This document shows, piece by piece, positions 1 through 41,963 of a stretch of 41,963 nucleotides of DNA. A model generated the notes under the pieces. The model was not told the DNA's origin, searched no databases, and worked only from the letters and a program-made list of their open reading frames with translations. The stretch lies in the IMG/VR virus record IMGVR_UViG_2548876958_000014. The stretch is one strand, 5' to 3'. This DNA is from a virus (taxonomy: Duplodnaviria > Heunggongvirae > Uroviricota > Caudoviricetes). Each line of letters opens with the position of its first letter. The stretch's first letter is position 1. The translations under genes and the position numbers were made by a program.

Positions 1-1719
1 ATGATTTTTAGGGATAGCTTGAGAGTATTACCTTATGGTCGAGTAGATAATGATTTCTTCCAGATAGAAGAAAGACGTTCATGGAATGCAGGGCGATATT
101 ATTGGTCTAATAGAAGGATTTTTGGTTATATTGGAATTACTCAATCCAGTAATAAAGAGCTGAAAGATAAGTCGGGGAGAGAGGGATTCATAAGAAACCA
201 GGCTGCAAGAGAACTGAAAACTATTATATCTAATTTGTTAACTGAACTTGCTGATAGATTTTTTGGTTCACGTTCTGATGACCGTAAAGAGCTTTTAGAA
301 CAAGTTAAGCGTGAAAAAGAGTTAAGAAAATCTGCTCAACAACAAGCTCGAAAATCAACACAAAAAAGTTTTTCAGAAGCTTTGAAGAATCAGACACCAG
401 TTCTTGATGCTTCCTTGGAGGCTGTTAAAAGGCTGAAAACTAAGCTTGATAAAACTGATGGTTCGTTAGATTTAAACTATCTTAAAATTATAGACAGTGA
501 TCTTACAAACTTAGATGCGTTGCGCAGTGAAATTAAAACGCCTATCAAACCTCCAAAACTTGGAATGTATGAAGAGAAATATAGAGACTACAGAGATAAA
601 TTTAATGAGTTCTCTGCGTATATTCTACAAATGAAGTTAGCAATTAATAAACTTGATTCTGAATTAAATAAACTTGAGCCTTCATTGTCAGCGAAAAATC
701 ACCTTGAAAAAAATCAAGGTATTATTAATTCTAAACTAACTAAGTTTAATAACACGATAGAGGAGAAGATACATTCTCTTTTAAAAAAATGGGCCGATGA
801 AATAAAGGTTGATCGAAGTGATTATTATGCTAAAACTATATCAGTTGTTGATTCAATAGATAATGATTCACAAATTGAAAATGTGTTTAATTTGCTCGAT
901 AGTTTATATGTTGAGTCAGTTGATACCCTAACTTTCAAATATCAATCAATAATAAAAGGTCTCGATAGATTATTTGAAGGTATAAACTTAGATTCAGCAT
1001 TCTCATTATCTGAAGAAGAACGCTCATATTTTGAAGAAAAAGCTAAAAGTTTAAACGCGCTTGCACAGTTAGGTATTAGTGTTGAGATAATATCTCATGA
1101 ACTTGAAGAAATGGATTCTATGGTAACCAGAGGACTAAACTCTCTTCCTACTTCTGTAAAAGAACACCCTGGTTTTTCATTGGCGTTAAATGCTCACAGA
1201 TCGCTTACTCAACAAATACGTTTCTTATCACCTTTGAAAATATCAGGTTATCAATCCAGGCAGAGAATAACTGGAAAAAATATCATGGATTATGTCCTGA
1301 AGTTCTTTGGGGAGCGTTTCGAACGGCAACGAATAACTATTGAATTTAGTGAAGAGTTTAAGCAAATCGCAATAACAGATATACCATCAAGGATCTATCC
1401 TGTTTTTACTAATATTATCAACAATGCAATGTATTGGGTCAGTCTGTCAAATAATAGGCTCATAAAGATTGGTTTTGTGAATTCTTTGGTTATCATAGCA
1501 AATTCTGGTCCGGCAATTGATACCGATGATATCCCGCGACTATTTGAACTATTTTATAGCAAAAGAGCAAATGGACATGGGGTAGGTCTGTATCTATGTC
1601 GAGAAAACCTTGCTGTTGCACATCATAAAATATGGTATTCAGAACCTGATGAAGGCGATAACTATTTAATAAAAGATGGCGCTAATTTTGTGATCCAGTT
1701 CAATGGAGTGGAGTTCTAA
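1..1719 (+). CDS. Histidine-kinase-like protein (DHp H-box plus HATPase_c/GHKL ATPase domain), 5' end truncated by window edge
   Basis: ORF open from base 1; H-box-like ISHELEEMDSM; C-terminal N-box-like NIINNAMYW, G1-like DTDDIP, G2-like GHGVGLYLCRE; coiled-coil-rich region before it; AT-rich codon usage. Confidence 0.55.
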   Translation: MIFRDSLRVLPYGRVDNDFFQIEERRSWNAGRYYWSNRRIFGYIGITQSSNKELKDKSGREGFIRNQAARELKTIISNLLTELADRFFGSRSDDRKELLEQVKREKELRKSAQQQARKSTQKSFSEALKNQTPVLDASLEAVKRLKTKLDKTDGSLDLNYLKIIDSDLTNLDALRSEIKTPIKPPKLGMYEEKYRDYRDKFNEFSAYILQMKLAINKLDSELNKLEPSLSAKNHLEKNQGIINSKLTKFNNTIEEKIHSLLKKWADEIKVDRSDYYAKTISVVDSIDNDSQIENVFNLLDSLYVESVDTLTFKYQSIIKGLDRLFEGINLDSAFSLSEEERSYFEEKAKSLNALAQLGISVEIISHELEEMDSMVTRGLNSLPTSVKEHPGFSLALNAHRSLTQQIRFLSPLKISGYQSRQRITGKNIMDYVLKFFGERFERQRITIEFSEEFKQIAITDIPSRIYPVFTNIINNAMYWVSLSNNRLIKIGFVNSLVIIANSGPAIDTDDIPRLFELFYSKRANGHGVGLYLCRENLAVAHHKIWYSEPDEGDNYLIKDGANFVIQFNGVEF

Positions 1720-1720
1720 T

Positions 1721-3469
1721 ATGACAGTGGCAAATTATAATTCTCTTGTCCAGAAAACTTTCTGCGAAAATGTAATTCGTTCCGTTGTCATGATTGATGA
1801 CGATTTTCTGACGTATTCTGAATCAATCAGGGCGTTGAATAACGAAGTTGATTTAGACTACAACAAAATTGACTCATCTAAACGAGCCGCTACTCTTGAG
1901 AGCTTTTTTCAATCTAAAAATATGATTTGTGATGTTGACAATGGTTCTGTTAATTTCGATGTGGATCGGATTAGAAAATCAGATCTTATTATTGTAGATT
2001 ATCATCTTGATAATAATGCACCTGATAAAACACTTAAACTATTACAAGATTTGAAAGACTCCGATCATTTAAATATGATTGTAATATATACTAGAGAGAA
2101 TTTAGAAACGGTTTGGATGCAGATATCATCGACTCTCAAAGGTGCTCTGGATATCAACAGCTTGATCATTGACTACGATAATGAAGATGTCCAAAGTTAT
2201 TGGGAAGACGTTGTATTACCGAACTTAAATGATAATGGTAATAAAGCTCTCACAAGAGATGAAACAATAGCCTATATTAAAGACAGTAAGCCTTGTAGAA
2301 GAATTAAAAGATTAATACATGATGATGCTGTGTTGGAGGATCAAAAGGATAAAAACTTCATTGCAAAAATGATTGCAGAATATGCTGTGTCTAGAAATGC
2401 AATTATTTCTAGCAACACATCTGGCAATGTCATTCGGGGTGATGAAAGCGGAGTAAAATGGATTCAATGTGGTAATATCTTTGTCTCCCTATTTCATAAG
2501 GTTCAAGATGATCATGAAAACGATGGAGATAGAATTTGGCAAACTCTCAATGATTCTCTCATTGAATGGAAACCATCTTATTATCAGTTAATAAAATCTG
2601 AAATTCAGAATGCAATCGAAGCTGAGGCTTTATCTTTTGTAAATCATTTGGCTAACGATCATTACGGTCAAGCTGCGTGGTTAAATGAGATATTAAAATC
2701 AGACTCGCCTGATATTAGATGTAGAAATATTGACTTTGTATTTGGTAATTTATCAGAAGAGCTTTATCAAAGACTTAAAAATAATAATACGCTGGATGAA
2801 TTTATCAAAAGTGTTTTTGATAGCTATTCAAATGAATACGCTAACAGCGGAGTTGCTGCATTGCTCCAATATTGCTCTTCAAAAATGGATCTGCCATCAA
2901 ATAATGATACTTATCACGAAATGTATCATGCTTTAAATATGAATTTGTCTTCAAAGAATTTTGAAGATGGTCATATTTCTACTGGCACTATTTTCTTTGA
3001 TACAGAGTCGAACAAATGGTATTTATGTGTATCTGCGGCATGTGATTTGGTTCCTACTCAGGGTAACGACCCTCACCATGTAAGATTAAGTCCGCACAGG
3101 CTCATTAAAGTTCTGGAGCTTTTTAACGCCAGTCAGAGTAAAGCATTGCCATTTGCTGAACATTCGAAATATATATATGTAATGCATAAAAATCAAAGAA
3201 AATATCTCTCTATTTTCGAAGGGGATAAAACGCTTCCTGTTGTTGATTATATGGTGGTGTTGAATCATGGAACAACAGTTGATGGCGAAGAAAAAAATAT
3301 TATTTCTGCCGTGTTTTTAAGTAATATGGATGGCAACGTGCAAAATGTTCCTGTCCGACTCAAACTTAAATCTCAACTGAGAACTGGTTATGCAGAAAGA
3401 TATCAGGCTATAGCGTCTCAGTATAGCTCAAGGATTGGTGTGGATTATGTATCAATGATGCTACCATAA
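1721..3469 (+). CDS. Receiver (REC)-like N-terminal domain protein with ~450-aa C-terminal domain of unknown function (possible effector)
   Basis: ATG at 1721 two bases after upstream stop (ORF track gives 1703); N-terminal VVMIDDD acidic pair, DLIIVDYHL candidate phospho-acceptor Asp, NMIVIYT beta4 Thr; rest unrecognised. Confidence 0.45.
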   Translation: MTVANYNSLVQKTFCENVIRSVVMIDDDFLTYSESIRALNNEVDLDYNKIDSSKRAATLESFFQSKNMICDVDNGSVNFDVDRIRKSDLIIVDYHLDNNAPDKTLKLLQDLKDSDHLNMIVIYTRENLETVWMQISSTLKGALDINSLIIDYDNEDVQSYWEDVVLPNLNDNGNKALTRDETIAYIKDSKPCRRIKRLIHDDAVLEDQKDKNFIAKMIAEYAVSRNAIISSNTSGNVIRGDESGVKWIQCGNIFVSLFHKVQDDHENDGDRIWQTLNDSLIEWKPSYYQLIKSEIQNAIEAEALSFVNHLANDHYGQAAWLNEILKSDSPDIRCRNIDFVFGNLSEELYQRLKNNNTLDEFIKSVFDSYSNEYANSGVAALLQYCSSKMDLPSNNDTYHEMYHALNMNLSSKNFEDGHISTGTIFFDTESNKWYLCVSAACDLVPTQGNDPHHVRLSPHRLIKVLELFNASQSKALPFAEHSKYIYVMHKNQRKYLSIFEGDKTLPVVDYMVVLNHGTTVDGEEKNIISAVFLSNMDGNVQNVPVRLKLKSQLRTGYAERYQAIASQYSSRIGVDYVSMMLP

Positions 3470-3540
3470 TTATTATATTTTAGGCGTGGTGATTTTTTTT
3501 TGCCATGCCTATTTTATATTTATCATCACAATGATGTTGT

Positions 3541-3957
3541 TTATTTTTGTTTAAGTCTTCTAAGCTTCATGCATTCTAATGAGAATAATAATAGAGTTGT
3601 GCTGTATATAAAGCCAGAGTTAGTTAATAACTTTAAATTTAATGCTTCAGGATTTTCACTGAGAAAGTGAAAGGCATAAACTAAGTATACAGCTAAAGTA
3701 GCCGTTCCAATTGTTGGTCCAATATCGCCTTGATCATGAGGTTCAAGGTTTACATTGAACTTGAAGATTAGCCATTCAAATCCCCAAGTAAAAAAAACAA
3801 CTAATATCATGGCTGCGAATAATTTCGCGATGTTATCTGCTGATGGATTCATCAGAACAGATTGTTTCTGAAAAAATTCACAAAGTGAGAGTCCGAAAAA
3901 AATAAAAAAAAGTGGTCTGGAACTAAATTTTTCAAAAACTTTGAATAGGGTTTCCAT
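3541..3957 (-). CDS. Small hydrophobic (probable inner-membrane) protein
   Basis: 138-aa ORF with several hydrophobic stretches (LFFIFFGLSLCEF, AAMILVVFFTWGFEWLIF, TATLAVYLVYAFHF); AT-rich; convergent with upstream gene. Confidence 0.4.
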   Translation of the reverse strand: METLFKVFEKFSSRPLFFIFFGLSLCEFFQKQSVLMNPSADNIAKLFAAMILVVFFTWGFEWLIFKFNVNLEPHDQGDIGPTIGTATLAVYLVYAFHFLSENPEALNLKLLTNSGFIYSTTLLLFSLECMKLRRLKQK

Positions 3958-3995
3958 TTTCTTTACCTTCAGGATTATATTAGCTATTCTGATAC

Positions 3996-5225
3996 TTAGG
4001 CTACCAGAGCATTTGATCTTTGAGCTTGAACGTAATCACTCCACCATTGCATCAAACTCTGTCGCTCTATCAGATATTCTGCACGATTGTATGCTGCGAT
4101 AATTTCATCTTTTTTCGAGTGGGCAAGCGCTGCCTCAAGAACTTCAGCTCTGAATTTACCAGACTCCTCTGCCGCTGTTCGTGCAATAGAACGCATACCG
4201 TGAGCTACAAGCTCGCCTCCGAACCCCATTCGGATGATAGCTGCGTTGGCTGTTTGTTCATGCATATGATTAAGAGGCGCTTTTATGCTGGGGAAAACCC
4301 ATTCTCTATGCCCACTTATTGATTTCATTAATTCAAGGATGCGCAAAGCTTCTTTACTCAAAGGAACTTTGTGAAGCTTTTTCATTTTCATGAAATCAGC
4401 AGGAATGTTCCAAATGCTGTTGGTTGTATCAATATCAGACCACCTTGCGCGAACGGCTTCACCCGGACGAACCCATGTCAACAATTGCCATTCAATTAGC
4501 ATACGTGTTTCCAACCGGATTGACGCATTCGTCAAAGATTCCATAAACCTTGGCAATTCGCTTGGGGGAAGGGCAGGCATATTTTGCTTTTTTGGTTTAC
4601 TGAATCTTTGACCAAGGTTGTCAGCCGGGTTGAACTCAATAAGTTCTTCAGTAGCTGCCCACCGGAAGATTTCATTCAGACGTGAAATGATACGGCGTAG
4701 AGTTTCCAATACGCCTCGTTGCTCAATAGGATCAAGGTGTTGTTTTAAGAGCTTAGGTCGGATCTCATTGATAGGGACATTACCCAGACCGGGAAAGACA
4801 TTTCTCTCTAAGCTGCGCCAGATGTCTGCTGCATGGTCTTGTGAGATACCTGATGTCTTTACCTTCTCATCTAACCATTTCCGCGCTACGGCTTGGAGAG
4901 TGTGCTCAGTAGCACTCTTTAATGCCTTCGCCTTATCGTTGTTATGGATTTGGGGATCAACACCATTTGCCAGAAAGGAGAGATATTCATCACGTAAGGC
5001 TCTGGCTCTTGCAAGGGTAAGGTGAGGATATGTCCCAAGGCTCATTTTGGTTCTTTTCTTGCTCACTGGTACTGCATACCTGAAATACCAATTTTTCTTG
5101 CCTCCTTTCGCCAAAGGAGCGATTCGTAGAATCAGACCATCACCGTCAAACAAGTTGATTTCTTTATCGGCTGGCTTGGTGCTTTTGATTTCAGTGTCAG
5201 TGAGCTTCTTAGCGATTTTTGCCAT
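3996..5225 (-). CDS. Tyrosine recombinase / integrase, P4-IntA type
   Basis: ORF 3996..5267; likely start MAKIAKKLTDTEIKS at 5225; N-terminal arm-binding region typical of P4/CP4-57 IntA-like integrases; C-terminal catalytic region with HxxR-like AHGMRSIARTAA and Tyr in AYNRAEY; 165 bp from ssrA 3' repeat. Confidence 0.85.
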   Translation of the reverse strand: MAKIAKKLTDTEIKSTKPADKEINLFDGDGLILRIAPLAKGGKKNWYFRYAVPVSKKRTKMSLGTYPHLTLARARALRDEYLSFLANGVDPQIHNNDKAKALKSATEHTLQAVARKWLDEKVKTSGISQDHAADIWRSLERNVFPGLGNVPINEIRPKLLKQHLDPIEQRGVLETLRRIISRLNEIFRWAATEELIEFNPADNLGQRFSKPKKQNMPALPPSELPRFMESLTNASIRLETRMLIEWQLLTWVRPGEAVRARWSDIDTTNSIWNIPADFMKMKKLHKVPLSKEALRILELMKSISGHREWVFPSIKAPLNHMHEQTANAAIIRMGFGGELVAHGMRSIARTAAEESGKFRAEVLEAALAHSKKDEIIAAYNRAEYLIERQSLMQWWSDYVQAQRSNALVA

Positions 5226-5388
5226 TTTGGGACCCTCGGTTTTTGGACCCTTCTGAGTGGGTCCCATTCAGGGTGCCATAACTCGTAGTTCTCAGCAATT
5301 CTCACTGGACGACAATAGACGTAAAAAAGCCCGCAGAGCTTGTGCTGTGTGGGCTTAGTAGACTTCATTGAACTTCAAACAACTAAAA

Positions 5389-5430
5389 AGTGGTGCTGGC
5401 GGGAGTTGAACCCGCGTCCGAAATTCCTAC
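5389..5430. repeat. Direct repeat of the ssrA 3' end (att core; junction between prophage and neighbouring island)
   Basis: 5394..5430 is identical to 40912..40948 (37 bp); preceding TGGTG also matches but the ssrA GAG is missing, so it is a non-functional 3' fragment of tmRNA. Confidence 0.85.
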
Positions 5431-5624
5431 ATACCATTTTTATTATGGTAAAAACAGTAGATTATGTTTGAAAACAATGTGTTAGTGTTATTTTGTATTT
5501 GCTCGTCTTACGCGTTTTTAATGCTCTGCCGCCAAAGTGCCGCCATTACATCAAGTATCTAGAATAAAATTAGTTAATAAATTACAATTAATATGTTAAT
5601 TGTTCTTGCATTCATAAGTGGGAC

Positions 5625-7361
5625 GTGATGAAAGAAAAAAAATTCGTTAGTGAGCTTTTCCTTGAAAATGGGCAGTTTATTTTAGTCGGTTTGACAGGTC
5701 GAACTGGTTCTGGTTGCACAACAACAGCTAATATTCTTGAAAACGAAAAAACAGTCTTCCCTGATGTAAGTAAATTACAGGGGTTTTACAAGGGATTGGA
5801 TGTCCATCGTTATAATATAGTTAAAAAATTCGCAGAAAATCACTGGGAAAATTTTTACTCAATTAAGGTGAGTGACCTAATCTCAGCGTATCTTCTGATG
5901 TTAACAGTTGAGGAAGCTTCTGAATTCATTCTATCATCTAATAAATCTATCAGTAAAGAGCATTTAGATATTGTATTAACTTTTGGTGTATTCTCAGATA
6001 ATCTCATTTTGACAAGATTTAAAAATGTAATTGAGAATTTGCTTGATCATAATAGTGAATTGAAGCTTGATGAAAAAACGATTAATAAATTTATATCAAT
6101 TTTGAAGTTAGTTAGAAAATTTACTAAAGAATTCAAAGCTGAACTAAATGAGATAAACTCAAATTTATATGTTTCAGCCTATCAGTTAGCAGGTAAGTCA
6201 ATTAGACGTCGTGGGCGTATTGAAGTCGATTTTGAAGATAAAGAGTTTATGCCTAAATCTGTTTTTCATTTGCCGGAAACTATTAATAGGGTTATTAAAT
6301 TAATAAGAAAAAGCAAAAGAGATAACGCATTAATTGTCATAGATGCTATTAGAAATCCATATGAGGCAAAATTTTTTAAGGATAGATATTCTGCATTTCA
6401 TTTAATGTCAATAAATGCCCCAGATGAACATCGAACAAACTATTTGCGGAAACTACATAAGTTTTCAGAAAAGCAGATAGAGGAAATAGATTCTGTAGAG
6501 TCAGGTAAAGGTGATAACTCTTACAAACATCTCACCAATCCAAATGTAACTAAATGTATTGAACTATCAGATATACACATTTTTAACCCAAAAAATGAAT
6601 TTGATAATGACAATATTTTAAAAGCACAATTAGCGTGGTACATCGCACTGATGAAGCATCCTGGTCTGATAACACCTACTGCAATGGAAAGGGTTATGCA
6701 AGTTGCGTATACGGTAAAATTAAACTCTGGCTGTATATCTAGACAGGTGGGAGCTGTAGTAACTGATGGTGATAATTCAATAAAATCAGTTGGTTGGAAT
6801 GATGTTGCCAACGGTCAGATTCCTTGCTCTATGAGATCTCTAGATGGCCTAATGAACGATTTTGATGAAAAAACGTACAGTCATTATGAGAGAAATAATA
6901 GTTCTTTCAGAATTAAAGCTAATGAGAAACTCTTAAATTTTAGGGCGATAGATAAAACTGGTGATATTTATAGAGGCAGGAACTTATCTTATTGTTTTAA
7001 AGATATACATAATGATCTTGATAAAGAGAAAAAAGGTAATCAAGTTCATACACGTGCATTACATGCTGAGGAAAACGCATTTTTGCAACTTGCAAAATAT
7101 GGTGGTATTGGCGTTCTGGGGGGGAAGTTGTATACAACTGCCAGTCCCTGTGAGTTGTGTGCGAAAAAAGCTTATCAGTTAGGTATATCTGAAATTGTAT
7201 TTATTGATCCCTACCCAGGTATAGCTCAAGACCATATTATTAATATAGGTAGTAAGCCACCAAAGTTAATACAATTTAGAGGCGCAATTGGGAAGTCATA
7301 TCACCGACTTTATGAGCAAATTATCCCGATAAAAGATGAGTTAGAATATCTCCTTGAGTAG
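5625..7361 (+). CDS. Fusion protein: N-terminal P-loop nucleotide-kinase-like domain + C-terminal cytidine/dCMP deaminase zinc-binding domain (resembles anti-phage dCTP deaminase architecture)
   Basis: N-terminal GLTGRTGSGCTTTANIL (CoaE/dNK-like P-loop with Cys where Lys is expected); C-terminal HAEENAF and SPCELCAKKA (H-A-E ... P-C-x-x-C deaminase zinc motifs); AT-rich; sits between att repeat and P2-type int. Confidence 0.6.
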   Translation: MMKEKKFVSELFLENGQFILVGLTGRTGSGCTTTANILENEKTVFPDVSKLQGFYKGLDVHRYNIVKKFAENHWENFYSIKVSDLISAYLLMLTVEEASEFILSSNKSISKEHLDIVLTFGVFSDNLILTRFKNVIENLLDHNSELKLDEKTINKFISILKLVRKFTKEFKAELNEINSNLYVSAYQLAGKSIRRRGRIEVDFEDKEFMPKSVFHLPETINRVIKLIRKSKRDNALIVIDAIRNPYEAKFFKDRYSAFHLMSINAPDEHRTNYLRKLHKFSEKQIEEIDSVESGKGDNSYKHLTNPNVTKCIELSDIHIFNPKNEFDNDNILKAQLAWYIALMKHPGLITPTAMERVMQVAYTVKLNSGCISRQVGAVVTDGDNSIKSVGWNDVANGQIPCSMRSLDGLMNDFDEKTYSHYERNNSSFRIKANEKLLNFRAIDKTGDIYRGRNLSYCFKDIHNDLDKEKKGNQVHTRALHAEENAFLQLAKYGGIGVLGGKLYTTASPCELCAKKAYQLGISEIVFIDPYPGIAQDHIINIGSKPPKLIQFRGAIGKSYHRLYEQIIPIKDELEYLLE

Positions 7362-7741
7362 AAATATTATACTCATCCTTCCTGAGGTAAGCTTCAAGAT
7401 GATCAATAAATATTGATCATCTTGAAAGTTAATTGCAGAGTCAAACTAGTAGTCAGACTGAAGCTTCGATAAAAAATGTTTTTGTTTTTTTCATTTTCTA
7501 ATGACTGTTTTTTATTGGTTTCTTTTTAATGTTGCAATGCTATGCTTTTCTACTATTTTTGAATGTGGCATCTTTGATGTTTTTATACAACAAAGATGAG
7601 GGCTTATAGGTTTTTTTGTGATGTAAAAATTATCTTATTCTATAAATAAAACCTAAACTCAGTCTGAAGAGTTAAATGAGAATGGATAACCTGCTGAATA
7701 TTATATTTGTAAATAGTTTGAGTTTGTTTTCATAAGTTACT

Positions 7742-8758
7742 CTATCTTAAGTTGCATAAAGGGTTTTTAGTTACCGCATCTTCAAGGTGATCGGGCGAAA
7801 AGTGGGCGTAAATCATCGTCATTTTTATATCGGCATGGCCCAGAATATCGCGCAGCACCAGTATGTTTCCGCCATTCATCATAAAATGGCTGGCGAATGT
7901 ATGACGTAGCACGTGAGTGCATTGGCCCTCTGGCAGCTCGATGCCAGCTCGCTTTACTGCTCGTTCAAAGGCTTTTCTGCACGGGGTGAATAGCTTCCCT
8001 CTGTTCTTGGGGAGTTCGTCATACAGATCTTGAGATATCGGCACGGTGCGGTTTTTCTTACCCTTCGTCTTGGTATAAGTGATGCGGTATTTAGATAACT
8101 GATGGCCCTGCAGGTTTTCAGCTTCACTCCAGCGTGCGCCGGTGGCCAGGCATATTTTTGCAATCAAAAGCAGACTGGGGTTTTGAGAATCAGCGCAGGC
8201 ATCTAGCAGACGTTTAATTTCTTCCGAGGTCAGGAACGCCAGTTCCCCCTCAGCGATTTTAAATGTTGGCAGCCCGGCGAGAGGATTTGGTGCTGACCAG
8301 TGGCCTAGTTTTTTCAATGTGCCGAAAACCGATGATAGGTTACGTTGCTCAAGATTCACCGTGCGTGGTTTTACTGGCGACATTAGTGTGCCGTCTTCGT
8401 TACGAACGTCACCTTTTAACCGTGCTTCGCGGTATTTCGTAAAGTCACCGGCTGTCAGTTCTGAGGCGATGGGGTCGCCTAGACCATTACAGATAATTCT
8501 AAGTTTCGCCATGAGGCGCTTGGGGTCTGCGAGTGTCTGACCATACAGGGAATACCAAAGCTCAATTAATTCTGATAGGCGTCGCCGATCATCCTTTTCA
8601 CCCAACCACGGTTTTTTATTCACTTCTTCCATTGTGAAGCTTTCAAAAGCAATGGCTTCGCCTTTCGTAGCAAATTGCTTACGCACGCGCTTACCATTGC
8701 GTCCATTGGGATAGCACTCACACAACCATTTTCCGTTCGGCTGTTTTCTGATGGTCAT
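7742..8758 (-). CDS. int: P2/186-type tyrosine integrase
   Basis: 338 aa, matching the ~337-aa P2/186 integrases; conserved stretches CLATGARWSEAE, KYRITYTKTKGKKNRTVPIS, VLRHTFASHFMMNGGNILVL, MTMIYAHF; followed by repressor gene in same orientation. Confidence 0.9.
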   Translation of the reverse strand: MTIRKQPNGKWLCECYPNGRNGKRVRKQFATKGEAIAFESFTMEEVNKKPWLGEKDDRRRLSELIELWYSLYGQTLADPKRLMAKLRIICNGLGDPIASELTAGDFTKYREARLKGDVRNEDGTLMSPVKPRTVNLEQRNLSSVFGTLKKLGHWSAPNPLAGLPTFKIAEGELAFLTSEEIKRLLDACADSQNPSLLLIAKICLATGARWSEAENLQGHQLSKYRITYTKTKGKKNRTVPISQDLYDELPKNRGKLFTPCRKAFERAVKRAGIELPEGQCTHVLRHTFASHFMMNGGNILVLRDILGHADIKMTMIYAHFSPDHLEDAVTKNPLCNLR

Positions 8759-8759
8759 A

Positions 8760-9392
8760 TCAAAGGCTCTTAATGATTTTCAGTGCGCGGCCTACTACCT
8801 CAATGTCATCTAGGCCACACTCAAACGATGAATCATCCTGATGCACTACTAATTTGTTTCCCGGAAGTCGAGTCAATTTAACAATGCTTTTTATCCCGTC
8901 AATATCGACTAACCACATACCATTTACTGGTGGTGTTTGGTTGCGATCTATTAAATAAGAATCACCAGAAGTAGTCACCAGCAGTAGGTTGCTTGAGTCT
9001 GAGGGGAGTATGCTGCTATCAATGATTGCTTTTCCAGCATCGACCAATAAACCACCTTTGAGAGTCGCCTTGTCAATTTCAGGAGATACTAGTTCAGAAA
9101 GAGGTACAACCTTGCTGGAGTTCACGGAGTTGATATTTTTTTTAGGTTCAATGTTTGGACCTGGCTCCCCCTGTCCGGTGGTTAGCCACAGTAAAGAAAC
9201 TCCTGTTTCCAAGGCGCACTGAATCACCCACTCTGCAGGAAAACTATCTCTTAAGTATCTGTTTGCCATGGTGCTTTTTGATGCGCCTAAGTGATCGCAA
9301 AGTTGCTGTCTGGACTTGAAATCATAGGCTGCCATTAGTCTATGGATAGCCTCTCTTCCCCCTGTATTCTCTCCAACCTTTATCTGTATCAT
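8760..9392 (-). CDS. cI: Phage CI-type immunity repressor (186-like)
   Basis: Sits between int and a divergent early operon; N-terminal HTH-like region (SRQQLCDHLGASKSTMANRYLR) and C-terminal domain as in 186 CI; start may be internal. Confidence 0.7.
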   Translation of the reverse strand: MIQIKVGENTGGREAIHRLMAAYDFKSRQQLCDHLGASKSTMANRYLRDSFPAEWVIQCALETGVSLLWLTTGQGEPGPNIEPKKNINSVNSSKVVPLSELVSPEIDKATLKGGLLVDAGKAIIDSSILPSDSSNLLLVTTSGDSYLIDRNQTPPVNGMWLVDIDGIKSIVKLTRLPGNKLVVHQDDSSFECGLDDIEVVGRALKIIKSL

Positions 9393-9404
9393 TTTTTAAT
9401 CCTG

Positions 9405-9456
9405 TTGACGTATCAAATATTGGATCGTAGTATCTCGATGTATCAAATATTGAATC
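9405..9456 (+). promoter_or_regulatory. Early lytic promoter (pR-like) overlapped by two direct copies of a candidate CI operator
   Basis: TTGACG (9405..9410), 17-bp spacer, TAGTAT (9428..9433); 17-bp repeat GTATCAAATATTG(G/A)ATC at 9410..9426 and 9440..9456, each an imperfect palindrome. Confidence 0.45.
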
Positions 9457-9511
9457 AAGTAAAACGAGATAAAACGACGTAAACCAAACCTTAATCGGGA
9501 GATACTGCACT

Positions 9512-9754
9512 ATGAGCACTGATATTTCAATTCGTGTACCAAAAGAGATGGCTACGCCTGCAGAGTTCGCGGAATGGGAAGGTATCTCCCGCGGCTCTGT
9601 GTATCAAAAAATTCATCATGGTCAGCTTGCTAAATACATGGTCAAGAAAGAAAAAAACAAAGGCCGCGTAAGCCTGCGTTATTTAATGTACAAAACCGAT
9701 CAGGTCCGTGAATCCCTCGGTCATTCCAACTTCCGCGTCATTGTTGGTAAGTAA
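9512..9754 (+). CDS. Apl/Cox-like excisionase and lytic-switch regulator
   Basis: 80-aa first gene of the operon divergent from cI; HTH-like AEFAEWEGISRGSVYQKIHHGQL; position as in 186 apl / P2 cox. Confidence 0.6.
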   Translation: MSTDISIRVPKEMATPAEFAEWEGISRGSVYQKIHHGQLAKYMVKKEKNKGRVSLRYLMYKTDQVRESLGHSNFRVIVGK

Positions 9755-9786
9755 GTTCAATTATGAGAACTTTCTAAGGGGGTAGC

Positions 9787-10296
9787 ATGTTTGATTATAA
9801 GATTTCCAAACACCCGCATTTTGATGAAGCCTGTAGAGCTTTTGCACTTCGTCACAATATGGCGAAGCTGGCAGAACGTTCAGGAATGAATGTCCAGACT
9901 CTGCGAAACAAACTCAACCCAGATCAACCGCATCAGCTCAATGCGCCAGATATCTGGCTACTTACCGATCTGACGGAAGATTCAACGCTGGTAGACGGTT
10001 TTCTGGCACAGATTCACTGCCTGCCATGTGTACCGATTAATGAGGTGGCAAAAGAGAAACTGCCACATTACGTCATGAGTGCAACCGCAGAGATCGGGCG
10101 TGTTGCTGCAGGTGCGGTATCTGGCGATGTAAAAACCAGTGCAGGTCGTCGTGATGCTATCAGCAGCATTAACTCTGTTACACGACTGATGGCGTTAGCT
10201 GCTGTTTCATTGCAGGCCCGTTTACAGGTTAATCCTGCGATGGCAAGTGCAGTTGATACTGTAACCGGCCTCGGTGCTTCATTCGGTTTGCTGTGA
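9787..10296 (+). CDS. cII: CII-like lysogeny establishment regulator (186 CII family)
   Basis: 169 aa, the length of 186 CII; remembered conserved stretches AFA.RHNMAKLAER.GMNVQTLRNKLNP and LVDGFLAQIHCLPCVP; position after apl. Confidence 0.65.
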   Translation: MFDYKISKHPHFDEACRAFALRHNMAKLAERSGMNVQTLRNKLNPDQPHQLNAPDIWLLTDLTEDSTLVDGFLAQIHCLPCVPINEVAKEKLPHYVMSATAEIGRVAAGAVSGDVKTSAGRRDAISSINSVTRLMALAAVSLQARLQVNPAMASAVDTVTGLGASFGLL

Positions 10297-10303
10297 GGTG
10301 CTT

Positions 10304-10504
10304 ATGCTGACGAAAGAACCATCATTTGCATCGCTGCTGGTAAAACAAAGTCCGGCAATGCACTACGGTCACGGCTGGATCATGGGTGAGGATGGTAAAC
10401 GCTGGCATCCGTGCCGTTCACAAGATGAATTGCTGGCAGAACTATCTACGAAAAAACGGGGGAACAAATGGCTATTGAAGGCGCTGCGGCGACTGTTCCA
10501 TTAA
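10304..10504 (+). CDS. Hypothetical early-region protein
   Basis: ATG 10304 with GAGGTG RBS just after cII stop; no recognisable motif. Confidence 0.4.
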   Translation: MLTKEPSFASLLVKQSPAMHYGHGWIMGEDGKRWHPCRSQDELLAELSTKKRGNKWLLKALRRLFH

Positions 10505-10809
10505 GCCCCGGTGAACGCCTGAATGGACTTAATCACATAGCGGAATTAAGGGCGAAAGTTTTTGGCCTGAATATTGAGTCAGAGCTTGAGCGGTTTATTA
10601 AAGATATGCGTGATCCACGGGATATCAATAACGAACAAAATAAACGAGCACTGGCAGCCATATTCTTTATGGCAAAAATTCCGGCTGAACGTCATAGCAT
10701 CAGCATCAATGAGCTGACCACTGACGAAAAGCGGGAGTTGATTAAAGCAATGAATCATTTTCGTGCAGTGGTGAGCTTATTTCCCAGACGGCTAACCATG
10801 CCGAATTAA
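10468..10809 (+). CDS. Hypothetical early-region phage protein
   Basis: 113-aa ORF in the early operon; start overlaps upstream gene; no recognisable catalytic motif. Confidence 0.45.
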   Translation: MAIEGAAATVPLSPGERLNGLNHIAELRAKVFGLNIESELERFIKDMRDPRDINNEQNKRALAAIFFMAKIPAERHSISINELTTDEKRELIKAMNHFRAVVSLFPRRLTMPN

Positions 10810-10876
10810 CCAACTAATGAAATTAATGGCGTAAACCCGCCGAGCATCCCTTTATCTAAATTCAGGAGAATTGATT

Positions 10877-11110
10877 ATGCGTAATATTGAAATCCTCACG
10901 ACTAAAACCGGACCGGATGATGCAGGGCTTAATATTTTACTGACAGAGGCTCGTCTGGAAGAACGCCGGGCAAGGGCTGAAGCAATGGCAGCTCGCCTTG
11001 ATAGCCTGGCGTGTCATATCTCATCCCGTCAGCTAAACCACGTGGAAGCGGCAGAACTGCTGCGTGTGACTGCTGAAGCAATCCAGAACGAAGCGCAGGA
11101 GATCCACTAA
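10877..11110 (+). CDS. Hypothetical early-region protein
   Basis: ATG 10877 preceded by AGGAG RBS; 78 aa, helical/charged. Confidence 0.45.
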   Translation: MRNIEILTTKTGPDDAGLNILLTEARLEERRARAEAMAARLDSLACHISSRQLNHVEAAELLRVTAEAIQNEAQEIH

Positions 11111-11337
11111 TGGCTGATGCAATGGATCTCGTACAGCAGCGCGTTGAAGAAGAACGCCAGCGCCATATCCGTGCTGCCCGTGCCAAAACACCGGGCGTGT
11201 CTCGCGTGCTTTGCATTGAGTGTGAAGCGCCAATTCCGCCAGCACGCCGCCGTGCCATTCCGGGTGTGCAGCTTTGCATTACCTGCCAGGAAATTGCAGA
11301 GCTGAAAGGCAAACATTACAACGGAGGTGCTGTATGA
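11110..11337 (+). CDS. TraR/DksA-family C4 zinc-finger protein
   Basis: 75 aa with C-x2-C ... C-x2-C (CIECEAPIP ... CITCQ); start overlaps upstream stop (ATGA). Confidence 0.6.
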   Translation: MADAMDLVQQRVEEERQRHIRAARAKTPGVSRVLCIECEAPIPPARRRAIPGVQLCITCQEIAELKGKHYNGGAV

Positions 11338-12191
11338 GCACCATCCTGAAATGGGCGGGAAATAAAACCGCCATTATGTCCGAACTGAAAAAACACCTTC
11401 CTGCTGGCCCGCGACTGGTTGAACCTTTCGCGGGTTCCTGTGCTGTGATGATGGAGACGGATTACCCCAGCTATCTTGTTGCGGATATTAATCCTGATTT
11501 AATCAACCTCTATAAAAAGGTTGCTGCTGATTGTGAGGCATTTATATCTCGTGCCAGAGCTTTATTTGAGGAAGCAAACAGGGAGGTGGCTTATTACAAC
11601 ATAAGGCAGGAGTTTAATTACTCCACTGAAATTACTGATTTCATGAAAGCGGTATATTTTCTGTATCTCAATCGTCATGGTTACCGTGGGTTATGTCGCT
11701 ATAACAAGAGCGGGTATTTCAACATTCCCTACGGTAATTATAAAAATCCGTATTTCCCTGAAAAAGAAATTCGCGCATTTGCAGAGAAAGCCCAGCGGGC
11801 AACGTTTATCTGCGCCAGCTTTGATGAAACGCTGGCGATGTTGAAGGCGGGGGATGTGGTGTATTGCGATCCGCCGTATGACGGCACGTTTTCCGGTTAT
11901 CACACTGACGGCTTCACTGAAGATGACCAGTATCACCTGGCATCCGTTCTTGAACATCGGTCATCAGAAGGACATCCGGTCATTGTTTCTAACAGTGACA
12001 CATCCCTGATCCGTTCGCTGTATCGCAATTTTACTCACCACTACATCAAGGCAAAACGCAGCATCGGCGTAGCAGCTGGTGAGAGTAAATCTGCAACAGA
12101 AATCATCGCTGTTTCTGGGGCGCGCTGCTGGGTGGGATTTGATCCTTCGCGTGGCGTGGATAGTTCTGCCGTGTACGGAGTGCGTGCATGA
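11334..12191 (+). CDS. DNA N6-adenine methyltransferase (Dam-like, orphan)
   Basis: ATG 11334; N-terminal KWAGNK and EPFAGS (SAM-binding) and catalytic DPPY motif; no cognate restriction gene seen. Confidence 0.75.
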
Positions 12192-14602
12192 GCCATGCTG
12201 ATATGAACAACTGCAGCGGCTTTAACGAGGCCGCCGCAGCATTCTCATGGAACAGCCCGAAAAAGGCTATTAACCCTTATCTGGACCCGGCGGAAGTTGC
12301 GCCGGTTTCTGCGCTTTCAAACCTGATCACTCTGTACGCTGCCGATAACGAGCAGGAACAACTGCGCCGTGAGGCACTGAGTGATCAGGTCTGGGAGCGT
12401 TATTTCTTTAATGAATCCCGTGATCCTGTCCAGCGCGAAATGGAGCAGGATAAGCTCATTAGCCGGGCAAAGCTGGCGCATGAGCAGCAGCGTTTTAATC
12501 CAGACATGGTCATTCTGGCAGACGTCAACGCCCAGCCTTCCCATATCAGCAAGCCGCTGATGCAACGTATTGAATACTTCAGCAGCCTGGGCAGGCCAAA
12601 GGCTTATTCCCGCTATTTGCGTGAGACGATTAAGCCATGTCTGGAACGACTGGAGCATGTACGCGAGAGTCAGCTATCCACTTCTTTTCGCTTTATGGCA
12701 AGCCATGAAGGGCTGGACGGCCTGCTGATCCTGCCTGAAATGAGTCAGGATCAGGTGAAACGCCTGTCCACCCTTGTTGCTGCGCATATGAGCATGTGTC
12801 TTGATGCAGCTTGTGGCGATTTGTATGCCACCGATGACGTTAAGCCAGAAGAAATCCGCAAAACATGGGAAAAGGTGGCAGCGGAAACCCTGCGTCTGGA
12901 TGTTATTCCGCCTGCGTTTGAGCAACTCCGTCGGAAAAGAAACCGCCGTAAACCCGTGCCCTATGAACTCATTCCGGGTTCGCTGGCGCGTATGTTGTGT
13001 GCCGACTGGTGGTATCGGAAATTATGGAAGATGCGTTGCGAATGGCGGGAAGAGCAGTTGCGTGCTGTCTGCCTGGTCAGCAAAAAAGCATCCCCCTATG
13101 TCAGCTATGAAGCCGTGATGCATAAACGTGAGCAGCGCCGTAAGTCGCTGGAGTTTTTTCGTTCTCATGAACTGGTGAACGAAGACGGCGACACGCTGGA
13201 TATGGAATATGTGGTAAACGCCAGCAGCAGCAACCCTGCGCATCGCCGCAATGAGATGATGGCCTGTGTTAAAGGTCTGGAGCTTATCGCGGAAATGCGC
13301 GGTGACTGCGCCGTTTTCTACACCATCACCTGTCCGTCACGTTTCCATTCCACGCTAAATAACGGCAGGCCCAACCCAACCTGGACAAATGCGACGGTAA
13401 GACAAAGCAGTGATTATCTGGTCGGCATGTTTGCTGCATTTCGTAAGGCGATGCACAAAGCCGGATTGCGGTGGTATGGCGTGCGGGTGGCTGAGCCGCA
13501 TCATGACGGTACAGTTCACTGGCACCTGTTGTGTTTTATGCGCAAAAAAGACCGCCGCGCCATCACTGCATTACTGCGTAAGTTTGCCATCCGTGAAGAC
13601 CGCGAGGAGCTGGGCAATAACACAGGGCCGCGCTTTAAGTCTGAGTTGATTAACCCGCGCAAAGGAACGCCGACAAGCTACATCGCGAAATACATTAGTA
13701 AGAACATTGACGGGCGTGGTCTGGCTGGCGAGATCAGCAAGGAAACGGGTAAATCCCTGCGTGATAACGCTGAATACGTTAATGCCTGGGCGTCTCTGCA
13801 TCGTGTTCAGCAATTCCGCTTCTTTGGCATTCCGGGGCGTCAGGCTTACCGTGAACTGCGATTGCTGGCTGGTCAGGCGGCAAGGCAACAGGGGGACAAA
13901 AAAGCAGGTGCGCCGGTACTGGATAACCCGCGCCTTGATGCAATCCTGGCTGCTGCTGATGCTGGTTGTTTTGCCACCTACATCATGAAGCAGGGCGGCG
14001 TACTGGTTCCCCGCAAATATCACCTGATCAGAACCGCTTATGAAATCAACGAAGAGCCGACCGCCTATGGCGATCACGGCATTCGTATTTATGGCATCTG
14101 GTCACCCATTGCAGAGGGCAAGATCTGCACTCATGCAGTGAAGTGGAAAATAGTTCGTAAGGCCGTTGACGTTCAGGAGGCGGCAGCCGACCAGGGCGCT
14201 TGCGCCCCTTGGACTCGTGGCAATAACTGTCCCCTTGCTGAAAATTTGAACCAACAAGGGAAAGACAAATTAGCTGATGGGGACTCCAGAACGGATATTA
14301 CCTGTATGAATGACAAGGAGTTGCACGATTACCTGCACAGTATGAGCAAAAAAGAGCGCCGGGAACTGGCTGCAAGGTTACGCCAGGTGAAACCGAAACG
14401 GCGTAAAGACTACAAACAGCGAATTACAGACCATCAGCGACTGCAGCTCGTGTATGAGCTGAGGTCCAGAGGATTTGATGGCAGCGAGAAAGAGGTCGAT
14501 TTACTCCTTCGCGGCGGCAGTATTCCGTCAGGAGCAGGCCTGCGTATCTTCTATCGGAACCAGCGTTTGCAGGAAGATGACAAGTGGCGGAACCTGTATT
14601 AA
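12188..14602 (+). CDS. A: Replication initiation protein gpA (rolling-circle HUH endonuclease)
   Basis: 804 aa; HUH-like [10 protein letters not shown] and Tyr-rich YIAKYISKN catalytic region; P2/186 gene A position. Confidence 0.85.
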
Positions 14603-14696
14603 TTACGCGGGTTAACAATTCGTGCTCTTAATAATACCAGGCATATCAGGCTGATGAACGTAAAAAAACGTTTTACATCAGTAAGATTATTATATA

Positions 14697-14712
14697 CTGT
14701 AAATATAAACAG
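14697..14712. promoter_or_regulatory. LexA (SOS) box
   Basis: CTGTAAATATAAACAG fits CTGT-N8-ACAG with AT-rich centre; ~45 bp upstream of small ORF and dinI-like gene; second ACAG half-site just downstream (TATACAGTG). Confidence 0.55.
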
Positions 14713-14755
14713 TGGTTATGTATACAGTGTTGCTTGTGGTGTCATAGGAGGAAAG

Positions 14756-14944
14756 ATGCAGGACTATTTTTTGGAGTCTTTGAAGCTCCAGCGCATTGAT
14801 TTTTTTCTTAAGCTTGTAGCGGCTAGTGAGTGTAGTGATGAAGATAAGGGGCTGGCTCTGCAGTGGGTTTCTGAATTGACTGATGAACTCATGGCAAAAA
14901 TCAGAACCCACGAATACAACCGCTCAATGGATGTCATCAGCTGA
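14756..14944 (+). CDS. Small SOS-controlled protein (possible Tum-like antirepressor; unverified)
   Basis: ATG 14756 preceded by AGGAGG RBS; 62 aa; immediately downstream of LexA box; function inferred from 186 organisation only. Confidence 0.35.
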   Translation: MQDYFLESLKLQRIDFFLKLVAASECSDEDKGLALQWVSELTDELMAKIRTHEYNRSMDVIS

Positions 14945-14954
14945 GGTGACTTTT

Positions 14955-15188
14955 ATGCGCATTGAAATAATGATCGATAAAGAGCAGAAGATTAGCCAGT
15001 CTACCCTGGACGCCCTTGAATCCGAGCTTTACCGCAATCTGCGCTCCCTGTATCCCAAAACGGTAATTCGTATCCGCAAAGGTAGCTCTAACGGTGTGGA
15101 ACTGACCGGACTGCAACAGGACGAAGAAAGAAAACAAGTGATGAAAATTATGCAGAAGGTGTGGGAAGACGACAGCTGGCTGCATTAA
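14955..15188 (+). CDS. dinI: DinI-family protein
   Basis: 78 aa starting MRIEIMIDK; ends WEDDSWLH, resembling the DinI C-terminus; co-transcribed from LexA-box promoter. Confidence 0.7.
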   Translation: MRIEIMIDKEQKISQSTLDALESELYRNLRSLYPKTVIRIRKGSSNGVELTGLQQDEERKQVMKIMQKVWEDDSWLH

Positions 15189-15322
15189 GAAACGTTGCTG
15201 GCGTCTGAACTTGCTTCTGGCGTCAGCAAGGTTGAACAACGAGCCCTTGCGAGGCATTAGCTCTGTAGTGCATGTCTATGCCGCATGAGATCGCATGATC
15301 GTTTGAGGATCGTTTTTGCTAA

Positions 15323-15347
15323 GGCCCGCCAGAACTGGCGGGCTTTT
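15323..15347 (+). terminator. Rho-independent terminator after dinI-like operon
   Basis: GGCCCGCCAG / CTGGCGGGC stem with AA loop followed by TTTT. Confidence 0.6.
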
Positions 15348-15392
15348 GCGTAGATCATGCAGGTGCATGAAAACCACTACATAAAGCGGGCA

Positions 15393-15411
15393 GGCGTGGC
15401 GGGGATACGAG
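15393..15411. other. Candidate cos (cohesive end) site
   Basis: GGCGTGGCGGGGATACGAG resembles my recollection of the 19-nt P2/186 cohesive ends (GGCG(A/T)GGCGGGGAAAGCA-); recollection and position both uncertain. Confidence 0.25.
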
Positions 15412-15497
15412 CGCGCGCTTAGCCATGAATCTGTGGACTTGATGGTGAAGCTAAGGTAATTTGTATCAAAAAAAGCAGTACAATAGGGATATATAGA

Positions 15498-16577
15498 GTG
15501 GCGTTATCAGATGCGTTAATTACAGTAAATCAAGCAGAACGGGGCGGTGAAAACGCGTTGAGAGGCTTTTCATATCAAGCCTCTTGGGGGATAAATTATT
15601 TACTTGAAAAACAAAAAGAAAAGGAGAAATATTTATTTCTATTTGAATATCATGACGATATTCTTGTATTGAATTCATCTGTTTCTCCGACTAGTGCTGA
15701 GTTTATCCAAGTTAAAACAAAAAAAGATGGTAAATGGACACTCGCAGCAATAGTGAACGCAACAAAAGCTAAACCTAAATCATTTGTTGCAAAACTATAT
15801 GACCATTTCTATCAATTCGTTGGTCACGAAATTTATATGGTTCTGTTATCGAATGCTGGATTCGATTTCTTAAATGATAATAACGAAAAAGGTAGTGATC
15901 TTAATAATGAGCATAAGGAAATTATAATTAGTAAGGTTCAAGAGCAGCTAAATACTAAAAAAGAAGTTCCTCTTGATAAAATAAAATTTAAAACATCTGA
16001 TCTTAGTTTGTTAGATCCTAACTCACATTTATACGGGAAAGTTGCAGTTTTTTTGAATTCTTACTTTGGGGATGATCATGGTATTAATTCAACAGCATTC
16101 ACTAAATTATTAATCAATAAGTGTAATGAGAAGGTTAGTGTTGCTTCTAGTGATATCAAAACTTTTGAAGATTTAGTACTAAAGAAAGGTATATCTTCAG
16201 AATTTGTAACTGATTTATTATCTGGACTCATTGCAAGCATAAAAATAACGCCAAAATGGGAACAGGTTTGTATGTTGCTTGGTACTTTCTCAGATCCTTA
16301 TGAGGGGATTAAATTACAATCAGTTTTTACACGCATATCAATAAAAGTGCTCAATGTCAATTCAATATACTATCTTTATTTTCTGGAATTTCAATCGGCT
16401 CTAAAGAGTATAGAGCATTATCGTGAGATACCTGTTCGAGACCTCTTCTTTACACTCGAAAAAACAATTGCAGCGGGGGACGGGGATTTCTCTTTATTAA
16501 ATCAAGAAGAGAAATTTATGATTGCTATATATGCAATTATAAAGTTGACTTTTGAGGATGTTTCTTATGAAGAATAA
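15498..16577 (+). CDS. Candidate defence effector: nuclease-like protein (possible PD-(D/E)xK / Cap4-like fold; LmuA-like)
   Basis: 359 aa, GTG start; N-terminal GFSYQ and acidic cluster EYHDDILV followed by EFIQVKTKK (D...(E/Q)xK-like); AT-rich; stop overlaps downstream start. Confidence 0.5.
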   Translation: MALSDALITVNQAERGGENALRGFSYQASWGINYLLEKQKEKEKYLFLFEYHDDILVLNSSVSPTSAEFIQVKTKKDGKWTLAAIVNATKAKPKSFVAKLYDHFYQFVGHEIYMVLLSNAGFDFLNDNNEKGSDLNNEHKEIIISKVQEQLNTKKEVPLDKIKFKTSDLSLLDPNSHLYGKVAVFLNSYFGDDHGINSTAFTKLLINKCNEKVSVASSDIKTFEDLVLKKGISSEFVTDLLSGLIASIKITPKWEQVCMLLGTFSDPYEGIKLQSVFTRISIKVLNVNSIYYLYFLEFQSALKSIEHYREIPVRDLFFTLEKTIAAGDGDFSLLNQEEKFMIAIYAIIKLTFEDVSYEE

Positions 16578-18225
16578 CGTTAAATTTAAAAATATAAAAA
16601 TACTCTCATTAAGAGACAGAAAAGCTTTTTCTTATGAGTTTTCAGAAGGGGTTAACTTCATATATGGTACAAATGATGTTGGTAAATCAAGCCTGATTAA
16701 AAGTCTTTATTACACATTAGGTGGAGATTTAAGGCTTGATGATGCTTGGAAATCAGATGATATAGTTACACTGGTGGAAATTAATAACGGGGAAAGTGAT
16801 TTTATTTTTTTGCGTTATAAAAAGATTATTGGTGTCTTTGATTTGAAGAATGATGATCTAGTCGTGTATAACACGATTTCATCATTAGCATCTCGTGTTT
16901 CAAATATATTTGGTTTTAAACTGGAATTACATAATAAATATACGGGTGCTACGACTCAGGCAAACCCTGCTTGTTTGTTTGCCCCATTCTTTATTGATCA
17001 GGATGAAGGATGGAAAGCGGTGATAAATTCTTTCGAAAACATGAGTATGTACTCAGAATGGCAAAAAAACATTCTTTACTATCACTCTGGAATTAAGCCA
17101 AAGGAATATTACACAGTTCAAGGGAAAATCAAAGAAGTTAAAGTTAAAATTTCAGAGTTAGATGGTTTTGTTAAGGTTCTAAAAAGAAGCAAAAGTAAGA
17201 TTGATGAATCTTTTGGTGTGGTTTTATTTGATGTTGATTTGGATTTTTATAAATCAAAGTTAGAACGTATATTAAATGAATATTCTAATTTGAATTTAGT
17301 TCAGACAGAATATAGATTGAATCTTTTGAGGTTATATTCTAGGAAGAATTTCCTTGAGAGTGAACTCAAAGAGATAACTGCGATTATTGATAATGAATTT
17401 GAGATTTCGAATTTTCGAGATGATAATGTTGCTTATTCAGTAAATGAATATAATTATATAAACCATAGAGATGAAATGCTCAAAAACATTGCTGTTCTTG
17501 CAGATGAGAAAAGCAAGATTGAGGAAAATATTCCTAAATTGAATCAAAAGCTAGAAGAGTCAAGGGCTGCTTCAGAGGCGTTGCAGGCGCTGATTTTAGA
17601 AACTCAATCGGAAATAACGCTTCATGATGTTATTAAATCTGCTGCATACCATGAAATTGAATCTACTTTTGTTTCACAGTTAGATGAGTTATTCGTTGAG
17701 ATTGGTCGAAAAGAAGGCGAGTTGACAGAATTACAAGAAGAATTAGAAGTATACAATGATAAGAAAAGAACTGTTAAAATAAATGACTGTTTCAAAGAGT
17801 ATTTCGCTAAAGCTCTTAAAGAGCTTGGTGTCGAAAATACAAAGGTAGGTGGCCTTAGTAGTTATAATAATATTACTAAGGGTAAGACTGGTAGTCGAGG
17901 TCCTCGAGGTATATTTGCATTTCACTACGCGCTACTTAGTGTTATGAAAAGCAACTCTTCAGTTGAGAATATGCCTATAGTAATAGACTCTCCAAAGCAA
18001 CAAGATTTGGATCCAGAGCATACGCATAAGCTTATAAAACTATGCTTGGATGGGTTTTCCCTTACAAATCAGATTATTATTGGCACTGTTGGTTATGAGA
18101 GTTTCATGGATGGTTTTAATAGCATCAAACTTGAAAATAAATATCATCTTTTAAATGATGAACATTATGATAATGTTTATTCTCAATTAATGCCATTGTT
18201 TGAACGGGTGATACTTTCAAGATGA
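16552..18225 (+). CDS. SMC/Rad50-like ABC ATPase with central coiled coil (LmuB-like)
   Basis: Walker A GTNDVGKSS; long heptad-rich middle; C-terminal PIVIDSPKQQDLD (Walker B / D-loop-like); possible starts 16552/16558/16567 overlap upstream gene. Confidence 0.55.
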   Translation: MRMFLMKNNVKFKNIKILSLRDRKAFSYEFSEGVNFIYGTNDVGKSSLIKSLYYTLGGDLRLDDAWKSDDIVTLVEINNGESDFIFLRYKKIIGVFDLKNDDLVVYNTISSLASRVSNIFGFKLELHNKYTGATTQANPACLFAPFFIDQDEGWKAVINSFENMSMYSEWQKNILYYHSGIKPKEYYTVQGKIKEVKVKISELDGFVKVLKRSKSKIDESFGVVLFDVDLDFYKSKLERILNEYSNLNLVQTEYRLNLLRLYSRKNFLESELKEITAIIDNEFEISNFRDDNVAYSVNEYNYINHRDEMLKNIAVLADEKSKIEENIPKLNQKLEESRAASEALQALILETQSEITLHDVIKSAAYHEIESTFVSQLDELFVEIGRKEGELTELQEELEVYNDKKRTVKINDCFKEYFAKALKELGVENTKVGGLSSYNNITKGKTGSRGPRGIFAFHYALLSVMKSNSSVENMPIVIDSPKQQDLDPEHTHKLIKLCLDGFSLTNQIIIGTVGYESFMDGFNSIKLENKYHLLNDEHYDNVYSQLMPLFERVILSR

Positions 18226-18231
18226 AAATAT

Positions 18232-18249
18232 GGCCTCAGAAATGAGGCC
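18232..18249. terminator. Hairpin between convergent genes (likely bidirectional terminator)
   Basis: GGCCTCA-GAAA-TGAGGCC perfect 7-bp stem with GNRA-like loop between ATPase gene stop (18225) and portal gene stop (18266). Confidence 0.5.
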
Positions 18250-18265
18250 GACTAAATTATCTTAA

Positions 18266-19300
18266 TTAAATTTTTAGTTCGTAGGTTGAAAAATTTATAA
18301 TTCTATCGTTTAACCAATTATTTATTTCTAGAAACATTTTTTGTAGAGGCAGTAGCTCATTTCGTACAAATACTGTGCTTGCCTTTTCGATATCCCCAAA
18401 CCCCCCGACATTATTAGGCATTATCCCCATCATTTGTGGCGGCACACGATGCGCCGCCATCATGTCGTCCCGGCTCACGTTCTTGATATTCAGGAACTCA
18501 TCCTTCGCCGCCACTTCTGACAACGGGATAATCTGAAGCCCGTCCTTTTTACCGTTAGGCGAGTACATAAACAGGTTACGGAAGTTACCAGGACCTTTGG
18601 CGCTTTTCATCGCATTGCGGAGGTTGTTCACATCCTCCTGGTTCTGCGCAGCATCGGTCATGTACATGATGAAGCCTGCATGACTGCCGTTAATGTAATA
18701 CTTGCGGCGGAACAGCGTGGCGGACTCGTTGAGCAGAGCTGACGGAATGGCAGAAAGATAACCGGGCAGGCCGTAGATCTCCTGGTTGATGTCCGGTTCC
18801 ATCAGATGAAAAATGCTGCCTTTCGTGAACTGATACGGCTGGGTTGTCATACCGTATTGCACAAACCAGTAGGTATCCAGGTCTAACCCGCGTCGGGTGT
18901 ATTTTGCCAGCGCAGGCTCAAGGGCGATAACTTCACCGAATCGGTTCGTGCGTTTCTCCAGGTAGGCGTTACCAAATACCAGATAGTCCTGCACAAAACG
19001 CGAAAAAGCCTGCTGGCTGAGCAGCGGATGAGGGATATAGGTACTGGTCAGAATGTTGCACTTTACTGCAATCGGGGAACTGTGATGCACGGCAGCGCGG
19101 AAGGTGCGCGCCAGTCCGTCAAAGCTGACGGGCGGCTCATACCAACGGTCCATCTGTACGCATTCCACATAGTCCAGCAGTTCTCGGCGATCCAGAACAG
19201 GAACGGGATCGCCGAAGCTGAATGCTTCGGCTGTAGTCTGGCTTTTAAGCTGGATCTGTTTCGTCGCCGCAGCGCGGTTCTTCTTACTCTTTCCCATCAA
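18266..19300 (-). CDS. Q: Portal protein gpQ
   Basis: 344 aa (the length of P2 Q); precedes terminase ATPase gene on same strand, as in P2. Confidence 0.85.
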   Translation of the reverse strand: MMGKSKKNRAAATKQIQLKSQTTAEAFSFGDPVPVLDRRELLDYVECVQMDRWYEPPVSFDGLARTFRAAVHHSSPIAVKCNILTSTYIPHPLLSQQAFSRFVQDYLVFGNAYLEKRTNRFGEVIALEPALAKYTRRGLDLDTYWFVQYGMTTQPYQFTKGSIFHLMEPDINQEIYGLPGYLSAIPSALLNESATLFRRKYYINGSHAGFIMYMTDAAQNQEDVNNLRNAMKSAKGPGNFRNLFMYSPNGKKDGLQIIPLSEVAAKDEFLNIKNVSRDDMMAAHRVPPQMMGIMPNNVGGFGDIEKASTVFVRNELLPLQKMFLEINNWLNDRIINFSTYELKI

Positions 19301-21063
19301 AAAATCTCCACAATATTGCTGGTATTGGCGGATTCGCCCTGCAGCGGTTCGTTAAACAGTGCGTGCATTGTTGCCCAGGCCAGATCGGCGTGGCTGGCTT
19401 CTTCGCTGCGGCTGGCTTCATAGGTCGGGCGGTTGCCGCTGGCGGTGGTTGCGCGACGGATTGCCATGAATGACTGCGCAATGTCGGTGTGCCCGGCGTC
19501 AAACTCCAGACGGCGGTGGCTGATAATGTCGTAGGCCTTGAGTACCAGGGCGTTTTTAACATTGGGGTTGTAGACAAACTCCCGGACGGCAGGAAAGAAC
19601 GCTTTCACGTTCTCATAAACCCCGTGACCAACGCCGGTTGAGTCGATACCGATATAGGTCACGTTGTACTGTTCGGTGAGTTTTTTGATGGCGTCAGCCT
19701 GGGCGCGGAAGTCCATCCCGCGCCACTGGTGACGCTCAAGAATGCGGAACTTACCACCCGGCACGGCTGGCGGAGCCACCACCACGCATCCGGCACTGTC
19801 GCCGTTCTGCGTACCTTTTGCCGGGTCATAACCGATCCACACTTCGCGCCAGCCAAACGGGCGCAGGGCCAGTGCATGAAAGTCGGTCCAGACTTCCCAG
19901 CTGTCCACCATGCACGCCTGCAGTTCGCTGAGCGGGAACACGGACGCGAGATCGTCCACGAACTCGCACATCAGCAGGTTCTGGTATTCGTCCGGGCTGT
20001 ACTCCAAGCGTAGCTGGTCGAGGTCGAACAGGTTACAGCCGCCGCGCACCGCATCTTCCACGGTGACTATCTGGCGGTATTGCCCGTCTGCGCACAGCAG
20101 GCCGGGGGCCAGATTGCTGTGGGACAGGTCGATGTCCACCTTGTCAGCTTTGTTGCGTCCACGGTTGAACAGCGCACCGGACCAGAACGGATAAGCACTG
20201 TGGGTCAGGCTGGATGGCGTGGAAAAATAGGTTTGTCGCCATTTTTTGTGAATAGCCATCCCGGAAGCCACTTTGCGCAGCTCCTGGAATTTCGGTATCC
20301 AGAAATATTCATCCAGATACAGGTTGCCGTGATAACTCTGGGCCGTGCGGGCATTGGTGCCGAGGAAGTAAAGCGTAGCTCCGTTAGGAAGCACCATCGG
20401 ATCGCCTTTTAGCTCCACCTCGACTTCTTTGGCGAAGTCGATGATGTATTGTTTAAAGACGTGGGCCTGAGCCTTACTGGCAGAAAGGAAAATCTGGTTA
20501 CGTCCGGTAAGCAGGGCGTCAATCAGGGCTTCACGGGCAAAATAGAAGGTCGCGCCGATCTGGCGTGACTTCAGCAGGTTGCGGATGCGGTTGGTTTTTC
20601 CGGCTTCCCACCAGTGGCGCTGGTAGTTGAACATGGAGGAATGGAAGATTTCTTCCAGCTTCTCAATCTGCTCATCGGTGAAAACATTCTTTTCCGGCTG
20701 ACGGCGTGGGCCTTTATTGCGGTTGGCGACGTTAGGGTTTAAGTCGGCTTCGTTGCCGCCATTGTTAAACTTGCCGATCCGCGCGTGGCGCTCAGACTGG
20801 CGCGCCAGCAGGTCAATCTCTTTGAAATCTTTCCCTTCTTTGTGCTCCTTCATAATGAGCTGGCAGTAGCGTGCGGCGGTGGTGAGCTGCATCTGATCCA
20901 GCGGCCCATAGTCACCCCACTTGTCGCGTTTTTTCCAGCTGTGAACGGTTGCAACTTTCTCGCCCAGCATTTCAGCAATGCGGGCTACGCGGTATCCCTG
21001 AAAGTACAGCAGCATGGCCTGCCGACGGGGATCGAGATCTGCGGGTGTCAGTGTGGTGTTCAT
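19297..21063 (-). CDS. P: Terminase large (ATPase) subunit gpP
   Basis: 588 aa; N-terminal HTH-like region, Walker-A-like RQIGATFYF context, nuclease C-terminal region; overlaps Q start by 4 bp. Confidence 0.9.
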   Translation of the reverse strand: MNTTLTPADLDPRRQAMLLYFQGYRVARIAEMLGEKVATVHSWKKRDKWGDYGPLDQMQLTTAARYCQLIMKEHKEGKDFKEIDLLARQSERHARIGKFNNGGNEADLNPNVANRNKGPRRQPEKNVFTDEQIEKLEEIFHSSMFNYQRHWWEAGKTNRIRNLLKSRQIGATFYFAREALIDALLTGRNQIFLSASKAQAHVFKQYIIDFAKEVEVELKGDPMVLPNGATLYFLGTNARTAQSYHGNLYLDEYFWIPKFQELRKVASGMAIHKKWRQTYFSTPSSLTHSAYPFWSGALFNRGRNKADKVDIDLSHSNLAPGLLCADGQYRQIVTVEDAVRGGCNLFDLDQLRLEYSPDEYQNLLMCEFVDDLASVFPLSELQACMVDSWEVWTDFHALALRPFGWREVWIGYDPAKGTQNGDSAGCVVVAPPAVPGGKFRILERHQWRGMDFRAQADAIKKLTEQYNVTYIGIDSTGVGHGVYENVKAFFPAVREFVYNPNVKNALVLKAYDIISHRRLEFDAGHTDIAQSFMAIRRATTASGNRPTYEASRSEEASHADLAWATMHALFNEPLQGESANTSNIVEIF

Positions 21064-21204
21064 GGCACAAACCTACAGCCTTGAATGACGGCTTTCCCCG
21101 CCTGCGGTTTGTGTGGTTGTCGGTACAAATACCGCGCATTGTTTCACTGCCCCATCACCGCAACCATAAGGCTCCAGTAAGTTTTTTCTAACGGAGCACG
21201 GCTC

Positions 21205-22038
21205 ATGACAGTGAAAGCAAAGCGTTTTCGCATCGGGGTGGAAGGTGCCACCACCGACGGACGCGAAATCCAGCGTGAATGGCTGGAACAGATGGCAGCC
21301 AGCTACAACCCGGCGGTGTATACCGCGCTGATTAACCTTGAGCACATCAAGTCTTATCTGCCGGACAGCACCTTTAACCGCTACGGCAAGGTGACGGCGC
21401 TGTTTGCTGAAGAAATCACGGAAGGTCCGCTGGCAGGCAAGATGGCGCTGTATGCCGACGTTGAGCCAACGGAGTCCCTGGTGGAGCTGGTGAAAAAAGG
21501 CCAGAAATTATTCACCTCTATGGAAGTCAGCCCGAAGTTCGCTGATACGGGCAAAGCCTACCTGGTCGGCCTGGCTGCCACTGATGACCCTGCCAGTCTG
21601 GGCACTGAAATGCTGACATTCAGCGCCAGTGCAGCCCATAACCCACTGGCAAACCGCAAGCAGAATCCTGCCAATCTCTTTACCGCTGCAGAGGAAACGG
21701 TGATCGAACTGGAAGAAATCCAGGACGACAAACCGTCCCTGTTTGCCCGTGTCACGGCGCTGTTTACCAAAAAAGATCAGTCCGATGACGCCCGGTTCTC
21801 TGATGTGCATAAGGCCGTGGAGCTGGTCGCCACTGAGCAGCAGAACCTGAGCGCACGCACCGAAAAATCCCTGTCTGAGCAGGAAGAACGCCTGTCTGAG
21901 CTGGAGACTGCCCTGCAGGCACAGCAAACCGCCTTTAACGAACTGGTGGACAAGCTGAGTCATGAAGACAGCCGCAAGGACTACCGCCAGCGTGCAACAG
22001 GCGGTAACGCCCCCGCTGACACTCTGACCAATTGCTGA
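21205..22038 (+). CDS. O: Capsid scaffolding protein gpO
   Basis: 277 aa; divergent from P; precedes major capsid gene. Confidence 0.8.
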   Translation: MTVKAKRFRIGVEGATTDGREIQREWLEQMAASYNPAVYTALINLEHIKSYLPDSTFNRYGKVTALFAEEITEGPLAGKMALYADVEPTESLVELVKKGQKLFTSMEVSPKFADTGKAYLVGLAATDDPASLGTEMLTFSASAAHNPLANRKQNPANLFTAAEETVIELEEIQDDKPSLFARVTALFTKKDQSDDARFSDVHKAVELVATEQQNLSARTEKSLSEQEERLSELETALQAQQTAFNELVDKLSHEDSRKDYRQRATGGNAPADTLTNC

Positions 22039-22054
22039 TGGAGCACAAAACCCG

Positions 22055-23113
22055 ATGAAGAAGAATACCCGCTTTGCTTTTAACGCTTACCTGCAGCAGC
22101 TGGCGCGTCTGAACGGTGTGGCAGTTGAAGAACTGTCCAGCAAGTTCACCGTGGAGCCGTCTGTGCAGCAGACGCTGGAAGACCAGATCCAGCAATCCGC
22201 CGCTTTCCTGACGCTGATTAACGTCACGCCAGTGACCGAGCAGTCTGGTCAGCTGCTGGGGTTGGGTGTTGGCAGCACCATTGCCGGAACCACTGATACC
22301 ACCGCAAAAGAGCGTGAGCCTGTCGATCCGACGCTGATGGTCGATGTGGAATACAAATGCGAGCAGACCAACTTTGACACGGTGCTGACCTACGCGAAGC
22401 TGGACCTGTGGGCGAAGTTTCAGGATTTCCAGGTGCGTATTCGTGACGCGATCGTGAAACGTCAGGCACTGGACCGCATCATGATCGGCTTTAACGGCGT
22501 GAAGCGTGCGAAAACCTCAAACCGTAGCGAAAACCCGCTGCTGCAGGATGTGAATAAAGGCTGGCTGCAGAAAATCCGTGAGGATGCACCGGATCACGTC
22601 ATGGGCAGCACCACCACGGGCGGTGAAACCACACCGAGTGCGGTGAAAGTCGGAAAAGGTGGCGAATATGCCAACCTGGACGCCGTGGTGATGGATGCCG
22701 TCAATGAGCTTATCGACGTGGTCTACCAGGACGATGACGATCTGGTGGTGATTTGCGGTCGTGAACTGTTGTCTGACAAGTATTTCCCGCTGGTCAACAA
22801 AGAGCAGGAGAACAGTGAAAAACTGGCTGCAGATATGATCATCAGCCAGAAACGCATGGGTGGCCTGCAGGCCGTGCGTGCGCCGTTCTTCCCGCCGAAT
22901 GCGCTGCTGATCACCCGTCTGGATAACCTGTCCATCTACTGGCAGGAGGATACCCGCCGCCGTTCAGTTATCGACAACCCGAAACGTGACCGGATTGAAA
23001 ACTTTGAATCCGTTAACGAAGCCTATGTGGTTGAGGACTACCGCTGCGCCGCACTGGTGGAAAACATCCAGATTGGCGACTTCAGCGCCGCCGCAGCAGA
23101 AACCGGAGCGTAA
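22055..23113 (+). CDS. N: Major capsid protein gpN
   Basis: 352 aa; N-terminus RFAFNAYLQQLARLNG ... KFTVEPSVQQTL resembles P2 gpN. Confidence 0.85.
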   Translation: MKKNTRFAFNAYLQQLARLNGVAVEELSSKFTVEPSVQQTLEDQIQQSAAFLTLINVTPVTEQSGQLLGLGVGSTIAGTTDTTAKEREPVDPTLMVDVEYKCEQTNFDTVLTYAKLDLWAKFQDFQVRIRDAIVKRQALDRIMIGFNGVKRAKTSNRSENPLLQDVNKGWLQKIREDAPDHVMGSTTTGGETTPSAVKVGKGGEYANLDAVVMDAVNELIDVVYQDDDDLVVICGRELLSDKYFPLVNKEQENSEKLAADMIISQKRMGGLQAVRAPFFPPNALLITRLDNLSIYWQEDTRRRSVIDNPKRDRIENFESVNEAYVVEDYRCAALVENIQIGDFSAAAAETGA

Positions 23114-23116
23114 TCC

Positions 23117-23767
23117 ATGAGCCTGAGTCCCGCACGGCAGCATCGCCTGCGCGTTCAGGCTGAACAGGCCGCCCGCGAGGGCGGCAGCGTTCGCCACGCG
23201 TCGGGCTATGACCTGATGCTGCTGCAACTGGCGGAAGACCGACGCCGTCTCAAGGGTGTTCAGTCCACGGTCAAAAAAGCGGAAATCAAAGTGGAGCTGC
23301 TGCCGAAGTACGCCGCCTGGGCGGAGGGTGTTCTGGCTGCCGGAGGCGCTCAACAGGATGACGTGCTGATGTACGTGATGCTGTGGCGTATTGATGCCGG
23401 AGATTATGCCGGGGCGCTGGAGATCGGGCGTCATGCCCTGCGTCATGGCTGGGTGATGCCGCTGGGTAACCGCAACGTGCAGACCGTGCTGGCAGAGGAA
23501 ATGGCAGACGCGGCACAGAGCGCAATGCTTGCCACTACCGGCTTTGATGCCGATCTGTTGCTGCAGACGCTGGAGCTGACAGACGGTCTGGATATGCCGG
23601 ACCAGTCACGGGCGCGTCTGCATAAAGCGATTGGCGCTGTCCTGAGTGAAAGTAATCCGGCTTCCGCCCTTAATCATCTCAACCATGCGTTACAGCTCGA
23701 TCCCCGCTGTGGCGTGAAAAAAGACAAACAGCAGCTGGAGCGCAGACTGCGCAATGACAGCCGCTGA
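23117..23767 (+). CDS. M: Terminase small (endonuclease) subunit gpM
   Basis: 216 aa immediately after N, as in P2. Confidence 0.8.
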   Translation: MSLSPARQHRLRVQAEQAAREGGSVRHASGYDLMLLQLAEDRRRLKGVQSTVKKAEIKVELLPKYAAWAEGVLAAGGAQQDDVLMYVMLWRIDAGDYAGALEIGRHALRHGWVMPLGNRNVQTVLAEEMADAAQSAMLATTGFDADLLLQTLELTDGLDMPDQSRARLHKAIGAVLSESNPASALNHLNHALQLDPRCGVKKDKQQLERRLRNDSR

Positions 23768-23862
23768 CAGAACGTGCCCCCGCGCACGGGCGGCACGGGG
23801 TGGCGAAAGGCACTGCCACATCAAAACCCCGTCCACCGCCCTTTATTTCAGGAGAAAGCAGC

Positions 23863-24327
23863 ATGAAGTTTGTTGCGCCAGAACAGGCACCGGAACAGGC
23901 GGAAATCATCAGAAATACGCCGTTCTGGCCTGATGTGGACCTGTCGGAGTTTCGCTGTGTCATGCGCACTGACGGCACGGTGACGCAGCCGCGTTTAAAG
24001 CAGGTTGCGCTGTCGGCAATTTCGGAGGTCAACGCAGAGCTGTATGAGTTTCGCAGACGTCAGCAGATGCTGGGATATGCCTCGCTGGCAGAGGTTCCGG
24101 CGGAACAGTTGGACGGCAAAAGTGAGCGCATTCATCACTATTTCAACGCGGTTTACTGCTGGGCACGCGCCATGCTCAACGAGCGTTATCAGGACTATGA
24201 CGCCACGGCATCCGGTGTGAAGCGGGGCGAGGAACTGGCGGAAGCAAGCGGTGATTTGTGGCGTGACGCCCGCTGGGCCATCAGCCGGGTGCAGGATGCG
24301 CCGCACTGCACAGTGGAGCTTATCTGA
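23863..24327 (+). CDS. L: Head completion/stabilisation protein gpL
   Basis: ATG 23863 with AGGAGA RBS (ORF track 23800); ~154 aa; position after M. Confidence 0.75.
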   Translation: MKFVAPEQAPEQAEIIRNTPFWPDVDLSEFRCVMRTDGTVTQPRLKQVALSAISEVNAELYEFRRRQQMLGYASLAEVPAEQLDGKSERIHHYFNAVYCWARAMLNERYQDYDATASGVKRGEELAEASGDLWRDARWAISRVQDAPHCTVELI

Positions 24328-24530
24328 TGAAAGTGCGTGCGCATCAGTATGACACGGTGGACGCGCTTTGCTGGCGTCATTACGGGCGCACGCAGGGTGT
24401 CACGGAGCAGGTACTGAAGGCAAATCCGGGGCTTGCCGAATACGGCCCCTTTTTACCTCACGGGCTGCAGGTGGAGCTGCCGGACATACCGACAACCACC
24501 ACCGTGCAGACCGTCCAGCTATGGGACTGA
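24327..24530 (+). CDS. X: Tail protein gpX
   Basis: 67 aa, the length and position of P2 gpX. Confidence 0.7.
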   Translation: MKVRAHQYDTVDALCWRHYGRTQGVTEQVLKANPGLAEYGPFLPHGLQVELPDIPTTTTVQTVQLWD

Positions 24531-24533
24531 ATT

Positions 24534-24749
24534 ATGACGCTTGAGCGAATCAGCGCCTTTATCACGTATTGCATCGCCGTCGTGCTGGCCTGGCTGGGCG
24601 ATTTGTCCATCAAGGATGCCTCAACGCTGGGCGGCCTGATGATTGGTGTGCTGATGCTGGCTATCAACTGGTACTACAAACACAAAGCCTACCAGCTTCT
24701 GCGCGACGGGCAGATCTCGCGGGAGGACTATGAATCCATCAATCGTTAA
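24534..24749 (+). CDS. Holin (gpY-like)
   Basis: 71 aa with two hydrophobic segments and charged C-terminus; first gene of lysis cassette. Confidence 0.6.
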   Translation: MTLERISAFITYCIAVVLAWLGDLSIKDASTLGGLMIGVLMLAINWYYKHKAYQLLRDGQISREDYESINR

Positions 24750-25242
24750 ACGCTGCCTTGTCGGGGCCGTGCTGGCTATTGCTGCCGCGCTACCGGGTTT
24801 TCAGCAGCTTCACACCTCCGTGGAGGGGCTGAAACTGATTGCCGATTACGAAGGCTGTCGTCTGCAGCCGTATCAGTGCAGCGCGGGTGTCTGGACCGAC
24901 GGCATTGGTAATACATCTGGCGTCATTCCAGGCAAAACCATTACGGAACGACAGGCCGCGGAAGGGCTGATCTCCAACGTGCTGCGTGTGGAGCGGGCAC
25001 TGGAAAGGTGTGTGAAGCAACAGCCACCGCAGAAAGTGTATGACGCGGTGGTGTCATTTGCCTTCAACGTGGGGACAGGCAATGCCTGCAGTTCCACGCT
25101 GGTGAAATTGCTCAATCAGCGGCGCTGGGCGGATGCGTGCCGACAGTTGCCGCGCTGGGTTTATGTAAAAGGTGTGTTTAATCAGGGGCTGGATAACCGC
25201 CGTGCGCGGGAGATGGCCTGGTGTTTACAGGGAGCAAACTGA
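24730..25242 (+). CDS. K: Endolysin (phage lysozyme, gpK-like)
   Basis: 170 aa; EGxRLxPY ... DGIGNT lysozyme catalytic motif (LIADYEGCRLQPYQCSAGVWTDGIGNT). Confidence 0.8.
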   Translation: MNPSIVKRCLVGAVLAIAAALPGFQQLHTSVEGLKLIADYEGCRLQPYQCSAGVWTDGIGNTSGVIPGKTITERQAAEGLISNVLRVERALERCVKQQPPQKVYDAVVSFAFNVGTGNACSSTLVKLLNQRRWADACRQLPRWVYVKGVFNQGLDNRRAREMAWCLQGAN

Positions 25243-25243
25243 A

Positions 25244-25621
25244 ATGAAAAAGAAATTAATCAGCGGACTGTTTCTGATGTTATGGATGGCGCTGTTAATC
25301 GCAGCAATGGTGTATCCGCAGGGGATTTTTCCGGTACTGGCAGCGTCCGGCGTTTGGGTAGCCTGTTTGCTGACATGGGCGGTAATTCCGGTAGCACTGG
25401 CTGCGTTAATTAAGAATGGCCCGCTCTGGCAGGAGTTAAGGGCATCTTTGCTGAAGACAATTACCCGAAAAGAAAACGTATTTATCAGTTGGGTGATGCG
25501 ATTGCTGATTATCGTAAGTCTCGCCTGGACGGGGTGGGCCATTACCCTGGTCTTTTATCTGCTGACCGTTATTGCCTTCTGGATCACCCGTAATCAGATG
25601 GCGCAACAGGTAGCAGCATGA
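25244..25621 (+). CDS. LysA-like membrane protein (lysis timing)
   Basis: ATG 25244; ~125 aa with multiple transmembrane stretches; position after endolysin. Confidence 0.55.
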   Translation: MKKKLISGLFLMLWMALLIAAMVYPQGIFPVLAASGVWVACLLTWAVIPVALAALIKNGPLWQELRASLLKTITRKENVFISWVMRLLIIVSLAWTGWAITLVFYLLTVIAFWITRNQMAQQVAA

Positions 25622-26046
25622 ACCGGTTGCTGCTGGTTGTGCTGGCGTTATTACTGGCGTCGCTGGGCTGGCAGACGTGGCGGCTGGCTGATGCCAGCCA
25701 GACCATCAGCACGCAGGCAGACGAGCTGCGGAGCAAAAGTCAGGCACTGGCAAAGAGCAACAGCCAGCTTACCAGCCTGTCCATTCTGACTGAAACCAAT
25801 AACCGGGAGCAGGCGCGGCTCTATGCCGAAGCAGAACAGACCAGCGCGCTGCTGAGACAACGACAACATCGGATTGAGGAACTGAAACGTGAGAACGAGG
25901 ATTTACGCCGCTGGGCTAATACTCCTTTGCCTGCTGACATTATCCGGCTGCGGGAACGTCCGGCACTCACCGGAGGTGCAGCTTACCGTCAGTGGTTGTC
26001 CGCGAGTGACGCCGTGTCAGCTGGATCAGGCAGCGCCACACAATAA
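25618..26046 (+). CDS. LysB (Rz-like inner-membrane spanin)
   Basis: 142 aa; N-terminal TM segment then coiled-coil; contains embedded +1 frame lipoprotein gene. Confidence 0.65.
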   Translation: MNRLLLVVLALLLASLGWQTWRLADASQTISTQADELRSKSQALAKSNSQLTSLSILTETNNREQARLYAEAEQTSALLRQRQHRIEELKRENEDLRRWANTPLPADIIRLRERPALTGGAAYRQWLSASDAVSAGSGSATQ

Positions 26047-26179
26047 CGGTGATCTGAACGCATTGCTGGATGAAACGGAGGCCGCCTGGGCGGTCTGTGC
26101 AGACAAAGTGGACATGATTATTGCGTGTCAGGAGCGAAACAGTGAACAAACCACAATCCCTGCGCCACGCCCTCAATAA
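25889..26179 (+). CDS. LysC (Rz1-like outer-membrane lipoprotein spanin), embedded in lysB in another frame
   Basis: 96 aa (the length of P2 LysC); lipobox LTLSGC after hydrophobic signal; starts inside lysB. Confidence 0.6.
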   Translation: MRTRIYAAGLILLCLLTLSGCGNVRHSPEVQLTVSGCPRVTPCQLDQAAPHNNGDLNALLDETEAAWAVCADKVDMIIACQERNSEQTTIPAPRPQ

Positions 26180-26573
26180 AGCAGTGCCTTATGTCCGTAA
26201 TAACCCGGACAAACTGCATCTGTTTGTGGATAACGGTTCGCTGGTTGCCACCGGGGCCAGCTCCATGTCATGGGAGTACCGCTACACCCTGAACGTGGTG
26301 ATTGAAGATTTCAGCGGCGACCAGAATCTGCTGATGGCCCCGGTTTTGCTGTGGCTGCGGGATAACCAGCCTGATGCCATCAATAACCCGACGTTACGGG
26401 AAAAGCTATTCACCTTTGAGGTGGATATTCTGCGCAACGATGTCTGTGATATCAGCCTTAACCTGCAGCTGACAGAGCGTGTGGTGGTCAGCACTGACGG
26501 CAGTGTGTCGAGCGTTGAAGCTGTAGCGGAACCCGATGAACCTGAAGAGATGTGGACGGTGAAACGTGGCTGA
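26121..26573 (+). CDS. R: Tail completion protein gpR
   Basis: 150 aa; position after lysis genes as in P2. Confidence 0.7.
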   Translation: MRVRSETVNKPQSLRHALNKAVPYVRNNPDKLHLFVDNGSLVATGASSMSWEYRYTLNVVIEDFSGDQNLLMAPVLLWLRDNQPDAINNPTLREKLFTFEVDILRNDVCDISLNLQLTERVVVSTDGSVSSVEAVAEPDEPEEMWTVKRG

Positions 26574-27012
26574 ACTGCAGAAGGTGGACGACTGGCTGAG
26601 TGCTTTGCTGGCGAATCTGGAACCAGCCGCAAGAAGCCGAATGATGCGCCAGCTGGCGCAGGAACTGCGCCGGACACAGCAGCAGAATATCAGGATGCAG
26701 CGCAATCCAGATGGCAGCAGTTATGAACCGCGCAGGGTCACAGCACGCAGCAAGAAGGGGCGCATCAAACGTCAGATGTTTACAAAGCTGCGCACCACAA
26801 AATACCTGAAAACTGCCGCCAGCGCCGACTCTGCCAGCGTGCAGTTTGAAGGCAAGGTACAGCGCATTGCCCGTGTTCATCACTACGGCTTACGTGATCG
26901 CGTCAGCCGCAAAGGACCGGAGGTCCGTTACGCAGAGCGTCGCCTGCTGGGTGTAAATGATGATGTTGAGGCAATGACCCGCGACATGATTCTGCAATGG
27001 CTGGCGGGGTGA
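26566..27012 (+). CDS. S: Tail completion protein gpS
   Basis: 148 aa; overlaps R stop. Confidence 0.7.
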   Translation: MAELQKVDDWLSALLANLEPAARSRMMRQLAQELRRTQQQNIRMQRNPDGSSYEPRRVTARSKKGRIKRQMFTKLRTTKYLKTAASADSASVQFEGKVQRIARVHHYGLRDRVSRKGPEVRYAERRLLGVNDDVEAMTRDMILQWLAG

Positions 27013-27080
27013 TTTTTGTATCAGCACTGATACAAGTTGCAGCACTGCCGCCTTTCTTCCCCTGATGGCAACCTTTCCCT

Positions 27081-27659
27081 ATGAACGCACAATTAACCGA
27101 AATCATGCGCCTTATCACCAACCTGATCCGCACTGGGGTAGTCACCGAAGTGGACAGGACAAACTGGCTTTGCCGGGTGAAAACGGGCGACCTTGAAACT
27201 AACTGGATTAACTGGCTGACGCTGCGCGCGGGTAATGCCCGCACATGGTGGAAACCATCAGAAGGTGAGCAGGTGGTGCTGCTGAGTCTGGGCGGCAATC
27301 TGGAGACTGCCTTTGCGCTGCCCGCTGTCTATTCGAATCAGTTCGCACCACCGTCGACGTCGGCGGACGCCTGCGTGACAGAACATCCTGACGGTGGCTG
27401 GTTTGAATACGAACCCGCCACCGGGCGCTGGTATGTCAGGGGCATCAAATCAATGGTCATTGAGGCCGCTGACAACATCACCATGAAAACCAGTGAGTTT
27501 GTACTGGAGGCTGACCGCACGCGCATTAACAGCGAAGTGGTGATCAATGGTGGCGTTACCCAGGGCGGCGGAGCGATGAGTTCTAACGGGATCGTGGTTG
27601 ATGCGCATCAGCATACTGGCGTCCTGAAAGGTGGCGATACAACCGGAGGCCCGGTATGA
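27081..27659 (+). CDS. V: Baseplate spike/assembly protein gpV
   Basis: 192 aa; first gene of baseplate operon V-W-J-I. Confidence 0.75.
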   Translation: MNAQLTEIMRLITNLIRTGVVTEVDRTNWLCRVKTGDLETNWINWLTLRAGNARTWWKPSEGEQVVLLSLGGNLETAFALPAVYSNQFAPPSTSADACVTEHPDGGWFEYEPATGRWYVRGIKSMVIEAADNITMKTSEFVLEADRTRINSEVVINGGVTQGGGAMSSNGIVVDAHQHTGVLKGGDTTGGPV

Positions 27660-28015
27660 CGCTTTATAGCGGGATGAACAATACCAGTGGCAAAGTCATT
27701 ACTGATATTGACCATCTGCGCCAGTCGGTGCGGGACATTCTGCTGACGCCGCAGGGTAGCCGCATTGCTCGCCGTGAATATGGTTCCCTGCTGTCGGCAC
27801 TGATAGACCAGCCACAAAATCCGGCGTTACGCCTGCAGGTCATGTCGGCAGTGTATGTGGCGCTGAGTCGCTGGGAGCCACGGCTGACGCTGGATTCCAT
27901 CACCATTAACAGCAATTTTGACGGTTCAATGGTGGTGGGACTGACCGGGCGGCGTAATAACGGTGTGCCTGTTTCCCTTTCCGTATCAACAGGAGCAGAG
28001 AATGGCAGTGATTGA
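27656..28015 (+). CDS. W: Baseplate wedge protein gpW
   Basis: 119 aa; start overlaps V stop. Confidence 0.75.
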   Translation: MTLYSGMNNTSGKVITDIDHLRQSVRDILLTPQGSRIARREYGSLLSALIDQPQNPALRLQVMSAVYVALSRWEPRLTLDSITINSNFDGSMVVGLTGRRNNGVPVSLSVSTGAENGSD

Positions 28016-28910
28016 CCTTTCGCAGTTGCCTGCGCCGCAGATTGTCGATGTGCCGGACTTTGAGACGTTGCTTGCCGAACGCAAGGCCGAATTTGTTGCG
28101 CTTCATCCGAAAGATGAGCAGGAAGCCGTGATCCGCACGCTGGAACTGGAATCTGAACCCGTCACCAAATTGCTGCAGGAGAACGCTTACCGTGAGTTGC
28201 TTCTGCGCCAGCGCATTAACGAAGCCGCGCAGGCGGTGATGGTGGCTTACGCGATGGGCGGCGATCTTGACCAGCTCGCTGCCAACTACAACGTGAAACG
28301 CCTGACGGTGACGCCTGCTGATAATGACGCTGTGCCACCCGTTGCGGCTGTGATGGAAAGCGATGAAGCGTTACGCCTGCGTGTGCCCGCAGCCTTTGAA
28401 GGGCTTTCTGTTGCGGGGCCAACTGCCGCTTATGAATTTCATGCCCGAAGTGCCGACGGTCGGGTGGCGGATGCCAGTGCAACCAGTCCGGCACCTGCAG
28501 AGGTGGTACTGACTGTCCTGAGCCGTGAAGGCGACGGAACAGCAGAAAAAGATTTGCTGGATGTGGTGGAGAAAGCCCTGAACAGTGAGAATGTCCGCCC
28601 GGTGGCTGACCGTCTGACGGTTCGCAGCGCAGAAATCATCCCGTACCGTGTGGAAGCCACCATTTTTCTTTATCCGGGACCGGAAGCAGAGCCGGTAATG
28701 GCAGCGGCAAAAGTCAGCCTGCAGAGGTACATCGCCAGTCAGACGCGGCTCGGTCGGGATATTCGCCGTAGTGCTATTTTTGCCGCGCTGCATGTTGAGG
28801 GTGTTCAACGTGTGGAACTGGCTTCTCCGCTGGCGGATGTGGTTCTGAACAAAACGCAGGCGGCATCATGTACGCAGTGGAGCGTGACCAACGGAGGAAC
28901 GGATGAATAG
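28002..28910 (+). CDS. J: Baseplate protein gpJ
   Basis: ATG 28002 (MAVIDLSQLPAP) with AGGAG RBS; 302 aa, the length of P2 J. Confidence 0.8.
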   Translation: MAVIDLSQLPAPQIVDVPDFETLLAERKAEFVALHPKDEQEAVIRTLELESEPVTKLLQENAYRELLLRQRINEAAQAVMVAYAMGGDLDQLAANYNVKRLTVTPADNDAVPPVAAVMESDEALRLRVPAAFEGLSVAGPTAAYEFHARSADGRVADASATSPAPAEVVLTVLSREGDGTAEKDLLDVVEKALNSENVRPVADRLTVRSAEIIPYRVEATIFLYPGPEAEPVMAAAKVSLQRYIASQTRLGRDIRRSAIFAALHVEGVQRVELASPLADVVLNKTQAASCTQWSVTNGGTDE

Positions 28911-29508
28911 TCTGCTGCCACCGGGTTCAACTTCACTGGAGCGCCGACTGGCGCAGACCTGTAGCGGGATTTCTGATCTGCAGGTGCCGCTGCGTGACTT
29001 GTGGAATCCGGCAACCTGTCCGATCAGTTTCCTGCCTTATCTCGCCTGGGCGTTCTCTGTGGATCGCTGGGACGAGGGCTGGACAGAAAGCGTCAAGCGC
29101 CAGGTGGTGAAGGATGCTTTTTATATTCATCAGCATAAAGGGACCACCAGTGCCGTGCGGCGGGTGGTGGAGCCGTTCGGCTTTCTGATCCGCATTATTG
29201 AGTGGTGGCAGACCGGAGAGGCACCGGGCACGTTTCGTCTGGATATCGGCGTGCAGGACCAGGGCATCACTGAAGATACCTATCTGGAACTTGAGCGACT
29301 GATAAGCGATGCCAAACCATGTAGCCGTCACATGATCGGCATGTCCATCAACCTGCAGACCAGCGGCCCGCATTGGGTGGGAGCCGCCAGCTATCTTGGC
29401 GAAGAAATCACGATCTATCCGTATATCAACGAAACAATTATTTCCGGCGGCACCGCGCATGAAGGCGGGGCGGTCCATGTTATTGACACAATGAGAGTGA
29501 ATCCATGA
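28903..29508 (+). CDS. I: Baseplate/tail protein gpI
   Basis: 201 aa; overlaps J stop and H start. Confidence 0.75.
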   Translation: MNSLLPPGSTSLERRLAQTCSGISDLQVPLRDLWNPATCPISFLPYLAWAFSVDRWDEGWTESVKRQVVKDAFYIHQHKGTTSAVRRVVEPFGFLIRIIEWWQTGEAPGTFRLDIGVQDQGITEDTYLELERLISDAKPCSRHMIGMSINLQTSGPHWVGAASYLGEEITIYPYINETIISGGTAHEGGAVHVIDTMRVNP

Positions 29509-31019
29509 GCACAAAATTTTATACCCTGCTGACGGATATTGGCGCGGCGAAACTTGCCAGCGCCGCCGCGCTCGGTGTGCCGCTAAAAATTACCCATATG
29601 GCGGTCGGCGATGGTGGCGGAGTATTGCCAACGCCAGACGCAAAGCAGACTGCACTGGTAAATGAGAAACGCCGGGCTGCGCTGAATATGCTCTATATCG
29701 ACCCGCAGAACAGCAGCCAGATTATTGCCGAACAGGTGATCCCTGAAAACGAGGGCGGTTGGTGGATTCGTGAAGTGGGCCTGTTTGATGAGTCCGGGGC
29801 ATTGATTGCCGTGGGCAACTGCCCGGAAAGCTATAAGCCGCAACTGGCTGAAGGCAGCGGGCGCACTCAGACCGTGCGCATGGTGCTGATTACCAGCAGC
29901 ACGGACAATATCACCCTGAAAATCGACCCTGCTGTAGTGCTGGCAACCCGCAAGTATGTGGATGACAAGGCACTGGAGCTGAAGGTGTACGCGGATGATC
30001 AGATGGCAAAACATCTTGCCGCACCGGACCCGCATTCACAGTATGCACCCAAAGAAAGTCCGACGTTTACCGGAACCCCCAAAGCGCCAACGCCAGCAGC
30101 AGGGAATAACACCACGCAGATTGCGACCACCGCGTTTGTTCAGGCGGCTCTGACGGCTCTTATTAATGGTGCGCCAGCCACGCTGGACACGCTGAAAGAA
30201 ATAGCCGCAGCCATTAACAATGATCCGAAATTCAGTACCACCATTAACAATGCACTGGCACTGAAAGCGCCGCTATCGAGTCCGGCACTCACCGGAACGC
30301 CAACAGCCCCCACGGCGGCGCAGTCGGTCAACAATACACAGATTGCCACTACGGCTTTTGTGAAATCGGCGATTGCGGCAATGGTGGGTTCTGCACCTGC
30401 GGCACTGGATACACTGAACGAACTGGCAGCGGCGCTGGGGAATGATCCGAACTTTGCCACGACAATGCTGAATGCGCTGGCAGGTAAACAACCGCTGGAC
30501 AATACGCTGACTAATTTGAGTGGAAAGGATGTAGCTGGTCTTCTCACATACCTTGGTTTGGGAGAAGGCTCTGCATTACCTGTTGGTGTGCCTGTTCCGT
30601 GGCCTTCAGTCACACCGCCAACAGGCTGGCTGAAATGCAACGGTGCGGCTTTTTCTGCTGAAGAATACCCGGAACTGGCAAAGGCTTACCCGACAAATAA
30701 ATTGCCTGATTTACGTGGTGAGTTTATGCGTGGCTGGGATGATGGAAGAGGCATTGATAGTGGTAGGGGGATTCTCACTGCGCAATCTCATGGTATGCCG
30801 TCTATTTCAGGAGTGTTTAATGGTCTTTTTGCTGTTAAACAAACAAATGGTTTAGGTGGTGTTTCTGTAGCAAAAAGTACAAATGCTGAAACTTTATCTA
30901 CTTCATCTGGATCGGGTTCCGTGTTTGATTACACGTTTAATGTCAGCGGTTCGACTCCGGTATCACCAGAACTTCGTCCGCGTAATATTGCATTTAACTA
31001 TATCGTGAGGGCCGCATAA
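29505..31019 (+). CDS. H: Tail fibre protein gpH (constant N-terminus, invertible C-terminus)
   Basis: 504 aa; internal ~70-aa tandem repeats (TGTP...NNTQIATTAFV...LDTL...NDP.F); inversion crossover site at codons ~346-354. Confidence 0.8.
   Translation: MSTKFYTLLTDIGAAKLASAAALGVPLKITHMAVGDGGGVLPTPDAKQTALVNEKRRAALNMLYIDPQNSSQIIAEQVIPENEGGWWIREVGLFDESGALIAVGNCPESYKPQLAEGSGRTQTVRMVLITSSTDNITLKIDPAVVLATRKYVDDKALELKVYADDQMAKHLAAPDPHSQYAPKESPTFTGTPKAPTPAAGNNTTQIATTAFVQAALTALINGAPATLDTLKEIAAAINNDPKFSTTINNALALKAPLSSPALTGTPTAPTAAQSVNNTQIATTAFVKSAIAAMVGSAPAALDTLNELAAALGNDPNFATTMLNALAGKQPLDNTLTNLSGKDVAGLLTYLGLGEGSALPVGVPVPWPSVTPPTGWLKCNGAAFSAEEYPELAKAYPTNKLPDLRGEFMRGWDDGRGIDSGRGILTAQSHGMPSISGVFNGLFAVKQTNGLGGVSVAKSTNAETLSTSSGSGSVFDYTFNVSGSTPVSPELRPRNIAFNYIVRAA
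30541..30566. repeat. Left inversion crossover site (hix/gix-like) inside gpH
   Basis: TTCTCACATACCTTGGTTTGGGAGAA; near-perfect inverted repeat of 32357..32382; resembles Hin/Gin sites (TT-TC-AAACC-TGGTTT-GA-AA). Confidence 0.65.
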
Positions 31020-31621
31020 TGGATAACGCTGCATTAAATAGCGAGTTTATTGCTACAAAGGCGGGAAATATTACCGTCTATAACTATGATGGCGAAACAC
31101 GGGAATATATTTCCACATCAAATGAATATATCGCTGTCGGCGTCGGTATCCCGGCAAGTTCCTGTTTAGATGCTCCTGGCTCATATAAAGCTGGTTATGC
31201 AATTTGCCGTTCTGCAGATTTTAACTCATGGGAATATGTGCCAGACCATCGCGGTGAAACGGTCTATAGCACTGAAACAGGAGAATCAAAAGAAATCACA
31301 GCTCCGGGTGATTACCCTAAAAATACAACCACTATCGCCCCATTAACGCCATACGATAAATGGGATGGTGAGAAATGGGTGACGGATACCGAGGCACAGC
31401 ATAGCGCCGCAGTAGATGCAGCAGAAGCACAGCGCCAGTCGCTGATTGATACTGCAATGGCTTCCATCAGTCTGATTCAACTGAAATTGCAGGCCGGACG
31501 TAAACTGACGCAGGCAGAAACAACCCGGCTTAACGCTGTGCTGGATTACATTGACGCGGTGACGGCAACAGATACCAGCACCGCGCCGGATGTCATCTGG
31601 CCTGAACTGCCGGAGGCGTAG
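31019..31621 (+). CDS. G: Tail fibre assembly protein (gpG/Tfa), active orientation
   Basis: 200 aa; C-terminal DVIWPELPEA typical of Tfa proteins; follows H. Confidence 0.7.
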   Translation: MDNAALNSEFIATKAGNITVYNYDGETREYISTSNEYIAVGVGIPASSCLDAPGSYKAGYAICRSADFNSWEYVPDHRGETVYSTETGESKEITAPGDYPKNTTTIAPLTPYDKWDGEKWVTDTEAQHSAAVDAAEAQRQSLIDTAMASISLIQLKLQAGRKLTQAETTRLNAVLDYIDAVTATDTSTAPDVIWPELPEA

Positions 31622-32036
31622 GCCATTCAATATCTGGCGCACCGGAAGTATCGACCAGTTCCAGTGCGTCCAGATAATCCAGCCACAAATTATATTGCGC
31701 CAGTTCCTCACCTTTCAGACGACCAATTGATGCTTTACCTGGCCATTGTTTACTGTTGATGTATTCGTTGGCCTGATTAATCAATTGCTGCTTTTTAGTT
31801 TCGGCTGATGCAATTTGCTCTTCACGTGTTGGTGGAGGAATATCTGCCCATGCAGGCAGTCCATCTTCTCCGACACATCTGTATTTTCCTTCTGGTGGTG
31901 TGTCATAGAAATATTCCCTGAAAATTACTTCGTCTATATCAACACCTTTTTCTTCAGGCCATTCACCTTTTTCAACATAAAGAGACTGAAGTTCGTAAGG
32001 ATATGCCAGGTTGTTTACGTACAGATATTTCATCAT
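31593..32036 (-). CDS. Alternative tail fibre assembly protein (Tfa'), inverted orientation
   Basis: 147 aa on opposite strand; C-terminus DIEWPTPP parallels gpG; inside invertible segment. Confidence 0.65.
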   Translation of the reverse strand: MMKYLYVNNLAYPYELQSLYVEKGEWPEEKGVDIDEVIFREYFYDTPPEGKYRCVGEDGLPAWADIPPPTREEQIASAETKKQQLINQANEYINSKQWPGKASIGRLKGEELAQYNLWLDYLDALELVDTSGAPDIEWPTPPAVQAR

Positions 32037-32410
32037 TACCAGCCCTTAGCGAAAAACGCACCACCTTCAAGACCATAATTGCAGTGAGCTATGAAGCCGG
32101 TAGTGCTCCAGTTGGTCGCCCCCCACATATTCCCGCCCCCGAAACCACCATCGCACACAATTACAATGCCCGGTGTCTGTGTAAATGGAATCGGGAATGA
32201 AACATTGGCGGATACAGGCCCGTGTTCACCAGGAAAACTAATTCGTCCCCACTGTTCAATTGAACCATCTGGCATTTTTCGCCAGCCTGAACCTGATGCA
32301 TATGATGACATATCAGGTATCTGATTTTCCCCTGTTCCCACATTCCGTTTTGCCGCTTCTCCCAAACCAACGTTTATGAAAATGCAGAGATAACGGCTAA
32401 CTGGCATCAT
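32036..32410 (-). CDS. Alternative tail fibre C-terminal cassette (promoterless; expressed only after inversion)
   Basis: 124-aa ORF whose N-terminal part (VGLGEAA) spans the right crossover site, mirroring LGLGEG in gpH. Confidence 0.6.
32357..32382. repeat. Right inversion crossover site
   Basis: TTCTCCCAAACCAACGTTTATGAAAA; reverse complement matches 30541..30566 at ~21 of 26 positions; 50 bp upstream of invertase gene. Confidence 0.65.
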
Positions 32411-32431
32411 CCCCGGTTTTTATTCAGGGGA

Positions 32432-33004
32432 TTGATCATGCTTATTGGCTATGTACGCGTGTCAACAAATGACCAGAACACCGATTTGCAACGTAATGCA
32501 CTGAACTGCGCGGGATGTGAGCGGATTTTTGAGGACAAAATCAGTGGCACTAAGTCCGACAGACCGGGACTGAAAAAACTGCTCAGGACATTATCGGCAG
32601 GTGACACTCTGGTTGTCTGGAAGCTGGACAGGTTGGGGCGCAGTATGCGGCATCTCGTTACGCTGATAGAAGAGCTGCGCCAGCGTGGCGTGAATTTCCG
32701 AAGCCTGACTGACAGTATTGATACCAGTACCCCAATGGGCCGTTTCTTTTTTCATGTCATGGGGGCCCTGGCTGAAATGGAGCGCGAACTGATAGTTGAA
32801 CGTACCAGGGCGGGGCTTGCTGCAGCTCGCGCCAAAGGCAGAGTAGGTGGACGCCGTCCTAAGTTGACCACCGAACAGTGGGCACAGATTGGACGTTTAC
32901 TCGAGGCCGGAGAATCAAGACAGCGTATTGCACTGATTTTTGATGTAGGTGTTTCCACAATTTATAGAAAATTTCCGGCGAATGAGAGCAATGAATCGCC
33001 CTGA
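32432..33004 (+). CDS. Serine recombinase DNA invertase (Hin/Gin/Pin/Cin family)
   Basis: 190 aa; N-terminus MLIGYVRVSTNDQ with catalytic Ser; C-terminal HTH; close resemblance to Hin/Gin. Confidence 0.9.
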   Translation: MIMLIGYVRVSTNDQNTDLQRNALNCAGCERIFEDKISGTKSDRPGLKKLLRTLSAGDTLVVWKLDRLGRSMRHLVTLIEELRQRGVNFRSLTDSIDTSTPMGRFFFHVMGALAEMERELIVERTRAGLAAARAKGRVGGRRPKLTTEQWAQIGRLLEAGESRQRIALIFDVGVSTIYRKFPANESNESP

Positions 33005-33146
33005 ATCAGCATTATTTTGATTTTTCCTGCAAGCGGACAAATACCGTTATTTTGTGTGAATAACGGTACAACTGCGCTTAGCTGTTTGTCAGGCACAATC
33101 ACTTCAACATAGGGCGAAGCCTAATCCAATCAGGAGGTTCGCCACT

Positions 33147-34319
33147 ATGGCTCAGGATTACCACCACGGGGTGCGCGTTGTTGAAGTCAACGAAGGCACC
33201 CGATCCATTACCACGGTGAGCACCGCCATCGTGGGTATGGTCTGCACGGGCGATGATGCCGATGCAAAAATGTTTCCTCTTAATAAACCCGTGCTGATCA
33301 CTGATGTGCTGACTGCCAGCGGTAAAGCGGGTGAGTCCGGCACGCTGGCACGTTCGCTGGATGCCATCGCTGACCAGGCAAAACCCGTGACCGTTGTTGT
33401 GCGTGTGCCGCAGGGTGAAACGGAAGAAGAAACCACGACCAATATCATCGGCGCAGTGACTGCTGAAGGTAAAAAAACAGGCATGAAAGCCCTGTTATCT
33501 GCCCAGACACAGCTCGGCGTTAAACCGCGCATTCTCGGCGTGCCAGGTCACGATAACAAAGCCGTTGCTACTGAGTTGCTGAGTGTGGCGCAAAGCCTGC
33601 GTGGGTTTGCTTACCTGTCAGCGTATGGCTGCAAGACGGTGCAGGAGGCGATCACTTACCGTGAAAACTTCAGCCAGCGCGAAGGAATGCTGATCTGGCC
33701 CGACTTTACTGGCTGGGACACGGTGCTGAATGCCGAAGCAACGGCATATGCCACCGCCCGTGCGCTTGGTCTGCGTGCCAAAATTGATGAGCAGACCGGA
33801 TGGCACAAAAGCCTGTCCAACGTGGGCGTGAACGGTGTCACCGGAATTTCTGCAGATGTGTTCTGGGATCTGCAGGACCCGGCAACCGATGCAGGTCTGC
33901 TGAACCAGAACGACGTCACCACGCTTGTGCGTAAAGACGGTTTCCGCTTCTGGGGTTCCCGCTGCCTGAGTGATGACCCGCTCTTTGCCTTCGAAAACTA
34001 CACCCGCACGGCGCAGGTGCTGACGGACACAATGGCAGAAGCGCACATGTGGGCAGTGGACAAACCGCTGAACCCGTCGCTGGCCCGCGACATTATCGAA
34101 GGTATCCGCGCCAAAATGCGCAGCCTGGTCAGTCAGGGGTATCTCATTGGTGGTGATTGCTGGCTGGATGAGTCGGTGAACGATAAAGACACGCTGAAAG
34201 CCGGGAAGCTCACCATTGACTACGACTACACGCCAGTGCCGCCACTTGAAAACCTGATGCTGCGTCAGCGCATCACCGATCAGTACCTGGTGAATTTTGC
34301 CAGCCAGGGCAGCGCGTAA
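33147..34319 (+). CDS. FI: Tail sheath protein gpFI
   Basis: 390 aa; position and length as P2 FI. Confidence 0.85.
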
Positions 34320-34328
34320 GGGGACAAC

Positions 34329-34844
34329 ATGGCTTTACCACGCAAATTAAAACATCTGAACCTGTTTAACGACGGGAACAACTGGCAGGGGATCGTTGAG
34401 TCGCTGACACTGCCGAAATTCACCCGCAAATATGAGAAGTATCGCGGCGGCGGAATGCCGGGTGCAGTGGATGTGGATCTGGGACTTGATGACAGTGCTC
34501 TGGACACAGAATTTTCCATTGGTGGTACTGAACTGCTGCTGTTTAAGCAGATGGGCAAAGCCACTGTGGATGGCATCCAGTTGCGCTTTACCGGCTCTAT
34601 CCAGCGTGACGATACCGGAGAAGTGCAGGCCGTAGAGCTTGTAGTGCGTGGGCGTCACAAAGAAGTGGATTCCGGTGAGTGGAAGACGGGCGAAAGCAAC
34701 ACCACCAAAGTGACCAGCACTAACAGCTACGCGAAGCTGACAATCAATGGTGAGGTGCTCTATGAAGTGGACCTCATCAACATGGTGGAAATCGTGGACG
34801 GTGTGGACCTGATGGAAGCACACCGTAACGCCCTCGGCCTCTGA
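34329..34844 (+). CDS. FII: Tail tube protein gpFII
   Basis: 171 aa immediately after sheath. Confidence 0.85.
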   Translation: MALPRKLKHLNLFNDGNNWQGIVESLTLPKFTRKYEKYRGGGMPGAVDVDLGLDDSALDTEFSIGGTELLLFKQMGKATVDGIQLRFTGSIQRDDTGEVQAVELVVRGRHKEVDSGEWKTGESNTTKVTSTNSYAKLTINGEVLYEVDLINMVEIVDGVDLMEAHRNALGL

Positions 34845-34898
34845 TGTATCTGAACGGCGCGGAATACCGCGCCAGAACCTAATTTACAGGACAGCAAA

Positions 34899-35201
34899 AT
34901 GAGCGATAAGCAGACTGAAAAGACCATTCAACTGGATACCCCTATCAAGCGTGGTAAAACAGAAATCACCGAAATTGTGCTGCGCAAACCGCATTCCGGT
35001 GCGCTGCGCGGTACACGCCTGCAGGCGATTATGGATATGGATGTGAACGCGATGATGACCGTGATCCCCCGCATCTCCAGCCCGGCACTGACTGCACAGG
35101 AAATTGCAGAGATGGACCCGGCAGATCTCACTGCCATGTCGGTTGAGGTTGTCACTTTTTTGTTGAAGAAGTCGGTGCTTGCCGGTTTACCGACAGCCTG
35201 A
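34899..35201 (+). CDS. E: Tail assembly chaperone gpE
   Basis: 100 aa ending shortly after a TTTTTTG slippery heptamer. Confidence 0.75.
   Translation: MSDKQTEKTIQLDTPIKRGKTEITEIVLRKPHSGALRGTRLQAIMDMDVNAMMTVIPRISSPALTAQEIAEMDPADLTAMSVEVVTFLLKKSVLAGLPTA
35156..35162 (+). other. Programmed -1 ribosomal frameshift site producing gpE+E' (extended product ends ~35331)
   Basis: T TTT TTG with TTT/TTG in the E frame; -1 frame reads VEEVGACRFTDSLTVDDLVADIATIFHWPP...RSGANDE and stops at the TGA overlapping the tape-measure ATG (35328). Confidence 0.65.
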
Positions 35202-35327
35202 CGGTTGACGATCTGGTGGCAGATATCGCCACCATTTTTCACTGGCCGCCATCCGTTACTGACGTTATGCCGCTGACCGAAGTGCTGGAATGGCGGTATA
35301 AAGCGATTCAGAGAAGCGGGGCCAACG

Positions 35328-38300
35328 ATGAGTGATAACAACCTGCGTCTGCAGGTCATTCTTAATGCGGTTGACAAGCTCACCCGCCCATTTCGATCTG
35401 CGCAGGCCAGTTCAAGAGAACTGGCTGCTGTTGTCAAAAAATCCCGCGATGCAATAAAGCAGCTTGATCAGGCCGGGAGCAGTCTGGACAGCTTCCGAAA
35501 GCTGCAGGCAGAAAATCAGAAATTAGGCGACAGGCTGAACTATGCCCGCCAGCGTGCAAATTTGCTCAGTCAGGAACTGGGAGCGATGGGGCCGCCTTCG
35601 CAACGTCAGGTTGTTGCTCTGGGCCGTCAACGGCTGGCTGTTCAGCGCCTGGAAGAACGCCAGAAAAAGCTGCAGCAGCAGACGGCGCTTGTGCGTGCTG
35701 AACTGTACCGGGCGGGAATTTCTGCGAAAGACGATGCGGGAGCAACTGCCCGTTTAGCCCGTGAAACATCACGTTATAACCAGGAACTGTCGAAACAGGA
35801 GGCGCGGCTGAAGCGACTGGGGGAAGCTCAGCGCAGGATGAATGCAGCGCGTGCCAGTTATGCCCGTTCGCTGGAGGTGCGCGATCGCATCGCAGGAGCC
35901 GGAGCCACCACCACGGCTGCAGGGCTGGCAATGGGGACGCCAGTGATGGCGGCAGTAAAAAGCTATACCAGCATGGAAGATGCCATGAAAGGTGTGGCAA
36001 AGCAGGTCAATGGTCTGCGTGACGATAATGGCAACCGCACTGCACGTTTTTATGAAATGCAGGATGCCATCAAAGCTGCCAGCGAACAGTTGCCGATGGA
36101 AAACGGTGCGGTGGACTTCGCTGCACTGGTTGAAGGTGGTGCGCGCATGAACGTCGCAAATCCTGACGACAGCTGGGAAGACCAGAAACGTGACCTGCTG
36201 GCCTTCGCCAGTACGGCGGCGAAGGCGGCAACAGCCTTTGAGCTGCCAGCGGATGAACTGTCAGAAAGTCTGGGGAAAATCGCCCAGCTCTACAAAATAC
36301 CTACCCGCAATATTGAACAGCTCGGTGATGCGCTGAACTATCTGGATGATAACGCAATGTCGAAAGGGGCAGACATCATCGATGTGATGCAACGTCTGGG
36401 CGGTGTGGCTGACCGTCTCGATTATCGTAAAGCGGCGGCGCTGGGTTCCACCTTCCTGACTCTGGGTGCTGCGCCGGAGGTTGCAGCCAGTGCAGCAAAC
36501 GCGATGGTGCGTGAATTGTCCATTGCCACCATGCAAAGCAAGAGTTTCTTTGAAGGGATGAATCTGCTGAAACTCAATCCTGAAGTGATTGAAAAGCAGA
36601 TGACGAAGGATGCGATGGGAACTATCCAGCGTGTGCTGGAGAAGGTGAAGGCGCTGCCGCAGGACAAGCGTCTGTCTGCCATGACCATGTTGTTTGGCAA
36701 AGAGTTTGGCGATGACGCGGCGAAACTGGCAAACAACCTGCCGGAACTGCAGCGCCAGCTAAAACTGACAGCGGGCAATGATGCGCTCGGTTCCATGCAG
36801 AAAGAATCCGACATCAACAAAGACTCACTTTCTGCTCAGTGGTTGCTGGTCAAAACCGGAACGCAGAACACCTTCAGTAGCCTGGGCGAAACGCTGCGCC
36901 AGCCGCTGATGGATATTCTGTACACGGTGAAAAGTGTTACGGGAGCGTTGCGTCGCTGGGTGGAAGCTAACCCGGAACTGACGGGCACACTGATGAAAGT
37001 AGCCGCTATTGTGGCTGCGGTTACCGTAGGCCTCGGCACCTTAGCGGTGGCGCTGGCTGCAGTGCTGGGGCCGCTGGCAGTCATCCGTCTGGGATTCTCT
37101 GTGCTGGGTATCAAAACGTTATCTTCCGTTACGGCAGCAGTAACACGAACCAGCAGCGCGTTGTCCTGGTTAGCTGGCGCTCCACTGGCACTGCTGCGAC
37201 GCGGGCTTGCTTCATCGGGCAACGCAGCGGGTTTACTTACTGCGCCGTTGTCGTCTTTGCGCCGCACGGCATCACTGACGGGGAATGTCCTGAAAACTGT
37301 AGCAGTTGTGCCGGTTGCACTGTTGCGGTCTGGATTATCCGGTTTACGTGCTGTTGCTGTGATGTTTATGAATCCACTGGCAGCACTACGCGGTGGACTG
37401 GCTGCCGCAGGCTCGGTGCTGCGAGTACTGGCATCCGGTCCGCTGGCGATGCTGCGCGTTGCCCTGTATGCCATATCTGGTCTGTTAGGTGCTCTGCTCA
37501 GTCCGATAGGTCTTGTGGTTACTGCACTGGCGGGCGTGGCGCTGGTTGTCTGGAAATACTGGCAACCCATCACCGCATTTCTCGCTGGTGTGGTGGAAGG
37601 ATTCAAAGCGGCGGCAGGTCCCATCAGTGCAGCATTCGAACCACTTAAGCCTGTGTTTCAGTGGATTGGCGACAAAGTGCAGGCGTTGTGGGGCTGGTTT
37701 ACTGATCTGCTGACGCCCGTTAAGTCGACCTCTGCCGAACTGCAGAGCGCAGCGGCAATGGGGCGACGATTCGGGGAGGCACTGGCGGAAGGGCTGAATA
37801 TGGTCATGCATCCGCTGGACTCCCTGAAATCCAGCGTTTCCTGGTTGCTGGAAAAACTCGGCATTGTCAGTAAAGAGGCTGCAAAGGCGAAACTGCCGGA
37901 AAGAGTGACGCGTCAGCAACCTGCGACGGTGAATGCAGACGGTAAAGTGATGATGCCATCGGGTGGTTTTCCGTCATGGGGATATGGCTTTGCGGGGATG
38001 TATGACAGCGGCGGCTATATCCCGCGCGGGCAGTTTGGCATCGTCGGTGAAAACGGGCCGGAAATTGTTAACGGCCCGGCAAATGTGACCAGCCGGAGAA
38101 ATACAGCTGCACTGGCTGCCGTTGTTGCCGGAATGATGGGCGTTGCTGCCGCGCCTGCAGAGCTTCCACCGTTGCATCCTTTGGCACTTCCCGCGAAAGG
38201 CGGCGAAGCGATGGTGAGTCGTGCAGCCACTGTGCCGCCCGTTCACCGGATTGAGGCACCGACGCAGATCATCATTCAGACGCAGCCAGGACAAAGTGCG

Positions 38301-38405
38301 CAGGATATTGCGCGGGAGGTAGCACGCCAGCTTGATGAACGTGAACGCAGGCTGAAGGCAAAAGCCAGGAGTAACTACAGCGATCAGGGGGGATACGACG
38401 CATGA
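35328..38405 (+). CDS. T: Tail tape measure protein gpT
   Basis: 1025 aa; N-terminal coiled coil, Ala/Gly/Leu-rich hydrophobic repeats in the middle; position after E/E'. Confidence 0.85.
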   Translation: MSDNNLRLQVILNAVDKLTRPFRSAQASSRELAAVVKKSRDAIKQLDQAGSSLDSFRKLQAENQKLGDRLNYARQRANLLSQELGAMGPPSQRQVVALGRQRLAVQRLEERQKKLQQQTALVRAELYRAGISAKDDAGATARLARETSRYNQELSKQEARLKRLGEAQRRMNAARASYARSLEVRDRIAGAGATTTAAGLAMGTPVMAAVKSYTSMEDAMKGVAKQVNGLRDDNGNRTARFYEMQDAIKAASEQLPMENGAVDFAALVEGGARMNVANPDDSWEDQKRDLLAFASTAAKAATAFELPADELSESLGKIAQLYKIPTRNIEQLGDALNYLDDNAMSKGADIIDVMQRLGGVADRLDYRKAAALGSTFLTLGAAPEVAASAANAMVRELSIATMQSKSFFEGMNLLKLNPEVIEKQMTKDAMGTIQRVLEKVKALPQDKRLSAMTMLFGKEFGDDAAKLANNLPELQRQLKLTAGNDALGSMQKESDINKDSLSAQWLLVKTGTQNTFSSLGETLRQPLMDILYTVKSVTGALRRWVEANPELTGTLMKVAAIVAAVTVGLGTLAVALAAVLGPLAVIRLGFSVLGIKTLSSVTAAVTRTSSALSWLAGAPLALLRRGLASSGNAAGLLTAPLSSLRRTASLTGNVLKTVAVVPVALLRSGLSGLRAVAVMFMNPLAALRGGLAAAGSVLRVLASGPLAMLRVALYAISGLLGALLSPIGLVVTALAGVALVVWKYWQPITAFLAGVVEGFKAAAGPISAAFEPLKPVFQWIGDKVQALWGWFTDLLTPVKSTSAELQSAAAMGRRFGEALAEGLNMVMHPLDSLKSSVSWLLEKLGIVSKEAAKAKLPERVTRQQPATVNADGKVMMPSGGFPSWGYGFAGMYDSGGYIPRGQFGIVGENGPEIVNGPANVTSRRNTAALAAVVAGMMGVAAAPAELPPLHPLALPAKGGEAMVSRAATVPPVHRIEAPTQIIIQTQPGQSAQDIAREVARQLDERERRLKAKARSNYSDQGGYDA

Positions 38406-38887
38406 TGATGGTGCTGGGATTGTACGTGTTTATGCTGAGCACCGTTCCGTATCAGGAACTGCAGTATCAACGCAACTGGCGACATGCGGCAAACAGCCGG
38501 GTAAACCGTCGTCCGTCCACGCAGTTTCTGGGACCGGACAACGACATGCTGACGCTTTCTGGTGTTCTTATGCCGGAGATAACGGGCGGCAGGCTGTCGT
38601 TGCTGGCTCTGGAGCAGATGGCAGAACAGGGAAAAGCATGGCCCCTGATTGAAGGCAGCGGCACGATTTACGGCATGTATGTGATTGAGGGACTGAATCA
38701 GACTAAAACGGAGTTTTTCCGCGATGGTATGCCGCGCCGGATTGAGTTTACCCTGTCGCTCAAACGTGTGGATGAATCCCTGTCCGATATGTTCGGTGAT
38801 CTCAGTGCGCAGCTGAATAATTTGCAGGATACGGCAACGTCTGCCTTAAGCGATATCAGTAAAACGGTGGGAGGGCTACTGTCGTGA
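38402..38887 (+). CDS. U: Tail protein gpU
   Basis: 161 aa; overlaps T stop and D start as in P2. Confidence 0.8.
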   Translation: MMMVLGLYVFMLSTVPYQELQYQRNWRHAANSRVNRRPSTQFLGPDNDMLTLSGVLMPEITGGRLSLLALEQMAEQGKAWPLIEGSGTIYGMYVIEGLNQTKTEFFRDGMPRRIEFTLSLKRVDESLSDMFGDLSAQLNNLQDTATSALSDISKTVGGLLS

Positions 38888-39984
38888 ATTTCAGCTCTGA
38901 ACTGCTTAACAAAGGCAACAAAACTCCCGCATTCAGCATCAGTATTGAGGGGAAGGATATCACCACTGTGCTGGATAACCGCCTGATGAGTCTGACGTTG
39001 ACGGACAATCGGGGCTTTGAAGCAGACCAGCTTGATCTGGAGCTGGACGACGCCGACGGAAAAATCGTGCTGCCGCGCCGTGGTGCGGTCATCACGCTGG
39101 CGCTGGGCTGGAAGGGGCAGCCGCTTTTCCCGAAAGGGGCATTCACGGTGGACGAGATTGAACACACTGGCGCACCGGATCGCCTGACTATCCGGGCGCG
39201 AAGTGCTGATTTTAGGGAAACGCTGAATACCCGCCGTGAAAAATCGTGGCACAAGACCACCGTCGGGGAAGTGGTGAAGGAAATAGCCGCGCGGCACAAG
39301 CTGAAGATGGCACTGGGTAAAGACCTGTCGGATAAGCCCGTGGAACATATAGACCAGACCAATGAGAGTGACGGCAGTTTTCTGATGCGGCTGGCGCGCC
39401 AGTACGGTGCTATTGCGTCGGTGAAAAATGGCAATCTGTTATTCATCCGGCAGGGACAGGGCAAAAGCGCCAGCGGTAAACCTCTGCCGGTGATCACTAT
39501 CACACGCAAGGACGGCGACAGTCACCGCTTTACCCTGGCAGATCGCGGAGCCTATACGGGCGTAATTGCCAGTTGGTTGCATACCCGCGAACCCGCGAAG
39601 AAAGAAAGCACCGCGGTGAAGCGTAAGCGCAGGACTAAGAAGCAGAAGAAAGAGCCGGAAGCGAAGCAGGGCGATTACCTGGTGGGTACGGATGAAAACG
39701 TGCTGGTACTTAATCGCACCTATGCTAATCGGAGTAACGCCGAACGGGCAGCGAAAATGCAGTGGGAACGCCTGCAACGCGGCGTTGCGTCATTCTCGCT
39801 ACAACTGGCGGAAGGTCGGGCAGATCTCTACACGGAAATGCCAGTGAAAGTCAGTGGCTTTAAACAGCCGATAGATGATGCGGAATGGACCATTACGACT
39901 CTGACACATACCGTCAGCCCGGATAACGGTTTTACAACCAGTATTGAACTCGAAGTGAAGATTGATGATCTTGAAATGGAATAA
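38884..39984 (+). CDS. D: Tail protein gpD (late control gene D)
   Basis: 366 aa; N-terminus typical of P2 gpD; lysine-rich internal segment. Confidence 0.85.
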   Translation: MNFSSELLNKGNKTPAFSISIEGKDITTVLDNRLMSLTLTDNRGFEADQLDLELDDADGKIVLPRRGAVITLALGWKGQPLFPKGAFTVDEIEHTGAPDRLTIRARSADFRETLNTRREKSWHKTTVGEVVKEIAARHKLKMALGKDLSDKPVEHIDQTNESDGSFLMRLARQYGAIASVKNGNLLFIRQGQGKSASGKPLPVITITRKDGDSHRFTLADRGAYTGVIASWLHTREPAKKESTAVKRKRRTKKQKKEPEAKQGDYLVGTDENVLVLNRTYANRSNAERAAKMQWERLQRGVASFSLQLAEGRADLYTEMPVKVSGFKQPIDDAEWTITTLTHTVSPDNGFTTSIELEVKIDDLEME

Positions 39985-40052
39985 TGTGTTCTCAATATTG
40001 ATATTTTATGTATCATTACAATGATTCTGATAGCAAAGGTAGGGATCTGGAT

Positions 40053-40271
40053 ATGATGAATTGTCCGAAGTGTGGTCATGCGGCGCACACAAGGAGCAGT
40101 TTTCAAGTAACAGAAAGCACCAAAGAGCGTTACTGCCAGTGCCAAAATATTAACTGCGGGAGCACTTTTGTTACCCATGAAACAGTGGTCCGGTTTATTG
40201 TGACACCTGCATTGATTGCTACAGCCCCTCCACATCCATTGCCAGGTGGTCAGGGGCATATGAATTTTTGA
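40053..40271 (+). CDS. ogr: Ogr/Delta-family zinc-finger late-gene activator
   Basis: 72 aa from MMNCPKCGHAAHTRSS; C-x2-C ... C-x4-C (CPKC ... CQCQNINC); matches P2 Ogr in length and motif spacing. Confidence 0.85.
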   Translation: MMNCPKCGHAAHTRSSFQVTESTKERYCQCQNINCGSTFVTHETVVRFIVTPALIATAPPHPLPGGQGHMNF

Positions 40272-40297
40272 GAAAGAGAACCTGCTACGGCAGGTTT

Positions 40298-40780
40298 TTA
40301 TTCATCTGGGATCTCACCCGTTTCAAGAAAATGTATAAAGCCAGGCTCATCTATGATGATTGTGCCTTTCATCCTGGCTGCCGATACTTTTGATGGGCCT
40401 GCATTGTAACCGCAACAGAGCATCTGAAGGCTTTGGGTTACAGAGGTTCTTACCGTTAATCCTTGTTCATTCGCCTTATCAACCAATCTTTCTTTATCTG
40501 CTTTCTTAAATCCGGTGAAGCACACATCGAATGTATTTTTTTTCGGACCAGACTGCTTAGTGAGATGTGAGTAGTTTTCGGGGAGGAATGACGCGCATTC
40601 CTGAATGGCTTGTTCTGGTGAATCGTACTGTTTAAGAATGCGGTCTTTTCGGAAGGTTTTTATTCGATCGGTGTTCTTACAAATGCCCTGTATATGATTT
40701 TCGCTATAACTGATGCTCTGTATTGAGTGAACACCGATACGACCATTTGCATTGATGTAAACAAAGTGAAGTTCTTCCAT
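40298..40780 (-). CDS. Small two-domain protein: N-terminal WYL-like domain + C-terminal BRCT-like domain (prophage cargo)
   Basis: 160 aa; TFRKDRI matches the WYL hallmark (R-x-F-R-x-D-R-I); C-terminal FDVCFTGF ... GTIIIDEPGFIHFLE resembles a BRCT fold; lies between ogr and attR, where P2 has no gene. Confidence 0.45.
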   Translation of the reverse strand: MEELHFVYINANGRIGVHSIQSISYSENHIQGICKNTDRIKTFRKDRILKQYDSPEQAIQECASFLPENYSHLTKQSGPKKNTFDVCFTGFKKADKERLVDKANEQGLTVRTSVTQSLQMLCCGYNAGPSKVSAARMKGTIIIDEPGFIHFLETGEIPDE

Positions 40781-40860
40781 GTGAAACCTCTTTGCATGAT
40801 TTCAAGATGGCGACAGGCAAGATGGACGCAAAAGTCTGTCGCCATTTTGCCGCCACTACC

Positions 40861-40893
40861 AAAGAAAAAGGGGCTACGCTTTCACGTAACCCC
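40861..40893 (-). terminator. Rho-independent terminator downstream of ssrA
   Basis: On minus strand: GGGGTTACG-TGAAAG-CGTAGCCCC stem-loop followed by TTTTTCTTT, starting ~10 nt after the tmRNA 3' end. Confidence 0.5.
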
Positions 40894-40903
40894 TTGATTT
40901 ATT

Positions 40904-41266
40904 TGGTGGAGCTGGCGGGAGTTGAACCCGCGTCCGAAATTCCTACATCCTCGGTACTACATGCTTAGTCAGTCTTTACATTCGCTTGCCAGCTGCGGAC
41001 GGACACGCCACTAACAAACTAGCCTGATTAAGTTTTAACGCTTCAACCCCAGGCAGGGCTTCCACGCGATCTCTTTTGGGTTTGACCTCTCTTGATCCCC
41101 GTCCTAAGAGCGGAGGCTAGGGAGAGAGGGCTCTAAGCAGGTTATTAAGCTGCTAAAGCGTAGTTTTCGTCGTTTGCGACTATTTTTTGCGGCTTTTTAC
41201 GAGGCCAACCGCCCCTCGGCATGCACCTTGGGTTTCGCAAATCCCGTCGAATCCAGAATCAGCCCC
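40904..41266 (-). ncRNA. ssrA: tmRNA (SsrA), complete
   Basis: Reverse complement begins GGGGCTGATTCTGGATTCGACGGG and ends ...GGTTCAACTCCCGCCAGCTCCACCA; contains tag ORF GCAAACGACGAAAACTACGCTTTAGCAGCTTAA (ANDENYALAA); 363 nt. Confidence 0.95.
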
Positions 41267-41480
41267 AATGTGTAAAGGTAAGTATACCAGATTTATGAGC
41301 GCCATGACCAGCCTCAATGGCGTTATCGTTAAAGATTTAGCACCCATGTAGCCTGATTTTTATTCGATTAAGCAATGGGATGGCAACATTTGTGTCGGAT
41401 GTGATAGCCAATAAGATGTTCATTCGCGCCGCCGGAGAGGGAGGCGCGGTGAGGAACTGGTCAATAATTGGAGTGCAGGT

Positions 41481-41963
41481 TTAACGGTGGGCGTTTTTCA
41501 TGATACGTGCTTTATCCACCTGCCATTCGCGTTCTTTGATATCTGAACGTTTATCGTGCTGTTTTTTACCTTTGGCGACGCCGATTTTCACTTTGCACCA
41601 GGCATTTTTCCAGTACAGGGAGAGCGCCACTACGGTATAGCCTTCTCGATTGACGCGACCGTACAATGAGTCCAGTTCGCGCTGGTTGAGAAGTAACTTG
41701 CGGGTACGGGTAGGATCGCACACCACATGCGTGGAGGCCACGGCCATTGGCGTGATGTTAGCGCCAAACAGAAATGCCTCTCCGTCACGCAGAAGGACGT
41801 AGCTGTCGCTGATATTGGCTTTTCCTGCGCGCAGGGATTTAACCTCCCAGCCTTGCAGGGCAAGTCCCGCTTCGAACTCTTCTTCGATAAAGTATTCGTG
41901 ACGGGCGCGCTTGTTAAGCGCGATGGTCGCTGAACCAGGTTTATGTGCTTTTTTCTTCGTCAT
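41481..41963 (-). CDS. smpB: SsrA-binding protein SmpB
   Basis: 160 aa ([28 protein letters not shown]...) matching enterobacterial SmpB; start codon is the last three bases of the window; upstream of ssrA in the same orientation. Confidence 0.95.

Follow-up and report, generated by a model that had tools for sequence, protein, structure and literature searches.

Introduction

Among the DNA switches of phages, exchange of tail-fibre tips by inversion is an ordinary and well-known one, and the same arrangement is already known from the G segment of Mu, the C segment of P1, the P segment of e14, Fels-2, and the P2-like prophages of EPEC and ST131. In Mu, the virions made in the G(+) and G(-) orientations differ in host range. 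For P2-like prophages, sequencing and PCR have demonstrated inversion in EPEC (PMC4272514) and in ST131 (bioRxiv 10.1101/2022.05.07.487787).

Here we analyse a locus in IMG/VR record IMGVR_UViG_2548876958_000014, a stretch of 41,963 nucleotides (the window, below). We conclude, with a probability of roughly 0.9, that a P2-like prophage integrated at ssrA of E. coli carries here an invertible tail-fibre switch with two states, of the Gin/Pin (DNA-invertase) type. The window contains all the structural elements of such a switch in intact form, with the enhancer as a putative one.

Results

Organization of the locus

The tail genes of the window encode Baseplate_J, Tail_P2_I, Phage_tail_fib and Phage_sheath_1 domains in the P2-type order (V-W-J-I-H-G-FI-FII in P2-like phages), and the closest phage records are Peduoviridae (Cartapus, genus Elveevirus). 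An Rfam scan gave the tmRNA as its only match. The features of the switch are as follows.

29505-31019, + strand: gpH tail fibre, whole; Phage_tail_fib N-terminus, Collar C-terminus
29505..30552, + strand: gpH constant N-terminal part, aa 1-349, expressed in either orientation; Pfam Phage_tail_fib 6.5e-65
30541..30566, + strand: left site L (pix/gix-like), inside gpH; 12-bp half-site, TT core at 30553-30554, 12-bp half-site; the homologous site is an inversion end-point in O25b:H4 relatives
30555..31019, + strand: gpH variable tip 1, now fused to the constant part and expressed; Pfam Collar 2.4e-14
31019..31621, + strand: Tfa, tail-fibre assembly chaperone for tip 1 (TfaE-like); Pfam Caudo_TAP 6.3e-33; 92% amino acid identity to e14 TfaE
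31593..32036, - strand: Tfa', alternative chaperone in the silent orientation; Pfam Caudo_TAP 4.3e-33; 99.3% identical to the expressed Tfa of Ecol_542
32036..32368, - strand: variable tip 2 in the silent orientation; Pfam Gp53-like_C 1.3e-07; frame continuous across the right site, within an ATG-initiated ORF that extends to 32410
32357..32382, - strand: right site R; AA core at 32369-32370 on the + strand (TT on the - strand); 26/26 identical to the right pix site of e14
32438..33004, + strand: serine DNA invertase of the Gin/Cin/Pin/Hin family, 188 aa, intact, Ser9 present; Pfam Resolvase 2.3e-53, HTH_7 1.5e-15
32456..32527, + strand: putative recombinational enhancer (sis) in the 5' part of the invertase gene; its position corresponds by homology to the annotated P1 enhancer, cin nt 19-90

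Two inverted sites with identical cores

The sequence of L is TTCTCACATACC-TT-GGTTTGGGAGAA, and the reverse complement of R is TTTTCATAAACG-TT-GGTTTGGGAGAA. This pair ranks first among the inverted repeats in 28000-34500. Aligned base by base, the sites agree at 22 of 26 positions; the inner half-site and core (14 bp), including the central dinucleotide, match fully, and the four differing positions fall in the outer half-sites. The sequence-only reading had located and oriented both sites correctly; R is an imperfect inverted copy of L. Both sites have the 12-2-12 bp layout of the family in inverted orientation, with identical cores that make religation possible, and their half-sites fit TTnTCnnAAACC, as do those of P1 cixL and Mu gixL/R. 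The inner repeat, TTGGTTTGGGAGAAGG, is the published repeat of the e14 P segment, at which PinE and PinQ invert DNA, and inversion at the e14 right pix site has been shown experimentally (PMC12529663). As had also been read from the window, GLGE is encoded in frame at both sites, within LGLGE in gpH and VGLGE on the minus strand.

A search of the window with the inner half-site, allowing up to three mismatches, found no third site beyond L and R; one further match, at 4557, was at chance level. Because only two sites were found in the window, we rejected a multi-site system of the shufflon-like or Min-like kind, and the locus is a simple two-state switch.

Of 500 mononucleotide shuffles, 6 also reached an exact inverted repeat of 15 nt with its arms separated by 0.2-3 kb. 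The length of the repeat is by itself only moderately unusual, and the case therefore rests on the position of the sites, the family consensus and their behaviour in relatives. That such a repeat arises in about 1% of shuffles of the region is what could be said for a chance inverted repeat that happens to lie beside an unrelated resolvase gene, with no inversion taking place. Against this, the sites lie exactly at the junction of the constant and variable parts of the fibre, with the reading frame kept, they match known pix, cix and gix sites, and the homologous site is an inversion end-point in relatives. We consider a chance origin hardly credible, and indeed already refuted by the end-points in relatives and by the match of the flipped fusion to annotated fibres described below.

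Alternative fibre tips and both orientations among relatives

The constant part of gpH is 96-99.8% identical in relatives, irrespective of the tip that comes after it. Tip 1 shows 59% amino acid identity to e14 StfE, and its 5' and 3' parts have ~90-92% nucleotide identity to e14 stfE'. Its central ~200 bp was unmatched; that it might be unique sequence was rejected, since it is rare but present in 21 of 5426 E. coli genomes. Downstream, the 3' end of Tfa' overlaps Tfa by 29 nt. The ORFs and Pfam matches bear out the gene content proposed for the interval, with the gpH C-terminus and Tfa expressed and Tfa' and an alternative tip opposed to them.

The reading frame of the alternative tip had been proposed to cross the right site, and in silico this holds: a flip at the central dinucleotides gives an in-frame gpH' of 460 aa, followed directly by Tfa'. 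Over its full length, the flipped gpH' has 99.8% identity to the gpH that is annotated, and expressed, in the E. coli lysogens Ecol_542 and MS10860, and Tfa' is 99.3% identical to the Tfa expressed in both. The locus has a constant N-terminus outside the segment and two opposed cassettes of tip plus Tfa/U, with both tips in frame with the sites, as in a tail-fibre switch. A simple scan for sigma-70-like promoters gave no convincing promoter for the silent cassette, with hits at chance level.

Among E. coli records from complete genomes that cover at least 80% of the query, 119 have the window's orientation and 94 are flipped. In strain O25b:H4 (GCF_001874485.1), whose prophage is ~92% identical to that of the window, the chromosomal and extrachromosomal prophage copies are inverted between the homologous sites and are 100% identical to each other outside them. 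Both orientations are thus found in nature among relatives, with the inversion end-points of a relative at the homologous sites; the window is a single assembled sequence in which one orientation is visible. The intact parts, the in-frame fusion, the orientation records and the O25b:H4 copies all support the original proposal of an invertible tail-fibre switch as in Mu G and P1 C.

An intact invertase gene with a putative enhancer

The invertase gene lies just after the right site, as the sequence-only reading had it, and carries no frameshift. Its start is likely ATG 32438, which gives the 188-aa protein annotated in relatives, and not TTG 32432. The protein aligns over its whole length with Gin (structures 3UJ3 and 4M6F, E 1e-92) and contains both Ser9 and the MLIGYVRVSTNDQ motif, and the Hin DNA-binding domain 1HCR matches it at 6.8e-09. 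It has the composition of a small serine recombinase, an N-terminal catalytic domain with a nucleophilic serine and a C-terminal HTH. The earlier label "Hin-type" is right at the level of the family; among characterised invertases, the closest are those of e14 (Pin) and Fels-2 (87% amino acid identity), followed by Cin (79%) and Gin (77%).

The putative enhancer is 78% identical to that of P1 and 88% identical to the e14 sequence. It contains two Fis-type G-N13-C cores, at 32459-32473 and 32508-32522 (core definition from PMC4784862). The Mu, e14 and Fels-2 genes carry both cores at matching positions, with conservation of position in four of the five genes, and Fis would be expected to bind here. 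In the register used here the two cores are 49 bp apart, start to start, whereas the corresponding spacing for Hin is 48 bp. Third-position identity in the enhancer region, compared with the rest of the invertase gene, was for example 16/23 vs 62/100 against pin and 10/19 vs 42/96 against cin. This is only slightly and inconsistently higher, and we do not claim a dual constraint on the region.

A simple scan of the stretch between the right site and the invertase ATG found no sigma-70-like promoter, with hits at chance level. The lack of a clear promoter in such a scan would fit a switch that is frozen, one in which the parts are present but there is no meaningful inversion rate in this lysogen, for example because the invertase is unexpressed or the prophage defective, so that the silent cassette would serve only as a reservoir for homologous exchange. 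The invertase is frameshifted in some relatives (p13P477T-2), and the one orientation visible in the window would also agree with this. On the other hand, the window has an intact invertase gene and two intact sites, neither tip and neither chaperone gene is disrupted, the enhancer region is conserved, and the orientations are about equally frequent among relatives. Moreover, identical sites are open to action in trans by further invertases of the Pin family in the cell (PMC12529663). A frozen state is, in our view, highly improbable. We infer that the Gin/Pin-type switch does invert in this particular lysogen, that it depends on Fis, and that its two orientations differ in host range, the last because the tip domains are unrelated (Collar vs Gp53-like_C) and because of the Mu G(+)/G(-) precedent.

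A leader ORF upstream of the silent tip

Tip 2 sits in an ATG-initiated ORF that runs on the minus strand from 32410 down to 32036 and starts outside the right site; a stand-alone product from it is possible. The alternative tip had been described as promoterless, and this is correct insofar as no promoter-like site was found near 32410, but it does not account for the ORF, which has an ATG of its own beyond the right site.

The ORF suggests an added function in the lysogen. The flip state would set which tip is joined to the leader ORF (ATG 32410), and an orphan tip made in the lysogen might block the adsorption of other phages, by analogy with e14, whose StfE2 is reported to block T2 adsorption (PMC12529663). 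An ATG-initiated ORF across the right site is present here and annotated in all relatives fetched, and e14 has an ORF of the same type, stfE, with a similar leader. Against such a function, no promoter-like site lies on the minus strand near 32410 and the invertase gene contains only a weak 9/12 match, GGGG stands immediately before ATGATG and so gives a poor Shine-Dalgarno spacing, and tip 2 is unrelated to the e14 StfP tip. The leader is perhaps conserved only through its overlap with the site and the invertase control region. We think this added function unlikely, and its fuller form, in which the silent-position tip on the leader ORF would be made without induction and act as a phase-variable superinfection defence of an intact P2-like prophage, slightly less likely still. 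Such a defence could also be flipped in trans by other Pin-family invertases of the cell, because its sites are identical to the e14 pix sites.

Discussion

For the two-state tail-fibre switch, we propose the following mechanism. Dimers of the invertase (32438-33004) would bind the two 26-bp sites, and host Fis on the enhancer inside the invertase's own gene would promote assembly of the invertasome. Ser9 would next cleave the two sites at their central TT/AA dinucleotide, one pair of subunits would rotate by 180 degrees, and religation would leave the 1816 bp between the cores turned over. In the sequenced orientation the late operon would give gpH(1-349) with the Collar-domain tip, plus the TfaE-like chaperone; after inversion it would give the same 349 residues with the Gp53-like tip, followed directly by the 147-aa Tfa'. 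A population of lysogens would be predicted to produce two kinds of virion with different receptor specificity.

For annotation, this means that the second Tfa and the 124-aa "gp53-like" ORF are not genes in their own right but together form the silent half of a switch, and that two alternative fibre proteins should be recorded for the prophage, one of 504 aa and one of 460 aa. Host-range prediction for the prophage should take in both tips, and assemblies of such lysogens may merge a mixed population into one orientation. The current understanding of DNA invertases and tail-fibre switching is unchanged by the present finding.

The e14 P segment of E. coli K-12, with PinE, is similar in many parts: the right site is identical at all 26 positions, the inner repeat of 14-16 bp is shared, the invertase and Tfa are 87% and 92% identical to PinE and TfaE, and tip 1 is related to StfE. 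The layout is also shared, with tip, Tfa, convergent Tfa' (29-nt overlap) and tip' in order and the invertase outside the segment. In contrast, e14 is defective and lambdoid, and its StfP is a short stub; here the switch lies within the gpH fibre of a P2-like prophage that appears to be complete. Tip 2 has no blastp match to the StfP tip, and the relation of Tfa' to TfaP is only partial (59% across the C-terminal 92 residues of Tfa').

With Mu G/Gin and P1 C/Cin the locus shares a constant fibre N-terminus, two opposed tip-plus-chaperone cassettes, 26-bp sites and an invertase outside the segment; their enhancer lies in the 5' end of the invertase gene, as does the putative one here. At 1.8 kb the segment is smaller than that of Mu (about 3 kb) or P1 (4.2 kb), and the core dinucleotide is TT here and in P1 but TC in Mu. 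The Mu and P1 fibre tips are unrelated to those of the window at the DNA level, and the carrier here is a P2-like phage. The Salmonella Hin/hix flagellar switch has in common the invertase family and 26-bp sites, and its Fis-dependent enhancer lies within the invertase gene (PMC3798978), as does the putative one here. Hin, however, lies inside its own segment and flips a promoter, while here the invertase lies outside and coding 3' ends are exchanged.

The P2-like (Peduoviridae) group is closest. Fels-2, Escherichia phages Cartapus and 500465-1, and the ST131 and EPEC P2-like prophages carry the invertase between G and FI, and the group shares the gene order J-I-H-Tfa / Tfa'-tip' / invertase-FI-FII and the same site positions. 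In the E. coli relatives the constant part and the invertase are 95-99.8% identical to those of the window, and the difference from the group lies in the combination of cassettes only. The closest relative, Ecol_542, expresses the cassette that is silent in the window and carries a different second cassette.

Organization of the tail-fibre module and its chromosomal setting

The sequence-only reading had set an expressed gpH C-terminus (tip 1) and its chaperone Tfa against a silent chaperone, Tfa', and an alternative tip (tip 2) on the opposite strand, and the ORFs and domains we find fit this arrangement.

Features of the module and of the attachment gene
29505-31019, gpH, P2-type fibre N-terminal domain and C-terminal Collar domain
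30541-30566, plus strand, left site, TTCTCACATACC-TT-GGTTTGGGAGAA
31019-31621, plus strand, Tfa, Caudo_TAP chaperone
31593-32036, minus strand, Tfa', Caudo_TAP chaperone, opposite to Tfa
32036-32410, minus strand, tip 2 ORF, Gp53-like_C tip domain
32357-32382, right site, reverse complement TTTTCATAAACG-TT-GGTTTGGGAGAA
32438-33004, invertase, 188 aa, Resolvase and HTH_7 domains
40904-41266, minus strand, tmRNA ssrA

The frame of the tip 2 ORF does pass through the right site, as had been claimed. The convergent Tfa and Tfa' genes overlap by 29 nt (31593-31621), both chaperone C-termini being encoded by opposite strands of one DNA stretch, and an identical 29-nt overlap occurs in e14 tfaP/tfaE and in every relative fetched.

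Baseplate genes J and I lie upstream of the module and sheath FI and tube FII downstream, which is the P2 gene order, and the most similar phage records belong to Peduoviridae and have a 'DNA invertase' annotated at this location. The flanking DNA at 40800-41963 matches E. coli smpB-ssrA with 100% identity, from which we take the window to be E. coli chromosome with a P2-like prophage at ssrA. An exact 38-bp direct repeat of the ssrA 3' end (5395-5432 and 40911-40948) flanks the 35.5-kb insertion and is the att duplication of this prophage. Immediately beyond the left repeat, the minus strand encodes a second integrase, of P4 type (3996-5267), and its presence suggests tandem islands at ssrA. 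The left end (1-3469) holds two large ORFs that belong to the neighbouring island, one of 572 aa that runs off the window start and one of 588 aa with a Response_reg_2 domain; neither had a PADLOC match.

Recombination sites

Compared base by base, with the right site reverse-complemented, the two 26-bp sites align as an inverted pair, as had been proposed, but at 22 of 26 positions rather than as exact copies. The central TT and the entire inner half-site (14 bp) are the same in both, and all 4 mismatches fall in the outer half-sites. This pair is the top inverted repeat of 28000-34500, and the window contains no third site with 3 or fewer mismatches. Shuffling produced an inverted repeat of 15 nt without mismatch, at an arm spacing of 0.2-3 kb, in 6 of 500 trials; repeat length by itself is only moderately significant, and the case therefore rests on context. 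GLGE is encoded in frame at both sites, in agreement with the sequence-only reading. The half-sites match the pattern of P1 cixL and Mu gixL/R (TTnTCnnAAACC), the right site agrees with the right-hand pix site of e14 at 26 of 26 positions, and the inner repeat TTGGTTTGGGAGAAGG is the exact repeat of the e14 P segment at which inversion by PinE and PinQ has been demonstrated (PMC12529663).

Inversion of the segment in silico and in relatives

The proposal that inversion swaps the fibre tip and its chaperone held both in silico and among relatives. In-silico inversion of 30555-32368 yields, in frame, an unbroken 460-aa fibre (gpH') followed directly by Tfa'. Over its full length this hypothetical gpH' shares 99.8% identity with gpH as annotated in E. 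coli Ecol_542 and MS10860, and Tfa' is 99.3% identical to the expressed Tfa of Ecol_542. Complete E. coli genomes were searched with two queries, the region in its sequenced orientation and its flipped version. With a minimum coverage of 80% at a single collinear location, 119 records had the orientation of the window and 94 the flipped one; because half of the query is the segment itself, no record can meet both searches.

One O25b:H4 genome (GCF_001874485.1) has two copies, one as a prophage in the chromosome and one as an extrachromosomal record of 29.5 kb. Their flanks on either side show 100% identity, and the stretch between the flanks is 99.9% identical but inverted. The end-points fall inside homologues of both 26-bp sites, and the outer half-sites are unmoved. 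Since the copies differ by an inversion with end-points in the sites, inversion at homologous sites is a fact in this ~92%-identical relative, and we infer that the window's own molecule inverts as well.

Invertase, putative enhancer and proposed mechanism

The gene directly after the switch (32438-33004) had been called a serine invertase, and its product indeed aligns over its full length with Mu Gin (PDB 3UJ3, 4M6F; E about 1e-92), with the catalytic Ser9 kept. Among characterized relatives, e14 Pin and the invertase of Fels-2 are nearest (87% amino acid identity each), followed by P1 Cin (79%) and Gin (77%). A simple scan for sigma-70-like sites between the right site and the ATG found no invertase promoter. 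The Cin enhancer is annotated at cin nt 19-90 in the P1 record, and the homologous stretch here, a putative enhancer at 32456-32527, is 78% identical to that of P1 and 88% to that of e14. It holds two 15-bp G-N13-C cores (32459-32473 and 32508-32522), both with counterparts at matching places in the genes of Mu, e14 and Fels-2. A 15-bp core bounded by G/C is the accepted signature of a Fis site (PMC4784862), and Fis would be expected to bind at these cores.

In this invertase family, dimers bound to two sites assemble an invertasome on supercoiled DNA together with enhancer-bound Fis; there, Ser9 cuts the 2-bp core and subunit rotation swaps the strands, identical cores being needed for religation (PMC3798978). 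The cores in the window are identical (TT in the left site; the right site reads AA on the plus strand). We propose that dimers of the window's invertase on both sites, with Fis on the enhancer, would form such an invertasome, and that Ser9 cleavage at the TT/AA core, subunit rotation and religation would turn the segment over. The fibre tip and its matched chaperone would be exchanged behind a constant 349-residue N-terminus, and a lysogen population could release phage with one of two receptor-binding tips. By analogy with Mu and P1, and given the unrelated tip domains, flipping would be expected to change host range.

ORF crossing the right site

Outside the right site begins a short leader that has an ATG of its own (32369-32410, minus strand), and therefore the silent tip, whichever one it is, always lies within an ATG-initiated ORF. 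Relatives keep such an ORF, and so does e14 in the form of stfE, which has a similar leader. Because the ORF is conserved and the e14 equivalent with the other tip, StfE2, is reported to block T2 adsorption (PMC12529663), a function in the lysogen is conceivable. It is unlikely here, because translation signals are weak (poor Shine-Dalgarno spacing before the leader ATG), the promoter scan gave no match for the leader ORF, and tip 2 is unrelated to the e14 StfP tip.

Defence genes in the same prophage

The prophage also carries a Lamassu anti-phage system (15498-18225) made up of LmuA (Cap4-nuclease domain; PADLOC 4e-143) and LmuB (SMC-like ATPase; PADLOC 6e-253). On one side lies a large ORF of 804 aa (12188-14602; replication gene by position) and on the other are minus-strand ORFs (18266-21063) whose position suggests portal and terminase genes; a DinI-like gene is nearby (14883-15188). 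A 578-aa ORF (5625-7361) has the left att repeat on one side and the prophage integrase (7742-8758) on the other, and is followed by a very AT-rich 380-bp spacer. It encodes a cytidine/dCMP deaminase domain and strongly matches the defence model 'dCTPase' of PADLOC (1e-145).

Comparison with known systems

The e14 P segment is closest to this module, sharing the right site, the convergent chaperone overlap and a StfE-like tip; the window's Tfa is 92% identical to e14 TfaE. Here the switch is built into gpH of a P2-like prophage; Fels-2, Cartapus, 500465-1 and many E. coli prophages have this arrangement too. Experiments with EPEC E2348/69 (PMC4272514) and with ST131 isolates (bioRxiv 10.1101/2022.05.07.487787) have shown inversion in their P2-like prophages. 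The 37-kb circular 'plasmid' record p13P477T-2 (CP019275.1) is a P2-like phage genome. In it the cassette of tip 1 and Tfa known from the window is flipped into the silent position (4461-5019) and the invertase is frameshifted, making it probably an example of a locked switch.

The central ~200 bp of tip 1 (30760-30966) are rare, being present in 21 of 5426 complete E. coli genomes, had no match in any of the 12 related loci compared, and probably form a hypervariable receptor-contact patch; they are sometimes found in another prophage of the same strain. The closest relative, Ecol_542, is 99.8% identical in the constant part and 99.7% in the invertase region, and expresses the window's silent cassette, whereas its partner cassette differs from that of the window. 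Such cassette differences among relatives are normal mosaicism. The switch as a whole is already known, and only the cassette combination is particular to the window.

What the first reader, a model, noticed from the sequence alone, without database searches (positions are those of the whole stretch)
40298..40780. Small WYL-like + BRCT-like protein encoded between ogr and attR
The 160-aa product has an N-terminal region with the WYL hallmark (TFRKDRI) and a C-terminal region with BRCT-like features (hydrophobic-FTGF start, GTIIIDE near the end). WYL domains are ligand sensors frequently tied to defence-system regulation, and BRCT domains bind phosphorylated or DNA-end ligands; this fusion in a 160-aa protein at the extreme right arm of a P2-like prophage is unusual and has no P2 counterpart.
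Basis: partly seen in the sequence, partly recalled or inferred. Interest (0 to 1): 0.55.

Follow-up and report, generated by a model that had tools for sequence, protein, structure and literature searches.

The report
Prophage WYL–BRCT DNA-sensing protein
A small gene at the right end of a P2/186-like prophage really does encode a fusion of a WYL-type barrel and a BRCT domain; it belongs to a large, uncharacterised family that P2-like phages carry next to their immunity repressor and integrase, and it probably binds damaged or incoming DNA, though nobody has tested what it does.

Summary

The family is large: 884 clusters at E<=1e-10. In 13 of 15 neighbourhoods read it sits in a P2-like phage, co-oriented with and downstream of the immunity repressor (cI->X->int, cI->X, or, as here, cI->int->attP->X). 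Many relatives carry membrane anchors. Makarova et al. (2014) already listed the WYL-BRCT fusion, but I found no functional study.

Best guess (about 0.35): a lysogeny-module accessory protein that recognises ssDNA/5'-phosphate junctions and acts by occlusion or tethering, that is, superinfection exclusion or defence. Rivals are a DNA-damage sensor for the lysis-lysogeny switch and a helper during establishment. Expression in this prophage is unresolved, because the ssrA terminator precedes the gene and no sigma-70 promoter was found.

The parts
40298..40780 (-). CDS of the 160-aa WYL-BRCT protein (stop codon 40298-40300)
   Evidence: ORF list; homologues; AF2 model with pLDDT 91.7
40619..40780 (-). 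Residues 1-54: WYL-type Sm/SH3-like five-stranded barrel, with conserved Y8 and K41-T-F-R-K-D-R-I48
40532..40618 (-). Residues 55-83: two short helices plus a poorly conserved, lower-confidence linker
   Evidence: AF2 helices 55-62 and 67-73; pLDDT dips to 67 for residues 71-80; variable columns in the alignment
40316..40531 (-). Residues 84-155: single BRCT domain of the RFC1/LigA class, with an invariant T89-G90, K96, K131 pocket and a conserved C-terminal ETGEIP tail
40787..40792 (-). Shine-Dalgarno AAGAGG, 6 nt upstream of the ATG
   Evidence: Read from the sequence; conserved in Cartapus
40279..40296 (.). Hairpin shared by the convergent ogr and WYL-BRCT genes, terminator-like on both strands
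   Evidence: Terminator scan, minus strand; a T-run follows it on the plus strand
40868..40895 (-). Phage-supplied ssrA intrinsic terminator, lying between ssrA and the gene
   Evidence: Terminator scan: 12-bp stem plus T-run; conserved in Cartapus and Yersinia MLG42 attP regions
40911..40948 (.). attR core: ssrA 3' end, identical to 5395-5432
   Evidence: Exact 38-bp repeat; the same core is present in the attP of Cartapus and MLG42
5395..5432 (.). attL core: the displaced copy of the ssrA 3' end
   Evidence: Exact 38-bp repeat
40904..41266 (-). ssrA (tmRNA), co-oriented with and immediately upstream of the gene in the prophage state
   Evidence: ARAGORN
40008..40271 (+). ogr late activator, convergent neighbour
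   Evidence: Pfam Ogr_Delta E 1.5e-20
7742..9392 (-). int (7742-8758) and 186-type cI (8760-9392). They are on the same strand as the gene and lie upstream of it once the phage is circular (cI->int->attP->gene).
   Evidence: Pfam; the same order is seen in the complete phage genomes Cartapus and MLG42

Best explanation
The gene encodes a small, non-enzymatic, two-module protein that reads nucleic-acid structure. An N-terminal WYL-type barrel (the fold that binds ssDNA in DriD, PafBC and CapW) is joined by a flexible helical linker to one BRCT domain. That BRCT is of the DNA-binding RFC1/LigA class and keeps its phosphate pocket intact.

The protein belongs to a large family that P2-like phages (Peduoviridae) carry at the distal end of the lysogeny transcription unit, downstream of the immunity repressor and next to integrase. 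In this phage the gene lies just beyond attP, so integration at ssrA moves it to the right prophage end, directly behind the ssrA terminator.

The mechanism I consider most likely is as follows. The protein is made in lysogens or during establishment. Through BRCT plus WYL it recognises ss/dsDNA junctions, nicks or ends that carry a 5'-phosphate on foreign or damaged DNA. Having no catalytic domain, it acts by occlusion or tethering, for example by blocking end joining, circularisation or replication of superinfecting DNA. In the many relatives with membrane anchors it would do this at the inner membrane. On this reading it is a repressor-linked accessory gene of the superinfection-exclusion or defence type.

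Shown here: the gene is real, both folds, the conserved pocket, the family size, the synteny, the membrane-anchored variants, and the absence of HTH or enzyme domains. Inferred: the ligand, expression in the lysogen, and the biological role. The confidence given (0.35) is for the functional role; the two-domain architecture and the lysogeny-module placement I hold at about 0.9.

For: Pocket. T89, G90 and K131 are 99-100% conserved across 85 members that share at most 50% identity, and K96 is over 80% conserved. They align with the FTG...GPKK segments of yeast Rfc1. The isolated RFC1 BRCT binds recessed 5'-phosphate DNA with Kd about 10 nM, as cited in PMC9293004.

WYL face. At motif level, Y8, H/Y29, K/R41, F43 and R44 correspond to the ssDNA contacts of DriD (Tyr168, Tyr192, Arg204, Trp206, Arg207; PMC9186387) and to CapW R184 (PMC11662680).

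Synteny. Of 15 neighbourhoods read, 13 are P2-like lysogeny modules:
- cI->X->int in Xenorhabdus, a Logan metagenome contig and Vibrio PV94.
- repressor->gp37-like or Flk_N->X in Serratia, Burkholderia and L104.
- cI->X in Mannheimia, L099, L101 and L105.
- cI->int->attP->X in this window, Cartapus and Yersinia MLG42.

Membrane anchors. Of the 150 best representative clusters, 44 carry predicted TM helices. Some have C-terminal anchors instead. Two of the anchored forms were checked and sit in the same slot after cI.

The slot behaves as an accessory slot. In the sister Burkholderia phage phiBP82.2 it holds an unrelated 299-aa membrane protein, gp36. There gp36-38 are highly expressed in lysogens, and gp36 can be deleted without inducing the prophage (PMC13026187).

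No enzymatic or HTH domain was found in Pfam, NCBIfam or PADLOC. This prophage is otherwise rich in defence cargo: Lamassu and a dCTP deaminase.
Against: No experiment bears on this family; literature searches found none.

The protein is not basic (pI about 7, BRCT part 5.8), which is unusual for a DNA binder. The BRCT pocket could instead bind a phosphoprotein or an ADP-ribose-type ligand.

The two arginines that flank the WYL motif and contact ssDNA in CapW (the RWHVR motif) are E27 and Q31 here. The WCX domain that completes the ssDNA pocket in DriD and CapW is absent.

In this prophage an intrinsic terminator lies upstream of the gene, and no sigma-70-like promoter was found in the 87 bp between them. 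Expression in the lysogen is therefore unproven.

The E. coli protein has no membrane anchor. PADLOC matches only the BRCT tail of a candidate system, PDC-S48. The gene's GC content (41.6%) resembles that of cI and ogr rather than the 32-33% of the evident defence cargo. It may therefore be a long-resident phage function rather than a swapped-in defence gene.
Confidence: 0.35

Rival explanations
1. DNA-damage (ssDNA) sensor that tunes the lysis-lysogeny switch. The protein would sit with the repressor and integrase as ImmA does in immR-immA-int modules. When it binds ssDNA or gaps, it would modulate CI, Int/excision or induction through protein-protein contacts.
For: All characterised WYL barrels closest to this one (DriD, PafBC, CapW) sense ssDNA made by DNA damage. 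The gene is packed tightly between cI and int in several phages, with gaps of 2-35 bp. In Burkholderia phiBP82.2, genes in the same operon (gp37, gp38) are needed to maintain lysogeny (PMC13026187). The immR-immA-int analogy is from my own knowledge and was not tested here.
Against: The protein has no HTH, protease or other output domain. This prophage already has a 186-type SOS circuit: a perfect LexA box at 14697-14712 and a DinI-like Tum ORF at 14883-15188. The gene also accompanies CI repressors with an S24 self-cleavage domain. Frequent membrane anchoring is hard to fit to a switch regulator. In phiBP82.2 the gene in the corresponding slot could be deleted without induction, although it is not a homologue.
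Confidence: 0.2
2. Establishment helper acting on the phage's own DNA. The gene would be transcribed with cI-int across attP only while the genome is circular. The protein would bind the cos ends, nicks or gaps of the infecting genome, protecting them from host nucleases or promoting ligation and integration. Integration would then disconnect the gene from the operon.
For: In the E. coli and Yersinia phages the order is cI->int->(cargo)->attP->gene, so integration separates the gene from the lysogenic promoter. The BRCT resembles the nick- and end-binding BRCT of LigA and of a phage heterodimeric ligase. The gene's GC content is like that of the phage's own regulatory genes.
Against: The ssrA terminator hairpin is part of attP and precedes the gene in the circular form too. 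In most other lineages the gene lies between cI and int, or directly after cI, and would stay expressed in lysogens. P2 and 186 establish lysogeny without it.
Confidence: 0.15
3. Abortive-infection sensor-effector. The WYL-BRCT module would be the sensor and the membrane helices found in many relatives the effector, permeabilising the membrane on ligand binding as in CARF-TM proteins. The soluble E. coli form would then need a separate effector.
For: Of the 64 longer representatives, 44 carry 1-3 TM helices joined by a long linker. WYL and CARF were proposed together as ligand sensors of defence systems (PMC4012209).
Against: The protein in this window has no TM segment. No conserved partner gene recurs next to it. 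The TM segments are poorly conserved and look like simple anchors, N-terminal in some proteins and C-terminal in others.
Confidence: 0.08
4. The database names are correct: it is a DNA ligase (PHROG 2561, RefSeq phage records) or an exonuclease (Cartapus annotation).
For: PHROG 2561 'DNA ligase' matches at E 2e-77. There are weak NCBIfam hits to LigA and to a DEDDh exonuclease.
Against: Those hits cover only the BRCT tail of the enzyme models: LigA positions 549-650 of 652 (19.6 bits against a cut-off of 444), and the exonuclease positions 229-307 of 331 (26 bits against 389). No adenylation, OB, zinc-finger, HhH or DEDD domain exists in a 160-aa protein whose two folds are fully accounted for.
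Confidence: 0.01

Closest known systems
wHTH-WYL-WCX transcription factors (DriD, PafBC, CapW, BrxR)
   Different: This protein has no wHTH and no WCX dimerisation domain, so it cannot be a transcription factor of this type. Its WYL triplet is N-H-I here (Tyr in over half of the family). The arginines that flank that motif in CapW are absent. The Pfam WYL model does not score this protein itself.
BRCT domain of RFC1 (p140) and of NAD-dependent DNA ligase LigA
   Same: These are the best sequence matches (E 3e-5 to 5e-5 with the family profile). All are single rather than tandem BRCTs. The T-G...K phosphate-pocket residues are conserved. The RFC1 BRCT binds recessed 5'-phosphate DNA ends, and the LigA BRCT contributes to binding of nicked DNA.
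   Different: Here the BRCT is attached not to a clamp loader or ligase catalytic core but to a WYL barrel. Its net charge is acidic to neutral, and it carries a family-specific conserved ETGEIP C-terminal tail.
WYL-BRCT domain architecture listed by Makarova, Anantharaman, Grishin, Koonin and Aravind 2014 (PMC4012209)
   Same: The domain combination is the same. [quoted passage not shown]
   Different: That paper only lists the fusion. It gives no phage context, no link to the lysogeny module, no membrane-anchored variants and no function.
Repressor-linked prophage accessory and exclusion genes (lambda rexAB, P22 sieB, K139 glo between cI and int). This comparison is from my own knowledge.
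   Same: They share the genomic logic: co-oriented with and downstream of the immunity repressor, expressed in lysogens, dispensable for immunity, often membrane-associated, and variable between sister phages.
   Different: There is no sequence or fold relationship. An exclusion phenotype has not been shown for any WYL-BRCT protein.
Known P2 lysogenic-conversion loci (old, tin, Z/fun)
   Same: These are accessory genes of P2-like prophages that are not required for lytic growth.
   Different: The locus differs: in this prophage the tin/old site holds a Lamassu system. The transcription context differs and there is no homology.

Membership tests
WYL domain (Pfam PF13280) | Five-stranded Sm/SH3-like beta-barrel fold | tested here: met
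WYL domain (Pfam PF13280) | Significant match of this protein to the family HMM | tested here: not met
   No WYL hit for the window protein even at E<=10. Relatives do hit: 5 of 45 (best 1.5e-5) and 23 of 44 longer ones (best 1.2e-8). Membership therefore rests on transitive homology plus fold.
WYL domain (Pfam PF13280) | Signature motifs: the W-Y-L strand and the R-x-F-R-x-D-R-I strand | tested here: inconclusive
   The second motif is present (K41-T-F-R-K-D-R-I48, near-invariant) and aligns to PafBC NFRLDRV. The W-Y-L triplet is N28-H29-I30 here, with Tyr at position 29 in more than 50% of the family.
WYL domain (Pfam PF13280) | Binds ssDNA or another negatively charged ligand | not testable with these tools
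   Only a motif-level correspondence to the DriD and CapW contact residues is available. This needs EMSA or fluorescence-polarisation binding assays.
wHTH-WYL-WCX regulators (BrxR/CapW/DriD/PafBC) | N-terminal winged HTH DNA-binding domain | tested here: not met
   The barrel starts at residue 3. No HTH was found in Pfam or NCBIfam or in the model.
wHTH-WYL-WCX regulators (BrxR/CapW/DriD/PafBC) | C-terminal WCX dimerisation domain that completes the ligand pocket | tested here: not met
   Two short helices, a linker and a BRCT follow the barrel.
BRCT domain (Pfam PF00533) | beta1-alpha1-beta2-beta3-alpha2-beta4-alpha3 fold | tested here: met
BRCT domain (Pfam PF00533) | HMM match above the curated cut-off | tested here: inconclusive
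   The window protein scores 19.5 bits against a cut-off of 21.3 (E 0.0011). 40 of 45 relatives match, and longer relatives reach 7.5e-21. The family profile against PDB hits RFC1 at 3.3e-5 and LigA at 4.5e-5.
BRCT domain, phosphate-binding class | S/T-G in the beta1-alpha1 loop plus Lys at the start of alpha2, forming the phosphate pocket | tested here: met
   T89 is 99%, G90 100% and K131 100% conserved, and K96 over 80%. They align to FTG and GPKK of yeast Rfc1. The ligand itself was not tested.
NAD-dependent DNA ligase LigA (name used by PHROG 2561 and RefSeq phage records) | Adenylation, OB, Zn-finger and HhH domains | tested here: not met
   Only LigA model positions 549-650 of 652 align, at 19.6 bits against a cut-off of 444.
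DEDDh exonuclease (name used in the Cartapus record) | DnaQ-like DEDD exonuclease domain | tested here: not met
   NF004719 aligns only at positions 229-307 of 331 (its BRCT tail), at 26 bits against a cut-off of 389.
Known anti-phage defence systems (PADLOC-DB v2) | Full-length match to a defence protein model | tested here: not met
   Only partial hits on the BRCT region: PDC-S48 at 335-406 of 411 (E 1.8e-7) and the SspE tail.
Core genes of P2-like phages | Present in all or most Peduoviridae, including P2 and 186 | tested here: not met
   Only 28 of 50,697 phage records carry it, and P2 and 186 are not among them. 176 of 5,426 E. coli genomes carry it. A sister Burkholderia phage has an unrelated gene in the slot.

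The most novel reading that the evidence does not exclude
WYL-BRCT proteins are a previously unrecognised class of single-protein, non-enzymatic DNA-end or DNA-gap sensors. P2-like prophages co-express them with their repressor to intercept superinfecting DNA, either tethered to the inner membrane or free in the cytoplasm. In the ssrA-integrating lineage, integration rewires the gene from the cI-int operon to read-through from the very strongly transcribed tmRNA gene.
Probability: 0.2. Interest if true: 0.7.

Novelty: new variant of a known kind. Interest (0 to 1): 0.5.

Why it matters
So far WYL domains have been studied almost only as the sensor half of transcription factors, and bacterial BRCT domains almost only as appendages of LigA.

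Here the two are fused with nothing else. They form a large family (884 clusters at 50% identity with E<=1e-10) that P2-like phages keep beside their immunity repressor, often with a membrane anchor.

If the protein binds ssDNA/5'-phosphate junctions, it would be a minimal reader of DNA structure that works without enzymatic or transcriptional output. That would add either a new mechanism of prophage-mediated exclusion or a new input to the lysis-lysogeny decision.

There are practical consequences as well. The gene is currently mis-named 'DNA ligase' or 'exonuclease' in phage records, and it sits in about 3% of complete E. coli genomes.

Tried and rejected
- **phiBP82.2 experimental data.** I tried to borrow the results for gp36-38 in Burkholderia phage phiBP82.2 (PMC13026187). 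I mapped the published deletion primers and fetched a phiBP82.2-like prophage by exact DNA pattern. gp36 turned out to be an unrelated 299-aa membrane protein. Only gp37 is shared with the WYL-BRCT-carrying phage vB_FUB5a, at 46% identity. That paper therefore informs on the slot, not on this protein.
- **Literature.** Searches for WYL+BRCT, BRCT with prophage, anti-phage or phage defence, and P2-like found only the 2014 listing. One apparent hit, 'Mobile Integrons Encode Phage Defense Systems', was a false text match.
- **Direct PDB sequence search with the N-domain profile.** This gave only a non-significant PafBC hit (E 1.8), so fold comparison was needed.
- **Promoter scan.** No sigma-70-like site was found between the ssrA terminator and the ATG. 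Aligning three attP regions showed conservation of the terminator and of GTGGCGGCAAAATGGCG, but no obvious promoter.
- **attL.** I first looked for it next to int (7200-7800) and found nothing. A window-wide search placed it at 5395-5432.
- **Extensions of longer relatives.** Pfam scans of the N- and C-terminal extensions found no known domain beyond a second BRCT.
- **IMG/VR scan.** It returned almost only near-identical E. coli prophage ends and added little.

Full report
**1. The observation**

A Shine-Dalgarno AAGAGG lies 6 nt upstream of the ATG. A hairpin at 40279-40296 follows the stop codon and is shared with the convergent ogr gene.

The neighbours are ogr (40008-40271 +, Ogr_Delta E 1.5e-20) and the tmRNA gene ssrA (40904-41266 -), followed by smpB. 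A 38-bp piece of the ssrA 3' end (40911-40948) is repeated exactly at 5395-5432. The P2/186-like prophage therefore spans about 5433-40910, and the gene is the last one before attR.

The gene is real. It has 122 homologues in the 90% clusters, at 60-77% identity across enterobacterial genera. It has 28 hits in phage records: E. coli, Yersinia, Vibrio, Burkholderia, Mannheimia and Pseudomonas phages. An exhaustive profile search finds 884 clusters at 50% identity with E<=1e-10. In E. coli it is present in 176 of 5,426 complete genomes. In 170 of these a search with the whole ogr-gene-ssrA arrangement also matched in full.

**2. The two domains**

AlphaFold2 with a 45-sequence alignment gives pLDDT 91.7. 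The model has a five-stranded barrel (residues 3-52), two short helices, a low-confidence linker, and then a beta-alpha-beta-beta-alpha-beta-alpha domain (85-154).

*N-terminal domain.* I folded residues 1-75 alone (pLDDT 93.4, pTM 0.79).
- Foldseek gives the same order, with probability about 1 but E only 0.013-0.2.
- Pfam WYL does not score this protein. It does score 5 of 45 close relatives and 23 of 44 longer relatives, best E 1.2e-8.

No HTH, WCX, nuclease, ligase or other domain is present. The names 'DNA ligase' (PHROG 2561, RefSeq) and 'putative exonuclease' (Cartapus) come from matches limited to the BRCT tails of those enzymes.

**3. What is conserved**

I aligned 85 short members that share at most 50% identity. 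The near-invariant positions are:
- Y8 and T42 (with F43, R44, D46 and R47 conserved in over half of the members) in the barrel.
- F88-T89-G90-F91, G124, A127-G128 (with N126 and P129 above 80%) and K131 (100%) in the BRCT, with K96 above 80%.
- G155-E156 (with T154 above 80%) in a conserved C-terminal ETGEIP tail.

T89-G90 and K131 occupy the positions of the BRCT phosphate pocket. They align with FTG and GPKK of yeast Rfc1. In the RFC-DNA structure, Rfc1 Lys-208 lines the cavity that holds the recessed 5' end. The isolated human RFC1 BRCT was reported to bind recessed 5'-phosphate DNA with Kd about 10 nM (PMC9293004).

On the WYL side, several residues correspond at motif level to the ssDNA-contacting residues of DriD. 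Y8, H/Y29, K/R41, F43 and R44 match Tyr168, Tyr192, Arg204, Trp206 and Arg207 (PMC9186387). The last arginine also matches CapW R184 (PMC11662680). This mapping is an inference from alignment, not from superposition.

Two points count against a canonical ssDNA pocket. The arginines flanking the WYL triplet in CapW are E27 and Q31 here. The WCX domain that closes the pocket in DriD and CapW is missing. In addition, the protein is not basic (pI about 7).

**4. Genomic context: the main new result**

In complete phage genomes the gene is co-oriented with the immunity repressor and lies downstream of it.

| Arrangement | Where seen |
|---|---|
| cI -> int -> (variable cargo) -> attP -> X, convergent with ogr/D | This window, Escherichia phage Cartapus, Yersinia phage MLG42 |
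| cI -> X -> int | Xenorhabdus prophage and a metagenomic relative, with gaps of 2-35 bp |
| cI -> X -> hypothetical -> int | Vibrio phage PV94 |
| cI -> X | Mannheimia PHL101, 4 bp after cI with its ribosome-binding site inside cI |
| HTH repressor -> gp37-like or Flk_N protein -> X | Serratia, Burkholderia vB_FUB5a, L104 |

Variants with N-terminal transmembrane helices (P0182, P0240) sit directly after S24-type CI repressors in HP1-like prophages. So does one variant with a large C-terminal extension, P0132; another, P0159, follows the repressor and a 268-aa protein.

In all, 13 of the 15 neighbourhoods I read are P2-like lysogeny modules. The two exceptions are an integrase-bearing island next to an Mrr-like nuclease and a plain chromosomal site.

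Of the 150 best representative clusters, 86 are minimal soluble forms of 200 aa or less. Of the 64 longer ones, 44 have predicted TM helices followed by a long low-complexity linker, and some have C-terminal anchors instead. Lys/Arg-rich segments after the last helix suggest that the WYL-BRCT module is cytoplasmic (my inference).

**5. Consequence of the attP position in this phage**

Aligning the window with the attP regions of Cartapus and MLG42 shows that all three carry the ssrA 3' end plus the ssrA terminator hairpin just upstream of the gene. After integration the gene sits behind the host ssrA, in the same orientation, separated from it by that terminator (40868-40895).

No sigma-70-like promoter was detected in the 87 bp between the terminator and the ATG. 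I cannot say whether the gene is expressed in this lysogen by read-through from the strongly transcribed ssrA, from an unrecognised promoter, or mainly from the circular form. This is the weakest link in any functional model for this particular phage.

**6. Experimental literature**

I found none on this family. Makarova et al. (2014) list BRCT among the domains fused to WYL (PMC4012209).

A 2026 paper on Burkholderia phage phiBP82.2 reports three relevant results. The three genes after the switch region (gp38 HTH, gp37, gp36) are highly expressed in lysogens. Deleting gp37 or gp38 triggers lytic growth. gp36 can be deleted in the lysogen (PMC13026187).

I mapped the deletion primers and retrieved a phiBP82.2-like prophage. 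gp37 is 46% identical to the protein upstream of WYL-BRCT in vB_FUB5a. gp36, however, is an unrelated 299-aa membrane protein. The paper therefore shows only that this slot is lysogen-expressed, swappable and dispensable for maintaining lysogeny.

**7. Mechanism**

*Best-supported reading (about 0.35 for the role, about 0.9 for the architecture).* This is a lysogeny-module accessory protein that recognises ss/dsDNA junctions, nicks or ends bearing a 5'-phosphate, using BRCT plus WYL. Lacking any catalytic or transcriptional output, it would act by occlusion or tethering on superinfecting or damaged DNA. That makes it an exclusion- or defence-type function, performed at the membrane in the anchored relatives. 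Supporting points:
- co-transcription with the repressor;
- recurrent membrane anchoring;
- the invariant phosphate pocket;
- replacement by an unrelated membrane protein in a sister phage;
- the defence-rich character of this prophage.

*Rival 1 (0.2): a DNA-damage sensor feeding the lysis-lysogeny switch.* The biology of WYL domains favours it. Against it are the lack of any output domain and the 186-type SOS circuit already present here: a LexA box CTGTAAATATAAACAG at 14697-14712 and a DinI-like Tum ORF at 14883-15188. The gene also co-occurs with self-cleaving S24 repressors, and many relatives are membrane-anchored.

*Rival 2 (0.15): an establishment helper acting on the phage's own ends.* The order cI-int-attP-gene favours it. 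Against it are the terminator in attP and the cI-X-int order in other lineages.

*Rival 3 (0.08): an abortive-infection sensor-effector that uses the TM helices.* This does not fit the soluble E. coli form.

*The ligase or exonuclease annotation* is rejected.

**8. Novelty and verdict**

The architecture was catalogued in 2014, and NCBI now calls the protein 'BRCT domain-containing protein'. It is therefore not categorically new.

What appears to be unreported:
- the size of the family;
- its consistent placement in the repressor-integrase module of Peduoviridae;
- the membrane-anchored and extended variants in the same slot;
- the invariant phosphate pocket;
- the placement behind ssrA created by integration.

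I rate it a new variant of a known kind and set interest at 0.5. It is a well-defined, testable, widespread unknown in a classic phage group, but no surprising mechanism has been demonstrated.

Noticed in passing
window 15498-18225: A Lamassu defence system occupies the P2 tin/old hotspot between replication gene A (12188-14602) and the portal gene. It consists of LmuA with a Cap4-type nuclease domain (15498-16577, PADLOC E 4e-143) and LmuB (16552-18225, E 6e-253). Its GC content is 32%, against 55% for the structural genes.
   Followed up: partly
window 5625-7361: A 578-aa protein matches the PADLOC 'dCTPase' defence model (dCTP deaminase; E 1e-145) and has a Pfam cytidine/dCMP deaminase domain. 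It lies between attL and int, with GC 33%. In phage Cartapus the same int-attP slot holds a different gene, annotated as a RES-domain protein, so int-attP looks like a third cargo hotspot in this phage group.
   Followed up: partly
window 1-5432: A second mobile element lies in tandem at ssrA. A P4-type integrase (3996-5267, minus strand) sits next to the displaced ssrA 3' copy (5395-5432). Further left is a gene pair with HEF_HK/HATPase_c (1-1719) and Response_reg_2 (1703-3469) domains. These genes have no PADLOC hit.
   Followed up: no
window 14697-15188: A perfect LexA box (CTGTAAATATAAACAG, 14697-14712) lies upstream of an ORF with a DinI-like domain (14883-15188, Pfam E 9e-23). This is the arrangement of the phage 186 Tum antirepressor, so the prophage is probably SOS-inducible.
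   Followed up: partly
window 40807-40845: A 10-bp inverted repeat (ATGGCGACAG ... CTGTCGCCAT, 19-nt spacer) lies between the ssrA terminator and the start of the WYL-BRCT gene. It is identical in Cartapus but not conserved in Yersinia phage MLG42. The adjacent GTGGCGGCAAAATGGCG is conserved in all three. It could be an Int arm site, an operator or an RNA structure.
   Followed up: partly
window 31593-33004: A serine-recombinase invertase (32432-33004; Resolvase plus HTH_7) sits next to oppositely oriented genes for a tail-fibre C-terminal segment and a tail-fibre assembly protein (31593-32410). This suggests a host-range switch that inverts the tail-fibre genes.
   Followed up: no
window 11274-12191: A Dam-like D12-class N6-adenine methyltransferase (Pfam E 6e-77) lies in the early operon just upstream of gene A.
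   Followed up: no
L098:73-2251 (phiBP82.2-like Burkholderia prophage) compared with L004:2704-4507 (vB_FUB5a): The published 'lysogeny regulatory cassette' gp38-gp37-gp36 shares gp37 (46% identity) with the WYL-BRCT-carrying phage. Its last gene, gp36, is an unrelated 299-aa protein with predicted membrane helices. The last position of this operon is therefore a swap site.
   Followed up: yes
Relatives P0159, P0183, P0186, P0173; and P0196, P0172, P0251, P0254, P0227: Two recurrent C-terminal extensions of unknown fold follow the WYL-BRCT module in some P2-like prophage proteins. One is a domain of about 230 aa. The other is a domain of about 100-130 aa with a conserved 'F-x-E-G-D-V-F-Y ... 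LQV ... WL-x-TG' pattern. Neither matches Pfam.
   Followed up: no
Public records NC_049342.1, NC_008201.1, NC_070909.1; PHROG 2561: Homologues are annotated 'DNA ligase' or 'putative exonuclease protein' on the strength of the BRCT domain alone. These names are wrong.
   Followed up: yes
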